DNA of 64,000 nt. Source: an uncultured Planctomycetota bacterium (GTDB taxonomy: Bacteria; Planctomycetota; Planctomycetia; Isosphaerales; Isosphaeraceae). Where the stretch lies: contig CAWGMQ010000004.1 in assembly GCA_963823665.1 (NCBI GenBank), forward strand, positions 2,496,001 through 2,560,000, written 5' to 3'. Each line of letters opens with the position of its first letter. Within the stretch, counting starts at the first letter, position 1. Under the pieces are notes generated by a model, which ran no database searches, was not told the DNA's origin, and was given only the letters and a program-made list of their open reading frames with translations. Below, one piece after another: positions 1-64,000 of the stretch. Made by a program: the position numbers and the translations under genes.

Positions 1-260
1 GGGCTGCTGTCGAGCAAGTCGGACGAAACTGAGCGCTGTCCGGCTTCGTCGGCATCAAGAATCTACCGTCGTCGGATATTGGCCGGGAGTTCGGTGGCGA
101 TACCCGCGAATTGGGACCGTCGTCGAATCAGCGCCGGTCTGAGAGTAACGACTCAAGTTATTCTTAAGGAGATGTTTACGATCAACTCTCGCAGTTCGAG
201 ATTCTCAAGGCGGCGGGTTACTTACCCGCGTCTGTATTAGACGTAAACAATTGAAATAAA

Positions 261-473
261 ATGAGTTACAACACAAGAAGTGGAGGCGGCGGGAATTGCA
301 CCCGCGGCCCAATTTCCACAATTCTCTGTGCCACTTGTGGTTATGAAATGCGACCACAGGGCTGGCCGGAGCATGGCCGGGAGTACGAGGCACTCCGCGA
401 GCTGGTCGCAAACTGGCACCGCCTGACGGCTTCTGTCAGAACTGCCATCCTGGATCTGGCGCGTCCCTGCTGA
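261..473 (+). CDS. Small hypothetical protein overlapping the att site (CxxC ... LRELVANWHRL...AILDL); start uncertain
   Basis: ORF track. Resembles short ORFs often seen beside tRNA/tmRNA fragments in planctomycetes (from recollection, not searched). Confidence 0.3.
   Translation: MSYNTRSGGGGNCTRGPISTILCATCGYEMRPQGWPEHGREYEALRELVANWHRLTASVRTAILDLARPC
278..305 (-). repeat. att-like direct repeat, copy 1 (tmRNA 3'-end fragment: T-arm plus acceptor strand)
   Basis: AAGTGGAGGCGGCGGGAATTGCACCCGC is identical to 11665-11692. Its reverse complement GCGGG-TGCAATT-CCCGC-CGCCTCCA matches the tmRNA T-arm/acceptor pattern. Confidence 0.85.
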
Positions 474-722
474 CGGTCCGCGGAACGACGACTGCTCGGA
501 GTTGACCGGCGCATTGCTTTTTCGCGTCGCGCCGCGGGGTGGGTACACATCCCCAAGGCGATCAAGCGGTTGGTGCACGTTCACGAGACCTGGACATGCA
601 GGACGGGCGGGCCAGGGCGGGAAGCAACTGGGTGCACGGAAAAGCCAAGAATCGGATTCCAAGAAGTGAACCTGGAAAAGTAAAATAACAGGCGACTCTT
701 CGAGTATCGGGAGGGGACGGCG

Positions 723-935
723 ATGAATGACTTGACCTCGGAATCCCTTGCCAAACGAGTCGCGGCTTTGGAGAAGGAAATGGCGACGAAGCGGCTCGAC
801 CAATCTCGCAAGGATTGGCGCAAGGTCGTCGGCATGTTCCGCGACAGCGAATTCATGCGCAAAGTCGACGAGGAATGCCTGCGCGTCCGTGAGGCCGAAC
901 GGGAGGCGGCGCGGCGCGGAGAATTGGCCGAATGA
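723..935 (+). CDS. Putative antitoxin (70 aa)
   Basis: GGAGGGG RBS; DWRKVVGMF motif; its stop overlaps (ATGA) the start of a PIN-type toxin. Confidence 0.6.
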   Translation: MNDLTSESLAKRVAALEKEMATKRLDQSRKDWRKVVGMFRDSEFMRKVDEECLRVREAEREAARRGELAE

Positions 936-1057
936 TTCTCCTTGACACGGACCATAAAACGCTCTTGAAATACCCGGACAGTGAACGTGGCCGGCGCATG
1001 ATTGATCGACTCAACGCGGTGTCGGCTTCCGAGGTCATCGGTGTGGCAATTAATTGA
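932..1057 (+). pseudogene. Truncated VapC/PIN toxin (41 aa)
   Basis: Translates MILLDTDHKTLLKYP..., a PIN N-terminal LDTD motif, then stops ~30 bp before the convergent csx3 end. Confidence 0.65.
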
Positions 1058-1088
1058 AAATAGGTCTGAACCCGGGAATTCCTGGTAA

Positions 1089-1376
1089 CTAGGTCTGTCG
1101 GGGACGGAAATCGATATCAATCACCTGGCCTTCGCGCCAATTAGGGTGGTGCGATGCGACGACGACAGCACCGAGCCGGGGGTCAAAAACGGCAATCGCT
1201 CCGGCCGGCGATCCGTGCAGGCGGTGAAATGCCATGCCGTAACGCCAGACAGGGGCGCGGCCTTCGATGACAACCATTACCCCACGGGGAATCTCCGGCA
1301 GGGGCGGCAGCGGTTCGGCGGGAGTGATTGGCTGATTGACGCCGATGGAGTAGAACACGAGATCGTTCATGGTCAC
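1089..1376 (-). CDS. csx3: CRISPR ring nuclease Csx3/Crn3
   Basis: VVIEGRAPVWRY...H...AVFDPRLGAVVVASH signature; last gene of the cmr operon. Confidence 0.9.
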   Translation of the reverse strand: MTMNDLVFYSIGVNQPITPAEPLPPLPEIPRGVMVVIEGRAPVWRYGMAFHRLHGSPAGAIAVFDPRLGAVVVASHHPNWREGQVIDIDFRPRQT

Positions 1377-1382
1377 CGCCTG

Positions 1383-2552
1383 CTACGATTTGGGTCCATC
1401 CAGAATAACCTCGCGAACCGTTTCGGCGTCGTCCGCACGCAAGGCCAGCTCGCGTATCTGATCGCCGATCAAGATTCGGCACTGGTAGATGTCGGCTCGC
1501 ACCTGGAGTGATTCCTTCACCTTGTCCTCCTTGCCAAGCAAATTCGTTGCGGTCGTCGCCAGAAACGATCGGACCCGCAAGGCACGGAACTGGCGAGTGA
1601 CCGCTTCGATCTTGTAAAGGATATCCGCACCGGGATCATGGTCTTGTGATCCGGACTTGCATTCGATCATCGACAATCCGTGATTATGCATGAACGCCAC
1701 GTCGAAGTCGTTACCCGATGGGTCGCCGCATCGACCGACTTCCAAGCCGAGTCGGACGTCCCAAATTCCGAGCGAGTCAGAATGCCTCACCAGAAGAGTC
1801 CAGAAGAACACCTCCAACCAACCGCCTGTGAGGAATTCGACCTCATACTTGGTCAGTTTTCTGGTCGGCACGCCGTCGAGCCAGATCTTTCGAAGTTCGT
1901 CTTTCGCTTCACCTGGAAAACGAAACTTCTCCGCTGATAACTCGACGCCCTTTTCGCGTGCTTTTCGTCGCTCGTCATCGTTGAGTGACAGAATCTCGCG
2001 ATCGGTTGCGTGTTGCGCCAGGAGTTCGGCGGAGCGTGCCCCCTCAACCGCACGCCGTTCCGCCTCTGCCATCTTGTCGTCGGCTTTCCTCGACTCGAAG
2101 CCGTAACCCGCGAGGAACTCCTTGATCGAAAGCCTGTGGCTGCACTCTTGCGTTTCGCCGCTCTCGATGTCGATCAGAGATGCGGGCCGCACCACATTGG
2201 TATAGATCAAGTTGCCGCCAAGGGCCTTGAAAAACTCGTGGGTCGCGATGCTCATGGGCTTGGTGCCGCCAGTGAGATTGGCAATCCATTCAGCGGAGGG
2301 GAACTTGCCGTAGGCTCGCTGCAATGCCTGCCGCACAGCGGTGAGGTTGTCCTCGGCGGCGAGCGGCTCGATATGGTGTCGCGAGCCATAATCCAGATCG
2401 CCGTGTTTGAGCGCCTTCAAAAAATGGCTTGCCACTTCACGCTTCTTCATGTGATCCGACTCGAGCAATACGAGTTGATCAGGCTTGTAGTGATGCACCG
2501 AGAGCAGGTTCGGCACGTGCTGGTCGGAAAGGAGGCAGAATAGAACCTTCAT
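1383..2552 (-). CDS. CARF plus PD-(D/E)xK nuclease effector (Card1/Can2, DUF1887-like), 389 aa
   Basis: Start MKVLFCLLSDQHVPN; CARF motif NLTGGTKPM; nuclease motifs GGWLE...NDFDV...IECKSG. Confidence 0.85.
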   Translation of the reverse strand: MKVLFCLLSDQHVPNLLSVHHYKPDQLVLLESDHMKKREVASHFLKALKHGDLDYGSRHHIEPLAAEDNLTAVRQALQRAYGKFPSAEWIANLTGGTKPMSIATHEFFKALGGNLIYTNVVRPASLIDIESGETQECSHRLSIKEFLAGYGFESRKADDKMAEAERRAVEGARSAELLAQHATDREILSLNDDERRKAREKGVELSAEKFRFPGEAKDELRKIWLDGVPTRKLTKYEVEFLTGGWLEVFFWTLLVRHSDSLGIWDVRLGLEVGRCGDPSGNDFDVAFMHNHGLSMIECKSGSQDHDPGADILYKIEAVTRQFRALRVRSFLATTATNLLGKEDKVKESLQVRADIYQCRILIGDQIRELALRADDAETVREVILDGPKS

Positions 2553-2563
2553 CGATTGTCCCA

Positions 2564-3595
2564 CTACTTCTTTGATGGCTGTGGCCACTTGTACTGCGGC
2601 CTTTTTGGCTCGTCGACATGAACCAAGACATCCACGATGGCGCCAGGGATCGTGTCGATGCCCGAGGTCGGGGTGCCAACTGTGAGAGATCCTAGAGCAC
2701 GTCCCGGCTCGATATCCTGAACCTCGAAGCCGCCCTTGGGCCGTGAGGCGATGATCCGCACCTTGGCCTTTGCTCCGGAGGCTCGCTTCTTCGGCGGCGG
2801 CGGTGGAGGCGGGGGCGGAGGAAGGATGAGCCGCCCATAGCCACTTGTCGTCTTTCCGCCAATTCCCCACGCATCGAGAGCGTCGCACAGGAGCGAGAGA
2901 GCCAATTCCGACCAATTCTTGGCCTTGTTGCTCGTGGGCCCATGCCAGGACACGGCGACGCGAAACTCCCCCGTCACCGATAAGAACGGGATCGGGATCG
3001 GACTGTCGAAATCGGTCGGTGCGACGGAACCGTCCAGCCATTTCGGGTGGTGAGGCGTCATCACGTCCAATCTCAATGGCTCCGGTGACTTGGGCGTCAG
3101 CCACGCGTCGTGGAAGGTAATGCAGCCACTGTCGTCGGTCATGCCGAAGAGCAGTCGGTGATACATTCCTCCTTTCTTGAACTTTTCCTCCGTTGGCCCC
3201 CAGACCTGATCGCAATAGTGGGTCGCCAGGCCCTTGAGCGCCGAACCGGGTATGATCGGCATCCCGTAGGTGTGATGGAGACGGATGCCGGTTTCGATAA
3301 TGTTTTCCGAACCGAGGCCGACGATGAGGCGGCCCTGAGTTGTGAGGTCAATCGGCGCGGGATCCTTCGGAAGAAACGCCGACCAGCGGGTGAACGCGGC
3401 CTCGTAGAGGCCAATGAGATCACCGTCGCTCGCGGACTTGATCGCGGCATCGAGTATCTGTCGCTTGTGTTCGGGCTTTCCCTGATCGCCCGCGGCCGAT
3501 TCGTGCAGATATCGCTGGAGTAACAGTCCCGGATGCGAATCGTATTTGCCACGGTTTGGCATCAACGGGAGGAGCTGGTCGCGGATGGCGTTCAA
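2564..3595 (-). CDS. cmr6: Type III-B RAMP Cmr6 with a Pro-linker and C-terminal extension
   Basis: RLIVGLG...GMPIIPGSALKG...DVMTPHH...GIGGKTTSGYG; TTG start overlaps the cmr5 stop. Confidence 0.92.
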   Translation of the reverse strand: MNAIRDQLLPLMPNRGKYDSHPGLLLQRYLHESAAGDQGKPEHKRQILDAAIKSASDGDLIGLYEAAFTRWSAFLPKDPAPIDLTTQGRLIVGLGSENIIETGIRLHHTYGMPIIPGSALKGLATHYCDQVWGPTEEKFKKGGMYHRLLFGMTDDSGCITFHDAWLTPKSPEPLRLDVMTPHHPKWLDGSVAPTDFDSPIPIPFLSVTGEFRVAVSWHGPTSNKAKNWSELALSLLCDALDAWGIGGKTTSGYGRLILPPPPPPPPPPKKRASGAKAKVRIIASRPKGGFEVQDIEPGRALGSLTVGTPTSGIDTIPGAIVDVLVHVDEPKRPQYKWPQPSKK

Positions 3596-3981
3596 GATTC
3601 GCCCTCCGTCGTATCGTCCGGCGTCGCGGCCTCTACGTATCTCTTCAGCCAGCTCGCGGCGTTGATGGCATCTCGGCTGAGGCGAAGGTAGCCTGTCAAC
3701 TGTTGTGTCCGCGCGTGCTGGTCGAGCGAGTCTTGTCCGGTCATCTCGGAATGATCGGCTGCCCTCAGAACCTCTGTCAAATCGGCGATATAGTTCGCCT
3801 GCTTTTTGGCCCGCGCAAACGCCACCGCCTGGGCCAGGCCGCAAGTGTGGATCAGAGCCGGAAACTTCTTGGCGAAACTGACATACTCCTTATCTGGATT
3901 CTTCCGCCCGCTGTTGGTGTGCAAGGCGATTCTCGCATAGGCGGCTTGCGCGAGCTTCTGACTTCGAGTGTGAACGCTCAT
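3592..3981 (-). CDS. cmr5: Type III-B small subunit Cmr5
   Basis: FPALIHTCGLAQAVAF...WLKRY motif; located between cmr4 and cmr6. Confidence 0.9.
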   Translation of the reverse strand: MSVHTRSQKLAQAAYARIALHTNSGRKNPDKEYVSFAKKFPALIHTCGLAQAVAFARAKKQANYIADLTEVLRAADHSEMTGQDSLDQHARTQQLTGYLRLSRDAINAASWLKRYVEAATPDDTTEGES

Positions 3982-4874
3982 GCCTGCGCCTCCGTGAAGA
4001 CGCAGCGGACTTGCCCGCGGCCGACGGTCGCTTTGCCGCCGATCTGGAGCGTGAGCGGGTCTTTGGCGAACCGATCGAGCAGCCCTGTCGGAGTGATGTC
4101 TTCGCCGTCACGCCCGAAAACCCGATCGCATTGGACGACGCCGGATAGGATTGTCTCGGCCGGTATCGATTCCTCGGTCCACAATGCCCCTTTCGCCACG
4201 ACTTTCAACTCGTCGTCGATCCTCACGCGCGTATGCACCTCGGTCCCGGTCTCGCAGAGGAAGTCGAAAGCGCTGTCAGGCAGCACGACGAACCGCCTCT
4301 TGAATTGCTCTTGCCAGGCGCTGTCGTCGGGGAATACCCAGGCGGCGATTTTCGCGGCCCACGCCGTCGCGATCGGACATGGTCTTGCATCGAAATCCAG
4401 GTCTTCAAGATAGACACGCTTCTCTTCCGTGAGCGCTGTCTTCGTGTTGCCCTCGTCGAAATGGTGGGCGTTCGTGTCTGCCAGACTCGAAGGGGCCTCG
4501 GGGAGATCAGGCACGCCGGCCAGGTCGAGCGTCCGCCTCAGCGTGTGCAAGCACAGCGCTGACGTGGTCCAGGCGAAGGTGCCGCGGAAGCTCCGAACCG
4601 GCAGACAGACAAGATGCGCATCCGTTGGGATCAGCGCACCGGAGTTCGCTGATTCGCCTTCCTGATCGGCGCGGCCGAAAGCCTGCTGGACGTTCGCCAG
4701 TTTCTGTTGAACAGCCCAATCGCGCCAGACCCCCTTGAACGACGATCCCCGGATGATCGGCCAGCCTGTCACGCCGTCGCGGTCGATCGGAAGGTCGATG
4801 TACCCAACGCCCCGGCCGATCCCGGCATGGGTGGGACTGAGGGCATGAAGCCAGTAAATCCGCGTACCCATCAT
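3978..4874 (-). CDS. cmr4: Type III-B RAMP Cmr4 (target-RNA-cleaving subunit)
   Basis: THAGIG..G.IDLPIDRD (catalytic Asp present), GALWTEE, QIGGKATVGRG. Confidence 0.95.
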   Translation of the reverse strand: MMGTRIYWLHALSPTHAGIGRGVGYIDLPIDRDGVTGWPIIRGSSFKGVWRDWAVQQKLANVQQAFGRADQEGESANSGALIPTDAHLVCLPVRSFRGTFAWTTSALCLHTLRRTLDLAGVPDLPEAPSSLADTNAHHFDEGNTKTALTEEKRVYLEDLDFDARPCPIATAWAAKIAAWVFPDDSAWQEQFKRRFVVLPDSAFDFLCETGTEVHTRVRIDDELKVVAKGALWTEESIPAETILSGVVQCDRVFGRDGEDITPTGLLDRFAKDPLTLQIGGKATVGRGQVRCVFTEAQA

Positions 4875-4900
4875 GATAAGTTCCCGTGATGTACTCGTGC

Positions 4901-6133
4901 CTACCAGGTTCCCCAAAGGGATAGTCCGAAGCCGTCGCGGCAGTCGTGAGGTGCGTCGCTAACAGGCTTTAGCCAGCCGTTAGTGGCCAGGATGCGCGAA
5001 TCACCATCGACTTTCTCGAAGAAGTAAACGCCGCCGGCCGGCACCATTCCGCGAATCGCTTTTGGGCCAGGTCGATCCTGAGGAACGACGCGGCGGCGGC
5101 CGTCTTCCTCGGCGTGCGGTGCATAAGCCCAGCCGGAAACCGCACGCCAGCGCGCAATGCAGACACCCACCAGCTTAAGCGTCGGCCCATCGCCCAGCGG
5201 CTTGCCGATCAGCGTGGTTCCGTCCAACCAGCCTGGCCGCCAGCCGTGCTCGAAGATGGCCGGCGTGGCAAGCACCATGCGAATTCTGCTCGCGTTTTGA
5301 AGCGCCGATTTAACGGTTTCTGAGCACTTCCAGACGGCCACTGAATCGTCGCGTTGCCAGTGAACAAGGCGTCGCTCGCCGCCCAGCGGGTGCCAGGTGC
5401 TGAGTTTGTCCACGTGCTGGAACGCTCGCTCCGCGATCGTTACCCGAGCCGAAAGCGTAATCTCGGCGAACCGGTCGCCCAATGGGAGTTTCTGGTCATC
5501 CGACTTCACGCCATGCCGAGGCAACTGTGCCACGTTCAATCCTGCCGTGGAGAAGATTTGGCCTTCCGCGGCCGCTCCCCTGTCAGCGTCGAGACAGACG
5601 TGATCGCGGATTTCTTGGAGCCCGGCATTGAGGAATTCCCGATCGAATGCCACCGGCTCGCCAACAAGCCATTTGGCAATCTCTCGGGCCGGCCACCACG
5701 CTGGAATTGGCTTCGGCTTGAAATCTTCCTCGGCTTGATCTTCAGTGAGCATTACGGGGTGTAGGCGCAAACCGTCGGGGAAGTCGCACCCGGTGAAACT
5801 CGGTTGCGGGGTCAGACGATGTACTGCCTTGACCGCCCTGCCGTCCTCGGTCGGCTCGGCGACGGCGTCGCTCGGCGCGGGCAGATACAACTCCTGGCCG
5901 ACCCTCGGAAACAGGCCGGCCACCTCAACGCGAAGCACGTCGAGCGGCGTGTTTCTCGTGAAATCGAGCGCCGCATTCGCCTTCACGAGCGCCGTGCGGA
6001 AGGACCCGGCTACTACAGACGGCAATGGCCAGCTAAGGCCGCGCATGCGGTTGCCCTGGCCGATTCCAAAAGGACGCCCATCGCGCGCGATGATCGGGTC
6101 GTGGGCCGTCAGTTGCAATGTGGTGACGCTCAT
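4901..6133 (-). CDS. cmr3: Type III-B Cmr3
   Basis: DPIIARDGRPF, LGGERR, LATPAIF, VPAGGVYFF, DGFG. Confidence 0.92.
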   Translation of the reverse strand: MSVTTLQLTAHDPIIARDGRPFGIGQGNRMRGLSWPLPSVVAGSFRTALVKANAALDFTRNTPLDVLRVEVAGLFPRVGQELYLPAPSDAVAEPTEDGRAVKAVHRLTPQPSFTGCDFPDGLRLHPVMLTEDQAEEDFKPKPIPAWWPAREIAKWLVGEPVAFDREFLNAGLQEIRDHVCLDADRGAAAEGQIFSTAGLNVAQLPRHGVKSDDQKLPLGDRFAEITLSARVTIAERAFQHVDKLSTWHPLGGERRLVHWQRDDSVAVWKCSETVKSALQNASRIRMVLATPAIFEHGWRPGWLDGTTLIGKPLGDGPTLKLVGVCIARWRAVSGWAYAPHAEEDGRRRVVPQDRPGPKAIRGMVPAGGVYFFEKVDGDSRILATNGWLKPVSDAPHDCRDGFGLSLWGTW

Positions 6134-7851
6134 GTCGCCGCCTCCAAAACGGGAGGCGGAAGCTCTCCCGCTTGCCGCAAGGCCGCGTCAATCTGACGGG
6201 CAACGAGCAGTTCCTCCGCCAAACCCAACAGCTTCGCCGAATTCATCTCATTGAGATAGCCGTCAAGTGCCTGCCGCACCGTATCGACCCCGCGCGACTG
6301 CTTTTTGGCGATCAACCGAATCAAGTCCATCCTGATCGCACTATCCGCGTGCTGTTGCCACGGTTCGTACAGTCTGGCCATGGTGCGCAATTCGTAAGGC
6401 AGCTTCGTGGGAATGATGCCCTTGTTCATCAACTCGGCGAACTTGGCCAATCGCACATCAGGATTGTCGCTCCACCGGCCCCGCATGCGAATCGGCGCGC
6501 CGCCGCGCTTATGTAAGTGCACGGCCAATCCATCGCGATCGGGCTCCTTGGCCGCTTTTTCAGCCGCTCGCCCGTAGCCGAGAAGGTCTTCCAGGTTCTC
6601 CATGAAGTGGCCGATCGCGATGCCAACGGAGAGAGTTGGAGGCGTCCCTTCCTCGTTCTTGTAATGGTTCAACGATTCGCCGAATTTATCGTATAGTTCT
6701 CTCGCGCATTGCAGGCACTTGTCCACGGGCAGGAACGCCAGCACGTCGTCGCCGCCGGCGTAGACGAGCACACCATTGTGGTCGTTGACGATTTTCTTCG
6801 CTTCGTCCGCGAACCCGGCCAGGGCCATGGAGAACTCGCGATGCTTTTCTGGTGAGCTCAAAGCGGAAATGGCGGCTCCCATCTTGTCGCCATCGGCCAC
6901 GAGGATGGCGAGATAGGGATTGGGGTCGCCACCAGCGTCCATCAGAGCCTCGGCGATTTCATTGAGATCTGTGTCGCGCAGCCCGAGTTCTTTTTTCAAA
7001 TCGGCGTGCCGATCCTTGTAGATGATCGAGCCTTCATATGGGAAATACTGATACTTTTCTTCCTGGACAGTGTTCAGTCCTTTGGACACGAGCTTTTGAC
7101 ACGCATTCTTCAATCGCGCGAGTTTGTCGCGATCCCGGGTTTGAACGCCTTGCAGCCATGTCTCGGCCGCGACTCGGGCGACCGAGGAATATCGTGGATT
7201 GCTTTGCCCTTGTTCTTTGCCGAGCCGCTTCGTAACCCCAACGACGTCAAGTTGTTCGCCGGGTGAGAGTCGAAGCTTCCTGGGCCAGTGGTCACGGTAG
7301 GTCTCTCGCGATTCTCCTGGCTTCGGTCCGACGAGCACAGTTGGGCGTTGCCCATCGAGCGACGACTTGGGGAGCCCAGCGTCATTGAAGCCAGGCTGCT
7401 TGAAATCGCGGCAGTTCTTCCGGCCAGCCAGCAAACGCATCAGTGTTTTGCGATCCTTGGAGTAGCTGCCCGACCCTTTGACCCACGCCGCATAGAACTC
7501 GATAACGTCATCTACCTGATCGCTCCAGATCTCGGGACGAATCACACCAGGCGTCTCTTGCCGGGCCTCCTCGGCGAACATGCGCCAGCATTGCTGGGCT
7601 GATTGCTTGGCCGCCGCGGCCACGTCCTTGGGTTCACCGGTGGGCAACTCGCCCACGACGACGTTGGCAATGCTCCCGGCATGCGACGACGCGGGAAAGA
7701 TCAATCGGCCGTCCCCCTGCTCGACCCTTTTCGCCACGGCCCGGCTAATCTCCGAGAGCAGATACGAGCCGAACCACAGATCGCGCGTCCGCCGCGCCGC
7801 CGCGATAAATTCCTGCACCGGGCCGACGGAGATCGCAATAAGGTGGCTCAT
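6130..7851 (-). CDS. cas10: Cas10/Cmr2 (573 aa, no HD domain, intact GGDD)
   Basis: Begins ISVGPVQEFIAAARRTRDLWFGSYLLS; ADGDKMG and YAGGDD palm motifs. Confidence 0.95.
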   Translation of the reverse strand: MSHLIAISVGPVQEFIAAARRTRDLWFGSYLLSEISRAVAKRVEQGDGRLIFPASSHAGSIANVVVGELPTGEPKDVAAAAKQSAQQCWRMFAEEARQETPGVIRPEIWSDQVDDVIEFYAAWVKGSGSYSKDRKTLMRLLAGRKNCRDFKQPGFNDAGLPKSSLDGQRPTVLVGPKPGESRETYRDHWPRKLRLSPGEQLDVVGVTKRLGKEQGQSNPRYSSVARVAAETWLQGVQTRDRDKLARLKNACQKLVSKGLNTVQEEKYQYFPYEGSIIYKDRHADLKKELGLRDTDLNEIAEALMDAGGDPNPYLAILVADGDKMGAAISALSSPEKHREFSMALAGFADEAKKIVNDHNGVLVYAGGDDVLAFLPVDKCLQCARELYDKFGESLNHYKNEEGTPPTLSVGIAIGHFMENLEDLLGYGRAAEKAAKEPDRDGLAVHLHKRGGAPIRMRGRWSDNPDVRLAKFAELMNKGIIPTKLPYELRTMARLYEPWQQHADSAIRMDLIRLIAKKQSRGVDTVRQALDGYLNEMNSAKLLGLAEELLVARQIDAALRQAGELPPPVLEAAT

Positions 7852-9167
7852 CGGGGAACCTCAGAGAAACCTTCGTTTCGGGCAAACGCGAGAAACGCTT
7901 CGAGTGCTGAGCCATTGGGCGATCCGGCGAGTGGTGAATTTGGATAACTCGCCAACGTCGGGGCACTGATCGTTGCTGATGGCGGGACGGGAAGCGATTT
8001 GTCCCCGCGTCGTAGATCGACTCCACTTAACAATTCTGTCTTCAAACGCAAAATGAGCGGGATTGCGTTGCCGTCCTGCAAGACCAACGGCTTAAGAATC
8101 AGTGGACTCGCCATCCGTTCGCGTTTCTCGTCGTCGGGGCCCGCGGAGGGGTAGAGAACTGTGTCTTGCGGTTCTCCCTGTCCTTGGAAGTGAAATACGA
8201 TCGGCAAACCGAGCTCCGCGCGGGGGAACGCGTCATCGGGAATCTGCGAAACTCGAGCGTGTTGAGCCGAACGCTGGCCCGTGATCCGACGAATCGTCTC
8301 AGGCTCGGGATACCGTGATCGCCCCGGTCGGTTTGGCTGTTGTCCAGGATTGCGAGCGAACCCACCCCCTTGCCGGAAGTGCTTGAATCGTCCCATCAGC
8401 GAATCCCAAACCTGGATCGGATCACCGGCTGGTTCCGTTCTTCGGACTAGCGTCCACTCGCCAATTGTCGGCCATTCGCGGCCTTCTATCCGATGAGATG
8501 TGAATTGATTCAACTGTTCCGCGAAGTGGCCGTGATCGCGTGGAGCAAGTTCCTTGCAAAGAATCGCCCCGCAACCGCGGCGAGTCCGGGCGCCCAGGCC
8601 GCCGAAGTTGAGCCATGCCCAGAGCGCCGGCTCGACTTGCGGCCAAAGATCGTTTGGGCAGTGCAGGCTCAGGCGGAAGCTCGCCTTGCGTATGCAGGCG
8701 GCGGGCACGACCTCGATCTGTTCCCGTCCCTTTGCCAGTTGCCCCTGAAATGGGAACAAAGCGTAGGAAAGAGACGGCCGGTTGAACGGCTCGATCCAGG
8801 TTGGCGTTGATTTATATTTATGCGTTGTGCTGTCAACCTCGAACCTGGCACACGGCTCCGGTTTGCCAACCTGCAGATTCTCCACGAGCACCCGCACCCG
8901 GCTCGCTCGCTCGGTAGAGCCCCAGATTTTCGATTGGTTGGCCCGCAGTTCCTGCCGCGTCGCATACCGCGCCCCGACGGTCGCTCGCCACCAGAACTGC
9001 AATTGACCCCGAATCGCCGTGGGCCGAAGGGGAAAGCTCTGGTCAGTGACGCGCGTCTCGACGCCGCCCCCGAACATCGGCGTTATCAATTTGATGTCAA
9101 AGCTGCGCCCGCCGTCGACCGTGGGCTTCTTCCAGTCAATCGGAACGTCTGGTATCTCTCGCGGCAC
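7848..9167 (-). CDS. cmr1: Type III-B RAMP Cmr1
   Basis: ITPMFGGG, IRGQLQFWWRA, FGGLGARTRRGCG, RAELGLPIVF, RMASPL; GTG start with GGAGG RBS. Confidence 0.93.
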   Translation of the reverse strand: MPREIPDVPIDWKKPTVDGGRSFDIKLITPMFGGGVETRVTDQSFPLRPTAIRGQLQFWWRATVGARYATRQELRANQSKIWGSTERASRVRVLVENLQVGKPEPCARFEVDSTTHKYKSTPTWIEPFNRPSLSYALFPFQGQLAKGREQIEVVPAACIRKASFRLSLHCPNDLWPQVEPALWAWLNFGGLGARTRRGCGAILCKELAPRDHGHFAEQLNQFTSHRIEGREWPTIGEWTLVRRTEPAGDPIQVWDSLMGRFKHFRQGGGFARNPGQQPNRPGRSRYPEPETIRRITGQRSAQHARVSQIPDDAFPRAELGLPIVFHFQGQGEPQDTVLYPSAGPDDEKRERMASPLILKPLVLQDGNAIPLILRLKTELLSGVDLRRGDKSLPVPPSATISAPTLASYPNSPLAGSPNGSALEAFLAFARNEGFSEVPR

Positions 9168-9718
9168 GCGTAGTCCCTCCGCTGCAACCTCGTCGTGGGC
9201 GGTGAACAAGGGCTCCGGTCAAATGCGGGACGGAGGCATTGAGCTAGGTGACGGCGCGGCCGCAGCGCTACGCGCGGACCACACTGCGAACCTGTCCGTC
9301 TTCTCCGGAACCGGAATAGATCAGAAACATTGTAGCCATGCAGGGTTCGAGCGAATATCCAGTGGATTGAATTTGAACCGGGCAACTTCGGCCGCGAAGG
9401 GGAGTTGCGACCAGCACCGCAAAGAACCCTGTCCGGCGTTCCCGGCATTCGAACCATGAACGTGAACAGAAGGAACTTGATTTCGAGCAGAAAAGCTCAC
9501 AGCCATTTCCGGCGATGGGCCTTCATCGAAATCTAGTCGGGGCGAGAGAACGGCTATCGAACTTCTTATCGCCGGAGTCCTGGGCAGGGAAGCCGGGCCG
9601 CGGCGTGTTCTTATCCGAGAATCAGATGACGATCGAGCGTGACGATTAATCCCAGACTCCGCAGGCTCGGTGGGCTTTGGGCCCGGAAGAGTCTGCATGC
9701 TCCCCGGCAGGGTGAGCC

Positions 9719-10201
9719 TCATCGCTCGGACCGCTTGACCTTGCGAGTCGCTGCCGCCTTGCGACCAGCGGCTTGCCGCTTCTTGGTTTGGACGGCCTTC
9801 GCCGCGGCTGCCCGCCGCTCGCGAGTGGCCGCCGCCTTGACTGCCGCCTCGCTTCGGCGGCCGCCGAGTTTGATGAGGGTGAACGGCTCTTCGCCCATGC
9901 CCTCCTCCGCACCCTTAATCCACAACTGGACCTTGGACCGTTCTTTCCAGTCCTGGGCTTCGATCACCTCGATGAAGCCGTCGATGTCGAAGTTCTTGAA
10001 ACCGCCCCCGTAAAGGTTGGCGTCCATCCCGTATCCCGCGCCTTCCTCGTAGGTCGGGCCGATCAGGCTGACCAACCGGCAGGGCGACAGCCAAGTGTTG
10101 ATCCGCTCCATCGGCTCGCACGTGTCCCGGGCCTCATCCTCGCCGTCCTCCCACAGCTCCTCATTGTCAAAGGAGATCATGACGTTCCACACGAAGCCCA
10201 T
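9719..10201 (-). CDS. Hypothetical protein (acidic domain plus basic KAAATR-repeat tail)
   Basis: AAGGAG RBS, clean 160-aa ORF, co-oriented upstream of cmr1. Confidence 0.75.
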   Translation of the reverse strand: MGFVWNVMISFDNEELWEDGEDEARDTCEPMERINTWLSPCRLVSLIGPTYEEGAGYGMDANLYGGGFKNFDIDGFIEVIEAQDWKERSKVQLWIKGAEEGMGEEPFTLIKLGGRRSEAAVKAAATRERRAAAAKAVQTKKRQAAGRKAAATRKVKRSER

Positions 10202-10219
10202 CGGTCACACTCCTTCATA

Positions 10220-10597
10220 TCAAGCGGTTCCACTTGCATCGTCGGGATCGTGCTCGCGGATGCGGCCCACTCCAACGATCCACAATTTTCCCTTCACCGA
10301 GCCCGTTTTCAGGTGTGCGATCACGCTCTACAATCTCGCCCGAATCGGCGAGTGCACCGCTTTCGGAGGACGCACAACGACAATACCTTCGGAATCTTCA
10401 GGTGGAAAGCCGAGCGAGTTCGAAAGATCCAGATCGACCGTCACCACGGTTCGACCGACCGCTTTGCAGGTGTCTTAGATCGCTTCGTCCGTGCTTCCCG
10501 CCAGACCTTCGGCGATTACCGTAGCCTCGTCGAAGCCCTCCTTGAGCAGTTCCGGCACGAGCCGCACATCGAAGTTTTCATCGAGTTTCAGCTTCAG
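10220..10597 (-). pseudogene. DUF5615 PIN-like toxin pseudogene
   Basis: LKLKLDEN...DEAI*...VVTVDLD...GIVVVR; two in-frame stops. Confidence 0.8.
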
Positions 10598-10847
10598 GCT
10601 GACACCGGTTCCGTAAGGATCGGAAAGATTCGTTCGCGTGACATCTCCGCGGCAAAAGCTAATGCCGCTCGAATGTCCTCGGGCCTGAGTTGTGGATAGC
10701 AGCAAGCAATTCAGCCTACGGGATGCCTTCCGCGAGATTGTCGACAACCAGTGACACCCATATTCGCGTGCCCCGGATCACGGGCCGGCCAAAGCAGACA
10801 CCCGGATCAATCGAAATTCGCGTGAGAAGTTCGTTGCGGTCGTTCAT
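10594..10847 (-). pseudogene. DUF433 antitoxin pseudogene
   Basis: RISIDPGVCFGRPVIRGTRIWV...; TAG at 10716-10718 plus a frameshift before YPQLRPEDIRAAL. Confidence 0.85.
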
Positions 10848-11160
10848 GGTCGATAGGCCCGAGCTGATAATCGCCGTCCAATTCGGGAAATGGACTTCTT
10901 GGTTCAGCGTCGATCCGAGCATCTTATCCCATGATACTATGCCCATGAAAGTTCACCGCCGTGGGAACTCGGAATAGTCGAAACGGGCGGCGGGATTTGA
11001 ACAGCGCAAATGCACCGCCCGCCGTCAGGTTGCGTCGAACTTGGCGTGCTGCAATAAGGCCGACCAGGATGAGCTGAACTGAATTGAACCAGATCGAGTT
11101 GCTGGATTATCCAAGGAATAGGCCCACCGCCATTCCCAGCGAAGGGCTTTCGCGATAATC

Positions 11161-11194
11161 AAGTCTGGGGCGGCGGGATTCAACCCACGACCTC
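11161..11194 (-). pseudogene. Degenerate tRNA(Pro-like) 3'-half fragment
   Basis: GTCTGGGGCGGCGGGATTCAACCCACGACCTC resembles a reverse-complemented tRNA T-arm/acceptor. A weaker copy lies at ~10975-11002. Confidence 0.5.
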
Positions 11195-11272
11195 ACGCAC
11201 CAGACCCGAGCGGATCGTTCCAGAGTTGCGGCACGCTCGCTGACGATCGCAAGGTTGCTGGTCTCTGCGACG

Positions 11273-11381
11273 CCCAGACGACGGGAAGTGGGCGCTTATC
11301 GGGCGCGATCACCTCCTCCTTTCCGGCTCCGACCGCAGGCACGATCCCAGACGACGGGAAGTGGCGCTTATCGGGCGCGAT
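11273..11381. repeat. Two 36/37-bp direct repeats separated by a 36-bp unique segment
   Basis: CCCAGACGACGGGAAGTG(G)GCGCTTATCGGGCGCGAT at 11273-11309 and 11346-11381. Confidence 0.85.
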
Positions 11382-11632
11382 AGCCAAAGCTCAGCGCTCG
11401 TCCGCCGCATCAGCTTCGAAGAGCGGTGACGGGCCGGGTATAGGCCGGGACTCCAGACGCGAGGCGGGTCCATCACAACATGCCTTGGCTCAGAGTTGTT
11501 CCGTTAGCAATCCCTTTAACTTGTTTTTGGCGAAATATTTACGGCAAATGTCCGCAGATTGATACACTCAAGGGCGGCGGGTAAATAACCCGCGTCCCTC
11601 GGCGAGAATGAAATGACGCAAACTCAATGACG

Positions 11633-11659
11633 AAAATCACTTGCGAACTATCGCAAGTG
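11633..11659 (-). terminator. Hairpin terminator-like element just 3' of the tmRNA-like end
   Basis: Minus strand CACTTGCGA-TAGT-TCGCAAGTG then ATTTT. Confidence 0.5.
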
Positions 11660-11664
11660 CCTTC

Positions 11665-11692
11665 AAGTGGAGGCGGCGGGAATTGCACCCGC
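11665..11692 (-). repeat. att-like direct repeat, copy 2 (tmRNA 3'-end fragment)
   Basis: Identical to 278-305. Confidence 0.85.
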
Positions 11693-11762
11693 ATCCTGCA
11701 TTCCGCTTTTTAAGAATGGCGGCTGTGCGGGACTCTCTCTCTCGCCCAAACCACGAAAGCCG

Positions 11763-12287
11763 TTAGTTTCCGCGGCGACGCGCTGGCTTATGGGCGTGGG
11801 AATGATGGTGGTGGCCGTGGTCGTGATCATGATCATGCGGATGTTCTTGCCCGGCCTCACCGTTCGCGGCAGGTATGGGCTTGGCCGATGCAAGCACGAG
11901 GCGGCCGGTTTCGACGCCTTTGGTGCCGATCAGATCGTCGGCCAAGCTGCGAACCTCCCGCGCGGGGCCGCGCAGGAGAATCACTTCCAGGCAGCGACGC
12001 GCGTCGAGATGGACGTGGGTTGTTGTCACGACCTGGTCGAGATGGTGGTGCTGGAGGTCGGTCAAGCGCTGCGAGATTTTCGAGGCGTGGTGGTCGTAGA
12101 TCAAGGTGACGACCCCCATCGCTTCGCTTTCGTCGTTCGTGATCACCTCTTCGAGCAAGGCGCCCCGCATCAAGCCGCGGACCGCTTCACTGCGGTTGGG
12201 ATGTCGATGAAGCTCGCGATACTGATCAAATTTCTGGAGTAACTCTCCGCCGATCGCCACGCTGAAGCGAACCATGGGGTCTTTCAC
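11763..12287 (-). CDS. nikR: Nickel-responsive regulator NikR with a His-rich tail
   Basis: RFSVAI..NRSEAVR..YDHH..LQH..HVHLD..CLEV; tail HPHDHDHDHGHHHHSHAH. Confidence 0.9.
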   Translation of the reverse strand: MKDPMVRFSVAIGGELLQKFDQYRELHRHPNRSEAVRGLMRGALLEEVITNDESEAMGVVTLIYDHHASKISQRLTDLQHHHLDQVVTTTHVHLDARRCLEVILLRGPAREVRSLADDLIGTKGVETGRLVLASAKPIPAANGEAGQEHPHDHDHDHGHHHHSHAHKPARRRGN

Positions 12288-12377
12288 GGGGCGTTCTCCT
12301 GTGCGCGGCACGGCCGGATGAACCGAGACCGACCGACGACAAAGAGCGGCTGGTTCTCGTGGCTGAATGTGATGGTG

Positions 12378-13541
12378 TCAGCTTGCCTTGGGGACCTCGA
12401 CCCAAGCACCGTCTTGTTTGGCGCTGGCGACGGCGGCTTCGATGAAGGCCATCCCGGCGACACCATCGGCAATGCCCGGGTGTGGGAACGGTTTGGGCAC
12501 CGACTCGCCGCGGCCTGATCGGATCGTCCATTCGAGCGTCCGGTGCAGGTTGGCGAGCGCTTCGTGGATGCCTTCTGGGTGCCCGGAAGGCATGCGCAGA
12601 TAGGGTTTCACCGAGCCGGGGAAATAGCCGTATTCGGCTCCCTGCCGGTAAACGCGAACCGGCTGCCCGGCGGCATAGTGCTTGAGCACGGTGTGATCGG
12701 TGATTGACCACTCGAGCGTGCCCGAGGTGCCGATCACGCGGAAGCCGTTGTCGTTCTGGGCTCCGATCGTGATCTGGGAAGCCGTTATGGTGGCAATGAC
12801 CCCATTGTTCAGCTCGGCCAGAACGGTGAAGTCATCATCGAGCGCACGGCCCGGGACAAATGACTTGAGCCGTGCCCGCAGTTTCACGGCCGACAGCCCG
12901 GCGACGAACCGGATGAATTCGTAGGCGTGGGTTCCGATATCGCCGCCGCAGCCGGAGCTGCCCGCCTTGGCGGGATCAACTCTCCAGGCCGCCTGCTTCT
13001 GGTTTTCGGCTTCGAGCTTCGACGCCAGCCAACCCTGAGGATACCAGGCTTCGACCTTGCGCAGCTCGCCGATATCGCCGTTATGCACGAGCTCGCGTGC
13101 GAGCATCACCATGGCGAAGCCGGTGTAGGTGTAGGCGACGACAAACGGAGTGTTCTTGGAGCGAACCGTTGCATGCAGCCGCCGTGCCTCGTCCAGCGTC
13201 GTTGTGAGCGGCTTCTCGCAGAGCACACCGATTCCTGCAGCGGCCGCGGCGTCGGCGGGGCCGAAGTGGGCATCATTTGGTGTGACAATCGTCACGTAGT
13301 CGATGCGCTCGGACTCGGGGAGTGCCTTTTCCGACTTGATCATGGTTTCCCAGTCGGGATAGCCTCGGGCCATGAACATGCCGCGCGCGGCGGCAATCGA
13401 CTCATCCGGCTTGGTGCGCAGTGCGCCTGCCGTCAGCTCGGCTGAATTATCCAGCAGAATCGCCCGGCGGTGTGGCGCCCCGAAGAAATTTGACGGACCG
13501 CCTCCTCCGACCATTCCCACGCGTAATTTACGCTCACTCAT
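12378..13541 (-). CDS. Gfo/Idh/MocA oxidoreductase
   Basis: GMVGGG, CEKP, GDIGTH motifs. Confidence 0.9.
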   Translation of the reverse strand: MSERKLRVGMVGGGGPSNFFGAPHRRAILLDNSAELTAGALRTKPDESIAAARGMFMARGYPDWETMIKSEKALPESERIDYVTIVTPNDAHFGPADAAAAAGIGVLCEKPLTTTLDEARRLHATVRSKNTPFVVAYTYTGFAMVMLARELVHNGDIGELRKVEAWYPQGWLASKLEAENQKQAAWRVDPAKAGSSGCGGDIGTHAYEFIRFVAGLSAVKLRARLKSFVPGRALDDDFTVLAELNNGVIATITASQITIGAQNDNGFRVIGTSGTLEWSITDHTVLKHYAAGQPVRVYRQGAEYGYFPGSVKPYLRMPSGHPEGIHEALANLHRTLEWTIRSGRGESVPKPFPHPGIADGVAGMAFIEAAVASAKQDGAWVEVPKAS

Positions 13542-13618
13542 CGTGTCGTCTCCCGGTGATCAAGGAACAGGATTCGACACTATAGCGGAGCGACCGGTCA
13601 TGGCAAGGGGCGAGCCGG

Positions 13619-14371
13619 TCATTCGTCCCGCTGCGCGGCCATCTTCATCAAGAGACGAAGGATCTCGAGATACAGCCAGACGAGGGTGACCATCAGTCCG
13701 AAGGCACCGTACCATTCCATGTATTTGGGCGCACTGGTGGCGGAAGCCTTCTCGATGAAATCGAAGTCGAGCAGCAGGTTGAACGCCGCCAGACCGACGA
13801 CGAACAGGCTGAAGATGATGCCGAACCTTGTGGCGCTGAAGATCAGCGGCACGCCGACGTGGAAGAAGCTGAGCAACATTGCAATCACATAAAACAGGCA
13901 GAGGGCGGAGGTGGCCATCACGATGCCCATCTTGAGCTTGTCGGTCACCCGGATGATTCGCGTTGCGTAGAGGAACAGCATGATGAAGAGCACGCCGCAG
14001 GTCAGGGTGACGGCCTGAAGCGCGATGCCGCCGCCGTACATCCGCTCCACGACTTGCGAGATGGCGCCGAGCAAGACTCCCTCGAGTGCGGCGTAAAGCG
14101 GGGCGGTCCACGGTGCCACCGTGGGCTTGAACATCGTGATCATCGCCACGATGAATCCGCCGATGCCGGCACCGGCGAGCAAACCGTAGCCGAGCGTTTG
14201 ACCCGCGGCGGCCGTCCACGCGAATGCGCCTGTTCCCAGCATGATCGCCAGCAGTACGAACGTCTTGGCGACCGTTCCCTGAACGGTCATGGTCGTGCTT
14301 GCCGGCTCGCCGTAAACTTGCTCATAGCCGGGAAATAGGTTGCGGGAAAATGCAGGGTTACTCGTTGCCAC
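13619..14371 (-). CDS. Bax inhibitor-1/YccA family membrane protein
   Basis: SNPAF N-terminus, 7 TM segments, LLLDFD...WYGAFGL..TLVWLYLEILRLL. Confidence 0.9.
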   Translation of the reverse strand: MATSNPAFSRNLFPGYEQVYGEPASTTMTVQGTVAKTFVLLAIMLGTGAFAWTAAAGQTLGYGLLAGAGIGGFIVAMITMFKPTVAPWTAPLYAALEGVLLGAISQVVERMYGGGIALQAVTLTCGVLFIMLFLYATRIIRVTDKLKMGIVMATSALCLFYVIAMLLSFFHVGVPLIFSATRFGIIFSLFVVGLAAFNLLLDFDFIEKASATSAPKYMEWYGAFGLMVTLVWLYLEILRLLMKMAAQRDE

Positions 14372-14667
14372 AGTCGAATCTCCAGACATCAAACTCGGCC
14401 CGACGCCCAGAACGCGCGCTCGGCGCCCTGCTTGCAGTCGAACGCTCAGTCTACCTCGTCTAGTGTGTATTCTTAGCCATGCGACCGTTTTTGACAACAA
14501 GAAGATGGCGACTGGCCGAAGGATCGACGGAGCACGGAGCGTCGTGACGGCAATTCCAGCCTGGCGACGGCGCTCGCTTCGATCGGTGGTAAAACCGAAG
14601 CCGCCGCCGTATCGTGGACCAAACGAACTCCAGTTCGTCACGCACGGGAAGCCGGCCGGAACAAGCT

Positions 14668-17316
14668 ATGCCTGCGCAGCTCGTCGCTATCGTCTTCACC
14701 GACCTCGTTCAATCGACGGCTCTCAAGTCGCTCTTGCCGGGTAGTGACGTTGACGAGCGTAACCAGTCGTATGTGAGGACGATCGAGGAGCCCCATCGGC
14801 AACGGATCGAGGGTGATCTTCTTGCTGTGGGCGGCCGCATCGTCAAGAACACGGGTGACGGATTTCTGCTGGTGTTTACCCAGGCGGCGCAGGCGGCACG
14901 CTGGTCGATCGGATTGATGCGCAGCCATCTCGAGCGGCCGATCCCGACACCGCTCGGCGCACTTGAGCTCAAGATTGGTCTGCACGTCGGCGCACCCTTA
15001 CCCAATCCTCATGATCCAGACGACTATATCGGCCAGGAGATTGACTTCGCCGCCCGGCTCTGCGCGGGAGCAGCTCGAGGCCAGTTGCTGATTTCCGAGG
15101 CCGCCGCCGCCTTGATCCGCTCGGCGGAGCTCACGGGAGTGAAGGTCCACGGGCACGGCGGGCGCGAGCTGAAAGGCATCGGAATTGTGCCGGTGTTCGA
15201 GCTGCTCGAAGACGGTCAAAATCCCAAGCCGCCAGCTTCGCCAGCCTTGTCAGCCCTGGCGCCGGGGAACTTGCCATCGGCACACGCAAATTTCGTGGGC
15301 CGGGCAGACCTGCTTGCAAGGGTGCGCGGTTACTTGCGCGACGGCGGAGTGACGGCACTGAAGGGCGAGGGCGGCATGGGTAAGACCGCGCTGGCCGTCA
15401 AGGCAGCACGTGATGCGATGACCGCGGGCGAATTACCGGGCGGGGTTGCGTGGATCAACGCCGAACTTGAACCCAGCCTCGATGAATGCCTGCGCCAGGC
15501 AATGCGCGTCTTTTTCGGTGAGCGGACGGAGCAGGAGCCGATTGAGGTCTGTGCCGCCAGGATTTCCGAACATCTTGATCGTATGGATGCTCTGCTCCTG
15601 CTCGATAACTTCGAGACGGTCGTGCACAACCAGGAGCTGGTTCGCTGGCTGGCTGGCCTGCCGCCCAACGCGAGGATCCTGATCACAACCAGGGAAATTC
15701 CGCTTGGACTGATGGGCCGGGTGGTTGCAGTCGAGGAGCTGAGCGAAGGGGAAGCCCGAACGCTTTTCATGGAGCGAGCTGCACGGAGAGGGGCCATTAC
15801 CGCCGGACAAGAATCCGTGGTTCACATGATCTGTAGAGCGGTCGGCTGCCAGCCGCTGGCGATCGAGCTACTGGCTGCGCGAGCTGCGCTGGCACCATTG
15901 AGCAGGTTACTCGAGCGGGTCTTGAAAAGCCCGGGTGTCATCGATGCAAAACAGGACCCGACTCGACCGGACCGGCACCGGAGTGCCATCGCGTGCATCG
16001 AGCTATCGTTCAAGGCTTTAAGTGTCGGGGCGAATGATCTTCTGCGGCGAGTGAGTATCTTCCCCGCGGGTGCAAGCGGAGCGATCATCACGGCCGTCAT
16101 GGCTTCAATAGATTGGGACGATGCCGCCGAAGAGCTGGTGGCGGCGTCGGTGTGGCGATTGTCGGGCCGTCGTTACACGATGCATCCACTGGTGCGGCAG
16201 GTTGCTCTGGAAGAGCTGGGACAGAACCGCGCTGAGATCGAGCACGGCGCGGCGCTGGCTGTGACAAAGTTCATCTGTCTGCGCAATTCCCAGGCGCCGG
16301 CTCGCCAGGAGCTGACTCCCGCGCTCAAGTCGGCGATCGACTGGGTTGAGGCCGAGCTGCCCAATCTCTCCTCCGTGGCAGAATTCGCTTTCGCCGCCCG
16401 TGAATGGGAATGTGTCTTGAACCTCACGACGGCGATCTTCAATTTCTTCCAGGTGCGCGGGCACTGGACCGAGGCCGAGCCGCTTTACGCACAGGCGCTC
16501 GAAGCGGCTCGCCGCTCCGGCAACCGAACCGGCGAGGCGCGCGCGCTGAACTTCCTGGGGCTTATCTATCGCCAGCAAGGGCGCTGGGCCGAGGCAGAGA
16601 CCGCTCATCGAAACAGCCTGGCGATCTGGCAAGAGATCGGCGAGAAGCGCGGACTTGGCCACACGCTCAAACATCTTGGGCGGATCGTTCAACTTCGCCG
16701 GCGGTATGGCGAGTCAGCCCTGCTCTGCGAGCAGGCACTCGAGCTGCTGCGCGAAGTCGCCGACGCCCTCGGCGAGGCCAAGGCTCTTGCGTATCTTGGC
16801 AACGTCTACCGGTTCGACGGCCGCTATGAGGAGGCCACGAAGGTCTACCAGCAGGCACTGGAGATCAGCCGCGCGATCGGTGATCGGTATGACGAAGGCG
16901 AAATCCTGCGCCGTTTGGGGCAGATTCATCACGGGCAGGGGCATCACGATCAGGCCAAAGAGGATTTTCAACAAAGCCTCACCATCTGGCGAAGCTTTGA
17001 TGACCGGTACAATGAAGCTGTGATCCTTGACAACCTCGGCGCTCTTTTCCGGGACATGGCTCGATTCAGCGAGGCAGAGGCCATGCTCGAGCAAAGCCTC
17101 GCTGAGTTCCGGCAGTGCGGCGATCGGCGCAAACAGGGCGTGACACTCTTGAACCTGGCCAAACTGAATGCTGCCCGGGGAGATCGCGCGGCCGCGCTGG
17201 ATCTCGGGACTGGAGCCGTCGCCATCTTCGAGCAAACCGAAGATTCGTGGTTGCTCGAGCGTGCGCGTGAAATGCTCGACGATCTCAAGAGCAAAGATTC
17301 ACTTTCAAGACCCTGA
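14668..17316 (+). CDS. Class III nucleotidyl cyclase-STAND ATPase-TPR protein
   Basis: FTDL..ST, VKNTGDG, IGLHVG, AARL; Walker A GEGGMGKT and Walker B LLDNFE; C-terminal TPRs. Confidence 0.88.
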   Translation: MPAQLVAIVFTDLVQSTALKSLLPGSDVDERNQSYVRTIEEPHRQRIEGDLLAVGGRIVKNTGDGFLLVFTQAAQAARWSIGLMRSHLERPIPTPLGALELKIGLHVGAPLPNPHDPDDYIGQEIDFAARLCAGAARGQLLISEAAAALIRSAELTGVKVHGHGGRELKGIGIVPVFELLEDGQNPKPPASPALSALAPGNLPSAHANFVGRADLLARVRGYLRDGGVTALKGEGGMGKTALAVKAARDAMTAGELPGGVAWINAELEPSLDECLRQAMRVFFGERTEQEPIEVCAARISEHLDRMDALLLLDNFETVVHNQELVRWLAGLPPNARILITTREIPLGLMGRVVAVEELSEGEARTLFMERAARRGAITAGQESVVHMICRAVGCQPLAIELLAARAALAPLSRLLERVLKSPGVIDAKQDPTRPDRHRSAIACIELSFKALSVGANDLLRRVSIFPAGASGAIITAVMASIDWDDAAEELVAASVWRLSGRRYTMHPLVRQVALEELGQNRAEIEHGAALAVTKFICLRNSQAPARQELTPALKSAIDWVEAELPNLSSVAEFAFAAREWECVLNLTTAIFNFFQVRGHWTEAEPLYAQALEAARRSGNRTGEARALNFLGLIYRQQGRWAEAETAHRNSLAIWQEIGEKRGLGHTLKHLGRIVQLRRRYGESALLCEQALELLREVADALGEAKALAYLGNVYRFDGRYEEATKVYQQALEISRAIGDRYDEGEILRRLGQIHHGQGHHDQAKEDFQQSLTIWRSFDDRYNEAVILDNLGALFRDMARFSEAEAMLEQSLAEFRQCGDRRKQGVTLLNLAKLNAARGDRAAALDLGTGAVAIFEQTEDSWLLERAREMLDDLKSKDSLSRP

Positions 17317-17355
17317 ACCCCGGGATCCTCGACTCTCAACCGGAAGGACGATGAC

Positions 17356-19169
17356 GTGCGACTGGGACCAGGGCCGGTTTTTGCATACGAATGGCTGACG
17401 ACCACCCGCCGATGGCAGCTTTACGCGCTGCGTGCGTTCTTTCTCGGGTTCGTGCTCGTGGGGATGATCTTCACCTGGCAGGCGGGCCCCGCTGGTCGCA
17501 ATTCCGGCCAGAACGTGTCGATTCAGTCGCTGGCGTCGTATGGCCAGATGCTTTTCTTCACGATCGTGACAATCGAGCTCAGCCTGGTGCTTCTGGCAGC
17601 GCCAGCCGCCACGGCCGGGGCGGTTTGCCTCGACAAGGCACGGGGCACACTGGACCACATGCTGGCGACGGATCTCTCCAACGGCGAAATCGTGCTGGGC
17701 AAGCTCGGAGTGCGGCTGATTCCCGTGCTGGGGTTGATTGTCTGCCTGTTGCCGCTATCAGCGCTTACGGGCTTGCTGGGGGGCATCGATCCGCTGGCGC
17801 TTTTCGGCTCATTCCTCACGTCGGTTGCCTGCGCCGTGCTGGGCTGCTCGCTGGCCATGGCTCTTTCGGTTTGGGGTCGAAAGACGCACGAAGTGTTGAT
17901 GGTCACCTATCTCCTGATCATTGTATGGCTGAGCAGCCCGGTCCTGGTCATGATCCTGGCGTTCACTCTGGGTGCCGCGCGGCCTTCTTCCGTGCCACAG
18001 TACGTTCGCGATTGGGTGGAGCTTGCCAATCCGTACGTCCTGGTCTATCTGCCGTATACCAGACCGGGTAGGGCCGGCGTGTTGACCTTTGTCGGGTTCG
18101 CGGCTTGCTGTTTTGTTGTGTCCGGGTTGCTGGCCGTGCCTGTCGGCGTACCGCGTTCGAGCCGTCGCGCTCGAAGCAGGCTGGGCGGGCATCGATCCCG
18201 CGGCGCAACAGATTCGCAGGCGCTTTCTCGCGGCCGGCGTGGCTGCCGCAGCTGCCTGGTCCATCGCTCGACGGCAACCCGGTGCTCTGGCGCGAGTGGC
18301 AGCGTTTCAGGCCTTCGCGATTACTACGGGTGGCGTGGTTCTTGTATACCGCACTGGGGCTAATCTGGGTGGTGATCGCGCTGCGATCCACAGGCAACAC
18401 TTTCATGCAGGGCGAGGTTGTCGCCCTCATGGCGACTTTTCAGGTTGCGGTCGGATTGCTTCTCATGAGTGTCAATGCCGCGACCAGCCTTGCCGAAGAG
18501 CGCGTTCGCGGAAGCCTCGACATTCTTCTTTCGACACCGCTGTCGACGTTTTCCATACTCGTGGGCAAGTGGTGGGGTGCTTTCCGGCTGGCTCCCCACG
18601 TGATTCTCTGGCCTGCGATTCTCGGGGGAATACTACTCTGGGATCATGGGAGCTGGTTCGGGTACTTCCTACTCATCGGGCTGATGTTGGCCTACTGCAT
18701 GGTGATCGCCAGTCTCGGTCTGGCGCTGGCGACCTGGATCAGCCGATTGGGCCGCGCCGTTGCGAGCTGCGTCGGGATCGTCGTTGGTTTTTCAGTCGGA
18801 TGGCTGATCCTGGTCGTTACGATGACCACGCGTGACTTCGTGGGAATTCCGCTCGTTATGGGCAGCCCGCTCTATGGCACACTTGCGGGCATGAGCGGAG
18901 TGGTCGCAGGCCTGCACGGACCGATCGGACCCCAAGCTCGGTATGTATTCGTTGGTGCGATGATCTGGATCGTGCTCCACGGTGGTGCGGCCGCCTTTTT
19001 GTTCGGCGCGACAATCGCGACGTTTGACCAGTGCATGGGACGGATCGCCGAAACCAGCGAGCCTCATCATGCTCCGAGATCCGCCAAGAAGTGGGTGCCG
19101 GAGATCGAGCCGGGCCTGGATGATGTTCCGTTGAGTGAGGCAGATTTCCGGCCGATCGATCGAGCATAG
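17356..19169 (+). CDS. ABC-2-type permease with two membrane domains (frameshift ~18140)
   Basis: GPVFAYEW, DKARGTLDHML, NPVLWRE, EERVRGSLDILL. Confidence 0.75.
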
Positions 19170-19207
19170 CGCTCGTTTGAGGAGGTTTGGCTCCGTCCGA
19201 GGCAGAC

Positions 19208-19765
19208 CTACTCGAAGAACCGTCCAACGCGGATGCGGAAATCGTTCAGGATGCCGGGAAGGGTCAGGTCTTCCTCTTTGCCGAGTCTCTTCGGCGAGTC
19301 TTCGGCGCTGAAAACGTGTGCAATTTGAGGTTCCGGATCGAGCTCGATTACGAGCAGGACACCAGCATTCAGGTATTCCGATACTTTCTCGAGGATGTCA
19401 GGCCAACGATCGTTCTCGGAGCGAACCTCGACGACGAGCTCCGGCGGTTCTGGGCCATATCCGGCCGGCAACGGGCCCTTGGGGAGGCGTGCGTAGCTGT
19501 AATAGGCAATATCGGCTCCGCGCACGGTGTCAGGATCGCGCTCGACGATCACACCGGAATCGTTGCTCAACACGCGGCCAAGCTCATGCGTGTCGACGAA
19601 GTTGCCGAAGATTCGATCGGCCCTGCCACAGACATAACCGTGCCTTCGATCGGGCACCGACATAGCCACGATTCTCCCGCGCACCAACTCTTCGGGATAA
19701 CCAGGGTCAGGCCGCTGGCCAAACTGCTCAGCGGTGATCAGTTCGAGCATCTCGGCGGTTGCCAT
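19208..19765 (-). CDS. Uma2 family endonuclease-like protein
   Basis: ELVRG..H, DTVRGADIA, PELVVEVRS, YL.AGV. Confidence 0.9.
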   Translation of the reverse strand: MATAEMLELITAEQFGQRPDPGYPEELVRGRIVAMSVPDRRHGYVCGRADRIFGNFVDTHELGRVLSNDSGVIVERDPDTVRGADIAYYSYARLPKGPLPAGYGPEPPELVVEVRSENDRWPDILEKVSEYLNAGVLLVIELDPEPQIAHVFSAEDSPKRLGKEEDLTLPGILNDFRIRVGRFFE

Positions 19766-19920
19766 TGCGCACCTCCCTCGCGGTTGAGTAGCTATTATCA
19801 CCGATCCCTGGCTTCTGCTCCATCCCGACTTTAGGGCGTAATTCTGCTTGGGCGTGTACCGCAGGTGCTACCATTCGAGATCGCCGCGGGCGGCAACGGA
19901 GTGTGCCTGCTACAACAGAT

Positions 19921-20703
19921 TCAAGATGGGCGAGAGCGGGCCAATTCTTCAGCCCAGACGCGATCAGACGCCCCGAGAGGAAGAGGCAACGGAGCTTGAT
20001 AGTCGATCGAGCGATCGTAACGACTGCGCTTGTAGACGGTGGCGAAGATTGGCGCCAGATCGAGCAGGATGTCTGGGTCGGGCAGGACGAGCGGGATCGG
20101 GATCGTGGGTAGAGGATCGCGAATCGACCACGAATAGACGTCTGCACGCGGCCGTTGCTCCGCGCGTGAAACGAAGGCAAAGTAGTCGCCGGGCGGAAGC
20201 GGCCGTGCCATCGGAAGCCGGCGGCCTCCCAGCAACAGATCCACCTCGACGAGGTGGATGGACCGCGCGATCAGCGAAACGCGCTTTTGAAGGTATTCCT
20301 CGTAACCATGCCCTGATTTGTTGGTCGGGGAAAGCAATTCAAGAATCGCAACGGGAACCCAATCCGGCTTCCGGCGGATTTCGATCCATCGATTTTTGAC
20401 TTCCTCGACAATGGTGGTCACCAAATCGATCGACTGAGGCTCAACAGTCGCCGTACCCGGTGACACACGACTGGCCGAGACCGGACGGCCTGTGCGCGAG
20501 ATCGCGACATCGGGATACCGAAACTGGGTGGAATCTTGAGGGTATTCCAGAATGTGGAATTCTTCCTCAATCCGAGCGATGTATCCGTCTGGAAGGCTTT
20601 CCGAAAGCTGGTCGGCACATGCATTGAGCAGACGCGAATGGAAATCGCGCCAATCGCCCGAGATTTCGAGATAAGGATCCATGCCGGGAAATGGACTGGT
20701 CAT
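19921..20703 (-). CDS. DUF4058 family protein
   Basis: SPFPGMDPYLE, ELLSPTNK, LVEVDLL. Confidence 0.9.
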   Translation of the reverse strand: MTSPFPGMDPYLEISGDWRDFHSRLLNACADQLSESLPDGYIARIEEEFHILEYPQDSTQFRYPDVAISRTGRPVSASRVSPGTATVEPQSIDLVTTIVEEVKNRWIEIRRKPDWVPVAILELLSPTNKSGHGYEEYLQKRVSLIARSIHLVEVDLLLGGRRLPMARPLPPGDYFAFVSRAEQRPRADVYSWSIRDPLPTIPIPLVLPDPDILLDLAPIFATVYKRSRYDRSIDYQAPLPLPLGASDRVWAEELARSRPS

Positions 20704-20784
20704 CGAGATGCCCTCGGCCAAGAAGCCATGCCGTTTATTGAATTGTATCAGCTATCATTTCCCCAGGCTCCGGCAAAATGTCGC

Positions 20785-22492
20785 CTATCGTGGAGCTAGC
20801 CGCGGCCAGGCGATTTCGACTCCCTGGGCAACGAGTGAAGCTTGAAAGGCCGCGAGTTTCGGTGTGTTTCGAACGGAACGGGGCATCTGGCAGTGCTCCA
20901 AGCAAAAGGCCGCGAGTGCCCCGGCGGCCTCGCCGATTCCCCATTCGACGGGATGAAGCCGAAAGCAACCGTTCGTGATGTGGGTCGTGCCCAGATTCTT
21001 ACACGCCGGCAGCAAGTTCTCGACTCGCCGCGGGATCAATGCACCGAGGGGAATCTGGAACGGCAGCGAGCTGATGTCGATGTAGTTGTCACCGCCGGTG
21101 CTCGGGTGCAGGTCGATGCGATAGCTTCCGACTCCGACGCTGTCAGCGAATACCTCGGCGGAAGCATCCTGTGTTTTGAGAAGCCGGCGTCGCACCTCGG
21201 TGCCAACGTGCTGTTCCGTGACGGTGAATTCCGCGCGAATCCGCCGGGACTCGCGGATATAGGGAGCCTTGGCCAGACCGTCGGTGCTTCCCACGAGGTC
21301 TCCACGCAGCCGCAGCCCCGGGTAGCCAGCCTTTCCGTCGGGACGTGGACATTCGGTTTGGAGCCAGTACAGAACCGAGAGACTCAACTGCTTGGCTCGG
21401 GCGACGTGCTGGGTTGCCTGTGCGTGTGTAACTGCTTTGCCAACCAGCGGGCCGAGCCAGTAATCGTTCTGTGGCCAGTTGATCAGCGAGATCCCGGAGC
21501 TGCCCGGGTAAGCGCCGGGCTGGAAGTTCGAGGGATCGACAATTCGTCGGTAGACCCAGAGTCCCTTGCCGGTGCCTCGGGGATCAAACCCGCGGCTTGC
21601 GGACTTGAGCGTGACCGGATCGCTGTAATTCAAGTCGAGCAGTCGACCGGGCCAGGCGTGTTTGAGCGCGGGGACGAACTCGCGCCAGAAGGGGTACTCA
21701 GCCGGGCGCTCGATCGTGTGGTCCTGCCCATCGAGATAATCCACGGCGAAACAGCAGGTGAATGACTGTTGATTGTCGGGTTTTGCTTGAGCCGGCGCAT
21801 GAGGCTCGCCATGCTCAGCTTGCGCCTCGGCGCCGGTCACGAATTCGCGCTCCGGTCAATGGCAGAAGATCGCCGAGCTCGGTGGCGTCGAGGAAATAAG
21901 GCGCGTGCAGCATGCGCTCGGCGAGAGTCGCTCGATCGCGAACCGTAACAGACTGCACCCGGTCTCCTTGCATGGCTGCTGAGATCGGCTCATGTTCGAG
22001 AAGGATCAACAGTTTGCGGCTGGAAGCAAATGGCGCAAGGAGGGCGGCCAACGCTACAAGGGCGGCCCGCGGCTCGTGGCAAAGCGCGGAAACGGCCCCG
22101 TTGCCGGGATTGAGACGCTCCAGCGCTCGAGCTTCTGCGGTCAAGGGGTAATGACGTCGATAATGCGCGCGAATTTCGTGCCGCAGCCTGCGATAGGAAG
22201 CCGAGGCTCCGAATCGCTCGATCCAGGGGTGTTCATCGGGGGGCACCGCCTGTGAGGTGAGCTGGCCACCAATCCAGTCAGTCGATTCGGTGAGGACTGC
22301 GGTCCGGCCGCTTCGCAGGATTGCAAGGGCAGCCGCACACCCGCCGAGGCCGCCCCCGACAATCACAACATCGGCGGCAACCTCGTGCGGACTGCTACTC
22401 GATGCCATTCGCGCCCGGGCTATCGGGGAAAGTGCTCGCAACAGGGCGGCGAGCCCGTAAGCACTTGTGGAGACAAACTGCCGGCGTCGCAT
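20785..22492 (-). CDS. FAD-dependent oxidoreductase with a Tat-like signal (frameshift ~21850)
   Basis: MRRRQF; GGGLGG; DATELGDL; YIRESRR; RLHPVEW. Confidence 0.8.
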
Positions 22493-22553
22493 GATCTGGC
22501 CCCCTTGGCACAATGTGTCGCAAGGCTGATAATTGACCACCGATAAATCCGTT

Positions 22554-22636
22554 GGCCTCGTGGCGGAATGGCAGACGCGTCGGTCTTAGGAGCCGGTGTC
22601 CGTAAGGACGTGGGAGTTCGAGTCTCCCCGAGGCCA
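22554..22636 (+). tRNA. tRNA-Leu(TAG)
   Basis: Acceptor GGCCTCG/CGAGGCC, anticodon loop CTTAGGA, long variable arm, TTCGA T-loop. Confidence 0.95.
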
Positions 22637-23052
22637 CTCGAGGAACGCCGTATGGCGACACTGGTCGTCCAGCTCATATGGCTCAACTATAGGAATTCAT
22701 TTGACACCAGTCATCGCCGCGGTAGTATAAAGATCAGGATAGTCCTGCCCCGCGTCGTCCCAGTCGAGACGCATTGGCTCGGGTTGGCGCCGATCTGTCG
22801 GCCCCCCAAGAGCGCGACGAAATCCTACCGTGTTGCCCATCGATTCCGGACGGTCTTCTGACCGCTTTACGACAGCTTCACGGACGAGTTTGCCTGCTTC
22901 AGCATGCAAGGCCCCGCTTCGGCCTTGAGGGAAGTGCGTTCCTGCGGTCGGGGCGGAAACTCGACGGCAACTGGTTCCTCATGCGATAATCGTGCTGGCC
23001 AGCGGCTGGGGCGACTCAGAGAGATTTGACCGGAAAAATCGGTGGCGTCATC

Positions 23053-23396
23053 ATGATCGGCTTGCGGGAACTGATGCTGGTGGCGGTCGGTCGTGCTGGT
23101 CCTCTATGGACGGTCCGGCGTTCTCAAGAGCCGCCAGTTCCAGACGATCTGGCCCTGGATTTCGCCCCAGCGGCGCACTGGCCAAACCGGCGAGTTCAAT
23201 GCCCGCTTCACGAACGGAAGCCATCGGCGTCTACGGAGCGAGGTCGATCCTGCGAAGAAGGAAAACACTGCGTTTCTTTCTGCAGGGGAATCGCCTGTAC
23301 TGGTTCTTGACGATTCTGGCCGCGACCGCCGTGGCTACGGCGATCCTCGGCCGGATGATGATTGCAAGCGGGACCGGCCCAGGGCTTACCCACTGA
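23053..23396 (+). CDS. Hypothetical membrane protein with a TatA-like N-terminus (frameshifted)
   Basis: MIGLRELMLVA..VLVLYG; C-terminal TM segment in another frame. Confidence 0.45.
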
Positions 23397-23484
23397 CCAA
23401 AATCACGACAACGCGGACCAGATCGATTCGAGCGTGTCGCTCATCTGGTCGCAGCGCAATCACTTTGACCCGAGGAGATTTTCC

Positions 23485-23697
23485 ATGCTGCCTTTTGCGT
23501 TTTTCCTTCCATCGCTCGGCGGCACCGAGTTGATCATCGTCGCCCTGGTGTGCCTGCTGATCTTCGGAAACCGCTTGCCGAGCGTCATGCGCTCGCTGGG
23601 CAAGAGTGTGACCGAGTTCAAGAAAGGTGTTTCCGGGATCGAGGAGGATATCGAACAGGCGGTGACCGCCGACAAGAAAACTCCGCCGGGCGCTTGA
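23485..23697 (+). CDS. tatA: TatA/E
   Basis: ELIIVALVCLLIFGNRLPSVMRSLGKSVTEFKKG; GAGGAG RBS. Confidence 0.92.
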   Translation: MLPFAFFLPSLGGTELIIVALVCLLIFGNRLPSVMRSLGKSVTEFKKGVSGIEEDIEQAVTADKKTPPGA

Positions 23698-23709
23698 GCC
23701 GAAACGGAG

Positions 23710-24105
23710 ATGCTCGCCCGGCTGCAGTCGTTTTGCACCCATTCTCATCGAAGTTCAATTGGAGCGTTCGGAATGTTTCCCAATGTTGGTCCGCTCGAGA
23801 TGATGATGCTTCTGGGCATTGCCGTCCTTCTCTTCGGGAAACGCCTTCCCGAGGTGGGGCGGTCGCTCGGCAAGGGAATCATCGAGTTCAAGAAAGGACT
23901 GAGTGGGGCGGTTGATGAGCTCGATATATCGGGCACTGGGCGATCTTCATGGAACCGAGGCTCGACGTCAACGCGATCCCCAGAGCCAGTGCGTGGGGAA
24001 TCGACTTACACGGACCAGTCTGTTCCCAAGTTCGAGCTGCCGGGAACACCGTCATCGTCCGCTCAGCCACCGGAGATGGAGTATCAGGCTGCGCCGCGCG
24101 ATTGA
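23710..24105 (+). CDS. tatA: TatA/E paralog
   Basis: GPLEM...LLFGKRLPEVGRSLGKGIIEFKKG. Confidence 0.88.
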   Translation: MLARLQSFCTHSHRSSIGAFGMFPNVGPLEMMMLLGIAVLLFGKRLPEVGRSLGKGIIEFKKGLSGAVDELDISGTGRSSWNRGSTSTRSPEPVRGESTYTDQSVPKFELPGTPSSSAQPPEMEYQAAPRD

Positions 24106-24135
24106 CACCGCCATGAATCGTGCCGAACGTGAGCC

Positions 24136-24681
24136 GTGGCGATGATCGAGGACCAATTGATCGAGCTCGTCGAGGCTCCCCTCGAGCAGGTGGGCTCGAA
24201 GTTCCACGGCGGCGAGGAGTTTCGGGATCCACCGCTTGACGTCTTGCGCTACTACCGGCGCATGGTTCGAGTGGGCCGGACTCCGTTGCTCGGCAGAGCG
24301 CAGAGCGTGGTGCTCCTGGCTCGGCAGCCGGTCGATATCGAAGGGACTCGCCCATCGTATGAACGATTCCTGACGCGAATGGCGATGGCCGTCAATGGAC
24401 GATTTCCGCCTTGGCGAGGGCTCTCGATCGGCCTCTACAGCCTCGTGCTGACGCCCGAGCCGATCGTGCCGGGCGATGACGAGATGCTGCGCGCGGTGCT
24501 GGCCCTCAAACTTCGACGGATGCGCGTGGTGCCTCTGGGGTTATATCGAATCAACCTGGGGCAGGAAGCGCTCTCGCTGGCAATGCAGAGCGATCCCACT
24601 GGCGCCTTCACGGAAGGTGGAATTCTGGCCGAGCTTCTCTGCGAGCGTTTTCGCCGGTTCGTGCCGCTAATCGAGGTCTAA
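24136..24681 (+). CDS. Hypothetical protein
   Basis: Clean 181-aa ORF following tatA. Confidence 0.65.
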   Translation: MAMIEDQLIELVEAPLEQVGSKFHGGEEFRDPPLDVLRYYRRMVRVGRTPLLGRAQSVVLLARQPVDIEGTRPSYERFLTRMAMAVNGRFPPWRGLSIGLYSLVLTPEPIVPGDDEMLRAVLALKLRRMRVVPLGLYRINLGQEALSLAMQSDPTGAFTEGGILAELLCERFRRFVPLIEV

Positions 24682-25353
24682 GGCTGGGGCTTGAGGTGCC
24701 GATTTGCCGGCCACTTTTGAGGAGGCCGCTGGAGGCGGCGCCAGCGCGCGAAAAACCAAATGCGCGGGGAGGTAGAAAACGATGGGGAAGCCGACGATCA
24801 TGATTGACAACCAGAGCCAGGGAGGCATGACGGTCTGCGGCTTCTCGTAGGTCAAGCCGTGCACGTAATTGATGTTCACAGCCAGGTCAGGGTTCTCAGC
24901 AGGGGCAGGCGGCTTCGGGGCCAGAAAGAACGAGACGAGCAGAATCACGGTGCTGGCAAGCGTCCAGCCGGCGAAGGCGCGCCGGTCGTAGCCGAGCCGC
25001 CAGAGAGCCCAGATCAGCACAAACGGCAGCCAACCGTGAAATGAAGAAAGGGCCCGGACGAAGACCGGGATCTTGGGGTCAAACATGTAGCTGGTCATGC
25101 CTGTGATTCGTGCGCCGATCAAGAGATCGGCCACCCAGAGCGCCTGAGGCACGGTGATTCCGACGGCGGCCATACTCAGGAGCAGCGGACTTTCGAGCCA
25201 GAACGCACCCAGACCGACCAGGAGCGCGACGTCGCAGAAGAACAAGAAATTCCACGCCGAGTAGGTCTTCCAGTAGTAGGGCACGAGCACAGCGACGAAG
25301 AGGGTGTACGCCAGCTTGACCGCCAAGGGGATCAAATGCTTGTCCGACATCAA
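24667..25353 (-). CDS. Integral membrane protein
   Basis: Multiple TM helices; NFLFFCD and LSSFHGWLP motifs. Confidence 0.75.
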   Translation of the reverse strand: MMSDKHLIPLAVKLAYTLFVAVLVPYYWKTYSAWNFLFFCDVALLVGLGAFWLESPLLLSMAAVGITVPQALWVADLLIGARITGMTSYMFDPKIPVFVRALSSFHGWLPFVLIWALWRLGYDRRAFAGWTLASTVILLVSFFLAPKPPAPAENPDLAVNINYVHGLTYEKPQTVMPPWLWLSIMIVGFPIVFYLPAHLVFRALAPPPAASSKVAGKSAPQAPALDLD

Positions 25354-25636
25354 GCTGTCTCCTTCTCATTCCAGGGGCTCGAGCGGTTGGCTCCGACAGC
25401 AACCGACCGGCGACGGTGCTCGATCGAATGATCTTCCAAGTCTAAGATGCCCAAAGCGTTTGAAAGTTTGCCAGGTGGTTTTCAATTCCGGGCGGAATTC
25501 CGCCGCTCCCGGCGGCAAAACGGTCCTGGAACTTGAATCCAGCACGCAAGTGATCTTGCCTTCGATGCGATTCCAACTAAGATGTGGCCCTCAACATACA
25601 GCGGAGAGCCGGATTCAGTCTTGCACGGAGGCAGAC

Positions 25637-26840
25637 ATGCCGGGGCGACATCGCACGGGTCGTAGAGTTGCGGGCATCTTGGTGGTTGCCGTGCTGGTCA
25701 CGGGCGCCGCGATCGCAATCAAATACGTGGTCTCTCATGCGGGACGTTCCGGCGCGGGCGGCGCGAACACGTCGTCTTCAGCCGTCAATGAAAACAGCCC
25801 TCAGGCTGACCTGAACACAGCGCTCACAAACGGCGATGCGCGGGCGATTGCGCTCATCGAAGCGCACGCCACGCCCACGCCCAAAGTACCACAGACGTCC
25901 TATACCGACGGAGAGGCCGAGGAGTGGATCACAACGCTGACTGCGCTGCGGGCCAATTACCGGAAGCTGACCGAAGCTGATCGGGTGAGCGCAATCACGG
26001 CGGCTTGCCGCATTTTCGATCGGTTTGCAGTCGAGCCGGCGCCTGCTCGCTGGGTCGAGGCCCTCAAGCCGCTTCACGACCTGCTGTCTGCCAGCTTGAA
26101 CGAGGCGCATGCCGCAGCCGCGGTACGCAGCCCTGAAGGAGATTAGCCGATTCTGGGTCTGGATACCGGGGCGCTCGCTCACTCCCTTCGAAGAACAGAC
26201 ACTGGCCGAGTGGAAGGGTGGGCTGTACGTACCGGTTGTCCATTGCCTTGCCAGCCGTGACGTCCCCACCCGGATCGCGACGGTCAGTTGCCTGGGTGCG
26301 CTGCCGATTGATAACGCGGCCGACGCTGCCGTGGCGTACATCGATGACCCGATTGCCGACGTCAGACGGCAAACGATCAGCTCATTCGCGCAACGTGGCT
26401 TGATTCTGACCGATGACATGCTGCTCAAGCACCTGCACGACGAAGATGCAGTCGTTCGCGACATGGCCAACCTGGTCTTGAAAACGCGTGGACTCCCTCA
26501 GGAGCTGATCGGGCTGGGCGGCTTGATGTACAGCCCGAGAGCCGATCAGCGCGTCTCGGTGATCACACTTCTGAAGGGCCGGACCGACATCGACGTGGTA
26601 ACCTGGCTGATCCAGCTCTCGAGAGATCCGGTCGAAACGGTGCGGATCAGTGCGCTCGCGGCACTGGCGGCGCACGACACGCCTGTGGTGCAGAAACGCC
26701 TGGCGGAGATGGCACGCAGCGACGCCTCGGAAGCCGTGCGCCAGGCTGCCAGGAAGCTCTCGCCAACAACCGCCGACGAGACGACGGCTGCCTTACCCCC
26801 CCTGCCGGGCTCGGCGAATTTGAATCCGAAGGCGAATTGA
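25637..26840 (+). CDS. Membrane-anchored HEAT-repeat protein (frameshift ~26110)
   Basis: N-terminal TM; repeats such as DDPIADVR, LHDEDAVVR, SRDPVETVR. Confidence 0.7.
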
Positions 26841-26912
26841 GCAGGTGGTAGTCATTGGAACTCTCCTGTTGATCCGGTGGATGCGCCTCGTCCAAGGCCG
26901 TGGCGACTGGTG

Positions 26913-28229
26913 TCAGCGAGTTGCGGCCACGTGCGCTCTACTTTGGGTGCGGTGGGCGCGGATGCTATCGGGAAACAGCAGCTCCTGATCGAGCGAGCCG
27001 TCTTCCAGGAATGGCATCGGCAGATAGTCGGTCTCGAGGGTCAGATGGGGATGGGCACTTACCTCGTCTGCGAGGGGGGCCGAGACCCAGAGCGATTTGA
27101 GCTCGAGGGTGTTGGGGATCACCACGACGCGCGCCTGCGCCGGGTCAATTCGCCAGCAGGTTTCGAGCGCGGTTTCGATGACCTCGCGGTCTGACGCCAG
27201 CGTGATCGGGATTCGTGCTCGCTCGAGGCAGCATGACGTGATCACGTTGATACGGAATGACTCGGGGTCGAGCTTGGACACGAGGCGCTCGGTCGTCAGG
27301 TCGGCGAAGCCGACGCCGACGATGTTGCCGTGGCTTTCCTCGGAGACATCGAGCACGGCGAGGCGAGTGATCAAGGGGCGGTCGAAGTCGGGCTGGGTCT
27401 CGATCAAAAGGCGGCCGATGACGTTTGGGTCCATCCCCGCGCCGGAATAGTTCTTGCCGAGCTCGCCGACGACCAAGACGTCGATCTGGTCGAACGGCAA
27501 TCGCCCCATCAAGCTTCTGGCCCGGTCGAGCAGCACCGGCTCGGTTTCAAAAATCGTCTCGGGCTCGAGCGCCGCGATCTCGGCGGGCCTATCCTCGGCG
27601 TTCTCGACAATGGCCAGACCGAGCGCAAAGCGGGTGTTCTTGACCAGGAACCGGCCGACGGCCGGCAAGACCTCGCGCAAGCCTCGAACACCGAGCTTAT
27701 GCACCTGGCTGGCACCGTCGCGCTTGCCCAGGCCGATGACCATCATCTTGATCACGCCCGACTCGTGCGTCGAATGAAAGTCGGTGTGGGGCTTAACCCT
27801 GTTCAAGAGCACGATGCCGTCGGCCTGATACGCATTCTTGTCGAAATAGATGGGAAGTCCGACGGGGTTTGTGCCGAGCACGACGGTTTCCATGTCGGTC
27901 TTGACCGGCACTCCCATCGCCGCGGCCGTGACACCGTACCCGGCCAGAAGCTCTCGTTGGCCGGCCGCGGTCGCGCCGCCATGGCTACCCATCGCGGCGA
28001 CGATGAACGGCTGATAGCCCATCTCGCGGAGGGTGTCGACGGTTGTTTTCGCAATGCCGGCAATTCCGTTGACCCCGCGGCTCCCAACGCCAACGGCGAT
28101 CGTGCCGCCCCTCTTGACCCGCTCGGCCAGCTTGCTCGACTGAATCAACCGGCGAACCGTTCCCGGCACGTCTTCAAGCCGGGGTTGTGGAATCGATTGG
28201 CGAACCCGTGCCAGTGGCGGAAGAATCAT
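26913..28229 (-). CDS. LarA/DUF2088-like (lactate racemase domain) protein
   Basis: GSRG, AMGSHGGAT, NRVKPHTDF, GKNYSGAGMDPN. Confidence 0.75.
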   Translation of the reverse strand: MILPPLARVRQSIPQPRLEDVPGTVRRLIQSSKLAERVKRGGTIAVGVGSRGVNGIAGIAKTTVDTLREMGYQPFIVAAMGSHGGATAAGQRELLAGYGVTAAAMGVPVKTDMETVVLGTNPVGLPIYFDKNAYQADGIVLLNRVKPHTDFHSTHESGVIKMMVIGLGKRDGASQVHKLGVRGLREVLPAVGRFLVKNTRFALGLAIVENAEDRPAEIAALEPETIFETEPVLLDRARSLMGRLPFDQIDVLVVGELGKNYSGAGMDPNVIGRLLIETQPDFDRPLITRLAVLDVSEESHGNIVGVGFADLTTERLVSKLDPESFRINVITSCCLERARIPITLASDREVIETALETCWRIDPAQARVVVIPNTLELKSLWVSAPLADEVSAHPHLTLETDYLPMPFLEDGSLDQELLFPDSIRAHRTQSRAHVAATR

Positions 28230-28294
28230 GCGAGTCTACCTGCGTTTCCGGATGAGATGGACGCCCGCAAAAGCTTGCCGGAGCGTACCGGGAA

Positions 28295-28765
28295 TCACCA
28301 GCCGTAAACGGATCGCGGCCCGAGGTACGGGGCGTAAACTCCCACCGGCGGTGGCGCGACTCCATTGACCGGCACGCCCGGATTATATCCCAGCCGAAAC
28401 GTTCGATACGAGAATGAAGAGGGTGGATAGTAGTAAGACGCGCCATAGACGTAACCCGGTGCGACGTAGCCCGGCCGCCACAGGCCGACACCGTACCGCC
28501 CCGGCAAGATCCCGTACGGGGGATAATTCGAGCCGTAGGAAGGCCCCGGATAGGCCGAGAAGACGGTGTACGTCTGCGGCATGCCGTAGCTGGCGAAGCC
28601 GTAACTCATCCCGTAATTTCCAGGCGCGCCCAGGTAGTCGCTGACGCGGTAAGACGGCGAGTAGCCATCCCCCACCTGAGCCTTCGCGTCTGGCAGTGCG
28701 ATCCCAAACTGAACGATTCCAACGAAAACCGCCGCGGGCCAGAATCGCTTCGTGATGCAACGCAT
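28295..28765 (-). CDS. Secreted Tyr/Gly/Pro-rich protein
   Basis: Signal peptide ending AKA-Q; low-complexity YG/YP sequence. Confidence 0.7.
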   Translation of the reverse strand: MRCITKRFWPAAVFVGIVQFGIALPDAKAQVGDGYSPSYRVSDYLGAPGNYGMSYGFASYGMPQTYTVFSAYPGPSYGSNYPPYGILPGRYGVGLWRPGYVAPGYVYGASYYYPPSSFSYRTFRLGYNPGVPVNGVAPPPVGVYAPYLGPRSVYGW

Positions 28766-28788
28766 GGATCTTTTCCTTGTTCTCGGAC

Positions 28789-29263
28789 TCAGTAGCCAAG
28801 CGACATCCCATGGTACATCATACCGCAGTCCATGGTGCCGTACGGCCCTCGGCCGTATCCGCCCCCATAATTTTCGTAGCGCAAGGCCGGCGAGTAAAGT
28901 ATGACACCGCTTGCGCCAGGCCATTCGAGCGAACCGGTGGGAAGCTGGTAGCCGACCTGTGCGGTGCGCGTGGCCGGGCCGGAACGGCTCGGCCTGGCGC
29001 GGGCGGGGCGATGTTACACGCACAGACGACACACGAATTGGAGTTCGGTGAACCAATCCAAAGCGATCGAGCATTACGGTACCAGCCATCGGCGTTTGCA
29101 TCATTTCGAGCCCAAAACCGCCGTAAGGCTCGAAGTGAGCGAGTGATTTACCATAAAGGGATGCATCCGGTCCGTGGGGCGGATCGGTCGTCTGCGCCTC
29201 GATTGGCACGAAGAAGCCGATCGAGAAAACCACGACGAAGCTCAAACCGACCGGGCAAATCAT
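28789..29263 (-). CDS. Secreted hypothetical protein (frameshifted)
   Basis: Signal-like N-terminus; alternate frame ends GYGRGPYGTMDCGMMYHGMSLGY. Confidence 0.5.
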
Positions 29264-29572
29264 CGGTGTCAACTCCAGGTGAGCGTCTGCAAGTGGCAAT
29301 CCAGTCGAGGAAGTTCCCTCAATTCTAATCCGCGGAATCGGATACGGCTGAGAAAACTGCGGAGGAGCTGCGTCGATCGTTTTTGGATGACCAAAATAAA
29401 GTTTTTAATTATTCAGAAAAGCTCTTGGCTAAAACCGAAAGCAGAGTTATAAGTGGAATGGCAGGAATGCAGTGCGAAGTGTTGGCGACATTTCGATGGA
29501 CGTGGGGGCTGACGGGCATCCGCTCACGGGCAGCTTCCTTATTTGCTCCGCGAAGCGGTTGCATTTGCGAGA

Positions 29573-31606
29573 ATGACGATGGGGTTGGCGGGGGGGATTG
29601 GCGCGGAGCGGCGCTCACTCGAGGAAGTGCACGGGTCGATCGCGATCCCGTCGGATCGCGGGTCCGGGCGCCGATTACGCCGGTTCTTTGCCTTTTTGGG
29701 CCCGGCCTATCTGGTCAGCGTCGGGTACATGGACCCCGGAAACTGGGCGACTGACCTGCAAGGCGGCGCACGGTTCGGCTATGCGCTCATCTGGGTTCTG
29801 CTCATGTCGAACCTGATGGCGATCCTGCTGCAAACGCTGGCGGCCCGACTAGGGGTCGTGACGGGGCACGATCTGGCGCAGGCTTGTCGTGCCGAGTATT
29901 CGAGATGGGTCAACGCCGTACTGTGGGTGCTGGCAGAGGTGGCGATTGCAGCATGCGACCTGGCCGAGATCCTGGGAACGGTGATCGCGCTCAAGCTCCT
30001 GTTTGGCATTCCGCTCTTGTGGGGTTGTCTGCCGACTGCGTTCGACACATTTTTGCTGCTTTATTTGCAGCGCTGGGGAATGCGGCGAGTCGAGGCCGTG
30101 ATCCTGGCGCTGGTTGCGACAATCGGTGTGTGTTTTGCGATCCAGCTCTTTCTGGCCAAGCCCGATGTCGTCGGGGTGTTCTCGGGGCTGCGGCCAAGCC
30201 TGCCACCGGGCTCGTTGTACATCGCGATCGGCATACTTGGCGCTACGGTGATGCCGCACAATTTGTATTTGCACTCGGCGCTGGTGCAGACCCGTCGGAT
30301 CGGGACCGACGCGAAGAGCAAGTCATCGGCGTGCCGGTACTATCTGCTCGACTCGGCCCTGGCTCTCAACGTCGCGTTCTTCGTGAACGCGGCGATCCTG
30401 ATTGTGAGTGCGGCGGTGTTTGGGCGGCGGGAAATGGATGTCGCGAGCATCGAAGAAGCACACAAGCTTCTGCCGACGTTTCTCGGCCAGGCCGCGCCGC
30501 TCTTGTTCGGCGTTGCACTCTTGTGCGCCGGCCAGAGCTCGACGCTCACCGGAACGCTTGCGGGACAGATCGTGATGGAGGGGTATCTGAGCTTGCGGAT
30601 GGCGCCCTGGCTACGCCGCTTGATCACGCGGCTGATTGCCCTGTTGCCAGCGGTCGTGGTGATTGCCCTTGCGGGTGAACACGCGACCCAACGGCTCTTG
30701 ATCTTGAGCCAGGTCATCTTGAGCTTGCAGCTCTCGTTCGCGGTGATTCCGCTCATTCACTTCACGTCAAGTCGGCGGAACATGGGTCAATTTGCGACGC
30801 CATTGTGGGGACAGGTGCTGGCCTGGTGTGCGGCGGCGATCATTGTCGGCCTCAATGGGAAGCTGGTCCTCGACCAGGTTGGCGAATGGGTGGAGGCTCT
30901 GTCATCGAGCAGTAGCCGTATTGGGCCGATTCCGGTGTACTGGCCTGGCGCGGTGGGATTGTACGGGACGGTTGGCGCAGCGTTTCTGCTGCTCGTCTGG
31001 GTGACGATCAAGCCGTTTGTGCGGCCGTCCGCAGCGTGGCTGCCGAAGCCGGCCGTGAAGCTCAACTGGACGCAGTTGCTCCGGCCACGTCGCCTCGCGC
31101 GAATTGGCGTCGCGCTCGAGCACAACGCGAATGACGCGGAGATTCTGAATCGAGCACTGGGGCTAGCGCAGAGCCAGTCGGAGCCGCCGGAGCTTTTGCT
31201 GTTACACGTTGTCGACACGGCGATGACCCGGGTGCTTGGCCCGGAGACAGCGGACCGCGAGTCGGATGCCGACGAGCGATACCTGGCTGACGTCGTCGAC
31301 GCGCTGCGCGATCGCGGCTACCGCGCTCGCCCGGTTCTATTACATGGACCCAACCCCGCGGAAGAGCTGGTGACGCATCTGCGCAACGATCCGGTCGATC
31401 TGCTGGTCGTTGGCTCGCACGGCCATGGCATGGTTCGCGACTTGCTGCTGGGGCAGACGGTCGATCGGGTGCGGCACCGGCTTGAAGTACCGATGCTGAT
31501 CGCGCGGCCGGATCGGGAGGGCTCGGCGGCGGTACAATCGTCGCCTGAACAGGGGCAGGACGCAGTTGCTCCGGCCGGCGACACGAGGACTACAGTGGGC
31601 TCGTGA
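29573..31606 (+). CDS. mntH: Nramp/MntH metal transporter fused to a USP domain
   Basis: YMDPGNW, MPHNLYLHS, GTLAGQ; C-terminal LLVVGSHGHG USP motif. Confidence 0.92.
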   Translation: MTMGLAGGIGAERRSLEEVHGSIAIPSDRGSGRRLRRFFAFLGPAYLVSVGYMDPGNWATDLQGGARFGYALIWVLLMSNLMAILLQTLAARLGVVTGHDLAQACRAEYSRWVNAVLWVLAEVAIAACDLAEILGTVIALKLLFGIPLLWGCLPTAFDTFLLLYLQRWGMRRVEAVILALVATIGVCFAIQLFLAKPDVVGVFSGLRPSLPPGSLYIAIGILGATVMPHNLYLHSALVQTRRIGTDAKSKSSACRYYLLDSALALNVAFFVNAAILIVSAAVFGRREMDVASIEEAHKLLPTFLGQAAPLLFGVALLCAGQSSTLTGTLAGQIVMEGYLSLRMAPWLRRLITRLIALLPAVVVIALAGEHATQRLLILSQVILSLQLSFAVIPLIHFTSSRRNMGQFATPLWGQVLAWCAAAIIVGLNGKLVLDQVGEWVEALSSSSSRIGPIPVYWPGAVGLYGTVGAAFLLLVWVTIKPFVRPSAAWLPKPAVKLNWTQLLRPRRLARIGVALEHNANDAEILNRALGLAQSQSEPPELLLLHVVDTAMTRVLGPETADRESDADERYLADVVDALRDRGYRARPVLLHGPNPAEELVTHLRNDPVDLLVVGSHGHGMVRDLLLGQTVDRVRHRLEVPMLIARPDREGSAAVQSSPEQGQDAVAPAGDTRTTVGS

Positions 31607-31631
31607 CGGTTTCGCAGAATTTCCACGGGCT

Positions 31632-32196
31632 TCAACAAGGGCCGCCGAACACGAAGAGCCGGTCGTCGACCAGATCAGCCAGGCGAGGAGCCGCCGCGTC
31701 CTTGGGGGAGAGGCGGACGTCCTTGCGGGGCCAGTCGATGCCGATCGACGGGTCGTTCCAGACGATGCATCCCTCGGACTTCGGGTCATAGAGCGCGGTG
31801 CACTTGTAGTGGAAGACCGCGCACTGACCGGTGACCAGGAACCCGTGGGCGAAGCCCTTCGGGAATATAGAGCTGGCGTCCGTTCTCGAACGAGAGGGTC
31901 ATCCCGATCCATTTACCGAACGTCGGCGATCCCTTGCGGATATCCACCACCACGTCGAATACTTCACCGCGGAGGACGCTTGCGAGCTTCCCCTGGGCGC
32001 TGGGCAACTGATAGTGAAGTCCGCGCAGCACGCCCTGTTCGGAGTAGGATACGTTGTCTTGCACGAACTGCGTGGGCAGTCCCGCCGTGGCGAAGCTTCC
32101 GACGTGGAAGCTTTCGAAGAAGAAGCCCCGGTCATCGCGAAACCGGCGCGGCTCGAGGACCAGCACGCCCGGCAATTCAGTCGTCACGACGTTCAT
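31632..32196 (-). CDS. rfbC: dTDP-4-dehydrorhamnose 3,5-epimerase (frameshift ~31850)
   Basis: DDRGFF, QDNVS, LRGLHYQ, DIRKGSPTFG; other frame gives YKCT...WNDPSIGIDWP. Confidence 0.9.
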
Positions 32197-32542
32197 TCGA
32201 CGGTAGATCCGATCTAGCCAACCCCGAGCTCAAGAGAGCCGACCATCCTTGTTCCTCGATGCATCGGATCGTCTCGGGATCGGGAACCTCAGGGTGCCTT
32301 CCGGTGCAACCGGCACAATCTAACAAACCGTTCCGCCCACGTCGACGAGCCGGCCAATGTCAACCATCTGGGGCAGCTCAAGCCCTGCCGATTCGGCCAC
32401 GTACCCGGTGCAGCCCCGGTCTGGGGGAGAGGGGTTCCCTCGATTGACCTCTGGAGAGAGGTAGTTCTATAATGTCTTATCAGGCGGAAAGTCACGTCTC
32501 GTCCGGCGGATCGCCGGTCTGCGTGCAACGTGCGAGCACGCC

Positions 32543-33073
32543 ATGCCGATCACGTACTACAAGCGTTTTCGAATGGAGATTGACCTTGACGGCGCAATCA
32601 CTGGAGGCACGTTGCCGCGCCGTTTTCTCTGGGTTCCCTGGGACGAATCGCTGGTGGAACCGCATTCGCAGGTGAAATACCAGAGCTTCGTCGGCGAAGT
32701 GGATGCTTACATTTTCCCCTGCCTAGGTGACCGAAGCGGATGCCGGCGATTGATGTGTGAGATCCGGCGTAAACCCGGATTTCTACCGGGGGCCACGTGG
32801 CTGGTTGCCTGCGACGAAGGCTATGTGGGGGCGGTCCAAGGCGTGATTGACCAGGGTCCCATCGGCGCGATCCAGAACGTGGGCGTCCTGCCGGACTTTC
32901 GCGGCCAAGGGCTCGGGAAGGCACTGGTTCGTCGCGCGCTCGCGGGATTCTTTCAAGCGGGATTGCAACGGGCCTACCTCGAAGTTACTGCGCAGAACGA
33001 CAGCGCTGTCCAGTTGTACCGAGATCTCGGGTTCCGTCGAGCACAAACGCTTTACAAAGCCATACGCGACTAG
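32543..33073 (+). CDS. GNAT acetyltransferase
   Basis: VGVLPDFRGQGLG, NDSAVQLYRDLGF. Confidence 0.88.
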   Translation: MPITYYKRFRMEIDLDGAITGGTLPRRFLWVPWDESLVEPHSQVKYQSFVGEVDAYIFPCLGDRSGCRRLMCEIRRKPGFLPGATWLVACDEGYVGAVQGVIDQGPIGAIQNVGVLPDFRGQGLGKALVRRALAGFFQAGLQRAYLEVTAQNDSAVQLYRDLGFRRAQTLYKAIRD

Positions 33074-33355
33074 CAAAACCGGGGTGGAAGGGAAAAATAA
33101 AGGCTGTTCGAGCGGGTCGGCTGCCGGTTGGTGCTGACGAATGAGCGGTAGAGCGGCCGGAAACGGAGTTATTCTGTGTGGGAGGTGAGTCCCGTGTGTT
33201 CGCGGCGCTCTTCAACCGGGTAGGACGGTTGTGATAGGCTTTTCTGGTCGTGCAGACTTTCGTTTCGTCGAACAGAGCCGATGGGTTCGGCAAGAATCGT
33301 TGGCTCGTCGCGACGAAGGACACTGCGAGGTTATCCCCAAGCGTACGAGGTGTCT

Positions 33356-34627
33356 GTGCCCGCCGCATCTCCATCAACGATTCAGCAGCACACGTACCCG
33401 AACGGGCTAGTCCTGGTTGCCGAGACGATGACGGGTGTGCAATCGGCGGCGTTCACGCTACTGTTGCCGGCAGGGGCGGCGTATGAGAGTGCTCTCGGTT
33501 TGAACTTGAAAGGCGGGGCCGCGACGATGGCGGCCGAGTGGATCACTCGAGGAGCTGGGCCGCGCGACAGCCGAGAGCTTCTGACAGCGCTTGACAATCT
33601 GGGGGTCAGCCACGCCGAGAGCGCACAGACGCTGCACACGTCTCTCGCGGGTGCGACAATGTCGCGTAATCTGGTTCCGGCGCTGGAGATCCTGGCGGAT
33701 ATGGTGCTTCATCCCCACCTTGAGGATGACGAGTTCGAGCCGATCCGTGCACTCTGTCTGCAGAATCTGCGCAGCCTCGAGGACGATCCGGGCTCGAAGG
33801 TCATCTACGAATTGCGGCGTCGGCACTTTCCGGATCCGTGGGGGCGACCCTCGCCGGGGACACCGGAGGGGGTGTCGTCGCTGACGCCTGGAGGATCTGC
33901 GCGGATTCCTCGCGGCATCCTACCGACCGAACGGGGCAATCCTGGGTGTGGCGGGCGCGATCGACTGGCCGAAGGCTTCGCGACTGCGTCGGCGAGCTTT
34001 TCGGCGGGTGGAAGGCACAGCCCGCGCCGAAGGTGGTGGAGCGCCCCGCCGGTCCGCATCGCGATCACATCATCCGCGAGACGCAGCAAATCCAGATTGC
34101 GCTTGCTTATCCCACAGCGACAGTCTCGAGCCCCGACTACTACCGGGCGCTGGCCACAACGGCGATCCTGGGCGGTTATTCGTCGGCTCGCCTTTTCACC
34201 GAGGTCCGTGAGAAGCGCGGATTGTGCTACTCGGTTTACGCCGCGTATGAAGGTCAGCTCGAACGAGCGGCGATGCTGTGCTATGCCGGGAACTTCGACC
34301 GACCGGGCCCAGCAGACCCTCGATGTGGTGCTCGATGAGATCGAGCGACTGGGTGAGCGGGGGCGTGGCGCTCGACGAGCTCGAGACGATGCGAGCCGGC
34401 CTCAAGAGCTCGCTGATCATGGCCCAGGAATCGAGCATGAGCCGTTCGGGCTCGCTTGCGTCCGACTGGTTCTTCCTGGGGAGGGTCAGGCCGATCGTGG
34501 AGATCGCCGCCGAGCTCGATGCTCTGACGCCGGCGGCGGTCTCAGAGTACGCCGCGCAGATGCAGAGCGAACGGCGAACCGACGATCGTGACTCTGGGGC
34601 CCAATTCCCTGCAGGCTTCCCCCTTAA
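33356..34627 (+). CDS. M16 peptidase-like subunit without HxxEH (several frameshifts)
   Basis: YPNGL, RLFTEVREKRGLCYSV. Confidence 0.75.
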
Positions 34628-34727
34628 CTCAGGGCCGGGGTCGGCGGTTGCCGGCGGCGGCCGATGACTCGCTGCCTCGGGCACCGCTTCGATCTAACCT
34701 CGTTTCTTCTGGGAACGGTCGAATATC

Positions 34728-35969
34728 ATGCAATTTCATCACGCGACACTCGACAATGGGCTCGAAGTCATCGCCGAGCTCAACGACCGCGCGCTCTCCG
34801 TCGCCGCGGGCTTCATCGTCAAGGCCGGCAGCCGCGACGAGCCAGCCAGTGTGGCCGGCGTGTCGCACTTCCTCGAGCACATGACATTCAAGGGGACGGA
34901 TCGGCGCGACGCGGTTGCCGTCAACCACGACTTCGATCGGGTCGGTGCCAAGCACAACGCGCAGACGTCGGAAGAAGACACGTTCTATCACGTGACTTGC
35001 CTGCCGGAGTACCTGCCGCAATCGTTCGACGTTCTGGCTGACATCCTCAGGCCGACGCTTGCGAGTCGACGATTTCGAGACCGAGAAGCAGGTCATCATC
35101 GAAGAGATCCGGATGTACCTGGATAACCCCATGTCGGTGGCTTACGAAGCAGCCAAACTGGCTCATTTCGGCAATCATCCGCTGGGCAACAGCATCCTGG
35201 GCACGGTGGAATCGATCACGAGCCTCGAAGCGGACCAGATGCGCGACTACTTCGCGCGGCGGTACAGTCCGTCCAACATCGTGCTCGCGTTCGCCGGCAA
35301 TGCTGGGTGGAATCGAGCTCCTCGAACTGGCGCGCGGTCACTGCGGCAAATGGGAGGGAGGCGTCGCGACCCGAGATGCCAGGTCGTATCGGGGGTCGCC
35401 GTCATTCCGGGCGATTCTCCGCGCCGATGACCAGCAACAGACGATCGTGGCCGTCTGCAGCGGGCCGCCACTGGAAAGTGCCGACCGCTATGCGGCGCAT
35501 CTGCTGGCAACCATCCTGGGCGACCACACCGGATCGCGGCTCTACTGGACGTTGATCGACCCAGGGCTTGCCGACGGCGCCGAGCTTTCGTACCAGGACT
35601 ACAACCAGGCGGGCTCGTACTTCACGTTCTTGAGTTGTGAGCCCGAACAGGCTGAAGCCAACCTCGGCCAGATCGCCGAGCTTTACAAAACAGTGAATCA
35701 CGACGGGGTGACGCAGGACGAGCTGAACCAGGCCAAGAACAAGGTCCTGGCTCGCTCGGTGCTGCGAAGCGAGCGGCCGATGGGCCGCCTGTCGTCGCTG
35801 GGGTTCCACTGGATGTATCGCCGGCTCTATATTCCGGTCGAAGAAGAGCTCGAGGCCTATACGCCGCGTCACAATCGAAGACCTGCGGCGGCTCTTGCAC
35901 GACTGGCCGCTCTGGCCGCTGTCGATTGTCTCGGTGGGCCCGACGACCGATATCCGCCCGCCGGAGTGA
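34728..35969 (+). CDS. M16 (pitrilysin) zinc peptidase (several frameshifts)
   Basis: GVSHFLEHMTFKG (HxxEH), EKQVIIEEI. Confidence 0.85.
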
Positions 35970-35985
35970 ACGCGAGAGACGATCG

Positions 35986-37254
35986 ATGAGCTTTGTATCC
36001 CACCTGTCGTGTTCGGTCTGTGGTGCGGAGTACCCGGCGACACGGGTGATGAACCTGTGCGAGCGCGACAACCGGCCGGTCCAGATGGTACTCGATCTGG
36101 ATCGGCTCAGAAGAATGACCGGTCCAGATGGCTGGTGGAACCCGTCGCGGCGCGATATGTGGCGTTTCGGTGGATTGCTTCCCCTCGATATCAACGACCC
36201 AGTCGATTGCCGTCACGTGATGTCGCTGGGCGAGGGGTACACACCGTGCCTGCAGATACGATCATCCGCTGGCCGAGAAGCTCGGCTGCCGGCTCGAGAT
36301 CAAGGATGAAGGGAAGCACTACCGCGGATTCGGGGGTAATCCGACGCTATCGTTCAAAGACCGGGGGATGGCCATGACGGTGGCAATGGCCCGCTCGCTG
36401 GGACTTTCGAAGCTGGCGGTGCCAACCCAGGGGAACGCGGGTGATTCGCTGGCCGAATATGCCGTCGCGGCGGGAATCGAGGCAGTGATCGTCATGGCGC
36501 CGGAGACCGATCTACCGGTGCTGGGCAAAGTGGCTGCGTACGCGCGGCTTTATCCTGAGCACGTCAAGCTGGAGATTGTACCGGGAACGATCATCGACTG
36601 CGGCAAGCGAGTGCGTGAAGAGTATGTTCCGCGAGGTTATTTCAGCGTTGCAACTTTCCAAGAGCCTGGCTGGCGCACTGAAGGAAAGAAGACGCTGGGT
36701 CTCGAGATGGCCGAGCCGGCGGGCGAGGTCCAGTCAAGGGCGCTGGCAGCTACCGGATGTGATCGTGTATCCAACCGGCGGGGGAACGGGCGTGGTGGGG
36801 ATGGCGAAGGCATTTGACGAGCTCGAGGCGCTGGGACTGGTCGGCGCCGCGCGGCCGCGGATGATTTGCGTGCAGTGCACGGCCGCCACACCGATCGTGC
36901 GTGCGTTTGATCAAGGCGCAACCGACATCGAGCCGAGACCAGCCGGGGCGCACGATCGCAACCGGTCTGAACGTGGCGCAGAACCTCGGCCATATCAACG
37001 TTCTCCGAATCATCCGCGAGACAGGCGGCTGCGCCGTGTCGGTCACGGAGGAGTCGATTCGCGAGACGATTCGCGACGAATGGAGCGAGAGACGAACAGC
37101 GTGGTCGCCGGAGGGCGCGGCGACGCTCGCGGCCCTTCCCGAGCTGGCCGATCGCGGGATGATTCACCCGGGTGACCGGGTTGTGCTGGTCAACACGGCC
37201 TCGGCGGAGAAGTATCTGCCGGCGATTCGTGAGCTGCTGGACGGAGGGTTGTGA
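35986..37254 (+). CDS. Threonine synthase-like PLP enzyme (frameshifts)
   Basis: CxxC N-terminus, LGEG.TP, NPTLSFKDRG, QGNAG, EGKKT, PTGGG. Confidence 0.8.
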
Positions 37255-37261
37255 CTTTGCG

Positions 37262-38006
37262 TCAGTCAGTGCTCGGCTCGTCTTCGATGTCGGGGATCAG
37301 TCGCTCCATAACCGGCGACAGGCGGCCCAGACGGAGGACTGACGCGATGATTTCCTTGGCCCGGCGGGGCCAGGGCATCTCGCCGACACGGGTTACCGTC
37401 TGCTCGATCGGGTACTCCGCTCGCTTGAGCTCGATCTTGTTGTCTTCGATGATGGCGAACGCGGCCCGGGGGTCTCCGTCGCGCGGCAGACCGACGCTGC
37501 CCGGATTGACTACTACGACGCCGTTGACCGACAGGTTGAACTGCACGTGAGTGTGGCCAACGCAGACGATGTCGGCTTCCACGTTGTGAACGCGCTTGGC
37601 CCACATGCCCGGGTCTTTGAGCAGATATTCATCGAGAGGATCGCGTGGCGTGGCGTGCACGAGCAAGAATCGCCTGCCGTCGAGGGTGAAGCGGCGCGTG
37701 ACCGGCAACTGCAGCAGATAACGGCGTTCATCGGGCCCCAGCGCTTCCCACATCGACGGCCTGGTCGCCTTGGTCGAGATAGCGAAACCCGGACTCGCCG
37801 GTAACGGGGATGTCCTGGGCGACGCCGTGGTCGTGATTGCCCCGGATGGCATAAGTCGCATGCTTCATCGCCCAGCGAACACACGGAAGCGGATCGGGGC
37901 CGTAATCGACCAGGTCGCCGAGGCACAGACAGACGTCATACGGCTCATTGATGGCCGAGAGCGCCGCCCAGTTGGCGTGAATGTCCGAGACGACGAGAAT
38001 CCTCAT
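37262..38006 (-). CDS. Metallophosphoesterase (frameshift ~37770)
   Basis: SDIHAN, GDLVDYG, GNHD, GHTH, NPGSVG. Confidence 0.88.
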
Positions 38007-38103
38007 GCGGCAAAATCACTTGCTTTTGTTCGGGAGAGGCAGAGGAGTTATACCGAGATGGAGCGAGAACGCAACAGTTCACTCCTCCAGGATAACGAAT
38101 TGT

Positions 38104-40971
38104 TTAATTCATTTTCGACAGGAGAACGGCCAGATTGTGCCGGGCCTCGGCGTGAGCAGGATCGATTGCGAGAATCGCTCGAAGCGCGGATTCAGCGGCG
38201 TGCGGGTCGCGTCCCTCCTGGAGTAGGATATGACTGAGGATCACTCGCGGTTTCAAGGCGTGGGGATTTCTTGCGATCGGCTCCTCGAGCGCTGCACGAG
38301 CGGCCGTGAATTCCTTTCGCTTCAGCAGAGCACGAGCCTGAAAGAGGGCTGCGTCGTCGTTTGCCTCGGGTGTCTCTCGCAAACGCCGCGTCACGGCGTC
38401 GAGGTCATTCCACAGGCCCATAGCCAGGTACAGCTCGCCCAGGCCAAGCCATGCCGGGGTGAAGTCAGGCCGCTCGGCGACGACAGCTTGCCACTGGGCC
38501 CGCGCCGCGTCGAGCCGGCCTTGGTCCTGGTAGAGCACGGCGAGGTTGTGGCGGGCCTTGTATCCGCGCAGCCCTGGATCGACGCTGGCAAAGTGGTCTC
38601 GTTCGCGTGAATCTAGCAATTGCTTGAGACGAGCCTCGGCGCCGGTCCAGTCGCCCATGCCGCGAAGGATTAAACCCTCCTGAAAGAGTAACTCGGCGTC
38701 CTCGGGATAGACCTCGCGGCCATTGCGGCAGAATTCGAGAGCAGCCGTGGGCTGTTCGAGCCGCCGGTGGCACTGCACGATCAGTGCGTAGAGCTTGCGC
38801 ACGATTGAATCTGTCGGGTGCGATTGCGCCAAGCTACGTTTGAGGAGTGGAAGAGCGTCGGCCAATCTCCCCTGCTCCACGTAGACCGAGGCCATGTTGA
38901 AGAGCACAAACGGCTCATTGGGGTCTTCGGCGAGCGATTGCTCGAGCAGACGGATGTCGCGCTCGAGCTTGGCGCGGCGCAACGCAGGCGCCTGGTATCC
39001 GACGTGGCGAATGGTCACATCGGCCCATTGCACCGGGGTTCCGCGTCGGCGTAGTGATGGCATGATCTGCTCGTGAACACGATATCGCCACCGGAGTTGT
39101 GGATCGTTTCGAAACAAGCGGACGTGATCGACAACCGTGTCGGAGCCCGGCCCGAGAGCGGGGTCTGCCGGGCAGAGACATTTCATCACATAAGCAGCAT
39201 TCTCGTCTTTCAGCTCCGCGAACAGAGCACGGAGCTTCTGGCGCTCGCCTTGATCGAGCCGGTCGTCGGCGTCGAGCCAGAAAATCCACTCGCCGGTTGC
39301 ATGACGGAGCGATTCGTTGCGGGCTGCGGCGAAGTCGTCGACCCAGGGGAACTCGAAGACGCGAGCCCCCAAACGTTGGGCGATCTCTCGCGTTCGGTCC
39401 GTCGAGCCGGTGTCGACGACGATCATTTCATCCACCAAGCCGCAAACGGAGCCGAGACAATCGGCCAGATTCGCCTCTTCGTTCTTGACGATCAAACAGA
39501 GCGAGACCTGCGGCCTGGCACTCTGGGCGGCGGTGGCCGCAGGGGGCAGGCGATAGCCGGAGGAACGGGCTGGGCCCCATTTTTCGTGGAACAGCGCGAA
39601 GTTCGTCTCAAGCTGCGTCCGGCAATCGATGCCGAGAGCAGCAAAGGTACGGCTGCCGGAATGGTGGATGAAGACGTCAAGGGCGACGAGGAGACGAAAG
39701 CCGGCCTCACGAGCGCGCACGCAGAGGTCATCGTCGTCGAAGAAACCCAGGCCGAAGCGCTCGTCGAAGTTACCGATCTTGTCGAGTACCTCACGCCTGA
39801 TGAGCAAGCAGAAGCTGGTGAGGCGATCGAGCCGCATTGCGCGGCCGGCGAATTCACGGCGCCGACGGGAGGCGAAGGAATCCAGCCCGTTCAGTGTTGC
39901 GAAATCATAGTCGTACTCAACGTGCTGGGGAGAAGCCGCGGAATTACTCACGACGCCCACCAAACCGACGCTGGGCCACTCGTGGAGGGACCAGGCGATC
40001 ATGTTATCAAGCCAGCCCTCGGTAACGATGGTGTCGTTGTTAAGCAGCACGACGAATCTTCCCCGTGCGCGCTCGATCGCCTGATTGCATCCGGCAGGAA
40101 AGCCCCGGTTGGTCGCATTCGTGATCACCTCGACGCGATCCGGCTCCTGCCGCAGGCGGATCTCGTGCAAATAGCCAGGCGTTTCGTCCGTCGAGCCGTT
40201 ATCGACCAACAGTAGCTCGAAGGGGCGCCGTGTCCACCGCAGCACGCTTTCCAGGCACGCGCGGGTACATTCAATCTGGTTGCAGCACAGGATCACGATC
40301 GAGGCGCGGTCATCGTCAGAGGGTGGTGCGACGTCGAACCAGGATTCCGGCGGCACCAGCTCGGGGGCTGCTTCCGAGAGCAGCCGACGCTCGTATGCGA
40401 AGCGGCGTGCGAGCCGGCGCTCACCGGAATCGCTCAAATTGTTAAAGAGCTCGCGAGCGGCCTCGACATCGAACGGGTTATTTTCAAGAGCCCAGCCGGT
40501 GCGGTCGATCGGTTTTTCTGTGCGACGACCGGCACGTCGGCCAGCCGCCCGCGCTGTGATTGAGGGCCATTCGCGGTCAAGCAATGCGATCAGTGCGTCC
40601 CAGTCGGCTGGCGATCCGAACGAATGGATGCGTTGTGCAACCGCCCCCGCAACGATCCGGTCGCACCACTGCCAGAGCCGGCTCGCCGGGCCAGGAGCGA
40701 CATCACCGTCCGGAGCCAGGCCGATCACGGGTGGAGGCGCCGAGCACGGCCAATGCAGGGCCGGGAAGCTCCCCAGGTCGAGAAGGATGAAATCGGGCCG
40801 CCAACCTGCCGGCAGTTGCGCCTCAATCGAGGGCCAGGACGCTTCAGGCCGGGTGACGATGTCGACTCCAGGAGCGGCGCCGAATGTCAGGCACTCGCCG
40901 GAAAGGCGATGCCGTTCCGGAACTACGCGCGAATCGATCGCCAGCGGGCCGAAGAGATAACGAAGACCCAT
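38104..40971 (-). CDS. Glycosyltransferase GT2-GT2-TPR
   Basis: First GT2: VDNGSTD, LLNND, FFDDDD. Second GT2: SLCLIVKNEE, DTGSTD, LDADD, RVHEQ. TPR tail. Confidence 0.9.
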   Translation of the reverse strand: MGLRYLFGPLAIDSRVVPERHRLSGECLTFGAAPGVDIVTRPEASWPSIEAQLPAGWRPDFILLDLGSFPALHWPCSAPPPVIGLAPDGDVAPGPASRLWQWCDRIVAGAVAQRIHSFGSPADWDALIALLDREWPSITARAAGRRAGRRTEKPIDRTGWALENNPFDVEAARELFNNLSDSGERRLARRFAYERRLLSEAAPELVPPESWFDVAPPSDDDRASIVILCCNQIECTRACLESVLRWTRRPFELLLVDNGSTDETPGYLHEIRLRQEPDRVEVITNATNRGFPAGCNQAIERARGRFVVLLNNDTIVTEGWLDNMIAWSLHEWPSVGLVGVVSNSAASPQHVEYDYDFATLNGLDSFASRRRREFAGRAMRLDRLTSFCLLIRREVLDKIGNFDERFGLGFFDDDDLCVRAREAGFRLLVALDVFIHHSGSRTFAALGIDCRTQLETNFALFHEKWGPARSSGYRLPPAATAAQSARPQVSLCLIVKNEEANLADCLGSVCGLVDEMIVVDTGSTDRTREIAQRLGARVFEFPWVDDFAAARNESLRHATGEWIFWLDADDRLDQGERQKLRALFAELKDENAAYVMKCLCPADPALGPGSDTVVDHVRLFRNDPQLRWRYRVHEQIMPSLRRRGTPVQWADVTIRHVGYQAPALRRAKLERDIRLLEQSLAEDPNEPFVLFNMASVYVEQGRLADALPLLKRSLAQSHPTDSIVRKLYALIVQCHRRLEQPTAALEFCRNGREVYPEDAELLFQEGLILRGMGDWTGAEARLKQLLDSRERDHFASVDPGLRGYKARHNLAVLYQDQGRLDAARAQWQAVVAERPDFTPAWLGLGELYLAMGLWNDLDAVTRRLRETPEANDDAALFQARALLKRKEFTAARAALEEPIARNPHALKPRVILSHILLQEGRDPHAAESALRAILAIDPAHAEARHNLAVLLSKMN

Positions 40972-41334
40972 GAGCTAACCCCGCATCGACGGTGTTGGCC
41001 GCCGCCAATCGTACCGCGGACAGGCTCGTACTCATCAGACATCGGCGCAGCAGTACGGGCAAGCCCCTCTGCGCCAACTCGAGCGCCGAGAATCAACCGT
41101 TCGATGCAAAAATCGATAAAAAAAACAACATTGTTGACTCGTGCGCTCGTTATGGATTATCTCTCTCAGCGATTGGTCAGATTTGCCGACGAATTTGACA
41201 CCTGTGAATGCGTTTTCTATAGCTTGCACGGCGCCATAGATAGCGATTACTGAATAGCCTGCTTAGACATTACTCGTCGCGTACGTCGTTGCTACCTGAT
41301 CGAGATTCAGAAGACAAACCGGGAGAGTAACACC

Positions 41335-42207
41335 GTGTGCACGACCGTGAGTGTGCGGAGGGGCGGTGTAAGGCTGTCGTTTGCGGTAGCGATGGTGCTA
41401 CTGCTTGGGGGGGCGACGCTTGACGCGTATGCCGGCGACATCATCCTGTTCACGGCATCGACTGACTACACGTTGAATAATCCGTCCGGCGGCTACAGCT
41501 TTCCGAACGACCCCACGAATCAGAATCCCAATCTGCCGGCGATTTCGAACGGGGTGACGCTTTCGCCGACTTTGGGAGGGCTGAGCAACACGCTGGTCGG
41601 CCCGCTGCCGGACGGGACGACTTACGGCCCCGCCGGCTTCATCCCGAATGCTGGTGGTACGACCGGCTGGGTGACCACGAGCTACACTTTTGGTGCGAGT
41701 GGGACCTTCCAGATCATATGGGAGGTGGCCGAGGTCTATGCGCGCAAGGCGGCGATGCGCTGGCGACTGACAACATCAGACTCAACGGCAACGAGGTTGT
41801 GCAATTCCAGCCGGGGGGCATGCTGCCGACCGGCTACTTCGGCACCGGCAGCTTTGGGACAACAGCGGGTGTGCCCGGGCTACCGACGTCGGGAGGCGAC
41901 CCTGGATTCGCGTGGATGGACGTCCAGCCTAGCAGCAGCACTGGGGTCTCACCCATCTTCGACTCGTCGGGCGATGTGTATTCGGCATCCCAGCTTTTTT
42001 CGGCGACGATCACTGTCAACGCGCTGGACACGCTCAGCCTTGACGTCGCCTTCATGACCAATGATGGCACGCCGTACAGCGACTACGGGGTCGTCGCCCT
42101 GCAATCCATACCCGAGCCATCGAGCTTGGTCCTCGCCGTGCTGGGGCTCGTGGGCGTCGCGGGGCTGGCTGTGCGTCGTCGCCGGCACGCAAATCTGCGC
42201 AGATTGA
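41335..42207 (+). CDS. PEP-CTERM surface protein (frameshift ~41740; 3' end uncertain)
   Basis: Signal peptide AYA-G; IPEPSSLVLAVLGLVGVAGLAVRRRR. Confidence 0.8.
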
Positions 42208-42278
42208 AGCAATCCGGCGATTGGCCGGACGAACGATCTCTGCACCTGGGTTCTGTCTTCAAGGATCGAGGTATCCAG

Positions 42279-45200
42279 ATGAGAAGGAAGCCCTTCCTCG
42301 TTGGGTGGCGCCGATCGCGTTCCGAGCGGCCGCGGCGTGCCACGGTACACCTGCAGGTCATCCGCCTGGAGTCGCGGTGGCTGCTGTCGGGGCCCGGGAT
42401 CGTCGAGTATCCGGCGACATCGTCGGCGTCTCAGCCGTTGTCGGCGGCCGCCGGAGTCGACGGCAACCTGTGGGTGACTGAGTACGCGGCCAAGGAAGTG
42501 GTCGCGTTTTCGTCGACGGGAGCGATCGTCAAGTCGATTGCGGTTTCCGGGAACCCCTACGGCATCACGGCTGCAGCCCGACGGCACGCTCTGGGTGACC
42601 GAGAACGGGACCACTCCGTACATTGGCCACCTCTCGACGGCCGGCACGGGGTCTGTGCTGGCGCAGTATGCCCTGACCGCGGGGACCAGTCCCGAGGGAA
42701 TCACGGCGGGTCCGGACGGCAACATCTGGTTCGTCGGTTATGGCACGAGCGTGGTGGGCAAGGTGACGTCAGGGGGTGCGATCACGACGTATGCACTTTC
42801 CTCGGGCAGCCGGCCAGTGGGGATCACCACGGGGTCAGACAACAACCTGTGGGTAACCGAGGCGGTCGGCAACCGTATCGCACGAGTCACGACGGGCGGT
42901 CAGATCACGGAGTTCGCCGTTCCGACGAAGTCTGCCATGCCGTGGGGTATCGCAGCCGGTCCGGGTGGGAACATCTGGTTCACGGAGGATGGCGCGGCCA
43001 AGATTGGGCGGATCACGACGAGCGGGGTGATCACGGAGTTTTCGCTGGCCGCCGGCGTGTGCCCCTACGGCATCGTCACCGGGCCTGACGGCAACCTCTG
43101 GTTCACCGAGTACACAGCCAACGTGCTAGGGCGGATCACGCCCTCGGGGTCGATCACGCAATACACGCTGCCGACGACCAAATCGGCCCCGCAAGGCATC
43201 GCGGTCGGGCCGAAGCAGACCTCGATCTGGTGGACCGAGCCCGGCGCCGGCCAGGTGGGCAAGCTGGCGTGGCTGGTCAAGGGTCAGTCGAATATGAGGG
43301 ATCCGTCGACGCCGTACGACGACTTTGCCATGGGAGAGATCAGCCCGGATGATGGCGACGAGCAAACGGACATTCCGATCGACCCGACAGGGTCGTGCAA
43401 CTGCGGGACGGATGCCGCTGCCGACATGGACGCCGATTTATCCCTGGATTACAACTCCGACACGGTGGATGTGCGCCCGATCATCGAGACGACGTACTAC
43501 AGCGATCCGAACGGGCCGGTGCCGACGTCGATCCAGCTCACGCTCACATGGAACAACGGCGCGCCTCAGGCGCCGGTGACGTTTACCCCTGGTAGCGGCC
43601 ACAGCCCGGGCGACGTTTACGAGTTGAGCGTCCAGGTTGCGGCGCCGGTAACGACCACCGGGGTTTATTCCTGGAGCGTGGCCATCCAGACCACGTTGCC
43701 CGGTGGCAGCACAATCAATAACTCGATTAGCGGTTCCGCCGCCGTGGTGGCGAACGGCTCGACCGATCCCTACGGACAGGGATGGAGCGTGGGGGGGACG
43801 GCGAAGCTAGTTTCTGACGGCAATGGAGGCTATCTCTGGGTAGACGGCGACGGCGGTAGCCGGGACTTCATGGCGGGCAACGGTACGACGTTCGTCAGTC
43901 CGCCGAATGACTTGGGGACGCTCGTCAAGAACGGCAACGGAACCTTCACGTACACCGATCCGCAGCAGGAAACGTGGAACTTCAACAGCCAGGGGCAGCT
44001 CACCAGTACCGTATTGCCCGATGGACCGTCGCAGACCTTCAGCTACAACGGATCGGGTGCCTTGACCGAAGTTACTGATCCCGGGGGCTGGACGGCGACG
44101 TTCACCTACAACGGATCTGGCCGGCTGGCCGATGTTGTCGAGCCTGGGGGCCGCACGGTGACGTTCACGTACAACTCGTCGGATGACCTGACGGGCGTGA
44201 CGATGCCCGACGGCAGCCTGCGCACGTTTACATACGACTCGATGGGCCACATGACCAACGATTCGTTGGGCACGCAGAGCACGACGTACACCTACGATTC
44301 ACAGGGAGCACTGAGCGGCGCTAATGCGGGATTGGGTGACACGATGGGGCTGGTTCCCTCATCGATCCAGGGCTTGCAGACCACCCCGGCGATCGACGCG
44401 AGCCAGGACGTCGGCGTGGTGACCGATGGGCTGGGTCGGGTGACGAGTTACACATATAATGGGATAGGCCAGCCGACCCAGATCCAGACGCCCGATGGCG
44501 GTATTCAGACCTGGCAGCGCGATTTCGCGGGGCAGCCCACGGTCTACACCGATGAGCTGGGCCGCGTGACGACCTACACGTACCAGTACGGCGCGGGCGA
44601 CGGCGAGCTGACGCAGGTGACGAACCCCGACGGCAGCACCATCCAGTACCAGTACAATGCGACTTTCCACGAAGTTACGCAGGAAACGGATGCTCTCGGC
44701 CGCGTCACCACATATATGTACAACTCCCAGGGCGACTTGACCGAGACGATTGATCCGATGGGCAGGGTGACGACGGAGGTATGGTCGAACGGCCTGCTCC
44801 AGAGCACGACCGACCCGCTGGGCCACACCACGACTTACCAGTACAACAGCCAGCGCGAGGAGATTGACCAGATCGATCCTCTGGGCCGAGTCACGACGTA
44901 CAGCTATGACCCGGCCGGCAACCAGATTGCGGTCGACGATCCGATGGGCCGGGTGACGACCACCGTCTACGATGGGATGCGACGGGTGATCGAGACGATC
45001 GATCCTTTGGGCCGGACCACCACGACGCTTTACGACGCCAACGGTGATGTGACTGAAACCATCGACCCGATGGGTCGGATCAGCACCACGCTCTACGACG
45101 TGGACGGCCGCGTCACCGAGTCAATTGACCCGATGGGCCGGATCACCACCACTCTGTATGACGCGGATGGTGAGGTGACCGAAACCATCGACCCGCTGGG

Positions 45201-48200
45201 CCGGATCACCACGACGATCTACGACGAGATGGGCCGAGTCACCGAGACGGTCGATCCACTAGGGCGTGTGACCACGACGATTTACGACCGCGACGGCGAG
45301 GTGACGGAGTCGATTGACCCGATGGGCCGCGTCACCACGACGTTTTATGACGAGATGGGGAGAGTCACCGAGGTCATCGACCCGATGGACCGCATTACCA
45401 CCACGTTGTACGACGCGGATGGTGAAGTCACGGCGGTGATTGATCCAATGGGTCGCGTCACGACGACGCTGTACGACGCGGATGGCGAGGTCACGGCGGT
45501 GATCGATCCGATGGGTCGGGTCACAACGACGATGTACGACTTGGATGGCCGAGTCACCGCGACGATCGATCCAATGGACCGCATCACCACCACGTTGTAC
45601 GACGCGGATGGAGAGGTGACTGAGTCGATCGACCCGATGGGTCGGATCGCGACAACGATTTACGACCTGGATGGCGAGGTGACTGAGTCGATCGACCCGA
45701 TGGGCCGGATTACCACAACGGTCTACGACAAAGACGGTGAAGTGACGGAATCGATCGACCCGATGGGTCGGATCACGACAACGGTTTACGATCTGGATGG
45801 CGAGGTGACCGAGTCGATCGACCCAATGGGCCGGGTCACGACAACGGTCTACGACAACGACGGTGAAGTGACCGAGTCGATCGACCCGATGGGTCGGGTG
45901 ACGACGACTTTCTACGACCTGGACGGTGAGGTTACGGAGTCGATCGACCCGATGCGGCGGGTGACGACGACGTTGTATGACGCGGATGGCGAGGTCACCG
46001 AATCGATTGATCCACTGGGCCACATGACAACGACGCTGTACGACGCGGACGGCGAAGTCACTGAGACCATGGATCCGCTGGGTCACGTAACCACGACGCT
46101 GTACGACGCGGACGGCGAGGTTACGGAGTCGATCGACCCGGTTGGGAACGTGACGACCGCGCTGTATGACGCGGATGGCGAGGTCACCGAGACCATCGAT
46201 CCGCTGGGCCACGTGACCACCACGCTGTATGACGCGGACGGCGAGGTGACCGAGATCATCGACTCGATGGGTCGTGTGACGACGACGTTGTATGACGCGG
46301 ACGGCGAGGTGACCGAGTCGATCGACCCCTTGGGCCGCGCGATGACGAGGGTGTACGACGCGGATGGTGAGCTTACCCAGACCATCGATCCGCTGGGCCA
46401 CGTGACCACGACGCTGTATGACGCGGACGGCGAGGTGACCGAGACCATCGACCCGATGGGGAACACCAGCACGACGCTGTACGACGCCGATGGCGAGGTC
46501 ACGGAAACCATCGACCCCTTGGGGCACATCACGACGACGCTGTACGACGCGGATGGCGAGGTGACCGAGATCATCGACCCCCTGGGGAACATAACGACCA
46601 CGTTGTACGACGCGGATGGAGAGGTCACCGAGTCGATTGACCCGTTGGGGCACATCACGACGACGCTGTACGACGCGGATGGCGAGGTCACCGAAACGAT
46701 TGATGCTCTGGGACGTACCATCACCTCGCTCTACGACGCCGATGGCCGCTTGATCAGCGAGACGTGGGAGAACTCGAGCGCAATCGTTACCAACCTCGAG
46801 ACCTACACGTACGACGCCGACGGCGATCTCCTCACGGCCGGAGATTCGAACGGCACGTACACGATGACCTATGACGCCGATCGACGTCTTATCACCACTG
46901 AGGATCCGTTCGGGCTCACCCTGACCTATACCTACGACGCGGATGGGAACCGGACGGAAGTGCAGGACTCTCTTGGTGGGGTGACGACCTACGTCTACGA
47001 CGCCGACAACGAGCTGACGAGCGAGCGGTTCGACAGCTCCAGTCAAGGCCCCTTGCGCATCGATATGACTTACGACGCCGATGGCGAGATTTTGACCGAG
47101 AGCCGCTACAGCGACCTGGCCGGTACCCAGCTCGTGGTCGAGTCGAATTACACGTACAACGCCGACGGCGAGATCACGACCTTAGTCGATCAAAACGGCG
47201 GTGGCACGATCGTGGCCAACTTCACATATACCTACGACCAGGACAACCGTGTCACGACCGAGGTGAACATGGGGATGACCACGACTTACACGTACGACGC
47301 GGACAGCCAGTTGACGAGCGACGTATCTCCCCTCGCCACGATTGACTACACCTACGATGCCGGCGGCAATCGGACCAGCAACAACAGCGTGATCGGCCCG
47401 GGGAACCAGCTCCTTTCCGACAACGACTGGACCTACACCTACGACGCCGACGGCAATCTGATCGAGAAGGTCGGGGTGTCCACCGGGCCCGACAAGGGCA
47501 TCACCTGGACCTACACATACGACAATCGCAATCAGATGACGACTGCGGTGGAGGTGCAAGGGAGCACGACGCTGGCGAGTGTTACCTACACGTACGACGT
47601 CTTCGGCAACCGGATCGAAGAGGATTCTTCGGGCAGCACGCTGCCGACCCAGGTGACGCGGTTCGCTTACGACGGCCAGAACGTATGGGCCGATCTCGAT
47701 GGAAGCAACAACCTGGTGATGCGGCGGCTGTTCCTCAACGCTCTGGATTCGGTGATAGCGCGGATCTCGGCCAGCGGCACCGTGGCCTGGTATCTGGTGG
47801 ACCGACTCGGCTCGGTGAATGTCCTGACCGATGCCACGGGGGATGTGATCGACCGGATAACTTACGATGGTTACGGCAATGTCATCAGCCAGACGAACCC
47901 GTCGGCCAGCGATCGCTATATGTTCACCGGGCGCGAATTCGATCCGATCACGGGCTTACAATACAACCGGGCGCGATATTACGACCCGACCAGCGGTCGA
48001 TGGACGACGCCCGACCCGGCGGGATTCGCCGCGGGTGACACCAATCTTTACGTTTACGCGTTCAATCAGCCGACGGACCTCCTCGATCCCTCGGGTGAAT
48101 GGGAGACAGATGCACACAACGCCTTGATTGACGCGGCATTTCCCGAGAGTCAAACTCTTCGAGAGATATTCAAGGAGGCGAGCAAGGGCGTGGATGCTCT

Positions 48201-48776
48201 CGCAAACCAAACGGCGGAGCGATCGTACATGCACGGCATGAGGGCTCCCGACGAGACAGCGGCGGTGGCAAAGAAGAGGACGGATAATTTCATCTCAGAC
48301 CAAATCAAGGAAGCCGCAAAGCAGTGGTGCGCGGGCGAAGACAAGAAAGCGATGCAAGAGCTTGGTAAAGCGCTGCACGCCGTGATGGACAGCGCTCTCC
48401 CGCGCATCGTGATGTGCAGGGCAATCCGCTTCCGTGGGGGGGCGTGGGGGGAATGGTGGGCAATGTGCTAATGGGGGGGACGAGACAGGCCGTGGTCGAG
48501 GCTGCGCAAATGAACGCCCACACTGCGCTAGAAACATTGGAGGTTCTGAACAAAGATCCGAAGTTGAAAAACCAGATCGTGGAGTCGATGCGAGATACGT
48601 ACAAGAAATTCCTCGCCGAGCTCAACAAACTCAAGAATTGCAAGGGCTGCGCGAAGAAGGCGGCCAGCCAAATCGAGCCGCCGCCGCCCCCGCCGCCGGT
48701 CAACCCTAACATCAGGCCGAAAAACACTGACGAGCTGCGACGACTGCTCGAGCAGATGAACGGCAGGCCCGCATAG
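42279..48776 (+). CDS. Large RHS/YD-repeat protein: planctomycete signal motif, Vgb-like propeller, YD repeats, RHS core, Zn-hydrolase-like tip (frameshifts ~42575 and ~48396)
   Basis: RLESRWLLS; GPDGNxWF repeats; YDADG repeats; RYYDP..GRW..PDP...NQPTDLLDPSG. Confidence 0.88.
44880..46745 (+). repeat. About 30 tandem 63-bp (21-aa) repeats, consensus TTTLYDADGEVTESIDPMGRV
   Basis: Directly visible in the DNA and the translation. Confidence 0.9.
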
Positions 48777-48830
48777 GCGGGGCTGATTGGTCAACCTGTT
48801 CCGAGCGGAGCCGGCGCTCGTCAAATCGAC

Positions 48831-51800
48831 TCATTCTGTCGCGCGGGTCAGACACGCGCGGGCCCTCAGGTCGGCCGCCACGTGCTCGTTTACGCATGCA
48901 AGAGCGTGCGTCACATCATCCAACTCTGCCCATCGTGCCTGGGCCAGGTAGAGGGAGCCCAGACCCTGCCACGCCGGTGCGAATCGAGGCTGCTCGGCGA
49001 CGACCTGGCGCCATTGGGCCTCGGCTTCCGCCCAGCGTGCTTGGCTCTGATAAACCTCCGCCAGCAAGTGCCGGGCCTTGTAACTGCGCCGGCCGGCATC
49101 GCCCAAGGCTAGTTCCTGGCCGGGCGGGGTCTGGAGTAGGCGCAGCAAGCGTTCTTCGGCTCCGGCGAAGTGGCCCTGGGCGTGTAGGAATGCGGCTTCA
49201 AGGAAGAGGAGCTCCTCGATATCGGGATGTTTTTCCCGTCCGGCGCGGCACACCGCGAGCGCCTCGGCGATTTGGCCCAGGGATTCGTGGGCGCGGGCGA
49301 TCGCCGCGAAGAGCCGCGGGCGGATCGAGTAGTCCGGAGGCACCAGCTTCAGACTGCGCTGTAGCATCGGTAGGGCTAAGGCGGCCCGCCCCAGCCTATG
49401 ATGCATCAGGCCGAGTTGATAGAGCGTGATTGGATCGTCTGGCCGCTCGGCGTCCTGTCGCAACAGGAGCGCCAGGTTTCGCTGCAGCTTCTGCTCGGAA
49501 GAGCCGGGGGCCGCGTAGCCACCGTGGCTGATGGCCACGTCGGTTCGGCGCAGGTGGTGGCCCGCCCGGCGGATTGCGAGCAGGATCTGTTCGTGGACTC
49601 GGTATTCCCAGCGCACGGCCGGATCGCGGCGGAAGAGCCGCACGTGGTCGACGGCGACCTGCGAGCCGTGAGGATCGTCCGTCGTCGAAAGTTGTTGCAT
49701 CAAGTAGGCCGCGTTTTCGTACTTCAGATCCGCAAACACCGTCTTCAACTTCTCGCGGTTCGCTTGATCGAGTTGCTCATCGGCGTCGAGCCAGAAGATC
49801 CAGTCTCCCGTGGCGTGCTCGATGCTCTGGTTGCGCGCGGCGGCGAAATCGTCGGTCCAGGCAAAATCGATCACGCGGGCTCCGCACTCGATGGCAATTG
49901 CGCGCGTGCGGTCGGTCGAGCCTGTATCCACGACGACCATTTCATTGACGAGACCGGCGACCGATGCGAGGCAGGCGCTCAGGGTGGCTTCTTCGTTCTT
50001 GACGATCATGCAGAGCGAGATGCTAGGCCTTGCGGGGAGGTGAGAGCTGTCGCCGCGCCCCGGAACCCCCCCTGGCCCCCCCTTCGTAAGGGGGGGAAAG
50101 GGAATGGCCGTTCCGTGCGGCGGGTCGGATTTGGACACGATGGTCCCCGGAACCCCCCCTGGCCCCCCCTTTGCTAGGGGGGGAACTGTGTTTGTCTTCG
50201 CGTGGCGCACGGCCTGGCCGCGCGCCGCAGTGCGATCGCCTTTGCGGGACCGGAAGGGCATCCGGATAAACCGCCAGCAGCAGCCTCCAGGTCGTCCCAG
50301 CGTTCCTGCTTCAGGTAAAGCTCACCGAGCCGGAGCCAGCCAGTGGAAAAGTGCGGGTTTTCAATGACCGCTGCGCGCCATTGCGCTTCGGCTTCGGCCG
50401 GTCGGCCGGTTTCTTCGTAGATGACTGCCAAGTTGTGACGGGCCTTGTAGCCACGCAGCGCATCATCACCATTTGCCAAGCTGGCAACGCGTGGTGCGCA
50501 CAGCAATTGGATGAGAGTTGCCTTCGCTCCCGCCGCATCGCCCAGCTCGCGCTGTATGAGCGCATTGAGGAAAAGCAGCTCGTCGTCGTCTGGAGTGTGT
50601 TTTAGCCCCGCCTGGCACGCGTCGAGGGCTTCTTGCGGCCGCTGCAACTGGCGGAGGCAGCCGGTGATCAAGGCGTGCAGCTTGGTCACGATGGATGCGC
50701 GAGGGCGGGAACGCTCCAGGCTGCGCTGCAAGAGAGGAAGAGCCTCGGCCGGCCGGCCGGTTTCATGGTAGAGCGAGCCCAGGTTGAACAGTGTAAATGG
50801 ATCGTCGGGGCGCTCTTTGTTTTCCAACAGGAGAAGGCGCAAGTCGCGGTCGAGCTTCCGACGGCGCACGGCGAGGTCCTCATGGCCGGAATGCTGGATC
50901 ACGATATCTGACCGACGCAGATCCACGCCCGTGCGGCGCAGCGCCGGCAGGATCTGCTCGTGGACGCGGTAGCTCCAGTGGACCTCAGGCAGGCGGCGGA
51001 AGAGGCGCACCTGATCGGCAACGATGGCCGCGGTCGCGCCGGTGCTGGCGGGGGAGCGCTGACGCATCACGTAGGCGGCGTTTTCGTCGCTCAACCCGGC
51101 CAGCAACGACCTCAGCTTGAGCCGGTTTTCCTCGTCGAGCATCTCGTCGGCATCCAGCCAGAAGATCCAGTCCCCTTGTGCGTGGCGCAAGGATTCGTTG
51201 CGCACCGCGGCAAAGCTGTCGATCCACTCGAAGGAGTGCACTCGGGCGCCCCGGCGTGAGGCCACGGCGGCCGTCGCGTCGGTCGAGCCCGTGTCGACCA
51301 CGACCATCTCGTCGACCAGGTCGGCGACCGATTCCAGACATGCGGACAGATGGGCTTCCTCATTCTTGACGATCATGCACAACGAGACCCGAGGGCGGGA
51401 CGTAGGTTTGGCCGTGACTGGTGTGATGTGGGATGGGGCCGGCTCTGAGCTTGGGTCGGGGCTTCCTGGCACCTTTCCCCGCGGGACCGTGAACCGTCGA
51501 ATCGGCTGCTGGCCGAGCTGCTCCAGCCGGGCCTCGATCACGTCAAGCGTATGATCCCATGTGAAGCGGCCGCGGATGTGTGCTCCGGCCGCCCTGCCCT
51601 TCGCGCGGGCCTCATGCGGATGATCGACGACATGGCGCATTCGGTCGGCGAGAACGGTTTGGTCCGCTTCAGCCAGCCAGGGGTAGTCGACGGTTTCCAG
51701 TTCGCCGATTCGCTGATGGCGAAACCGCATGATCCGGGCTGGAACCAGGTACGCGTGGTCCTCGGAGCAGTAGTCCGGAGCGGCTCCAGATCCGGTGACG

Positions 51801-52792
51801 ATGACGGGCAATTCGCTGGCCATCGCTTCTGCGATCGGCAAGCCAAACCCCTCGCCTCGATAGGGGTGCACGAGACAGTCACAGGCTGTGTACAAGCGGG
51901 CAACATCGGCAGCGGTCAACTCCTGGTCGAGATAGAGGATCTCCGGCGCGCCGCTTTGTGCTCGAACCACGTCGATTTGATTCCGGACTTCGCTCGTACG
52001 GTAAAACGAGGCACTTCGTACATCCTTGATCACCAGAGAGACCGGGTCGCTGGCTGTGAACGCTCGGGCATACGATTGCAGGAGAATGTCGATGCCCTTG
52101 CGGTGAATCGCTCCACCGACAAAGAGGAATTTGAACGTTTTCGAAGTGCCAAGCGGCAACGGTTGTACCTGGGAATGAAATCGCGACGTATCGACTCCAA
52201 GCGGGACGACATGCACGCGATCCGCACTGATGCCGCTCTTGATATAGCAATCGCGTACGAAGCGGCTATAGGCCCAGAACTCATCGATTTTTTCTGTATT
52301 CGGACCAACCCAGTCTCGAGGCAAGCTGCCATACTCCCAGGGCTGCATCAGGATCCAGTGGCCGCTCCTTGGCGGCGTGAAATTCGGAGGCCACTCGTGA
52401 CGCACGTGAGCGAGAACCGCGTCGCGCGAAGCTCGCAGTGAAGGCGGGAAGGAGGCATCTTTTCCCGGGAAAGTGTCCGAATGTTTATCGTGAGTTTCCG
52501 GGGACAAGAAGGAGAGCTCATGCCCACGTTCAATCAGTCGCAAGCAAATTTCGCGGTTGACCCTGGCAAATGAGTGAAGGCCACGTTGGAGGCCCTCCCA
52601 AACGATGGTATATCGGGGTCGGTCTGCGCCGTCTTCGTGTGAGGCTTGCACCGGTCGTTCACCGTGCGGTGCGATGGGCGCCCCATGGTCGGGCAAATAA
52701 GCGGGCATCAGTGCACTCCGCGTCGACTTCAGCGGCTGCTGGCTATCGAGCCTCGCGCGACTTCCTGACTCATGAGACACCGGCGCCGCCAC
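48831..52792 (-). CDS. Glycosyltransferase GT4-GT2-TPR followed by GT2-TPR; either one frameshifted gene or two overlapping genes (50174-52792 and 48831-50261)
   Basis: GT4 motif GEGFGLPIAEAM; two SLCMIVKNEE/DTGSTD/LDAD GT2 domains, each followed by TPRs. Confidence 0.85.
50057..50185. repeat. Two palindromic REP-like units CCCCGGAACCCCCCCTGGCCCCCCCTT-N4-AGGGGGGGAA
   Basis: Copies at ~50057-50099 and ~50145-50185. Confidence 0.85.
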
Positions 52793-52822
52793 AGGAGCAA
52801 GCCCCTCACCGCGCGAAACTCG

Positions 52823-54697
52823 CTACCGCAGCCAGTGATCGCACCAGAGCTGGAAAATCAGCAGCGTCCAAAGCGGTTTGCGGTGGTCGTGCTCGCCCGA
52901 TTGATGCTCTACGATGCGGCGGGCGACGACCTGGGCGTTGAAAAGGCCCTGCCGCTTGAGTCGCTCGGGGGCCAAGAGCTCGTTCATCAACGGGGCCAAT
53001 GGTCCGCGCAGCCAACTCGCCACCGGGATGCCAAAGCCCTTCTTGGGACGAGCAAGGATTTCGGGCGGCAGTTTGCCCGCCACTGCTCTCTTCAGCAACC
53101 GCTTGGTCCGGTTCCGACCGAGCTTGAACGATGGGGGTAGACCCTGCATGAAGTCGACGAGGCCGGCGTCGAGGAACGGAGCACGGACCTCGAGGCCGCA
53201 GGCCATGCTGGCCCGGTCGACCTTGGTCAAGATGTCCTCGGGCAAATACGTATCCTGGTAGAGGGCGAGGGAGCGAGAGAGTGCGTCAGCGCCACCGTCA
53301 ATCAGTCGGGCGCGACGGAGATGCTCGTCCTCGATGCCGATCGGATCGCCGCCAACCAGGAGCTCGGTGATCTCGGCGCCGGAAAACGATCCCAGCCAGC
53401 GCTGGTGAGCCAGCGGCAGTGGCTCGGCGGCGCCTCGGAGAAACTGCTTGACCTTGAAATCAAAGCTGAAGTTGCGATGGTCGACGGGCAGCTTGCGAAC
53501 GGCCGCGCCGGCGAGTGCCTGGGCCGGGCGCGGCAAGCGACGAAACATCCTGGCTGCTCGCTCGGCGAGGAACGTCGGGTAGCCCGCGAGGAGCTCGTCG
53601 GCGCCGTCGCCTCCCAGGACGACCTTCACCTCACTTCGGGCGAAACGGCTGAGGAGGTGGGTCGGCAAGATCGAGGCATCGCCGAAAGGCTCGTCGAGCC
53701 AGCTTGCGACCTTGGGCAGCAACTGATAGACGGTGTCGATCGAGAACGTCTGCTCGTGATGATCGGTGCCGAGGTGATGAGCCACGGCGCGGGCGTGGCG
53801 GCTTTCGTCGAAGCTGGGGTCTTCGAATCCGATTGAAAACGTGTGAACGCTCGCGGCGGGCTCGATCTCGCAGAGCGCCGCGGCGACGCTCGAGGAGTCA
53901 ATTCCGCCGGAGAGAAAAACGCCGATCGGGACATCGGAGCGACGGTGGCGAGAGACCGCGTCGCGAAACTGAGTCCAGAATCGCGCCGCCGCGGCTTCGA
54001 AGTTGAGACCAGCGGGACTTGATTCGTGTGGATTCCAGTAGCTCGAAACGCTGACCTTGCCATCTTCCCAGCAGAGAACTTGGCCGCGAGGAAGCTTGCG
54101 GAGCGACTGCCAGATCGAATGCGGTGCGGGCACGTATTCGTAGAACAGATAGCGGGCCAAGCTGGCTTGATCGAGGGTGCGGCCAATGGCTGGGTGCGCG
54201 AGGAGAGCCTTCGGCTCGGAGCCAAATGCGAGGCCGCCGCCGGGGAACTCGCCGTAGAACAGGGGCTTCTGGCCCATACGGTCGCGGATGAGCACGAGCC
54301 GTCGGCGCCGCGAGTCCCAGATTGCGGCGGCAAACATGCCGTTCAATCGGCGGGCGAAGTTGATTCCTTCTTCTTCGTAGAGATGGATCAGGGTCTCGGT
54401 GTCGCAGGATGTGCGGTAGGTGTGGCCTTTGGCGAGGAGCTCTTTTCTGAGCTCGAATTCGTTGTAGAGCTCGCCGTTGTAGGTGAGCCAGATCGTGTTG
54501 TCTTCATTGGCCATTGGCTGGCTGCCGCCGGCCAGATCAATGATCGAGAGGCGGCGATGACCCAGGGCGGCGGGGCCTTCGCAGTAGATGCCATCGCCGT
54601 CGGGGCCGCGGTGTGCGAGGGTGGCGGTCATGCGCTCGGCGATCGCGCGATCGGCCTGTTCACCGGCCCGATTCACGAATCCGACGATGCCGCACAT
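52823..54697 (-). CDS. asnB: Asparagine synthetase (glutamine-hydrolysing)-type amidotransferase
   Basis: MCGI, HRGPD, NGELYN, LSGGIDS, KVDRASM, RAPFLD. Confidence 0.93.
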   Translation of the reverse strand: MCGIVGFVNRAGEQADRAIAERMTATLAHRGPDGDGIYCEGPAALGHRRLSIIDLAGGSQPMANEDNTIWLTYNGELYNEFELRKELLAKGHTYRTSCDTETLIHLYEEEGINFARRLNGMFAAAIWDSRRRRLVLIRDRMGQKPLFYGEFPGGGLAFGSEPKALLAHPAIGRTLDQASLARYLFYEYVPAPHSIWQSLRKLPRGQVLCWEDGKVSVSSYWNPHESSPAGLNFEAAAARFWTQFRDAVSRHRRSDVPIGVFLSGGIDSSSVAAALCEIEPAASVHTFSIGFEDPSFDESRHARAVAHHLGTDHHEQTFSIDTVYQLLPKVASWLDEPFGDASILPTHLLSRFARSEVKVVLGGDGADELLAGYPTFLAERAARMFRRLPRPAQALAGAAVRKLPVDHRNFSFDFKVKQFLRGAAEPLPLAHQRWLGSFSGAEITELLVGGDPIGIEDEHLRRARLIDGGADALSRSLALYQDTYLPEDILTKVDRASMACGLEVRAPFLDAGLVDFMQGLPPSFKLGRNRTKRLLKRAVAGKLPPEILARPKKGFGIPVASWLRGPLAPLMNELLAPERLKRQGLFNAQVVARRIVEHQSGEHDHRKPLWTLLIFQLWCDHWLR

Positions 54698-54943
54698 GGG
54701 AGCTCGCAGTCTGGGGGCGGTGTTGAATAAGAAGCTACTCTCCCAGTGTATCGCATGGCGATGGGGATGGTCTAATTCGTTCGAGCAGGTCATCTGGTGA
54801 GAAATTGCCTCGCTGTATGTCTCTTGGTATGTTCTGCCTTCCGGTCACGATCGTTTCGTACGAACGGATCATGCTTCCCTGCGGGTTGAACTTGGCTTTC
54901 GGCGCTGGGCTGCAAGAGCGACGACATCTAACAAACGCGTCCG

Positions 54944-57095
54944 ATGGTTGAGAACACTGTCGATTCGGACTTCGACGTTGCCCGAGGGTTTCACCAGGCG
55001 GGGCGCTCCGCCGATGCTGCGCGCTGCTATCAGGCCCTGCTCGCCCGTCAGCCCGACCATGCCGGCGCTCTGCACCTCTTTGGCGTCCTGCACTACGAGA
55101 ATGGCTATTTTGCCAGGGCCGTTGAGCTGATCGGACGGGCCGTGGCTCTCGAGCGCGAGAATGCCGCGTACCACGCCAACCTGGCCGAGGCGCATCGGGC
55201 ACTCGGTCAGTACGAGCTGGCCATCGACTGCTGCCGGACCGCACTGCGGCTGCGGCCAGATTACCCCGAGGCGGCCAACAACCTCGGCCTGGCGCTGCAT
55301 GGGCTGGGCAAGTTTTCCGAAGCCGTGGCCCAGTTCCGTGCTGCGCTCGAGATGCGGCCCGATTTTGCCCTGGCCCAGAACAACCTCGGCACGTCTCTCC
55401 GCGAGCTGGGCCGGTTCAGCGAGGCCCTCCAGGCTTACCGTCAGGCGGTTGGCCTCGATCCCAAACTGGCGCTGGCGCGTAGCAACCTCGGCCAGTTGCT
55501 GGTGGATCAAGGCGAGGCCGAGGAAGGCCTGACGAACTGCGCGGAAGCTGTCGCGCTCGAGCCCAACGTGCCCGCCGCTCACAACAACCTGGGTAATGCC
55601 TTCCGTGCGCTCGAGCGCTTTGGCGAGGCGCGGGCGGCGTATGACGAGGCCTTGCGGCTCGCGAGCCTGGCGAAATCCCGACCGAGTGAGCTGGCCCAGA
55701 TCCATGCTAACCGCGGGCTGGCGCTGTTCCTCAAGGGTGACCGTGCCGGCGCCTTCGCCTGCTTTCACCATGCGGTCGAGATCGCTCCCGATGATACTAC
55801 GATCGGGCAGTATCTTGCGAACGCCCATGAGGCGGCCGAGGACTACGCCGGAGCCCTTGCTTGCTGGCAGCGGGTCGTCAAGCTCAATCCCAGGCTCGCG
55901 ATGGCGCAGAATCACCTGGGCTGGGCGCTGCTACAGGAGGGGCGGTTCGCCGAGGCCGCCGCGTGTTATCAGCGGGCGCTTGAGCTTGATCAGGATCATG
56001 TCGAGGCGATCTTGAATCAGGGCGGCCTCCACGAGGAGCTGGGCGCCCTGGCGGAGGCCGAGGCATGTTATCGTCGTGCGCAGAGCCTCCGTCCGCTGGC
56101 GCCGGCGCCGCTGGCACGGTTGGCAACGCTGTTGCGCGGCAAGTTGCCGGCGGCCGACCTCCTGGCGATTCAGACGCAGCTTGGGCTTGCTGGTGGGACG
56201 GATGGCCAGTCCGTCGCGGCAGCTCTGCCTCCACGTTCGCCAACGCGCGGGCCGTTGCTGTTTGGGCTGGCGCACGTTCTGGACGCACGGGGCGAATATG
56301 TAGCGGCCGCCGGCTGTCTCGAAGAGGCCAATGCGCTGGCGCTCAATCAGCGGCGAAGGCAGGGCAAAACGTACGACTCGGCGGCGCACTCGGGGCTGGT
56401 CGATCGGATGATCGCCGGCTTCACGCCGCGACTTTTTGAGCGACTGGCCGGCTCTGGCGGCCAAACGCGGTTACCGGTGTTTGTCTTCGGCATGCCGCGG
56501 TCCGGTACGACTCTCGTTGAGCAAGTTCTGGCCAGCCATTCTCGGGTGCATGGCGCCGGCGAGCTTGTCCTGGCCGGGAAGCTGTTTGAGTCGATCCCCG
56601 ATTTGCTCGGGCGGTCAGACGAGATGCTGCCGTGCCTGGAGGCCCTCGATGCGGCGACCGTGTACGAGCTTTCCCGGCGGCACCTCGACGGACTGGACGC
56701 GACTCTGCGGTCGATCACGCCGCGACGAGATCGGGTCGTGGACAAGATGCCCGACAATTACCTGTATCTCGGGCTCCTGGCACTACTGTTTCCGCGCGAA
56801 CGTTCATCCACGTGCGCCGCGACTTGCGCGACGTGGCGGTGTCTTGCTGGATGACCAATTTCCGGAACATTCGGTGGGCCAACGATCGTGAAGATCTGGC
56901 CGGCCGATGCCGCGATTACCGCAGACTGATGGAGCACTGGCAAGCGGTCCTGCCCGTGCGAGTGCACGAGGTGGCTTACGAAAGGCTGATCGTCGAATTT
57001 GAGGCCGAGGCCCCGCGGTTGCTCGGGGCGTGTGGTCTCGAATGGGAGCCGGCGTGCGGCCGGTTCCATGAAACAGCTCGACCGGTGCGAACGGC
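54944..57095 (+). CDS. TPR-sulfotransferase (frameshift ~56800; C-terminus truncated)
   Basis: TPR array; FVFGMPRSGTTLVEQ, DKMP, RDLRDVAVS; breaks off at PVRTA. Confidence 0.85.
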
Positions 57096-57096
57096 G

Positions 57097-60000
57097 GGGG
57101 GGGACTTGGGGGTGCGGTCTTTGATGACGGCGGCAGCTTCACGGCCGAGGGTTGCACGTTCGTGAACAATCAAGCCGTGGGCGGGCAAGGCGGCGGGGGT
57201 CCCGGCACGTTGGCTTCCCGACCCGGAATTGGGGGCGGCGGCGGAGGTATGGGCGCCTCGGCTCCCACAAACGGAAACGGTGGAGGAGTTCACGGCGGTC
57301 AGCTCGAGTTGTCCGGCGGCTTCGGTGGTGGCGGTGGCGGTGCCACGATCACCGGCGGCGGCCACCGCGGCGGTTTTGGCGGTGGTGGTGGCGGTGGGGG
57401 CAGCTTGAGCCCCGGCAGCGAGGAAGGGGGCCTTGGCGGCTTCGGCGGTGGTGGTGGCGGCGGCAGCTTTGGCTATCCCAGCCTCTTCGGCGGCGGCAAG
57501 GGCGGTAGTTGGCTCTACATCGGTGGTGGCGGCGGCGGAGCCGGGCTGGGCGGAGGCATCTTCAACAATCAGGGTACGATCACGCTGGCCGATGACACTT
57601 TCACCGGTAACTCCGCCCGAGGCGGCAGCGGCGGCATTAGCGGCAGCGACAGCGGTGTTGGCGCCGGCGCCGCGGGCGAAGGGCTTGGCGGTGCAGTATT
57701 CACACGCAACGGCAGCATCGACGCCACGTTCGTGACCTTTAGCGGCAATACAGCCGCGGACGGGGCCACCGACCTCTACGTCTTGAGCGACGTGTCCAGT
57801 GGCGGCGACGGCTCGAGCCCGCCCAAGCTCCCCCGCGGCTCCGCCACGGCACAGCTCGTCAACTGCATTCTCGGCCAGAACGGGGCCACGACCGTAGCCG
57901 ATTTCTTCGCCTGGGGCGACACTATAGGCGGCTTTACCGCCACTGCGCCCAGCTTTACCGGCAGCACCGATAACCTGGTCACGCTCAATGGTGGCGGATC
58001 CGACGGGTTGCCGGCGGGCGCGCTCGTCAGCGGCACCAACCCGCATTTCGCGGCCGCCGGGCTCTCCAAGAACGGCGGGGCGACAAAGACGATCGCTCTG
58101 ACGGCGGCGAGCACGGCGGCGATCGGGACGGGAGCGACTGGAACCGGGGTCGCTGTCGATGAGCGCGGCGTGGCGCGGGCAGCGGTGCCGGACCTTGGCG
58201 CCTTTGCATTTTCCACTGGCCATAGCTACGTGGTCACCAACACCAGTTACAGCAGCATCGGCAGTCTGGGCGCCGCCATCGGGGGTGCCGTCATCGCAAA
58301 CGACCCAAGTGCCACGATCACCTTCAGCCTTCCCAACAATTCCACGATCCAGCTCGATTCGAGCGACTTCAACTCGGCTGCGGCCGAGTATGGCCCGACG
58401 GCGTACTTCATCAACGGCAAGAGCGGCACCAGCATCACCATCGACGGTTCCGGAGCACCGGGCCTGGTGATCGACGGCGGCAACGTCGTGCGCCTCTTCA
58501 CCGTGGCGGACGGTGACTCGCTGAGCTTGGAGAACTTGACGCTGCAACATGGCTATGCGTTCGGGGGCGCAGGCTCCGGGGCCGGCGGCGGCGCGGGATT
58601 GGGGGGCGCGGTCTTCGATGACGGCGGCAGTTTCACGGCTCTAGGCTGCACGTTCGTTAATAACCAAGCCGTGGGGGGGAAGGGCGGTAGCGGCACGGGC
58701 GGCGGGGGCGGCGGCCTCGGAGGTGCGGCTTCCTCAAATGGAGACGGGGGCGGAGTCAACGGCGGCGGCCTCCACGAGGACGGTGGCTTCGGCGGCGGCG
58801 GCGGCGCTGGTGGCGGCAACGGTGGCTTCGGCGCCGGGGGCGGCGGCAGCGAGAGCAGCGGCATCGGCGGCGACGGTGGCACTGGTGGCTTCGGCGGCGG
58901 GGGCGGCGGCAGCTTCGGCCACGATGGCGGCGGCGGCATGAGCGTCGGCTTCGGCGGTGGCATCGGCGGCTACGACGGCGTCGGTGGCGGCGGCGGCGGC
59001 ATGGGCGGGGGTATCTTCAGCAACCAGGGAGCCATCACGCTGACAAACGATACCTTCACCGCCAACTCCGCGATCGGCGGCAGCCGCGGCGGGCCCGACG
59101 CCACCGCAGGCGCGAGCCTCGGCGGGGCCGTCTTCGCTCGCAACGGCAGCGTCGATGCGACCTTCGTGACCTTCAGCGCCAATTCCGCCGTCGGCGGGGG
59201 CACCGACCTCTACGTCTTGAACGACGTGAGCAACGGCGGCAACAGCACGAGCCCGGCCACCGGCTCGGCCACGGCCCAGCTCGTCAACTGCATTCTGGGC
59301 CAGAACGCGGCGACGACCAAATCCGACTTCTTCGCGGGCCAGAATGGCACGCCAGTCCTGCCCACCTTTAGCGGCAGCAGCAATAACCTGGTCACTCTTG
59401 ATGGCAATGGGGCGGGATCCAACGGCTTGCCCGCGGGCGCGCTCGTCAGCGGCACCGACCCGAACTTCGCGGCCGCCGGATTGTCCAACAACGGCGGGGA
59501 CACAAAGACGATCGCTCTGACGGCGGCGAGCACGGCGGCGCTTGGGACCGGAGCGACCGGAACCGGCATCACGGTCGATCAGCGCGGCGTCTCGCGAGGA
59601 ATGGCTCCGGATCTTGGCGCCTATCAGATCGTGACCCCTGCCACGACTCCGACTGTAACGGCTGTCAGCTCTACCACGGCGAACGGGAGATACGGGGTAA
59701 GCTCGGTCATCACGCTCACCCTCGGCTGGAGCCAGGCCGTGGTGGTCACGGGCACGCCGGAACTGGCGCTCGACTCAGGCGGCACGGCCAGTTACTCAAG
59801 CGGCAGCGGCACGAGCACTCTGACCTTCATTTACACTGTCGCCGCAGGCCAGTCCGCCGATCCACTCGATGAAATGTCGAGTACCGCGCTGTCCCTCAAC
59901 GGCGGCACGATCTTTGACGCTTTGACCGACTCGAGCGCCGCCAACCTCACGTTGCCGGTGCCGGGGTCAGGCGGTTCGATCGCTGGTACCGCGTCGATCA

Positions 60001-60509
60001 TCATCGACACGACTGCTCCGACGGTCACGCAGTATGACGTCATCTTCGGAATTGATAACCTGACGTACAATCTGATCGGTTCGACCCGCTACGATCTCCC
60101 CTGGCAGATCACCGGCATCAAGATCGTCTTCAGCGAGCCGATCAGCACGGCCAACGTCAACAGCTTGACCGGCCTGTCCACGACCGGATTCAGGGGGCTG
60201 GGCACGAACACGCTGGTCTGGTCGATCAGTAGCATCACGCAGGGAACCTTCTCTACCAGCGTCATCAATAGCGGGATGAATGCCATCAAGGACGCCGCGG
60301 GCAACACTCTTGCCAGTCCGTCCAGCCAGAACTTCAAGGTCCTTTATGGAGATTTCAACGGGGACGGGGTCGTGAGCAGCGCCGACATGCTTGGCGTTTA
60401 CGACGCCATGAGCCAAACCTACAACATCTTCGCCGACTTGAACGGCGATGGCGTTGTGAATACGACGGACGTTCAGATTGCTCGCAGCCGCATCGGCGCA
60501 CAGATATGA
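57097..60509 (+). CDS. Gly-rich extracellular repeat protein with a dockerin-like C-terminus; N-terminus missing
   Basis: Two homologous Gly-rich blocks (~57100-58210 and ~58590-59630) ending NGG.TKTIAL...D(E/Q)RG...DLGA; tail GDFNGDGVVSSAD...ADLNGDGVVNTTD. Confidence 0.8.
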
Positions 60510-60612
60510 TCGATCGATCTTGGCCCGAGCCAGCTCGAGCGCTGCGGGCGAATCGCTCTGGCTTCCAGACTTTGGTTTTTCCGTTCTCGACGAATAAAGA
60601 AGGAGGCTCTTC

Positions 60613-61262
60613 ATGCACGGTTCGTTCGCGGCTTGGTCACGGCGCTGCATTCTATCCGCCGCGTTTGCGGGGTTTTTGCCGTGCGCGGGCCCGCCTGCTC
60701 GCGCCGGTATCACCGTGTCGGTCCAAAGCGTTTCGGCCGCCGCGGGCACATCGGGCAATACCCTGGAGGTCGACGTGCAAAACACGGGCGCATCCGTCGA
60801 CATCGCCGCGTTTTCGTTCGAGATTTTGGTGCCTTCCGGCAGCGGCGTCACCTTTACCGGGGCCGACATCTCCACATCGCTCGCCACATATATCTTTGCG
60901 GGGAATTCGTTCTTCGGGCCCGACATCGCCTTTAGCACAGGCACGACCCTTGATGCCGGGGACCTTGCGGTCACGGGCTCCACGACCCTGGGTAGCGGTG
61001 GCACTCTAGGTCTGGGCCTGGTGTCCTTCGACCTCGCCGCTGGAGCCCCACTTGGTCCGGTGACTGTATCCCTGACAGGCTACCCGTTCACCAGCCTGAC
61101 CGACCCGGATCAGAGCAATGTCCCGATCGACACGCTGGAGGCCGGCACGATCACGATCTCGGGCGGCGCTGTTCCCGAGCCCTCGTCGCTGATTTTGGGG
61201 ACACTCGGATTCCTGGGCGCTGCTTGCCTGGTGCGCACCCATGCGGCCGTCGGCGGCGTGAA
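60613..61262 (+). CDS. Cohesin-like PEP-CTERM protein (3' end uncertain)
   Basis: Signal ARA-G; beta-sandwich pattern; VPEPSSLILGTLGFLG. Confidence 0.75.
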
Positions 61263-61268
61263 CCCTGC

Positions 61269-61352
61269 GGTACCGGTGGTGGGAATCGAACGCACACGGG
61301 GTTGCCCACACGAGCTCTCCCCCCAGTGGATTTTAGGTGCTCGACGTCTGAC
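61269..61352 (-). pseudogene. Degenerate tRNA-Leu-like remnant
   Basis: GGTACCGGTGGTGGGAATCGAACGCACACGGGGTTGCCC...GGATTTTAG..CGTCTGAC resembles reverse-complemented tRNA-Leu with mismatches and an insertion. Confidence 0.55.
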
Positions 61353-61409
61353 GCGCTATTGGCACATAAGGTGCCTTACGTCGTGTTCATCCCGCACAAG
61401 TACGACGGG

Positions 61410-61583
61410 AAGACGCACCATCCCGTTCATGGCGACGCCGACCATTCCATGCCCGCTGCCAAAACCCGCGAGCTGATCGCCGCTCTCGAGAAAATCAGCG
61501 GCCATCCCAAATACACCGAGTACCCGGGTGTCGGTCACACTCCCGAGAAGGCCTATCACGAGAAGGACTCTATCACTCGCTGA
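61410..61583 (+). pseudogene. C-terminal fragment of an alpha/beta-hydrolase
   Basis: HGDAD...ALEK..GHPKYTEYPGVGH with no N-terminal half. Confidence 0.6.
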
Positions 61584-61763
61584 AGGAGCAAAAGAGGCCG
61601 TGACGAACGCCCGTGTCCGTTTGCGCCGTGCCGCTCGCGCTCATCATTGACGGCATAGCTCCTTCGGGCCTGCACGACACACTCGGAAAGACTTACGACT
61701 GATATCGTGCCATTCGGGACAGTCCCGCTTTCTCGTGCCCGCTTTCTCGTGGCGCGGGACGTT

Positions 61764-62399
61764 TCAGTCGCGGAGAAGGAGGGCGGCCAGCTCGTCGAGC
61801 AGGCGGCGGTCGTCGGGTTTGAGACCGTGCTGCGCGGCGCTCTGGAGCACCGTATCGCGAATGGCCGCATGCGCGCGCCGTGCTTCCTCAAGATCGCCGC
61901 GGGCAATTGCCAGGCGTGCATGGTTGAAGAGTTGAAGTGCGCTCGGATGTTTGCTGCTCAGCGCGTGCGCCACGTCGAACGGCGCGTCGGGGGCAGGCTG
62001 CTGCTGGGTCATTCGCATCCAGCCTGCGCAGACAGCACAGATGAGCAAGAGTGCGGCGAGCGCAGGCCGGCGCGGGGCGGGACGAGGAGTTGCCCGCAAC
62101 AGGATCGCCACGCTGCCGAGCTGGAGGACTTCGCCGGGCATCAGTATCCCGGTTTGGCCGGGCGGTACGATTCGCTGGCCGCAGAAGACCGGCAGGTTGC
62201 CGAGATTTTTCACGAGTGCGTGGCGGCCGTGAGGTGTGACAAGTGCCGACCCTTCGGGGACGGCGATCGTGGCATCGGGCGGCGGGGCGATGCGGCAGCC
62301 CGCGATGCCCTTGAGAGGATGGACGATGCCATCGACGACGAGCTCCAAACGACCCACATCGCGCGAATGAAGTTGTGCGGCCACGATCTCCTCCGACAC
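61764..62399 (-). CDS. Hypothetical membrane-associated protein downstream of the tad-like genes
   Basis: ORF with a central TM segment, co-oriented with the tadB/C-like genes. Confidence 0.5.
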   Translation of the reverse strand: MSEEIVAAQLHSRDVGRLELVVDGIVHPLKGIAGCRIAPPPDATIAVPEGSALVTPHGRHALVKNLGNLPVFCGQRIVPPGQTGILMPGEVLQLGSVAILLRATPRPAPRRPALAALLLICAVCAGWMRMTQQQPAPDAPFDVAHALSSKHPSALQLFNHARLAIARGDLEEARRAHAAIRDTVLQSAAQHGLKPDDRRLLDELAALLLRD

Positions 62400-62444
62400 G
62401 CGTGATCAGCCATGAGGGAACAGGCAGCGCTTTCGAGCAGCCGG

Positions 62445-63308
62445 CTAGAACTGTTCGAATGCGTGCAAGATGAACGGAACCGTGATTACGAGGATGCATG
62501 CCAGCGATATCAAGAGCACGGGGCCCGAGAGTTTTGCGCGGGCTTCTTCTGCGACCTTCTGGTTGCGTGCGGCGTCGCGCTCGCGAAGCTGGCGGGCGAT
62601 TGACCGAAACGTGGAGACGAGCGCGACGCCGGTTTCCTCGCCGCGCGCCAGCTCGACGGCGACTTGGCGGAGGTCTGGGTGAGCGCTCATGACCACCGAC
62701 TTACGCGCGGCTGAAGCGAGAGTTTGGCCGCCGTCGACGGCGCGGGAGAGCTGGGCGAGCTCGTCTCCCGCGGGATGGCCGACGAGCTCGGCGGCGACAG
62801 ACCGGACGGATGCGGCGGGGCTGGCGCCGGCGGCGAGCTGAGCGACCATCAATTCCGCGGCGAACGAGAGGCGAGTGCGAATGCGCGCCAGGCGCGCGGC
62901 TGCTCGATGGGCGAGATCGCGCCGCGCGTAAGAGGGATACCAGAGCGCGAACAGGGCGCCGATTGCGATCCCGGGCCATCCGACGGCCAGCGCGGCAGCG
63001 GCGGATACTGAGGCGCCGCCTGCCCAGCCGGCAACGCGGGAGCGCGCCAGGAATTCGGCTCCGTTCCAGAACACCGGGTCGGCAGCGATTCGGAGCTGCT
63101 CGGTGACTGCGATGGCTTCCTTGTCAGGAATGCGGGCCGCGACGCGCGTGATCCACGAGCCGAGGTAACGGTACACGAAGTCGGATCGGCGCAGATTATC
63201 GTATCGCGCGAGCTCGTCGCCGGGTTGAGCGGGTTGAAGAACGTGGCAAGCGACGGCGACACCGACCGCAGCCCACAGAAAGATTGCAAGCCAGAAGACG
63301 AGTTGCAT
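62445..63308 (-). CDS. TadC-like (T2SS F family) protein
   Basis: TM segments; ELM...AG, RGEETG, EEARAKL.GP pattern. Confidence 0.75.
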   Translation of the reverse strand: MQLVFWLAIFLWAAVGVAVACHVLQPAQPGDELARYDNLRRSDFVYRYLGSWITRVAARIPDKEAIAVTEQLRIAADPVFWNGAEFLARSRVAGWAGGASVSAAAALAVGWPGIAIGALFALWYPSYARRDLAHRAAARLARIRTRLSFAAELMVAQLAAGASPAASVRSVAAELVGHPAGDELAQLSRAVDGGQTLASAARKSVVMSAHPDLRQVAVELARGEETGVALVSTFRSIARQLRERDAARNQKVAEEARAKLSGPVLLISLACILVITVPFILHAFEQF

Positions 63309-63322
63309 GGGTCATGCCCTTT

Positions 63323-64000
63323 CTCGATCAAGAATCGCCCGAGGCGCGTTCGATAATGCGCTGGCCGAGTCGGGCGCCCTGGTAGACGAGAACGCCAGCG
63401 CCAAGAGCACGAGCTGGCCGCGCCGGAGAAGAGGGAGGCAGTGCCGTCGGGAAACAGGACGAACATGATGAGCACGAACGCGATGGGGAAGGCGGTGAGC
63501 AGCCGGAGCTGCTGGCGGCCGGAGGCTGTCTGCACCTCGGCATAGCGCTCGCTGCGCTGGCGCTCTCTTACCGATTCGGCGACGGCGTCGAGGCATTCGG
63601 CCATCGGGCCGCCGGTGCGCCTGCAGGTAAGCACGGTGGTTGCGAAGAGCGTGACGCAGTCGATGTTGACGCGGTCGCGCAAGGGGGGGAGGGCCTGTTC
63701 GAGCGTAAGCCCGCCTCCGAGCTGGCGTGAAAGCTCGAGGAGCACCTCGGCGGCGAAGCCGGCGGCGTCGCGCGCGACGGTGGCCATAGCGGATTCGACA
63801 ATCGATCCGGCGCGCACGGACTCGGCGATGGCCTGCACGGCGCTGCCGAATTGATCGCGCACCTGGCGCTTGCGCTCTGCCACGCGTGCGGCCAATCGCC
63901 AGCGTGGGACCTGCGAGATCAAGAGGGCCAACCCGGCACCGAGGAGAAACGCGCCGCGATACGCGCCGATCAAGACCGCGGCGACGGCCAGGCCGGTCCA
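63323..64000 (-). CDS. TadB-like (T2SS F family) protein, partial, frameshift ~63420
   Basis: QF..AV..IAESVRAG, RRTGG.MAECL...VRER. Confidence 0.75.

Follow-up and report, generated by a model that had tools for sequence, protein, structure and literature searches.

How does a CRISPR effector without guide-making genes obtain its guides, and how does it move without an integrase? Both questions are posed by a locus in the window, the whole stretch of 64,000 nucleotides of planctomycete DNA analysed here, in which a type III-B operon lies between two copies of the 3′ end of the tmRNA gene, ssrA. We consider it probable that the locus is an HD-less type III-B effector on a non-autonomous (cis-mobilizable) ssrA-type cassette, working with borrowed type I crRNAs.

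Pfam and NCBIfam profiles identified eight genes on the minus strand without internal stops, in the uninterrupted order cmr1-cas10-cmr3-4-5-6-Card1-csx3 that the first-pass annotation had described:

1089..1376, minus strand: csx3/Crn3 ring nuclease, retaining the residues that align with Afu H57, H60, D69, R71 and H80
1383..2552, minus strand: Card1/Can2 CARF-nuclease effector, about 389 aa
2564..3595, minus strand: cmr6 (TIGR01898)
3592..3981, minus strand: cmr5
3978..4874, minus strand: cmr4; solved Cmr4 chains have an N-terminal Asp, and the aligned residue here is also Asp
4901..6133, minus strand: cmr3 (PF09700, E 2.5e-58; TIGR01888 score under its cut-off)
6130..7851, minus strand: cas10/cmr2, 573 aa; GGDD cyclase motif intact, HD domain absent
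7848..9167, minus strand: cmr1, with a GTG start at 9167 from homologue comparison

The operon encodes Cmr1–6, Card1/Can2 and Csx3 with key residues kept. cmr1–6 including cas10 stand in one operon, as in type III-B effectors (cmr3 by its Pfam match), and cas10/cmr2 is the sole PF22335 match in the host genome. The N-terminal Asp of Cmr4 is presumably catalytic. The features of a cA4 signalling module built from Can2/Card1 and Crn3, namely CARF and nuclease domains and the catalytic residues of Csx3, were all found. No HD nuclease domain was matched in Cas10, which begins at Cmr2_N; this domain is optional and found in 39% of type III loci (PMC11229360). The CRISPR part is an ordinary HD-less type III-B effector of a known kind.

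No match to cas1, cas2, cas6 or an integrase was obtained among the 17 ORFs profile-scanned at the locus, and whole-genome searches placed no cas1, cas6 (PF10040) or PF00589 integrase at the cassette site, in agreement with the earlier description of an interference-only module whose repeats enclose no adaptation genes, cas6, array or integrase. The weight then given to these absences as a special feature was misplaced, since published surveys find most III-B loci without cas1/2/6 and an array. The 80 kb to the left contain no CRISPR array, and neither host repeat matched positions 1–12000 of the window at up to 13 mismatches. A degenerate or regulatory mini-array upstream of cmr1 was rejected: the compared upstream regions share nothing conserved. 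Array-less, Cas6-less III-B modules have been classified (PMC12669027), and that of Marinomonas mediterranea uses type I-F crRNAs (PMC5576922); the Sulfolobus islandicus REY15A module is cited as a type I crRNA user in the same source. Both likewise have Cmr1–6 without cas1/2/6 or an array, beside type I systems. The present module differs from them in lying on an att-bounded cassette and in its likely donors, I-G (Csb2) and/or I-B (Cas6b).

We found candidate donors elsewhere in the host genome (G000). The I-B system has an intact cas6b and an array of 125 repeats ending in ATTGAAAC, and the I-G system, on another contig than the cassette, has csb2 together with an array of 128 repeats, each with the ending ATTGAAGC; both endings are canonical handles. 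A type I array and a processing enzyme are co-resident with the module, cas6b being intact and csb2 spread over three reading frames in the assembly; this and a split in the I-B cas3 could reflect either errors in the long reads or true damage to the genes. An orphan partial cas6 lies on contig C8. The Cmr module probably borrows its guides from these other CRISPR systems of the host. The I-G system with Csb2 has close to an even chance of being the donor; I-B with Cas6b is possible but doubtful, joint supply by both is unlikely, and supply by neither is slightly less likely again. The first-pass proposal that crRNAs and Cas6 come from another host CRISPR system is thus upheld as regards the presence of such systems, with the amendment that the processing enzyme may be the I-G Csb2 and not a classical Cas6.

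When the flanking ORFs of 21 related Cmr loci were scanned, three loci adjoined I-G genes, one an I-G-like array and one I-C, one had a Cas6-domain gene, and 15 had no such neighbour; relatives of the operon adjoin I-G oftener than Cas6. A close known system is the III-B system of H. ochraceum (presumably of the genus Haliangium). There, cmr1–6 (10.1101/2023.06.23.546230) were expressed together with csb2 for interference and Cmr was programmed with Csb2-processed crRNA; its effectors are SAVED-CHAT and PCaspase, whereas the present module has Card1/Can2 and Csx3, with csb2 on another contig. Csb2 produces an 8-nt 5′ handle (PMC9638904). In a further relative, G106 (assembly of 620 contigs), no cas1, cas6, csb1/csb2 or cas8c was found with the models used, and its operon is therefore without a visible donor. 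Host spacers gave only partial matches, of 17–21 nt, to the island and related loci. A third large array in the host genome was rejected: a pattern covering three TTGAA-type handles had 259 matches, of which the two known arrays could explain about 247–249, and 6 coding repeats were among the matches listed.

The boundaries of the cassette comprise the following features:

209..269, minus strand: end of the neighbouring cassette (unit B), with a 28-bp dyad at 242–269 and a pseudo-core at 209–232
261..473, plus strand: 70-aa ORF, C-terminal tail of an ssrA-specific tyrosine integrase family, reading through the att core, no catalytic domain
278..305, minus strand: left att core, a copy of the ssrA (tmRNA) 3′ end
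11162..11200, minus strand: tRNA-type T-arm/3′ remnant, kept in other cassette ends
11273..11381, no strand assigned: 36/37-nt unit present twice through local duplication; not CRISPR
11573..11664, minus strand: integrase-less cassette end, with a hairpin/dyad and a pseudo-core at 11573–11596
11665..11692, minus strand: right att core, an ssrA 3′-end copy about 70 bp past the nikR stop codon
11763..12311, minus strand: nikR, core-genome flank, where synteny with the sister species (G001) restarts

The two 28-bp direct repeats are 100% identical, as first reported; by our estimate, such a repeat within 20 kb has a chance expectation of about 1e-9. The sequence occurs four times in 25 kb at the locus and 12 times genome-wide, and on the opposite strand it reads as the 3′ end of the host's intact tmRNA genes (n = 3), all on other contigs. 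The first-pass annotation was thus right to match the repeats to tmRNA ends, but the site itself is not ssrA: the gene is absent from the locus, and the right core has no ssrA body upstream. Three units are stacked here, at an ectopic position away from ssrA, and the cassette is one of them. The possibility that the right repeat closes a genuine or permuted tmRNA was rejected, as ARAGORN and Rfam gave none in the window and the covariance model scored the site at only 16 bits. The left core comprises a 7-nt T-loop flanked by inverted 5-bp arms, and the T-loop is likely the crossover region, placed by the point where ssrA identity ends. At the right end lies a conserved arm with no integrase, made up of a dyad plus a second pseudo-core with att-like arms and a different 7-nt centre. 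The cassette-end dyad may resemble the IHF consensus, and the remnant at 11162–11200 may resemble tRNA-Pro; a weaker tRNA-type T-arm remnant lies near 10985–11005. The duplication at 11273–11381 was rejected as a CRISPR mini-array, being found at one place in the genome and single-copy in 4/4 homologous cassette ends. A Xer/dif site was also considered for the dyad; prediction of dif has failed for Planctomycetes (PMC3025954).

The left end carries the integrase tail and the integrase itself is absent, the nearest PF00589 integrase lying about 298 kb from the cassette. The att-encoded peptide is present in 33 of 120 integrase homologues among the matches listed, and an intact tmRNA stands at the integrase C-terminus in 19 of 25 integrase loci. 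The cassette ends were shown to be att sites of tyrosine integrases of about 476 aa that insert at ssrA, with the ORF crossing the att core. The host copy of the cognate integrase survives only as a broken 3′ stub on contig C11, interrupted by a stop and by a frameshift; no intact copy was found in the host assembly (91.9% complete), the sister species or G106, and the next-best integrases are only 35–37% identical, several of them ending at tRNA genes. Since the helper integrase is only a stub in the assembly, the cassette is probably parked. The proposal of mobilisation in trans can now be given a named integrase, but with the broken stub alone in the assembly, present-day mobilisation is unsupported. 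No recombinase common to the cassettes emerged from ORF clusters of 24 loci or from Pfam scans. A tmRNA lies nearby in 1 of 26 related loci, and the ssrA link is therefore confined to the closest relatives.

To place the mobility of the operon, two features at the left end are needed:

723..935, plus strand: probable antitoxin of 70 aa without a Pfam match, likened to VapB only on its position; 95% identity in the sister species
932..1051, plus strand: PIN/VapC gene stub, truncated by a deletion of about 340 bp; the sister species has an intact 142-aa PIN gene

The sister species lacks the 25-kb stack, and hence the operon, at this site in otherwise syntenic DNA. It has the operon elsewhere at 97.7% identity (5216/5339 bases), against 79–87% in the flanks; at third codon positions, six operon genes are 86–99% identical and four flanking core genes 56–72%. 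Because of this difference, the sequence comparison indicates that the operon moved recently between the two species. In G106 it lies directly behind an intact ssrA, with the same arm as the cassette end. An empty allele joining 305 to 11693, which the first-pass annotation had suggested looking for, was not found in clean form, the sister species holding a different 5.2-kb insert without att, and neither relatives nor public sequencing runs yielded an empty att site or circle junction. Contigs from four public runs cover the operon piecewise, none spanning it whole. A 117-to-11663 joint in these contigs, one side of which is just 30 nt, probably derives from another cassette. In two public RNA runs the share of words found was just 0.09.

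What the locus carries is a CRISPR effector already known; its carrier is a variant of the cis-mobilizable ssrA islands, with tandem neighbours and an att repeat at either end but neither integrase nor transfer genes. Dehalococcoides has tandem ssrA islands, 15 of them without integration modules and suggested to be possibly cis-mobilizable (PMC3146451); shared with these are the tandem arrangement, the ssrA 3′ repeats, the lack of a recombinase in some units and a recombinase ORF overlapping att. They differ in lying behind ssrA and using a serine recombinase; the enzyme here is of the tyrosine type, the stack stands apart from ssrA, and a dyad and pseudo-core are conserved at the ends that lack an integrase. 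With Islander-class tDNA islands and the Mx8 and SSV integrases (PMC4383910) the cassette shares an end marked by a tDNA 3′ fragment and an integrase ORF across att. Here both an intact tDNA, present in G106, and an own integrase gene are lacking, and the cassette would fail Islander filters because these need a full tDNA and an integrase. The Vibrio metoecus prophage system VmeCmr (PMC8682760) also has an HD-less Cas10 and no adaptation genes on a mobile element, but it has its own cas6f and array, cA3/NucC and a prophage carrier, whereas the present cassette is free of cas6, array and integrase.

We propose that Cmr would load crRNAs from host type I arrays (I-G and/or I-B). In such modules cA4 is made once target RNA is bound, Card1/Can2 degrades nucleic acid and Csx3 clears the cA4; the same step would follow here. 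The cassette, having kept an att core at both ends and the integrase tail but not the integrase, would move, alone or stacked, when an autonomous ssrA island provides the enzyme, and the stack would have ended at a secondary site behind nikR.

A different account of the ends, which we hold to be unlikely though worth serious weight, is that the att copies are old insertion scars, no longer substrates, and that the cmr genes travelled through homologous recombination between ends held in common, or as part of a larger element, with no integrase acting on the two repeats. It would fit the mosaic identity to the sister species, which switches at the vapC deletion from 86% in the left end to 97.7% in the operon, the greater divergence of cmr5-cmr6 than of cmr3-cmr4, the tail-plus-vapBC end that caps unrelated cargo in other genomes, the broken helper, and the duplication and additional tRNA-type remnants in the right arm. 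Yet neither core has a mismatch, and both have the 7-nt centre that 79 of 91 junction cores share; the spacing of dyad and pseudo-core is fixed in many genomes; and the att-bounded operon stands at three different loci, in the host, the sister species and G106. We consider it improbable that the module is the remnant of a complete III-B locus which lost cas6, cas1/2 and the array in this lineage: a Cas6-domain gene follows the operon at about 1–3 kb in one relative (G005), and the orphan cas6 on C8 and other deletions on the island point the same way, but 20 of 21 related loci scanned have no cas6 nearby, the region upstream of cmr1 shows neither a cas stub nor a conserved mini-array, and most published III-B loci are so built. 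Just as improbable is a silent or guide-less module, hitch-hiking in a host with no compatible crRNA. The frameshifted csb2 and the donor-less G106 could be so explained, but all eight genes are intact while island neighbours decay, and besides cas6b, itself intact, the host has two large arrays whose handles are canonical.

Beyond the preferred reading of a cis-mobilizable cassette with borrowed guides, we tentatively raise the unlikely idea of an integron-like cassette system built from an ssrA integrase in these planctomycetes, with standardised ends, helper-driven shuffling, a swapped tail and plug-in Cmr cargo. At each end, a 28-bp dyad would lie 11 bp from an att core, together with a second core whose arms are the same but whose 7-nt centre differs, conceivably giving two non-cross-reacting crossover sites per junction, and cassettes might stack at and away from ssrA. 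A passing autonomous island might supply the integrase by which cassettes are cut, shuffled and exported, the cassette-carried tail might replace the integrase C-terminus, and the Cmr cargo might adapt to the guide factory of a new host, be it Csb2, Cas6b or perhaps Cas5c.

At this locus a type III effector, complete but without guides, can be seen to have jumped species in a well-dated event, into hosts with differing type I systems, which makes the promiscuity of Cmr for Csb2-, Cas6b- and Cas5c-made crRNAs testable. It also gives a named integrase and a defined att anatomy to a widespread integrase-free cassette family in these planctomycetes, of a kind that integrase-dependent island finders reject. 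Our literature searches returned no description of this family, though supplementary catalogues of III-B loci or islands may list the clade. Should the ends be active, they would also be a candidate tool for site-specific integration in a phylum where genetic tools are scarce.

Between the operon and the right arm lie two further features:

9719..10201, minus strand: 160-aa ORF of unknown family, with no Pfam, NCBIfam or ESM Atlas match
10475..10946, minus strand: DUF433 and DUF5615 pair, both partial matches

We take the DUF433/DUF5615 pair to be a toxin–antitoxin-like relic.

The cassette at 278-11692 of the window (C4:2496001-2560000 in a host assembly of 16.46 Mb and 12 contigs, completeness 91.9%) carries open frames for cmr1, cas10, cmr3, cmr4, cmr5, cmr6, Card1 and csx3 on its minus strand, between two perfect copies of a 28-bp repeat (278-305 and 11665-11692). 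All eight operon genes named in the first-pass annotation are present, and the gene content is that of III-B. Cas10 (573 aa) begins with Cmr2_N, keeps GGDD, contains no HD domain by domain scan and is the sole PF22335 match genome-wide. Cmr4 retains an Asp aligned with solved Cmr4 chains, which we take to be the catalytic residue. In Csx3, the residues aligned to A. fulgidus Csx3 H57, H60, D69, R71 and H80 are all retained. The best solved relatives of the Card1 protein were Can2 and Card1; since cA4 activates Can2 (PMC7969007) and is degraded by Csx3 (PMC7371418), Card1 and csx3 make a coherent accessory pair. The cassette had been described as free of cas1, cas2, cas6 and integrase, and indeed these families gave zero matches among 17 ORFs scanned in the region, while genome-wide searches for cas1, cas6 and integrase placed none at the site. 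A vapBC relic, a 160-aa orphan ORF and a partial DUF433/DUF5615 pair also lie between the repeats. Related Cmr operons (loci L089:4289-8449, L162, L165 and L174) exchange accessory genes, namely Card1, APE2256-type CARF, TPR-containing ORFs and unknown ORFs upstream of cmr1.

The repeat was found to be the reverse complement of the ssrA 3′ end, as proposed, but intact ssrA is present only on other contigs: of three intact tmRNA genes, C10 carries two and C8 one, which lies beside smpB. Of the motif's 12 genomic copies, four are at C4:2483108, 2491201, 2496280 and 2507667, which makes the Cmr cassette the first unit in a stack of three (25 kb); the cargo of the other two comprises an ECF sigma/kinase/TPR/PEP-CTERM set and a 2135-aa DUF11 protein. 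No CRISPR array was found in the 80 kb to the left, so the refuting case of an adjoining array with cas6 in the same locus does not apply. The tmRNA copies (C10:360462, C10:422392 and C8:2039527; L047, L050 and L051) are all full-length, the C8 tag peptide differing slightly; the C10 pair brackets a 62-kb mobile region (resolvase, ArdC, DUF499, McrBC). Another kind of island end lies directly behind a C10 copy (L047:975-3950): short repeated motifs, then a 579-aa unknown protein with C-terminal HTH and an AAA ATPase. Near the stack's left edge, a cluster of short intergenic repeats (L009:4872-5093, C4:2480872) is shared with the sister species and is not CRISPR-like.

Comparison with relatives revealed that the operon is not always at this site. 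The sister species G001, of the same genus, is syntenic leftwards from nikR for ~57 kb (79-87% identity) and has 5.2 kb of unrelated DNA without att at the stack position; in G008, another family genome, opcA follows nikR. The expected empty site was therefore borne out only in the missing stack: neither an empty att nor the proposed circular junction was seen in the G001/G008 comparison or in contigs of public sequencing runs. On contig C8 of G001, within a region matching host contig C3 at 77-93%, we found an operon copy from csx3 to the cas10 end (5216/5339 identical bases) with att and an integrase tail at the csx3 end. Third-codon-position identity between the two species was 86-99% for six operon genes, far above the 56-72% of nikR, gfo, zwf and opcA, which points to recent horizontal transfer of the operon. 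The G001 copy is broken inside cas10 and joined to 4.4 kb of 40.5%-GC DNA at the contig start; this DNA (L082:1-4440) is phage-like, through chimeric assembly or real insertion. In G106, an intact ssrA near smpB is followed ~690 bp downstream by the operon (72-73% identical), and tmRNA was nearby in only 1 of 26 more distant Cmr loci. The left cassette ends of host and G001 are only 86% identical, with a switch in identity at a vapC deletion; cargo and ends have thus also recombined, disfavouring a simple picture.

The left junction matched 42 of 121 family genomes, often repeatedly at 2-12-kb spacing. Among 91 distinct junctions in fetched loci, picked by similarity with kin included, the ssrA-derived att core consisted of a 7-nt centre, identical in 79, flanked by two inverted 5-bp arms. 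A dyad of 28-29 bp lay 10-12 bp ahead of the core at 35/62 non-ssrA ends versus 0/29 ssrA ends. After the core, integrase-less far sides had the dyad in 31/68 and a pseudo-core (arms kept, centre changed) in 34/68, versus 0/23 integrase-bearing sides; shuffled flanks gave 0.06-0.26%, although both motifs were defined on these same junctions, so the counts measure conservation rather than providing an independent test. The right arm (11120-11664) aligned with four other cassette ends, including one behind the G106 ssrA. Cargo ORF comparison and domain scans revealed no recurrent recombinase family among cassettes; sigma/kinase modules, toxin-antitoxin pairs and hydrolases did recur. At window 11162-11200 and 10985-11005, remnants of tRNA-type T-arms closely resemble the ssrA core, which may point to a second, related att family or to cross-reactivity.

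The 70-aa ORF at 261-473 aligns with the C-terminal tails of proteins with a tyrosine-recombinase catalytic end upstream, in which the att core is translated in frame. Full-length homologues were mostly PF00589 integrases of about 440-500 aa, and 33 of 120 listed homologues (265 found) had the att-encoded peptide. Intact tmRNA lay right at the integrase C-terminus in 19 of 25 fetched integrase loci. The integrase ORF extends into antisense ssrA in the integrated state and, at island-island junctions, into a tail of the window's type; integrases crossing attP are already known (PMC4383910). The integrase matched the window only in the tail, so the cassette is integrase-free as annotated, but the helper expected in trans is represented in the host only by a C11 3′ stub interrupted by a stop and a frameshift. 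The closest of the other host integrases are 35-37% identical, and several of these end at tRNA genes. With no intact tDNA and no integrase, the cassette is not an Islander-type island. As a vehicle it would work like the integrase-less islands among those arranged in tandem at ssrA in Dehalococcoides, where 15 islands have no integration module (PMC3146451); it differs in the tyrosine integrase, ectopic stack and dyad/pseudo-core end. Searches of mainly open literature gave no description of the cassette family or of Cmr in the host family.

The CRISPR module is an ordinary III-B. Absence of cas1/2/6, and often of arrays too, is seen in many III-B systems, and use of I-F crRNAs by III-B has been shown (PMC5576922); most III-B loci are without arrays, and for most type III systems Cas6 is apparently supplied in trans (PMC12669027). 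Among 1113 type III loci, 39% were reported to have HD and 143 to have Can1-2 (PMC11229360). The module would work like array-less III-B modules borrowing type I crRNAs, whereas the nearest mobile HD-less III-B is described as carrying its own cas6f and array (PMC8682760).

Candidate donors were found, in line with the claim that the host has other CRISPR systems with Cas6 and arrays. A genome-wide search gave two cas1 loci. The C8 donor has an intact cas6b and 125 repeats and is I-B-like, a call based on cas6b/DevR/cas5/cas3 content; the C10 donor is type I-G (csb1, csb2, cas8g, cas4/1, 128 repeats). The repeats of the two systems end in ATTGAAAC and ATTGAAGC. In the assembly csb2 is spread over three frames and cas3 of the I-B system is split; long-read errors are a plausible cause, since a gene next to the native ssrA is likewise split when compared with G106. 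C8 also carries an orphan partial cas6 (L044:858-2560, C8:1185858); behind it lie a Uma2 gene and a further copy of the cas6 3′ end.

To weigh these donors, we scanned a selection of the ORFs flanking 21 related Cmr loci. Seven of these loci were in family genomes and 14 came from the set of 26 more distant loci, from which 5 duplicates of family genomes and 7 other short loci were left out. I-G genes adjoined three loci (same strand and directly upstream in L165 and L168), an I-G-like array one (L173), a full I-C locus one (G054) and a Cas6-domain gene one (G005); 15 had none of these, an absence that is weak where contigs are short. We lean towards I-G over I-B because of these I-G neighbours, the 8-nt crRNA handle made by Csb2 (PMC9638904) and the use of H. 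ochraceum cmr1-6 together with Csb2 (bioRxiv 2023.06.23.546230). Against this, the closest of the relatives whose operon is complete, G106, gave no hit to cas1, cas6, csb1/csb2 or cas8c. In the single-contig genome G054 (L086, L087), which has one cas1, the Cmr operon adjoins a type I-C array, and three models found neither Cas6 nor intact Csb2; it is a candidate for Cas5c-fed Cmr.

Elsewhere in the window, 45400-46700 and 57300-59000 contain long coding repeats, presumably YD/RHS-like and glycine-rich, and 22554-22637 is a core-genome tRNA-Leu(TAG).
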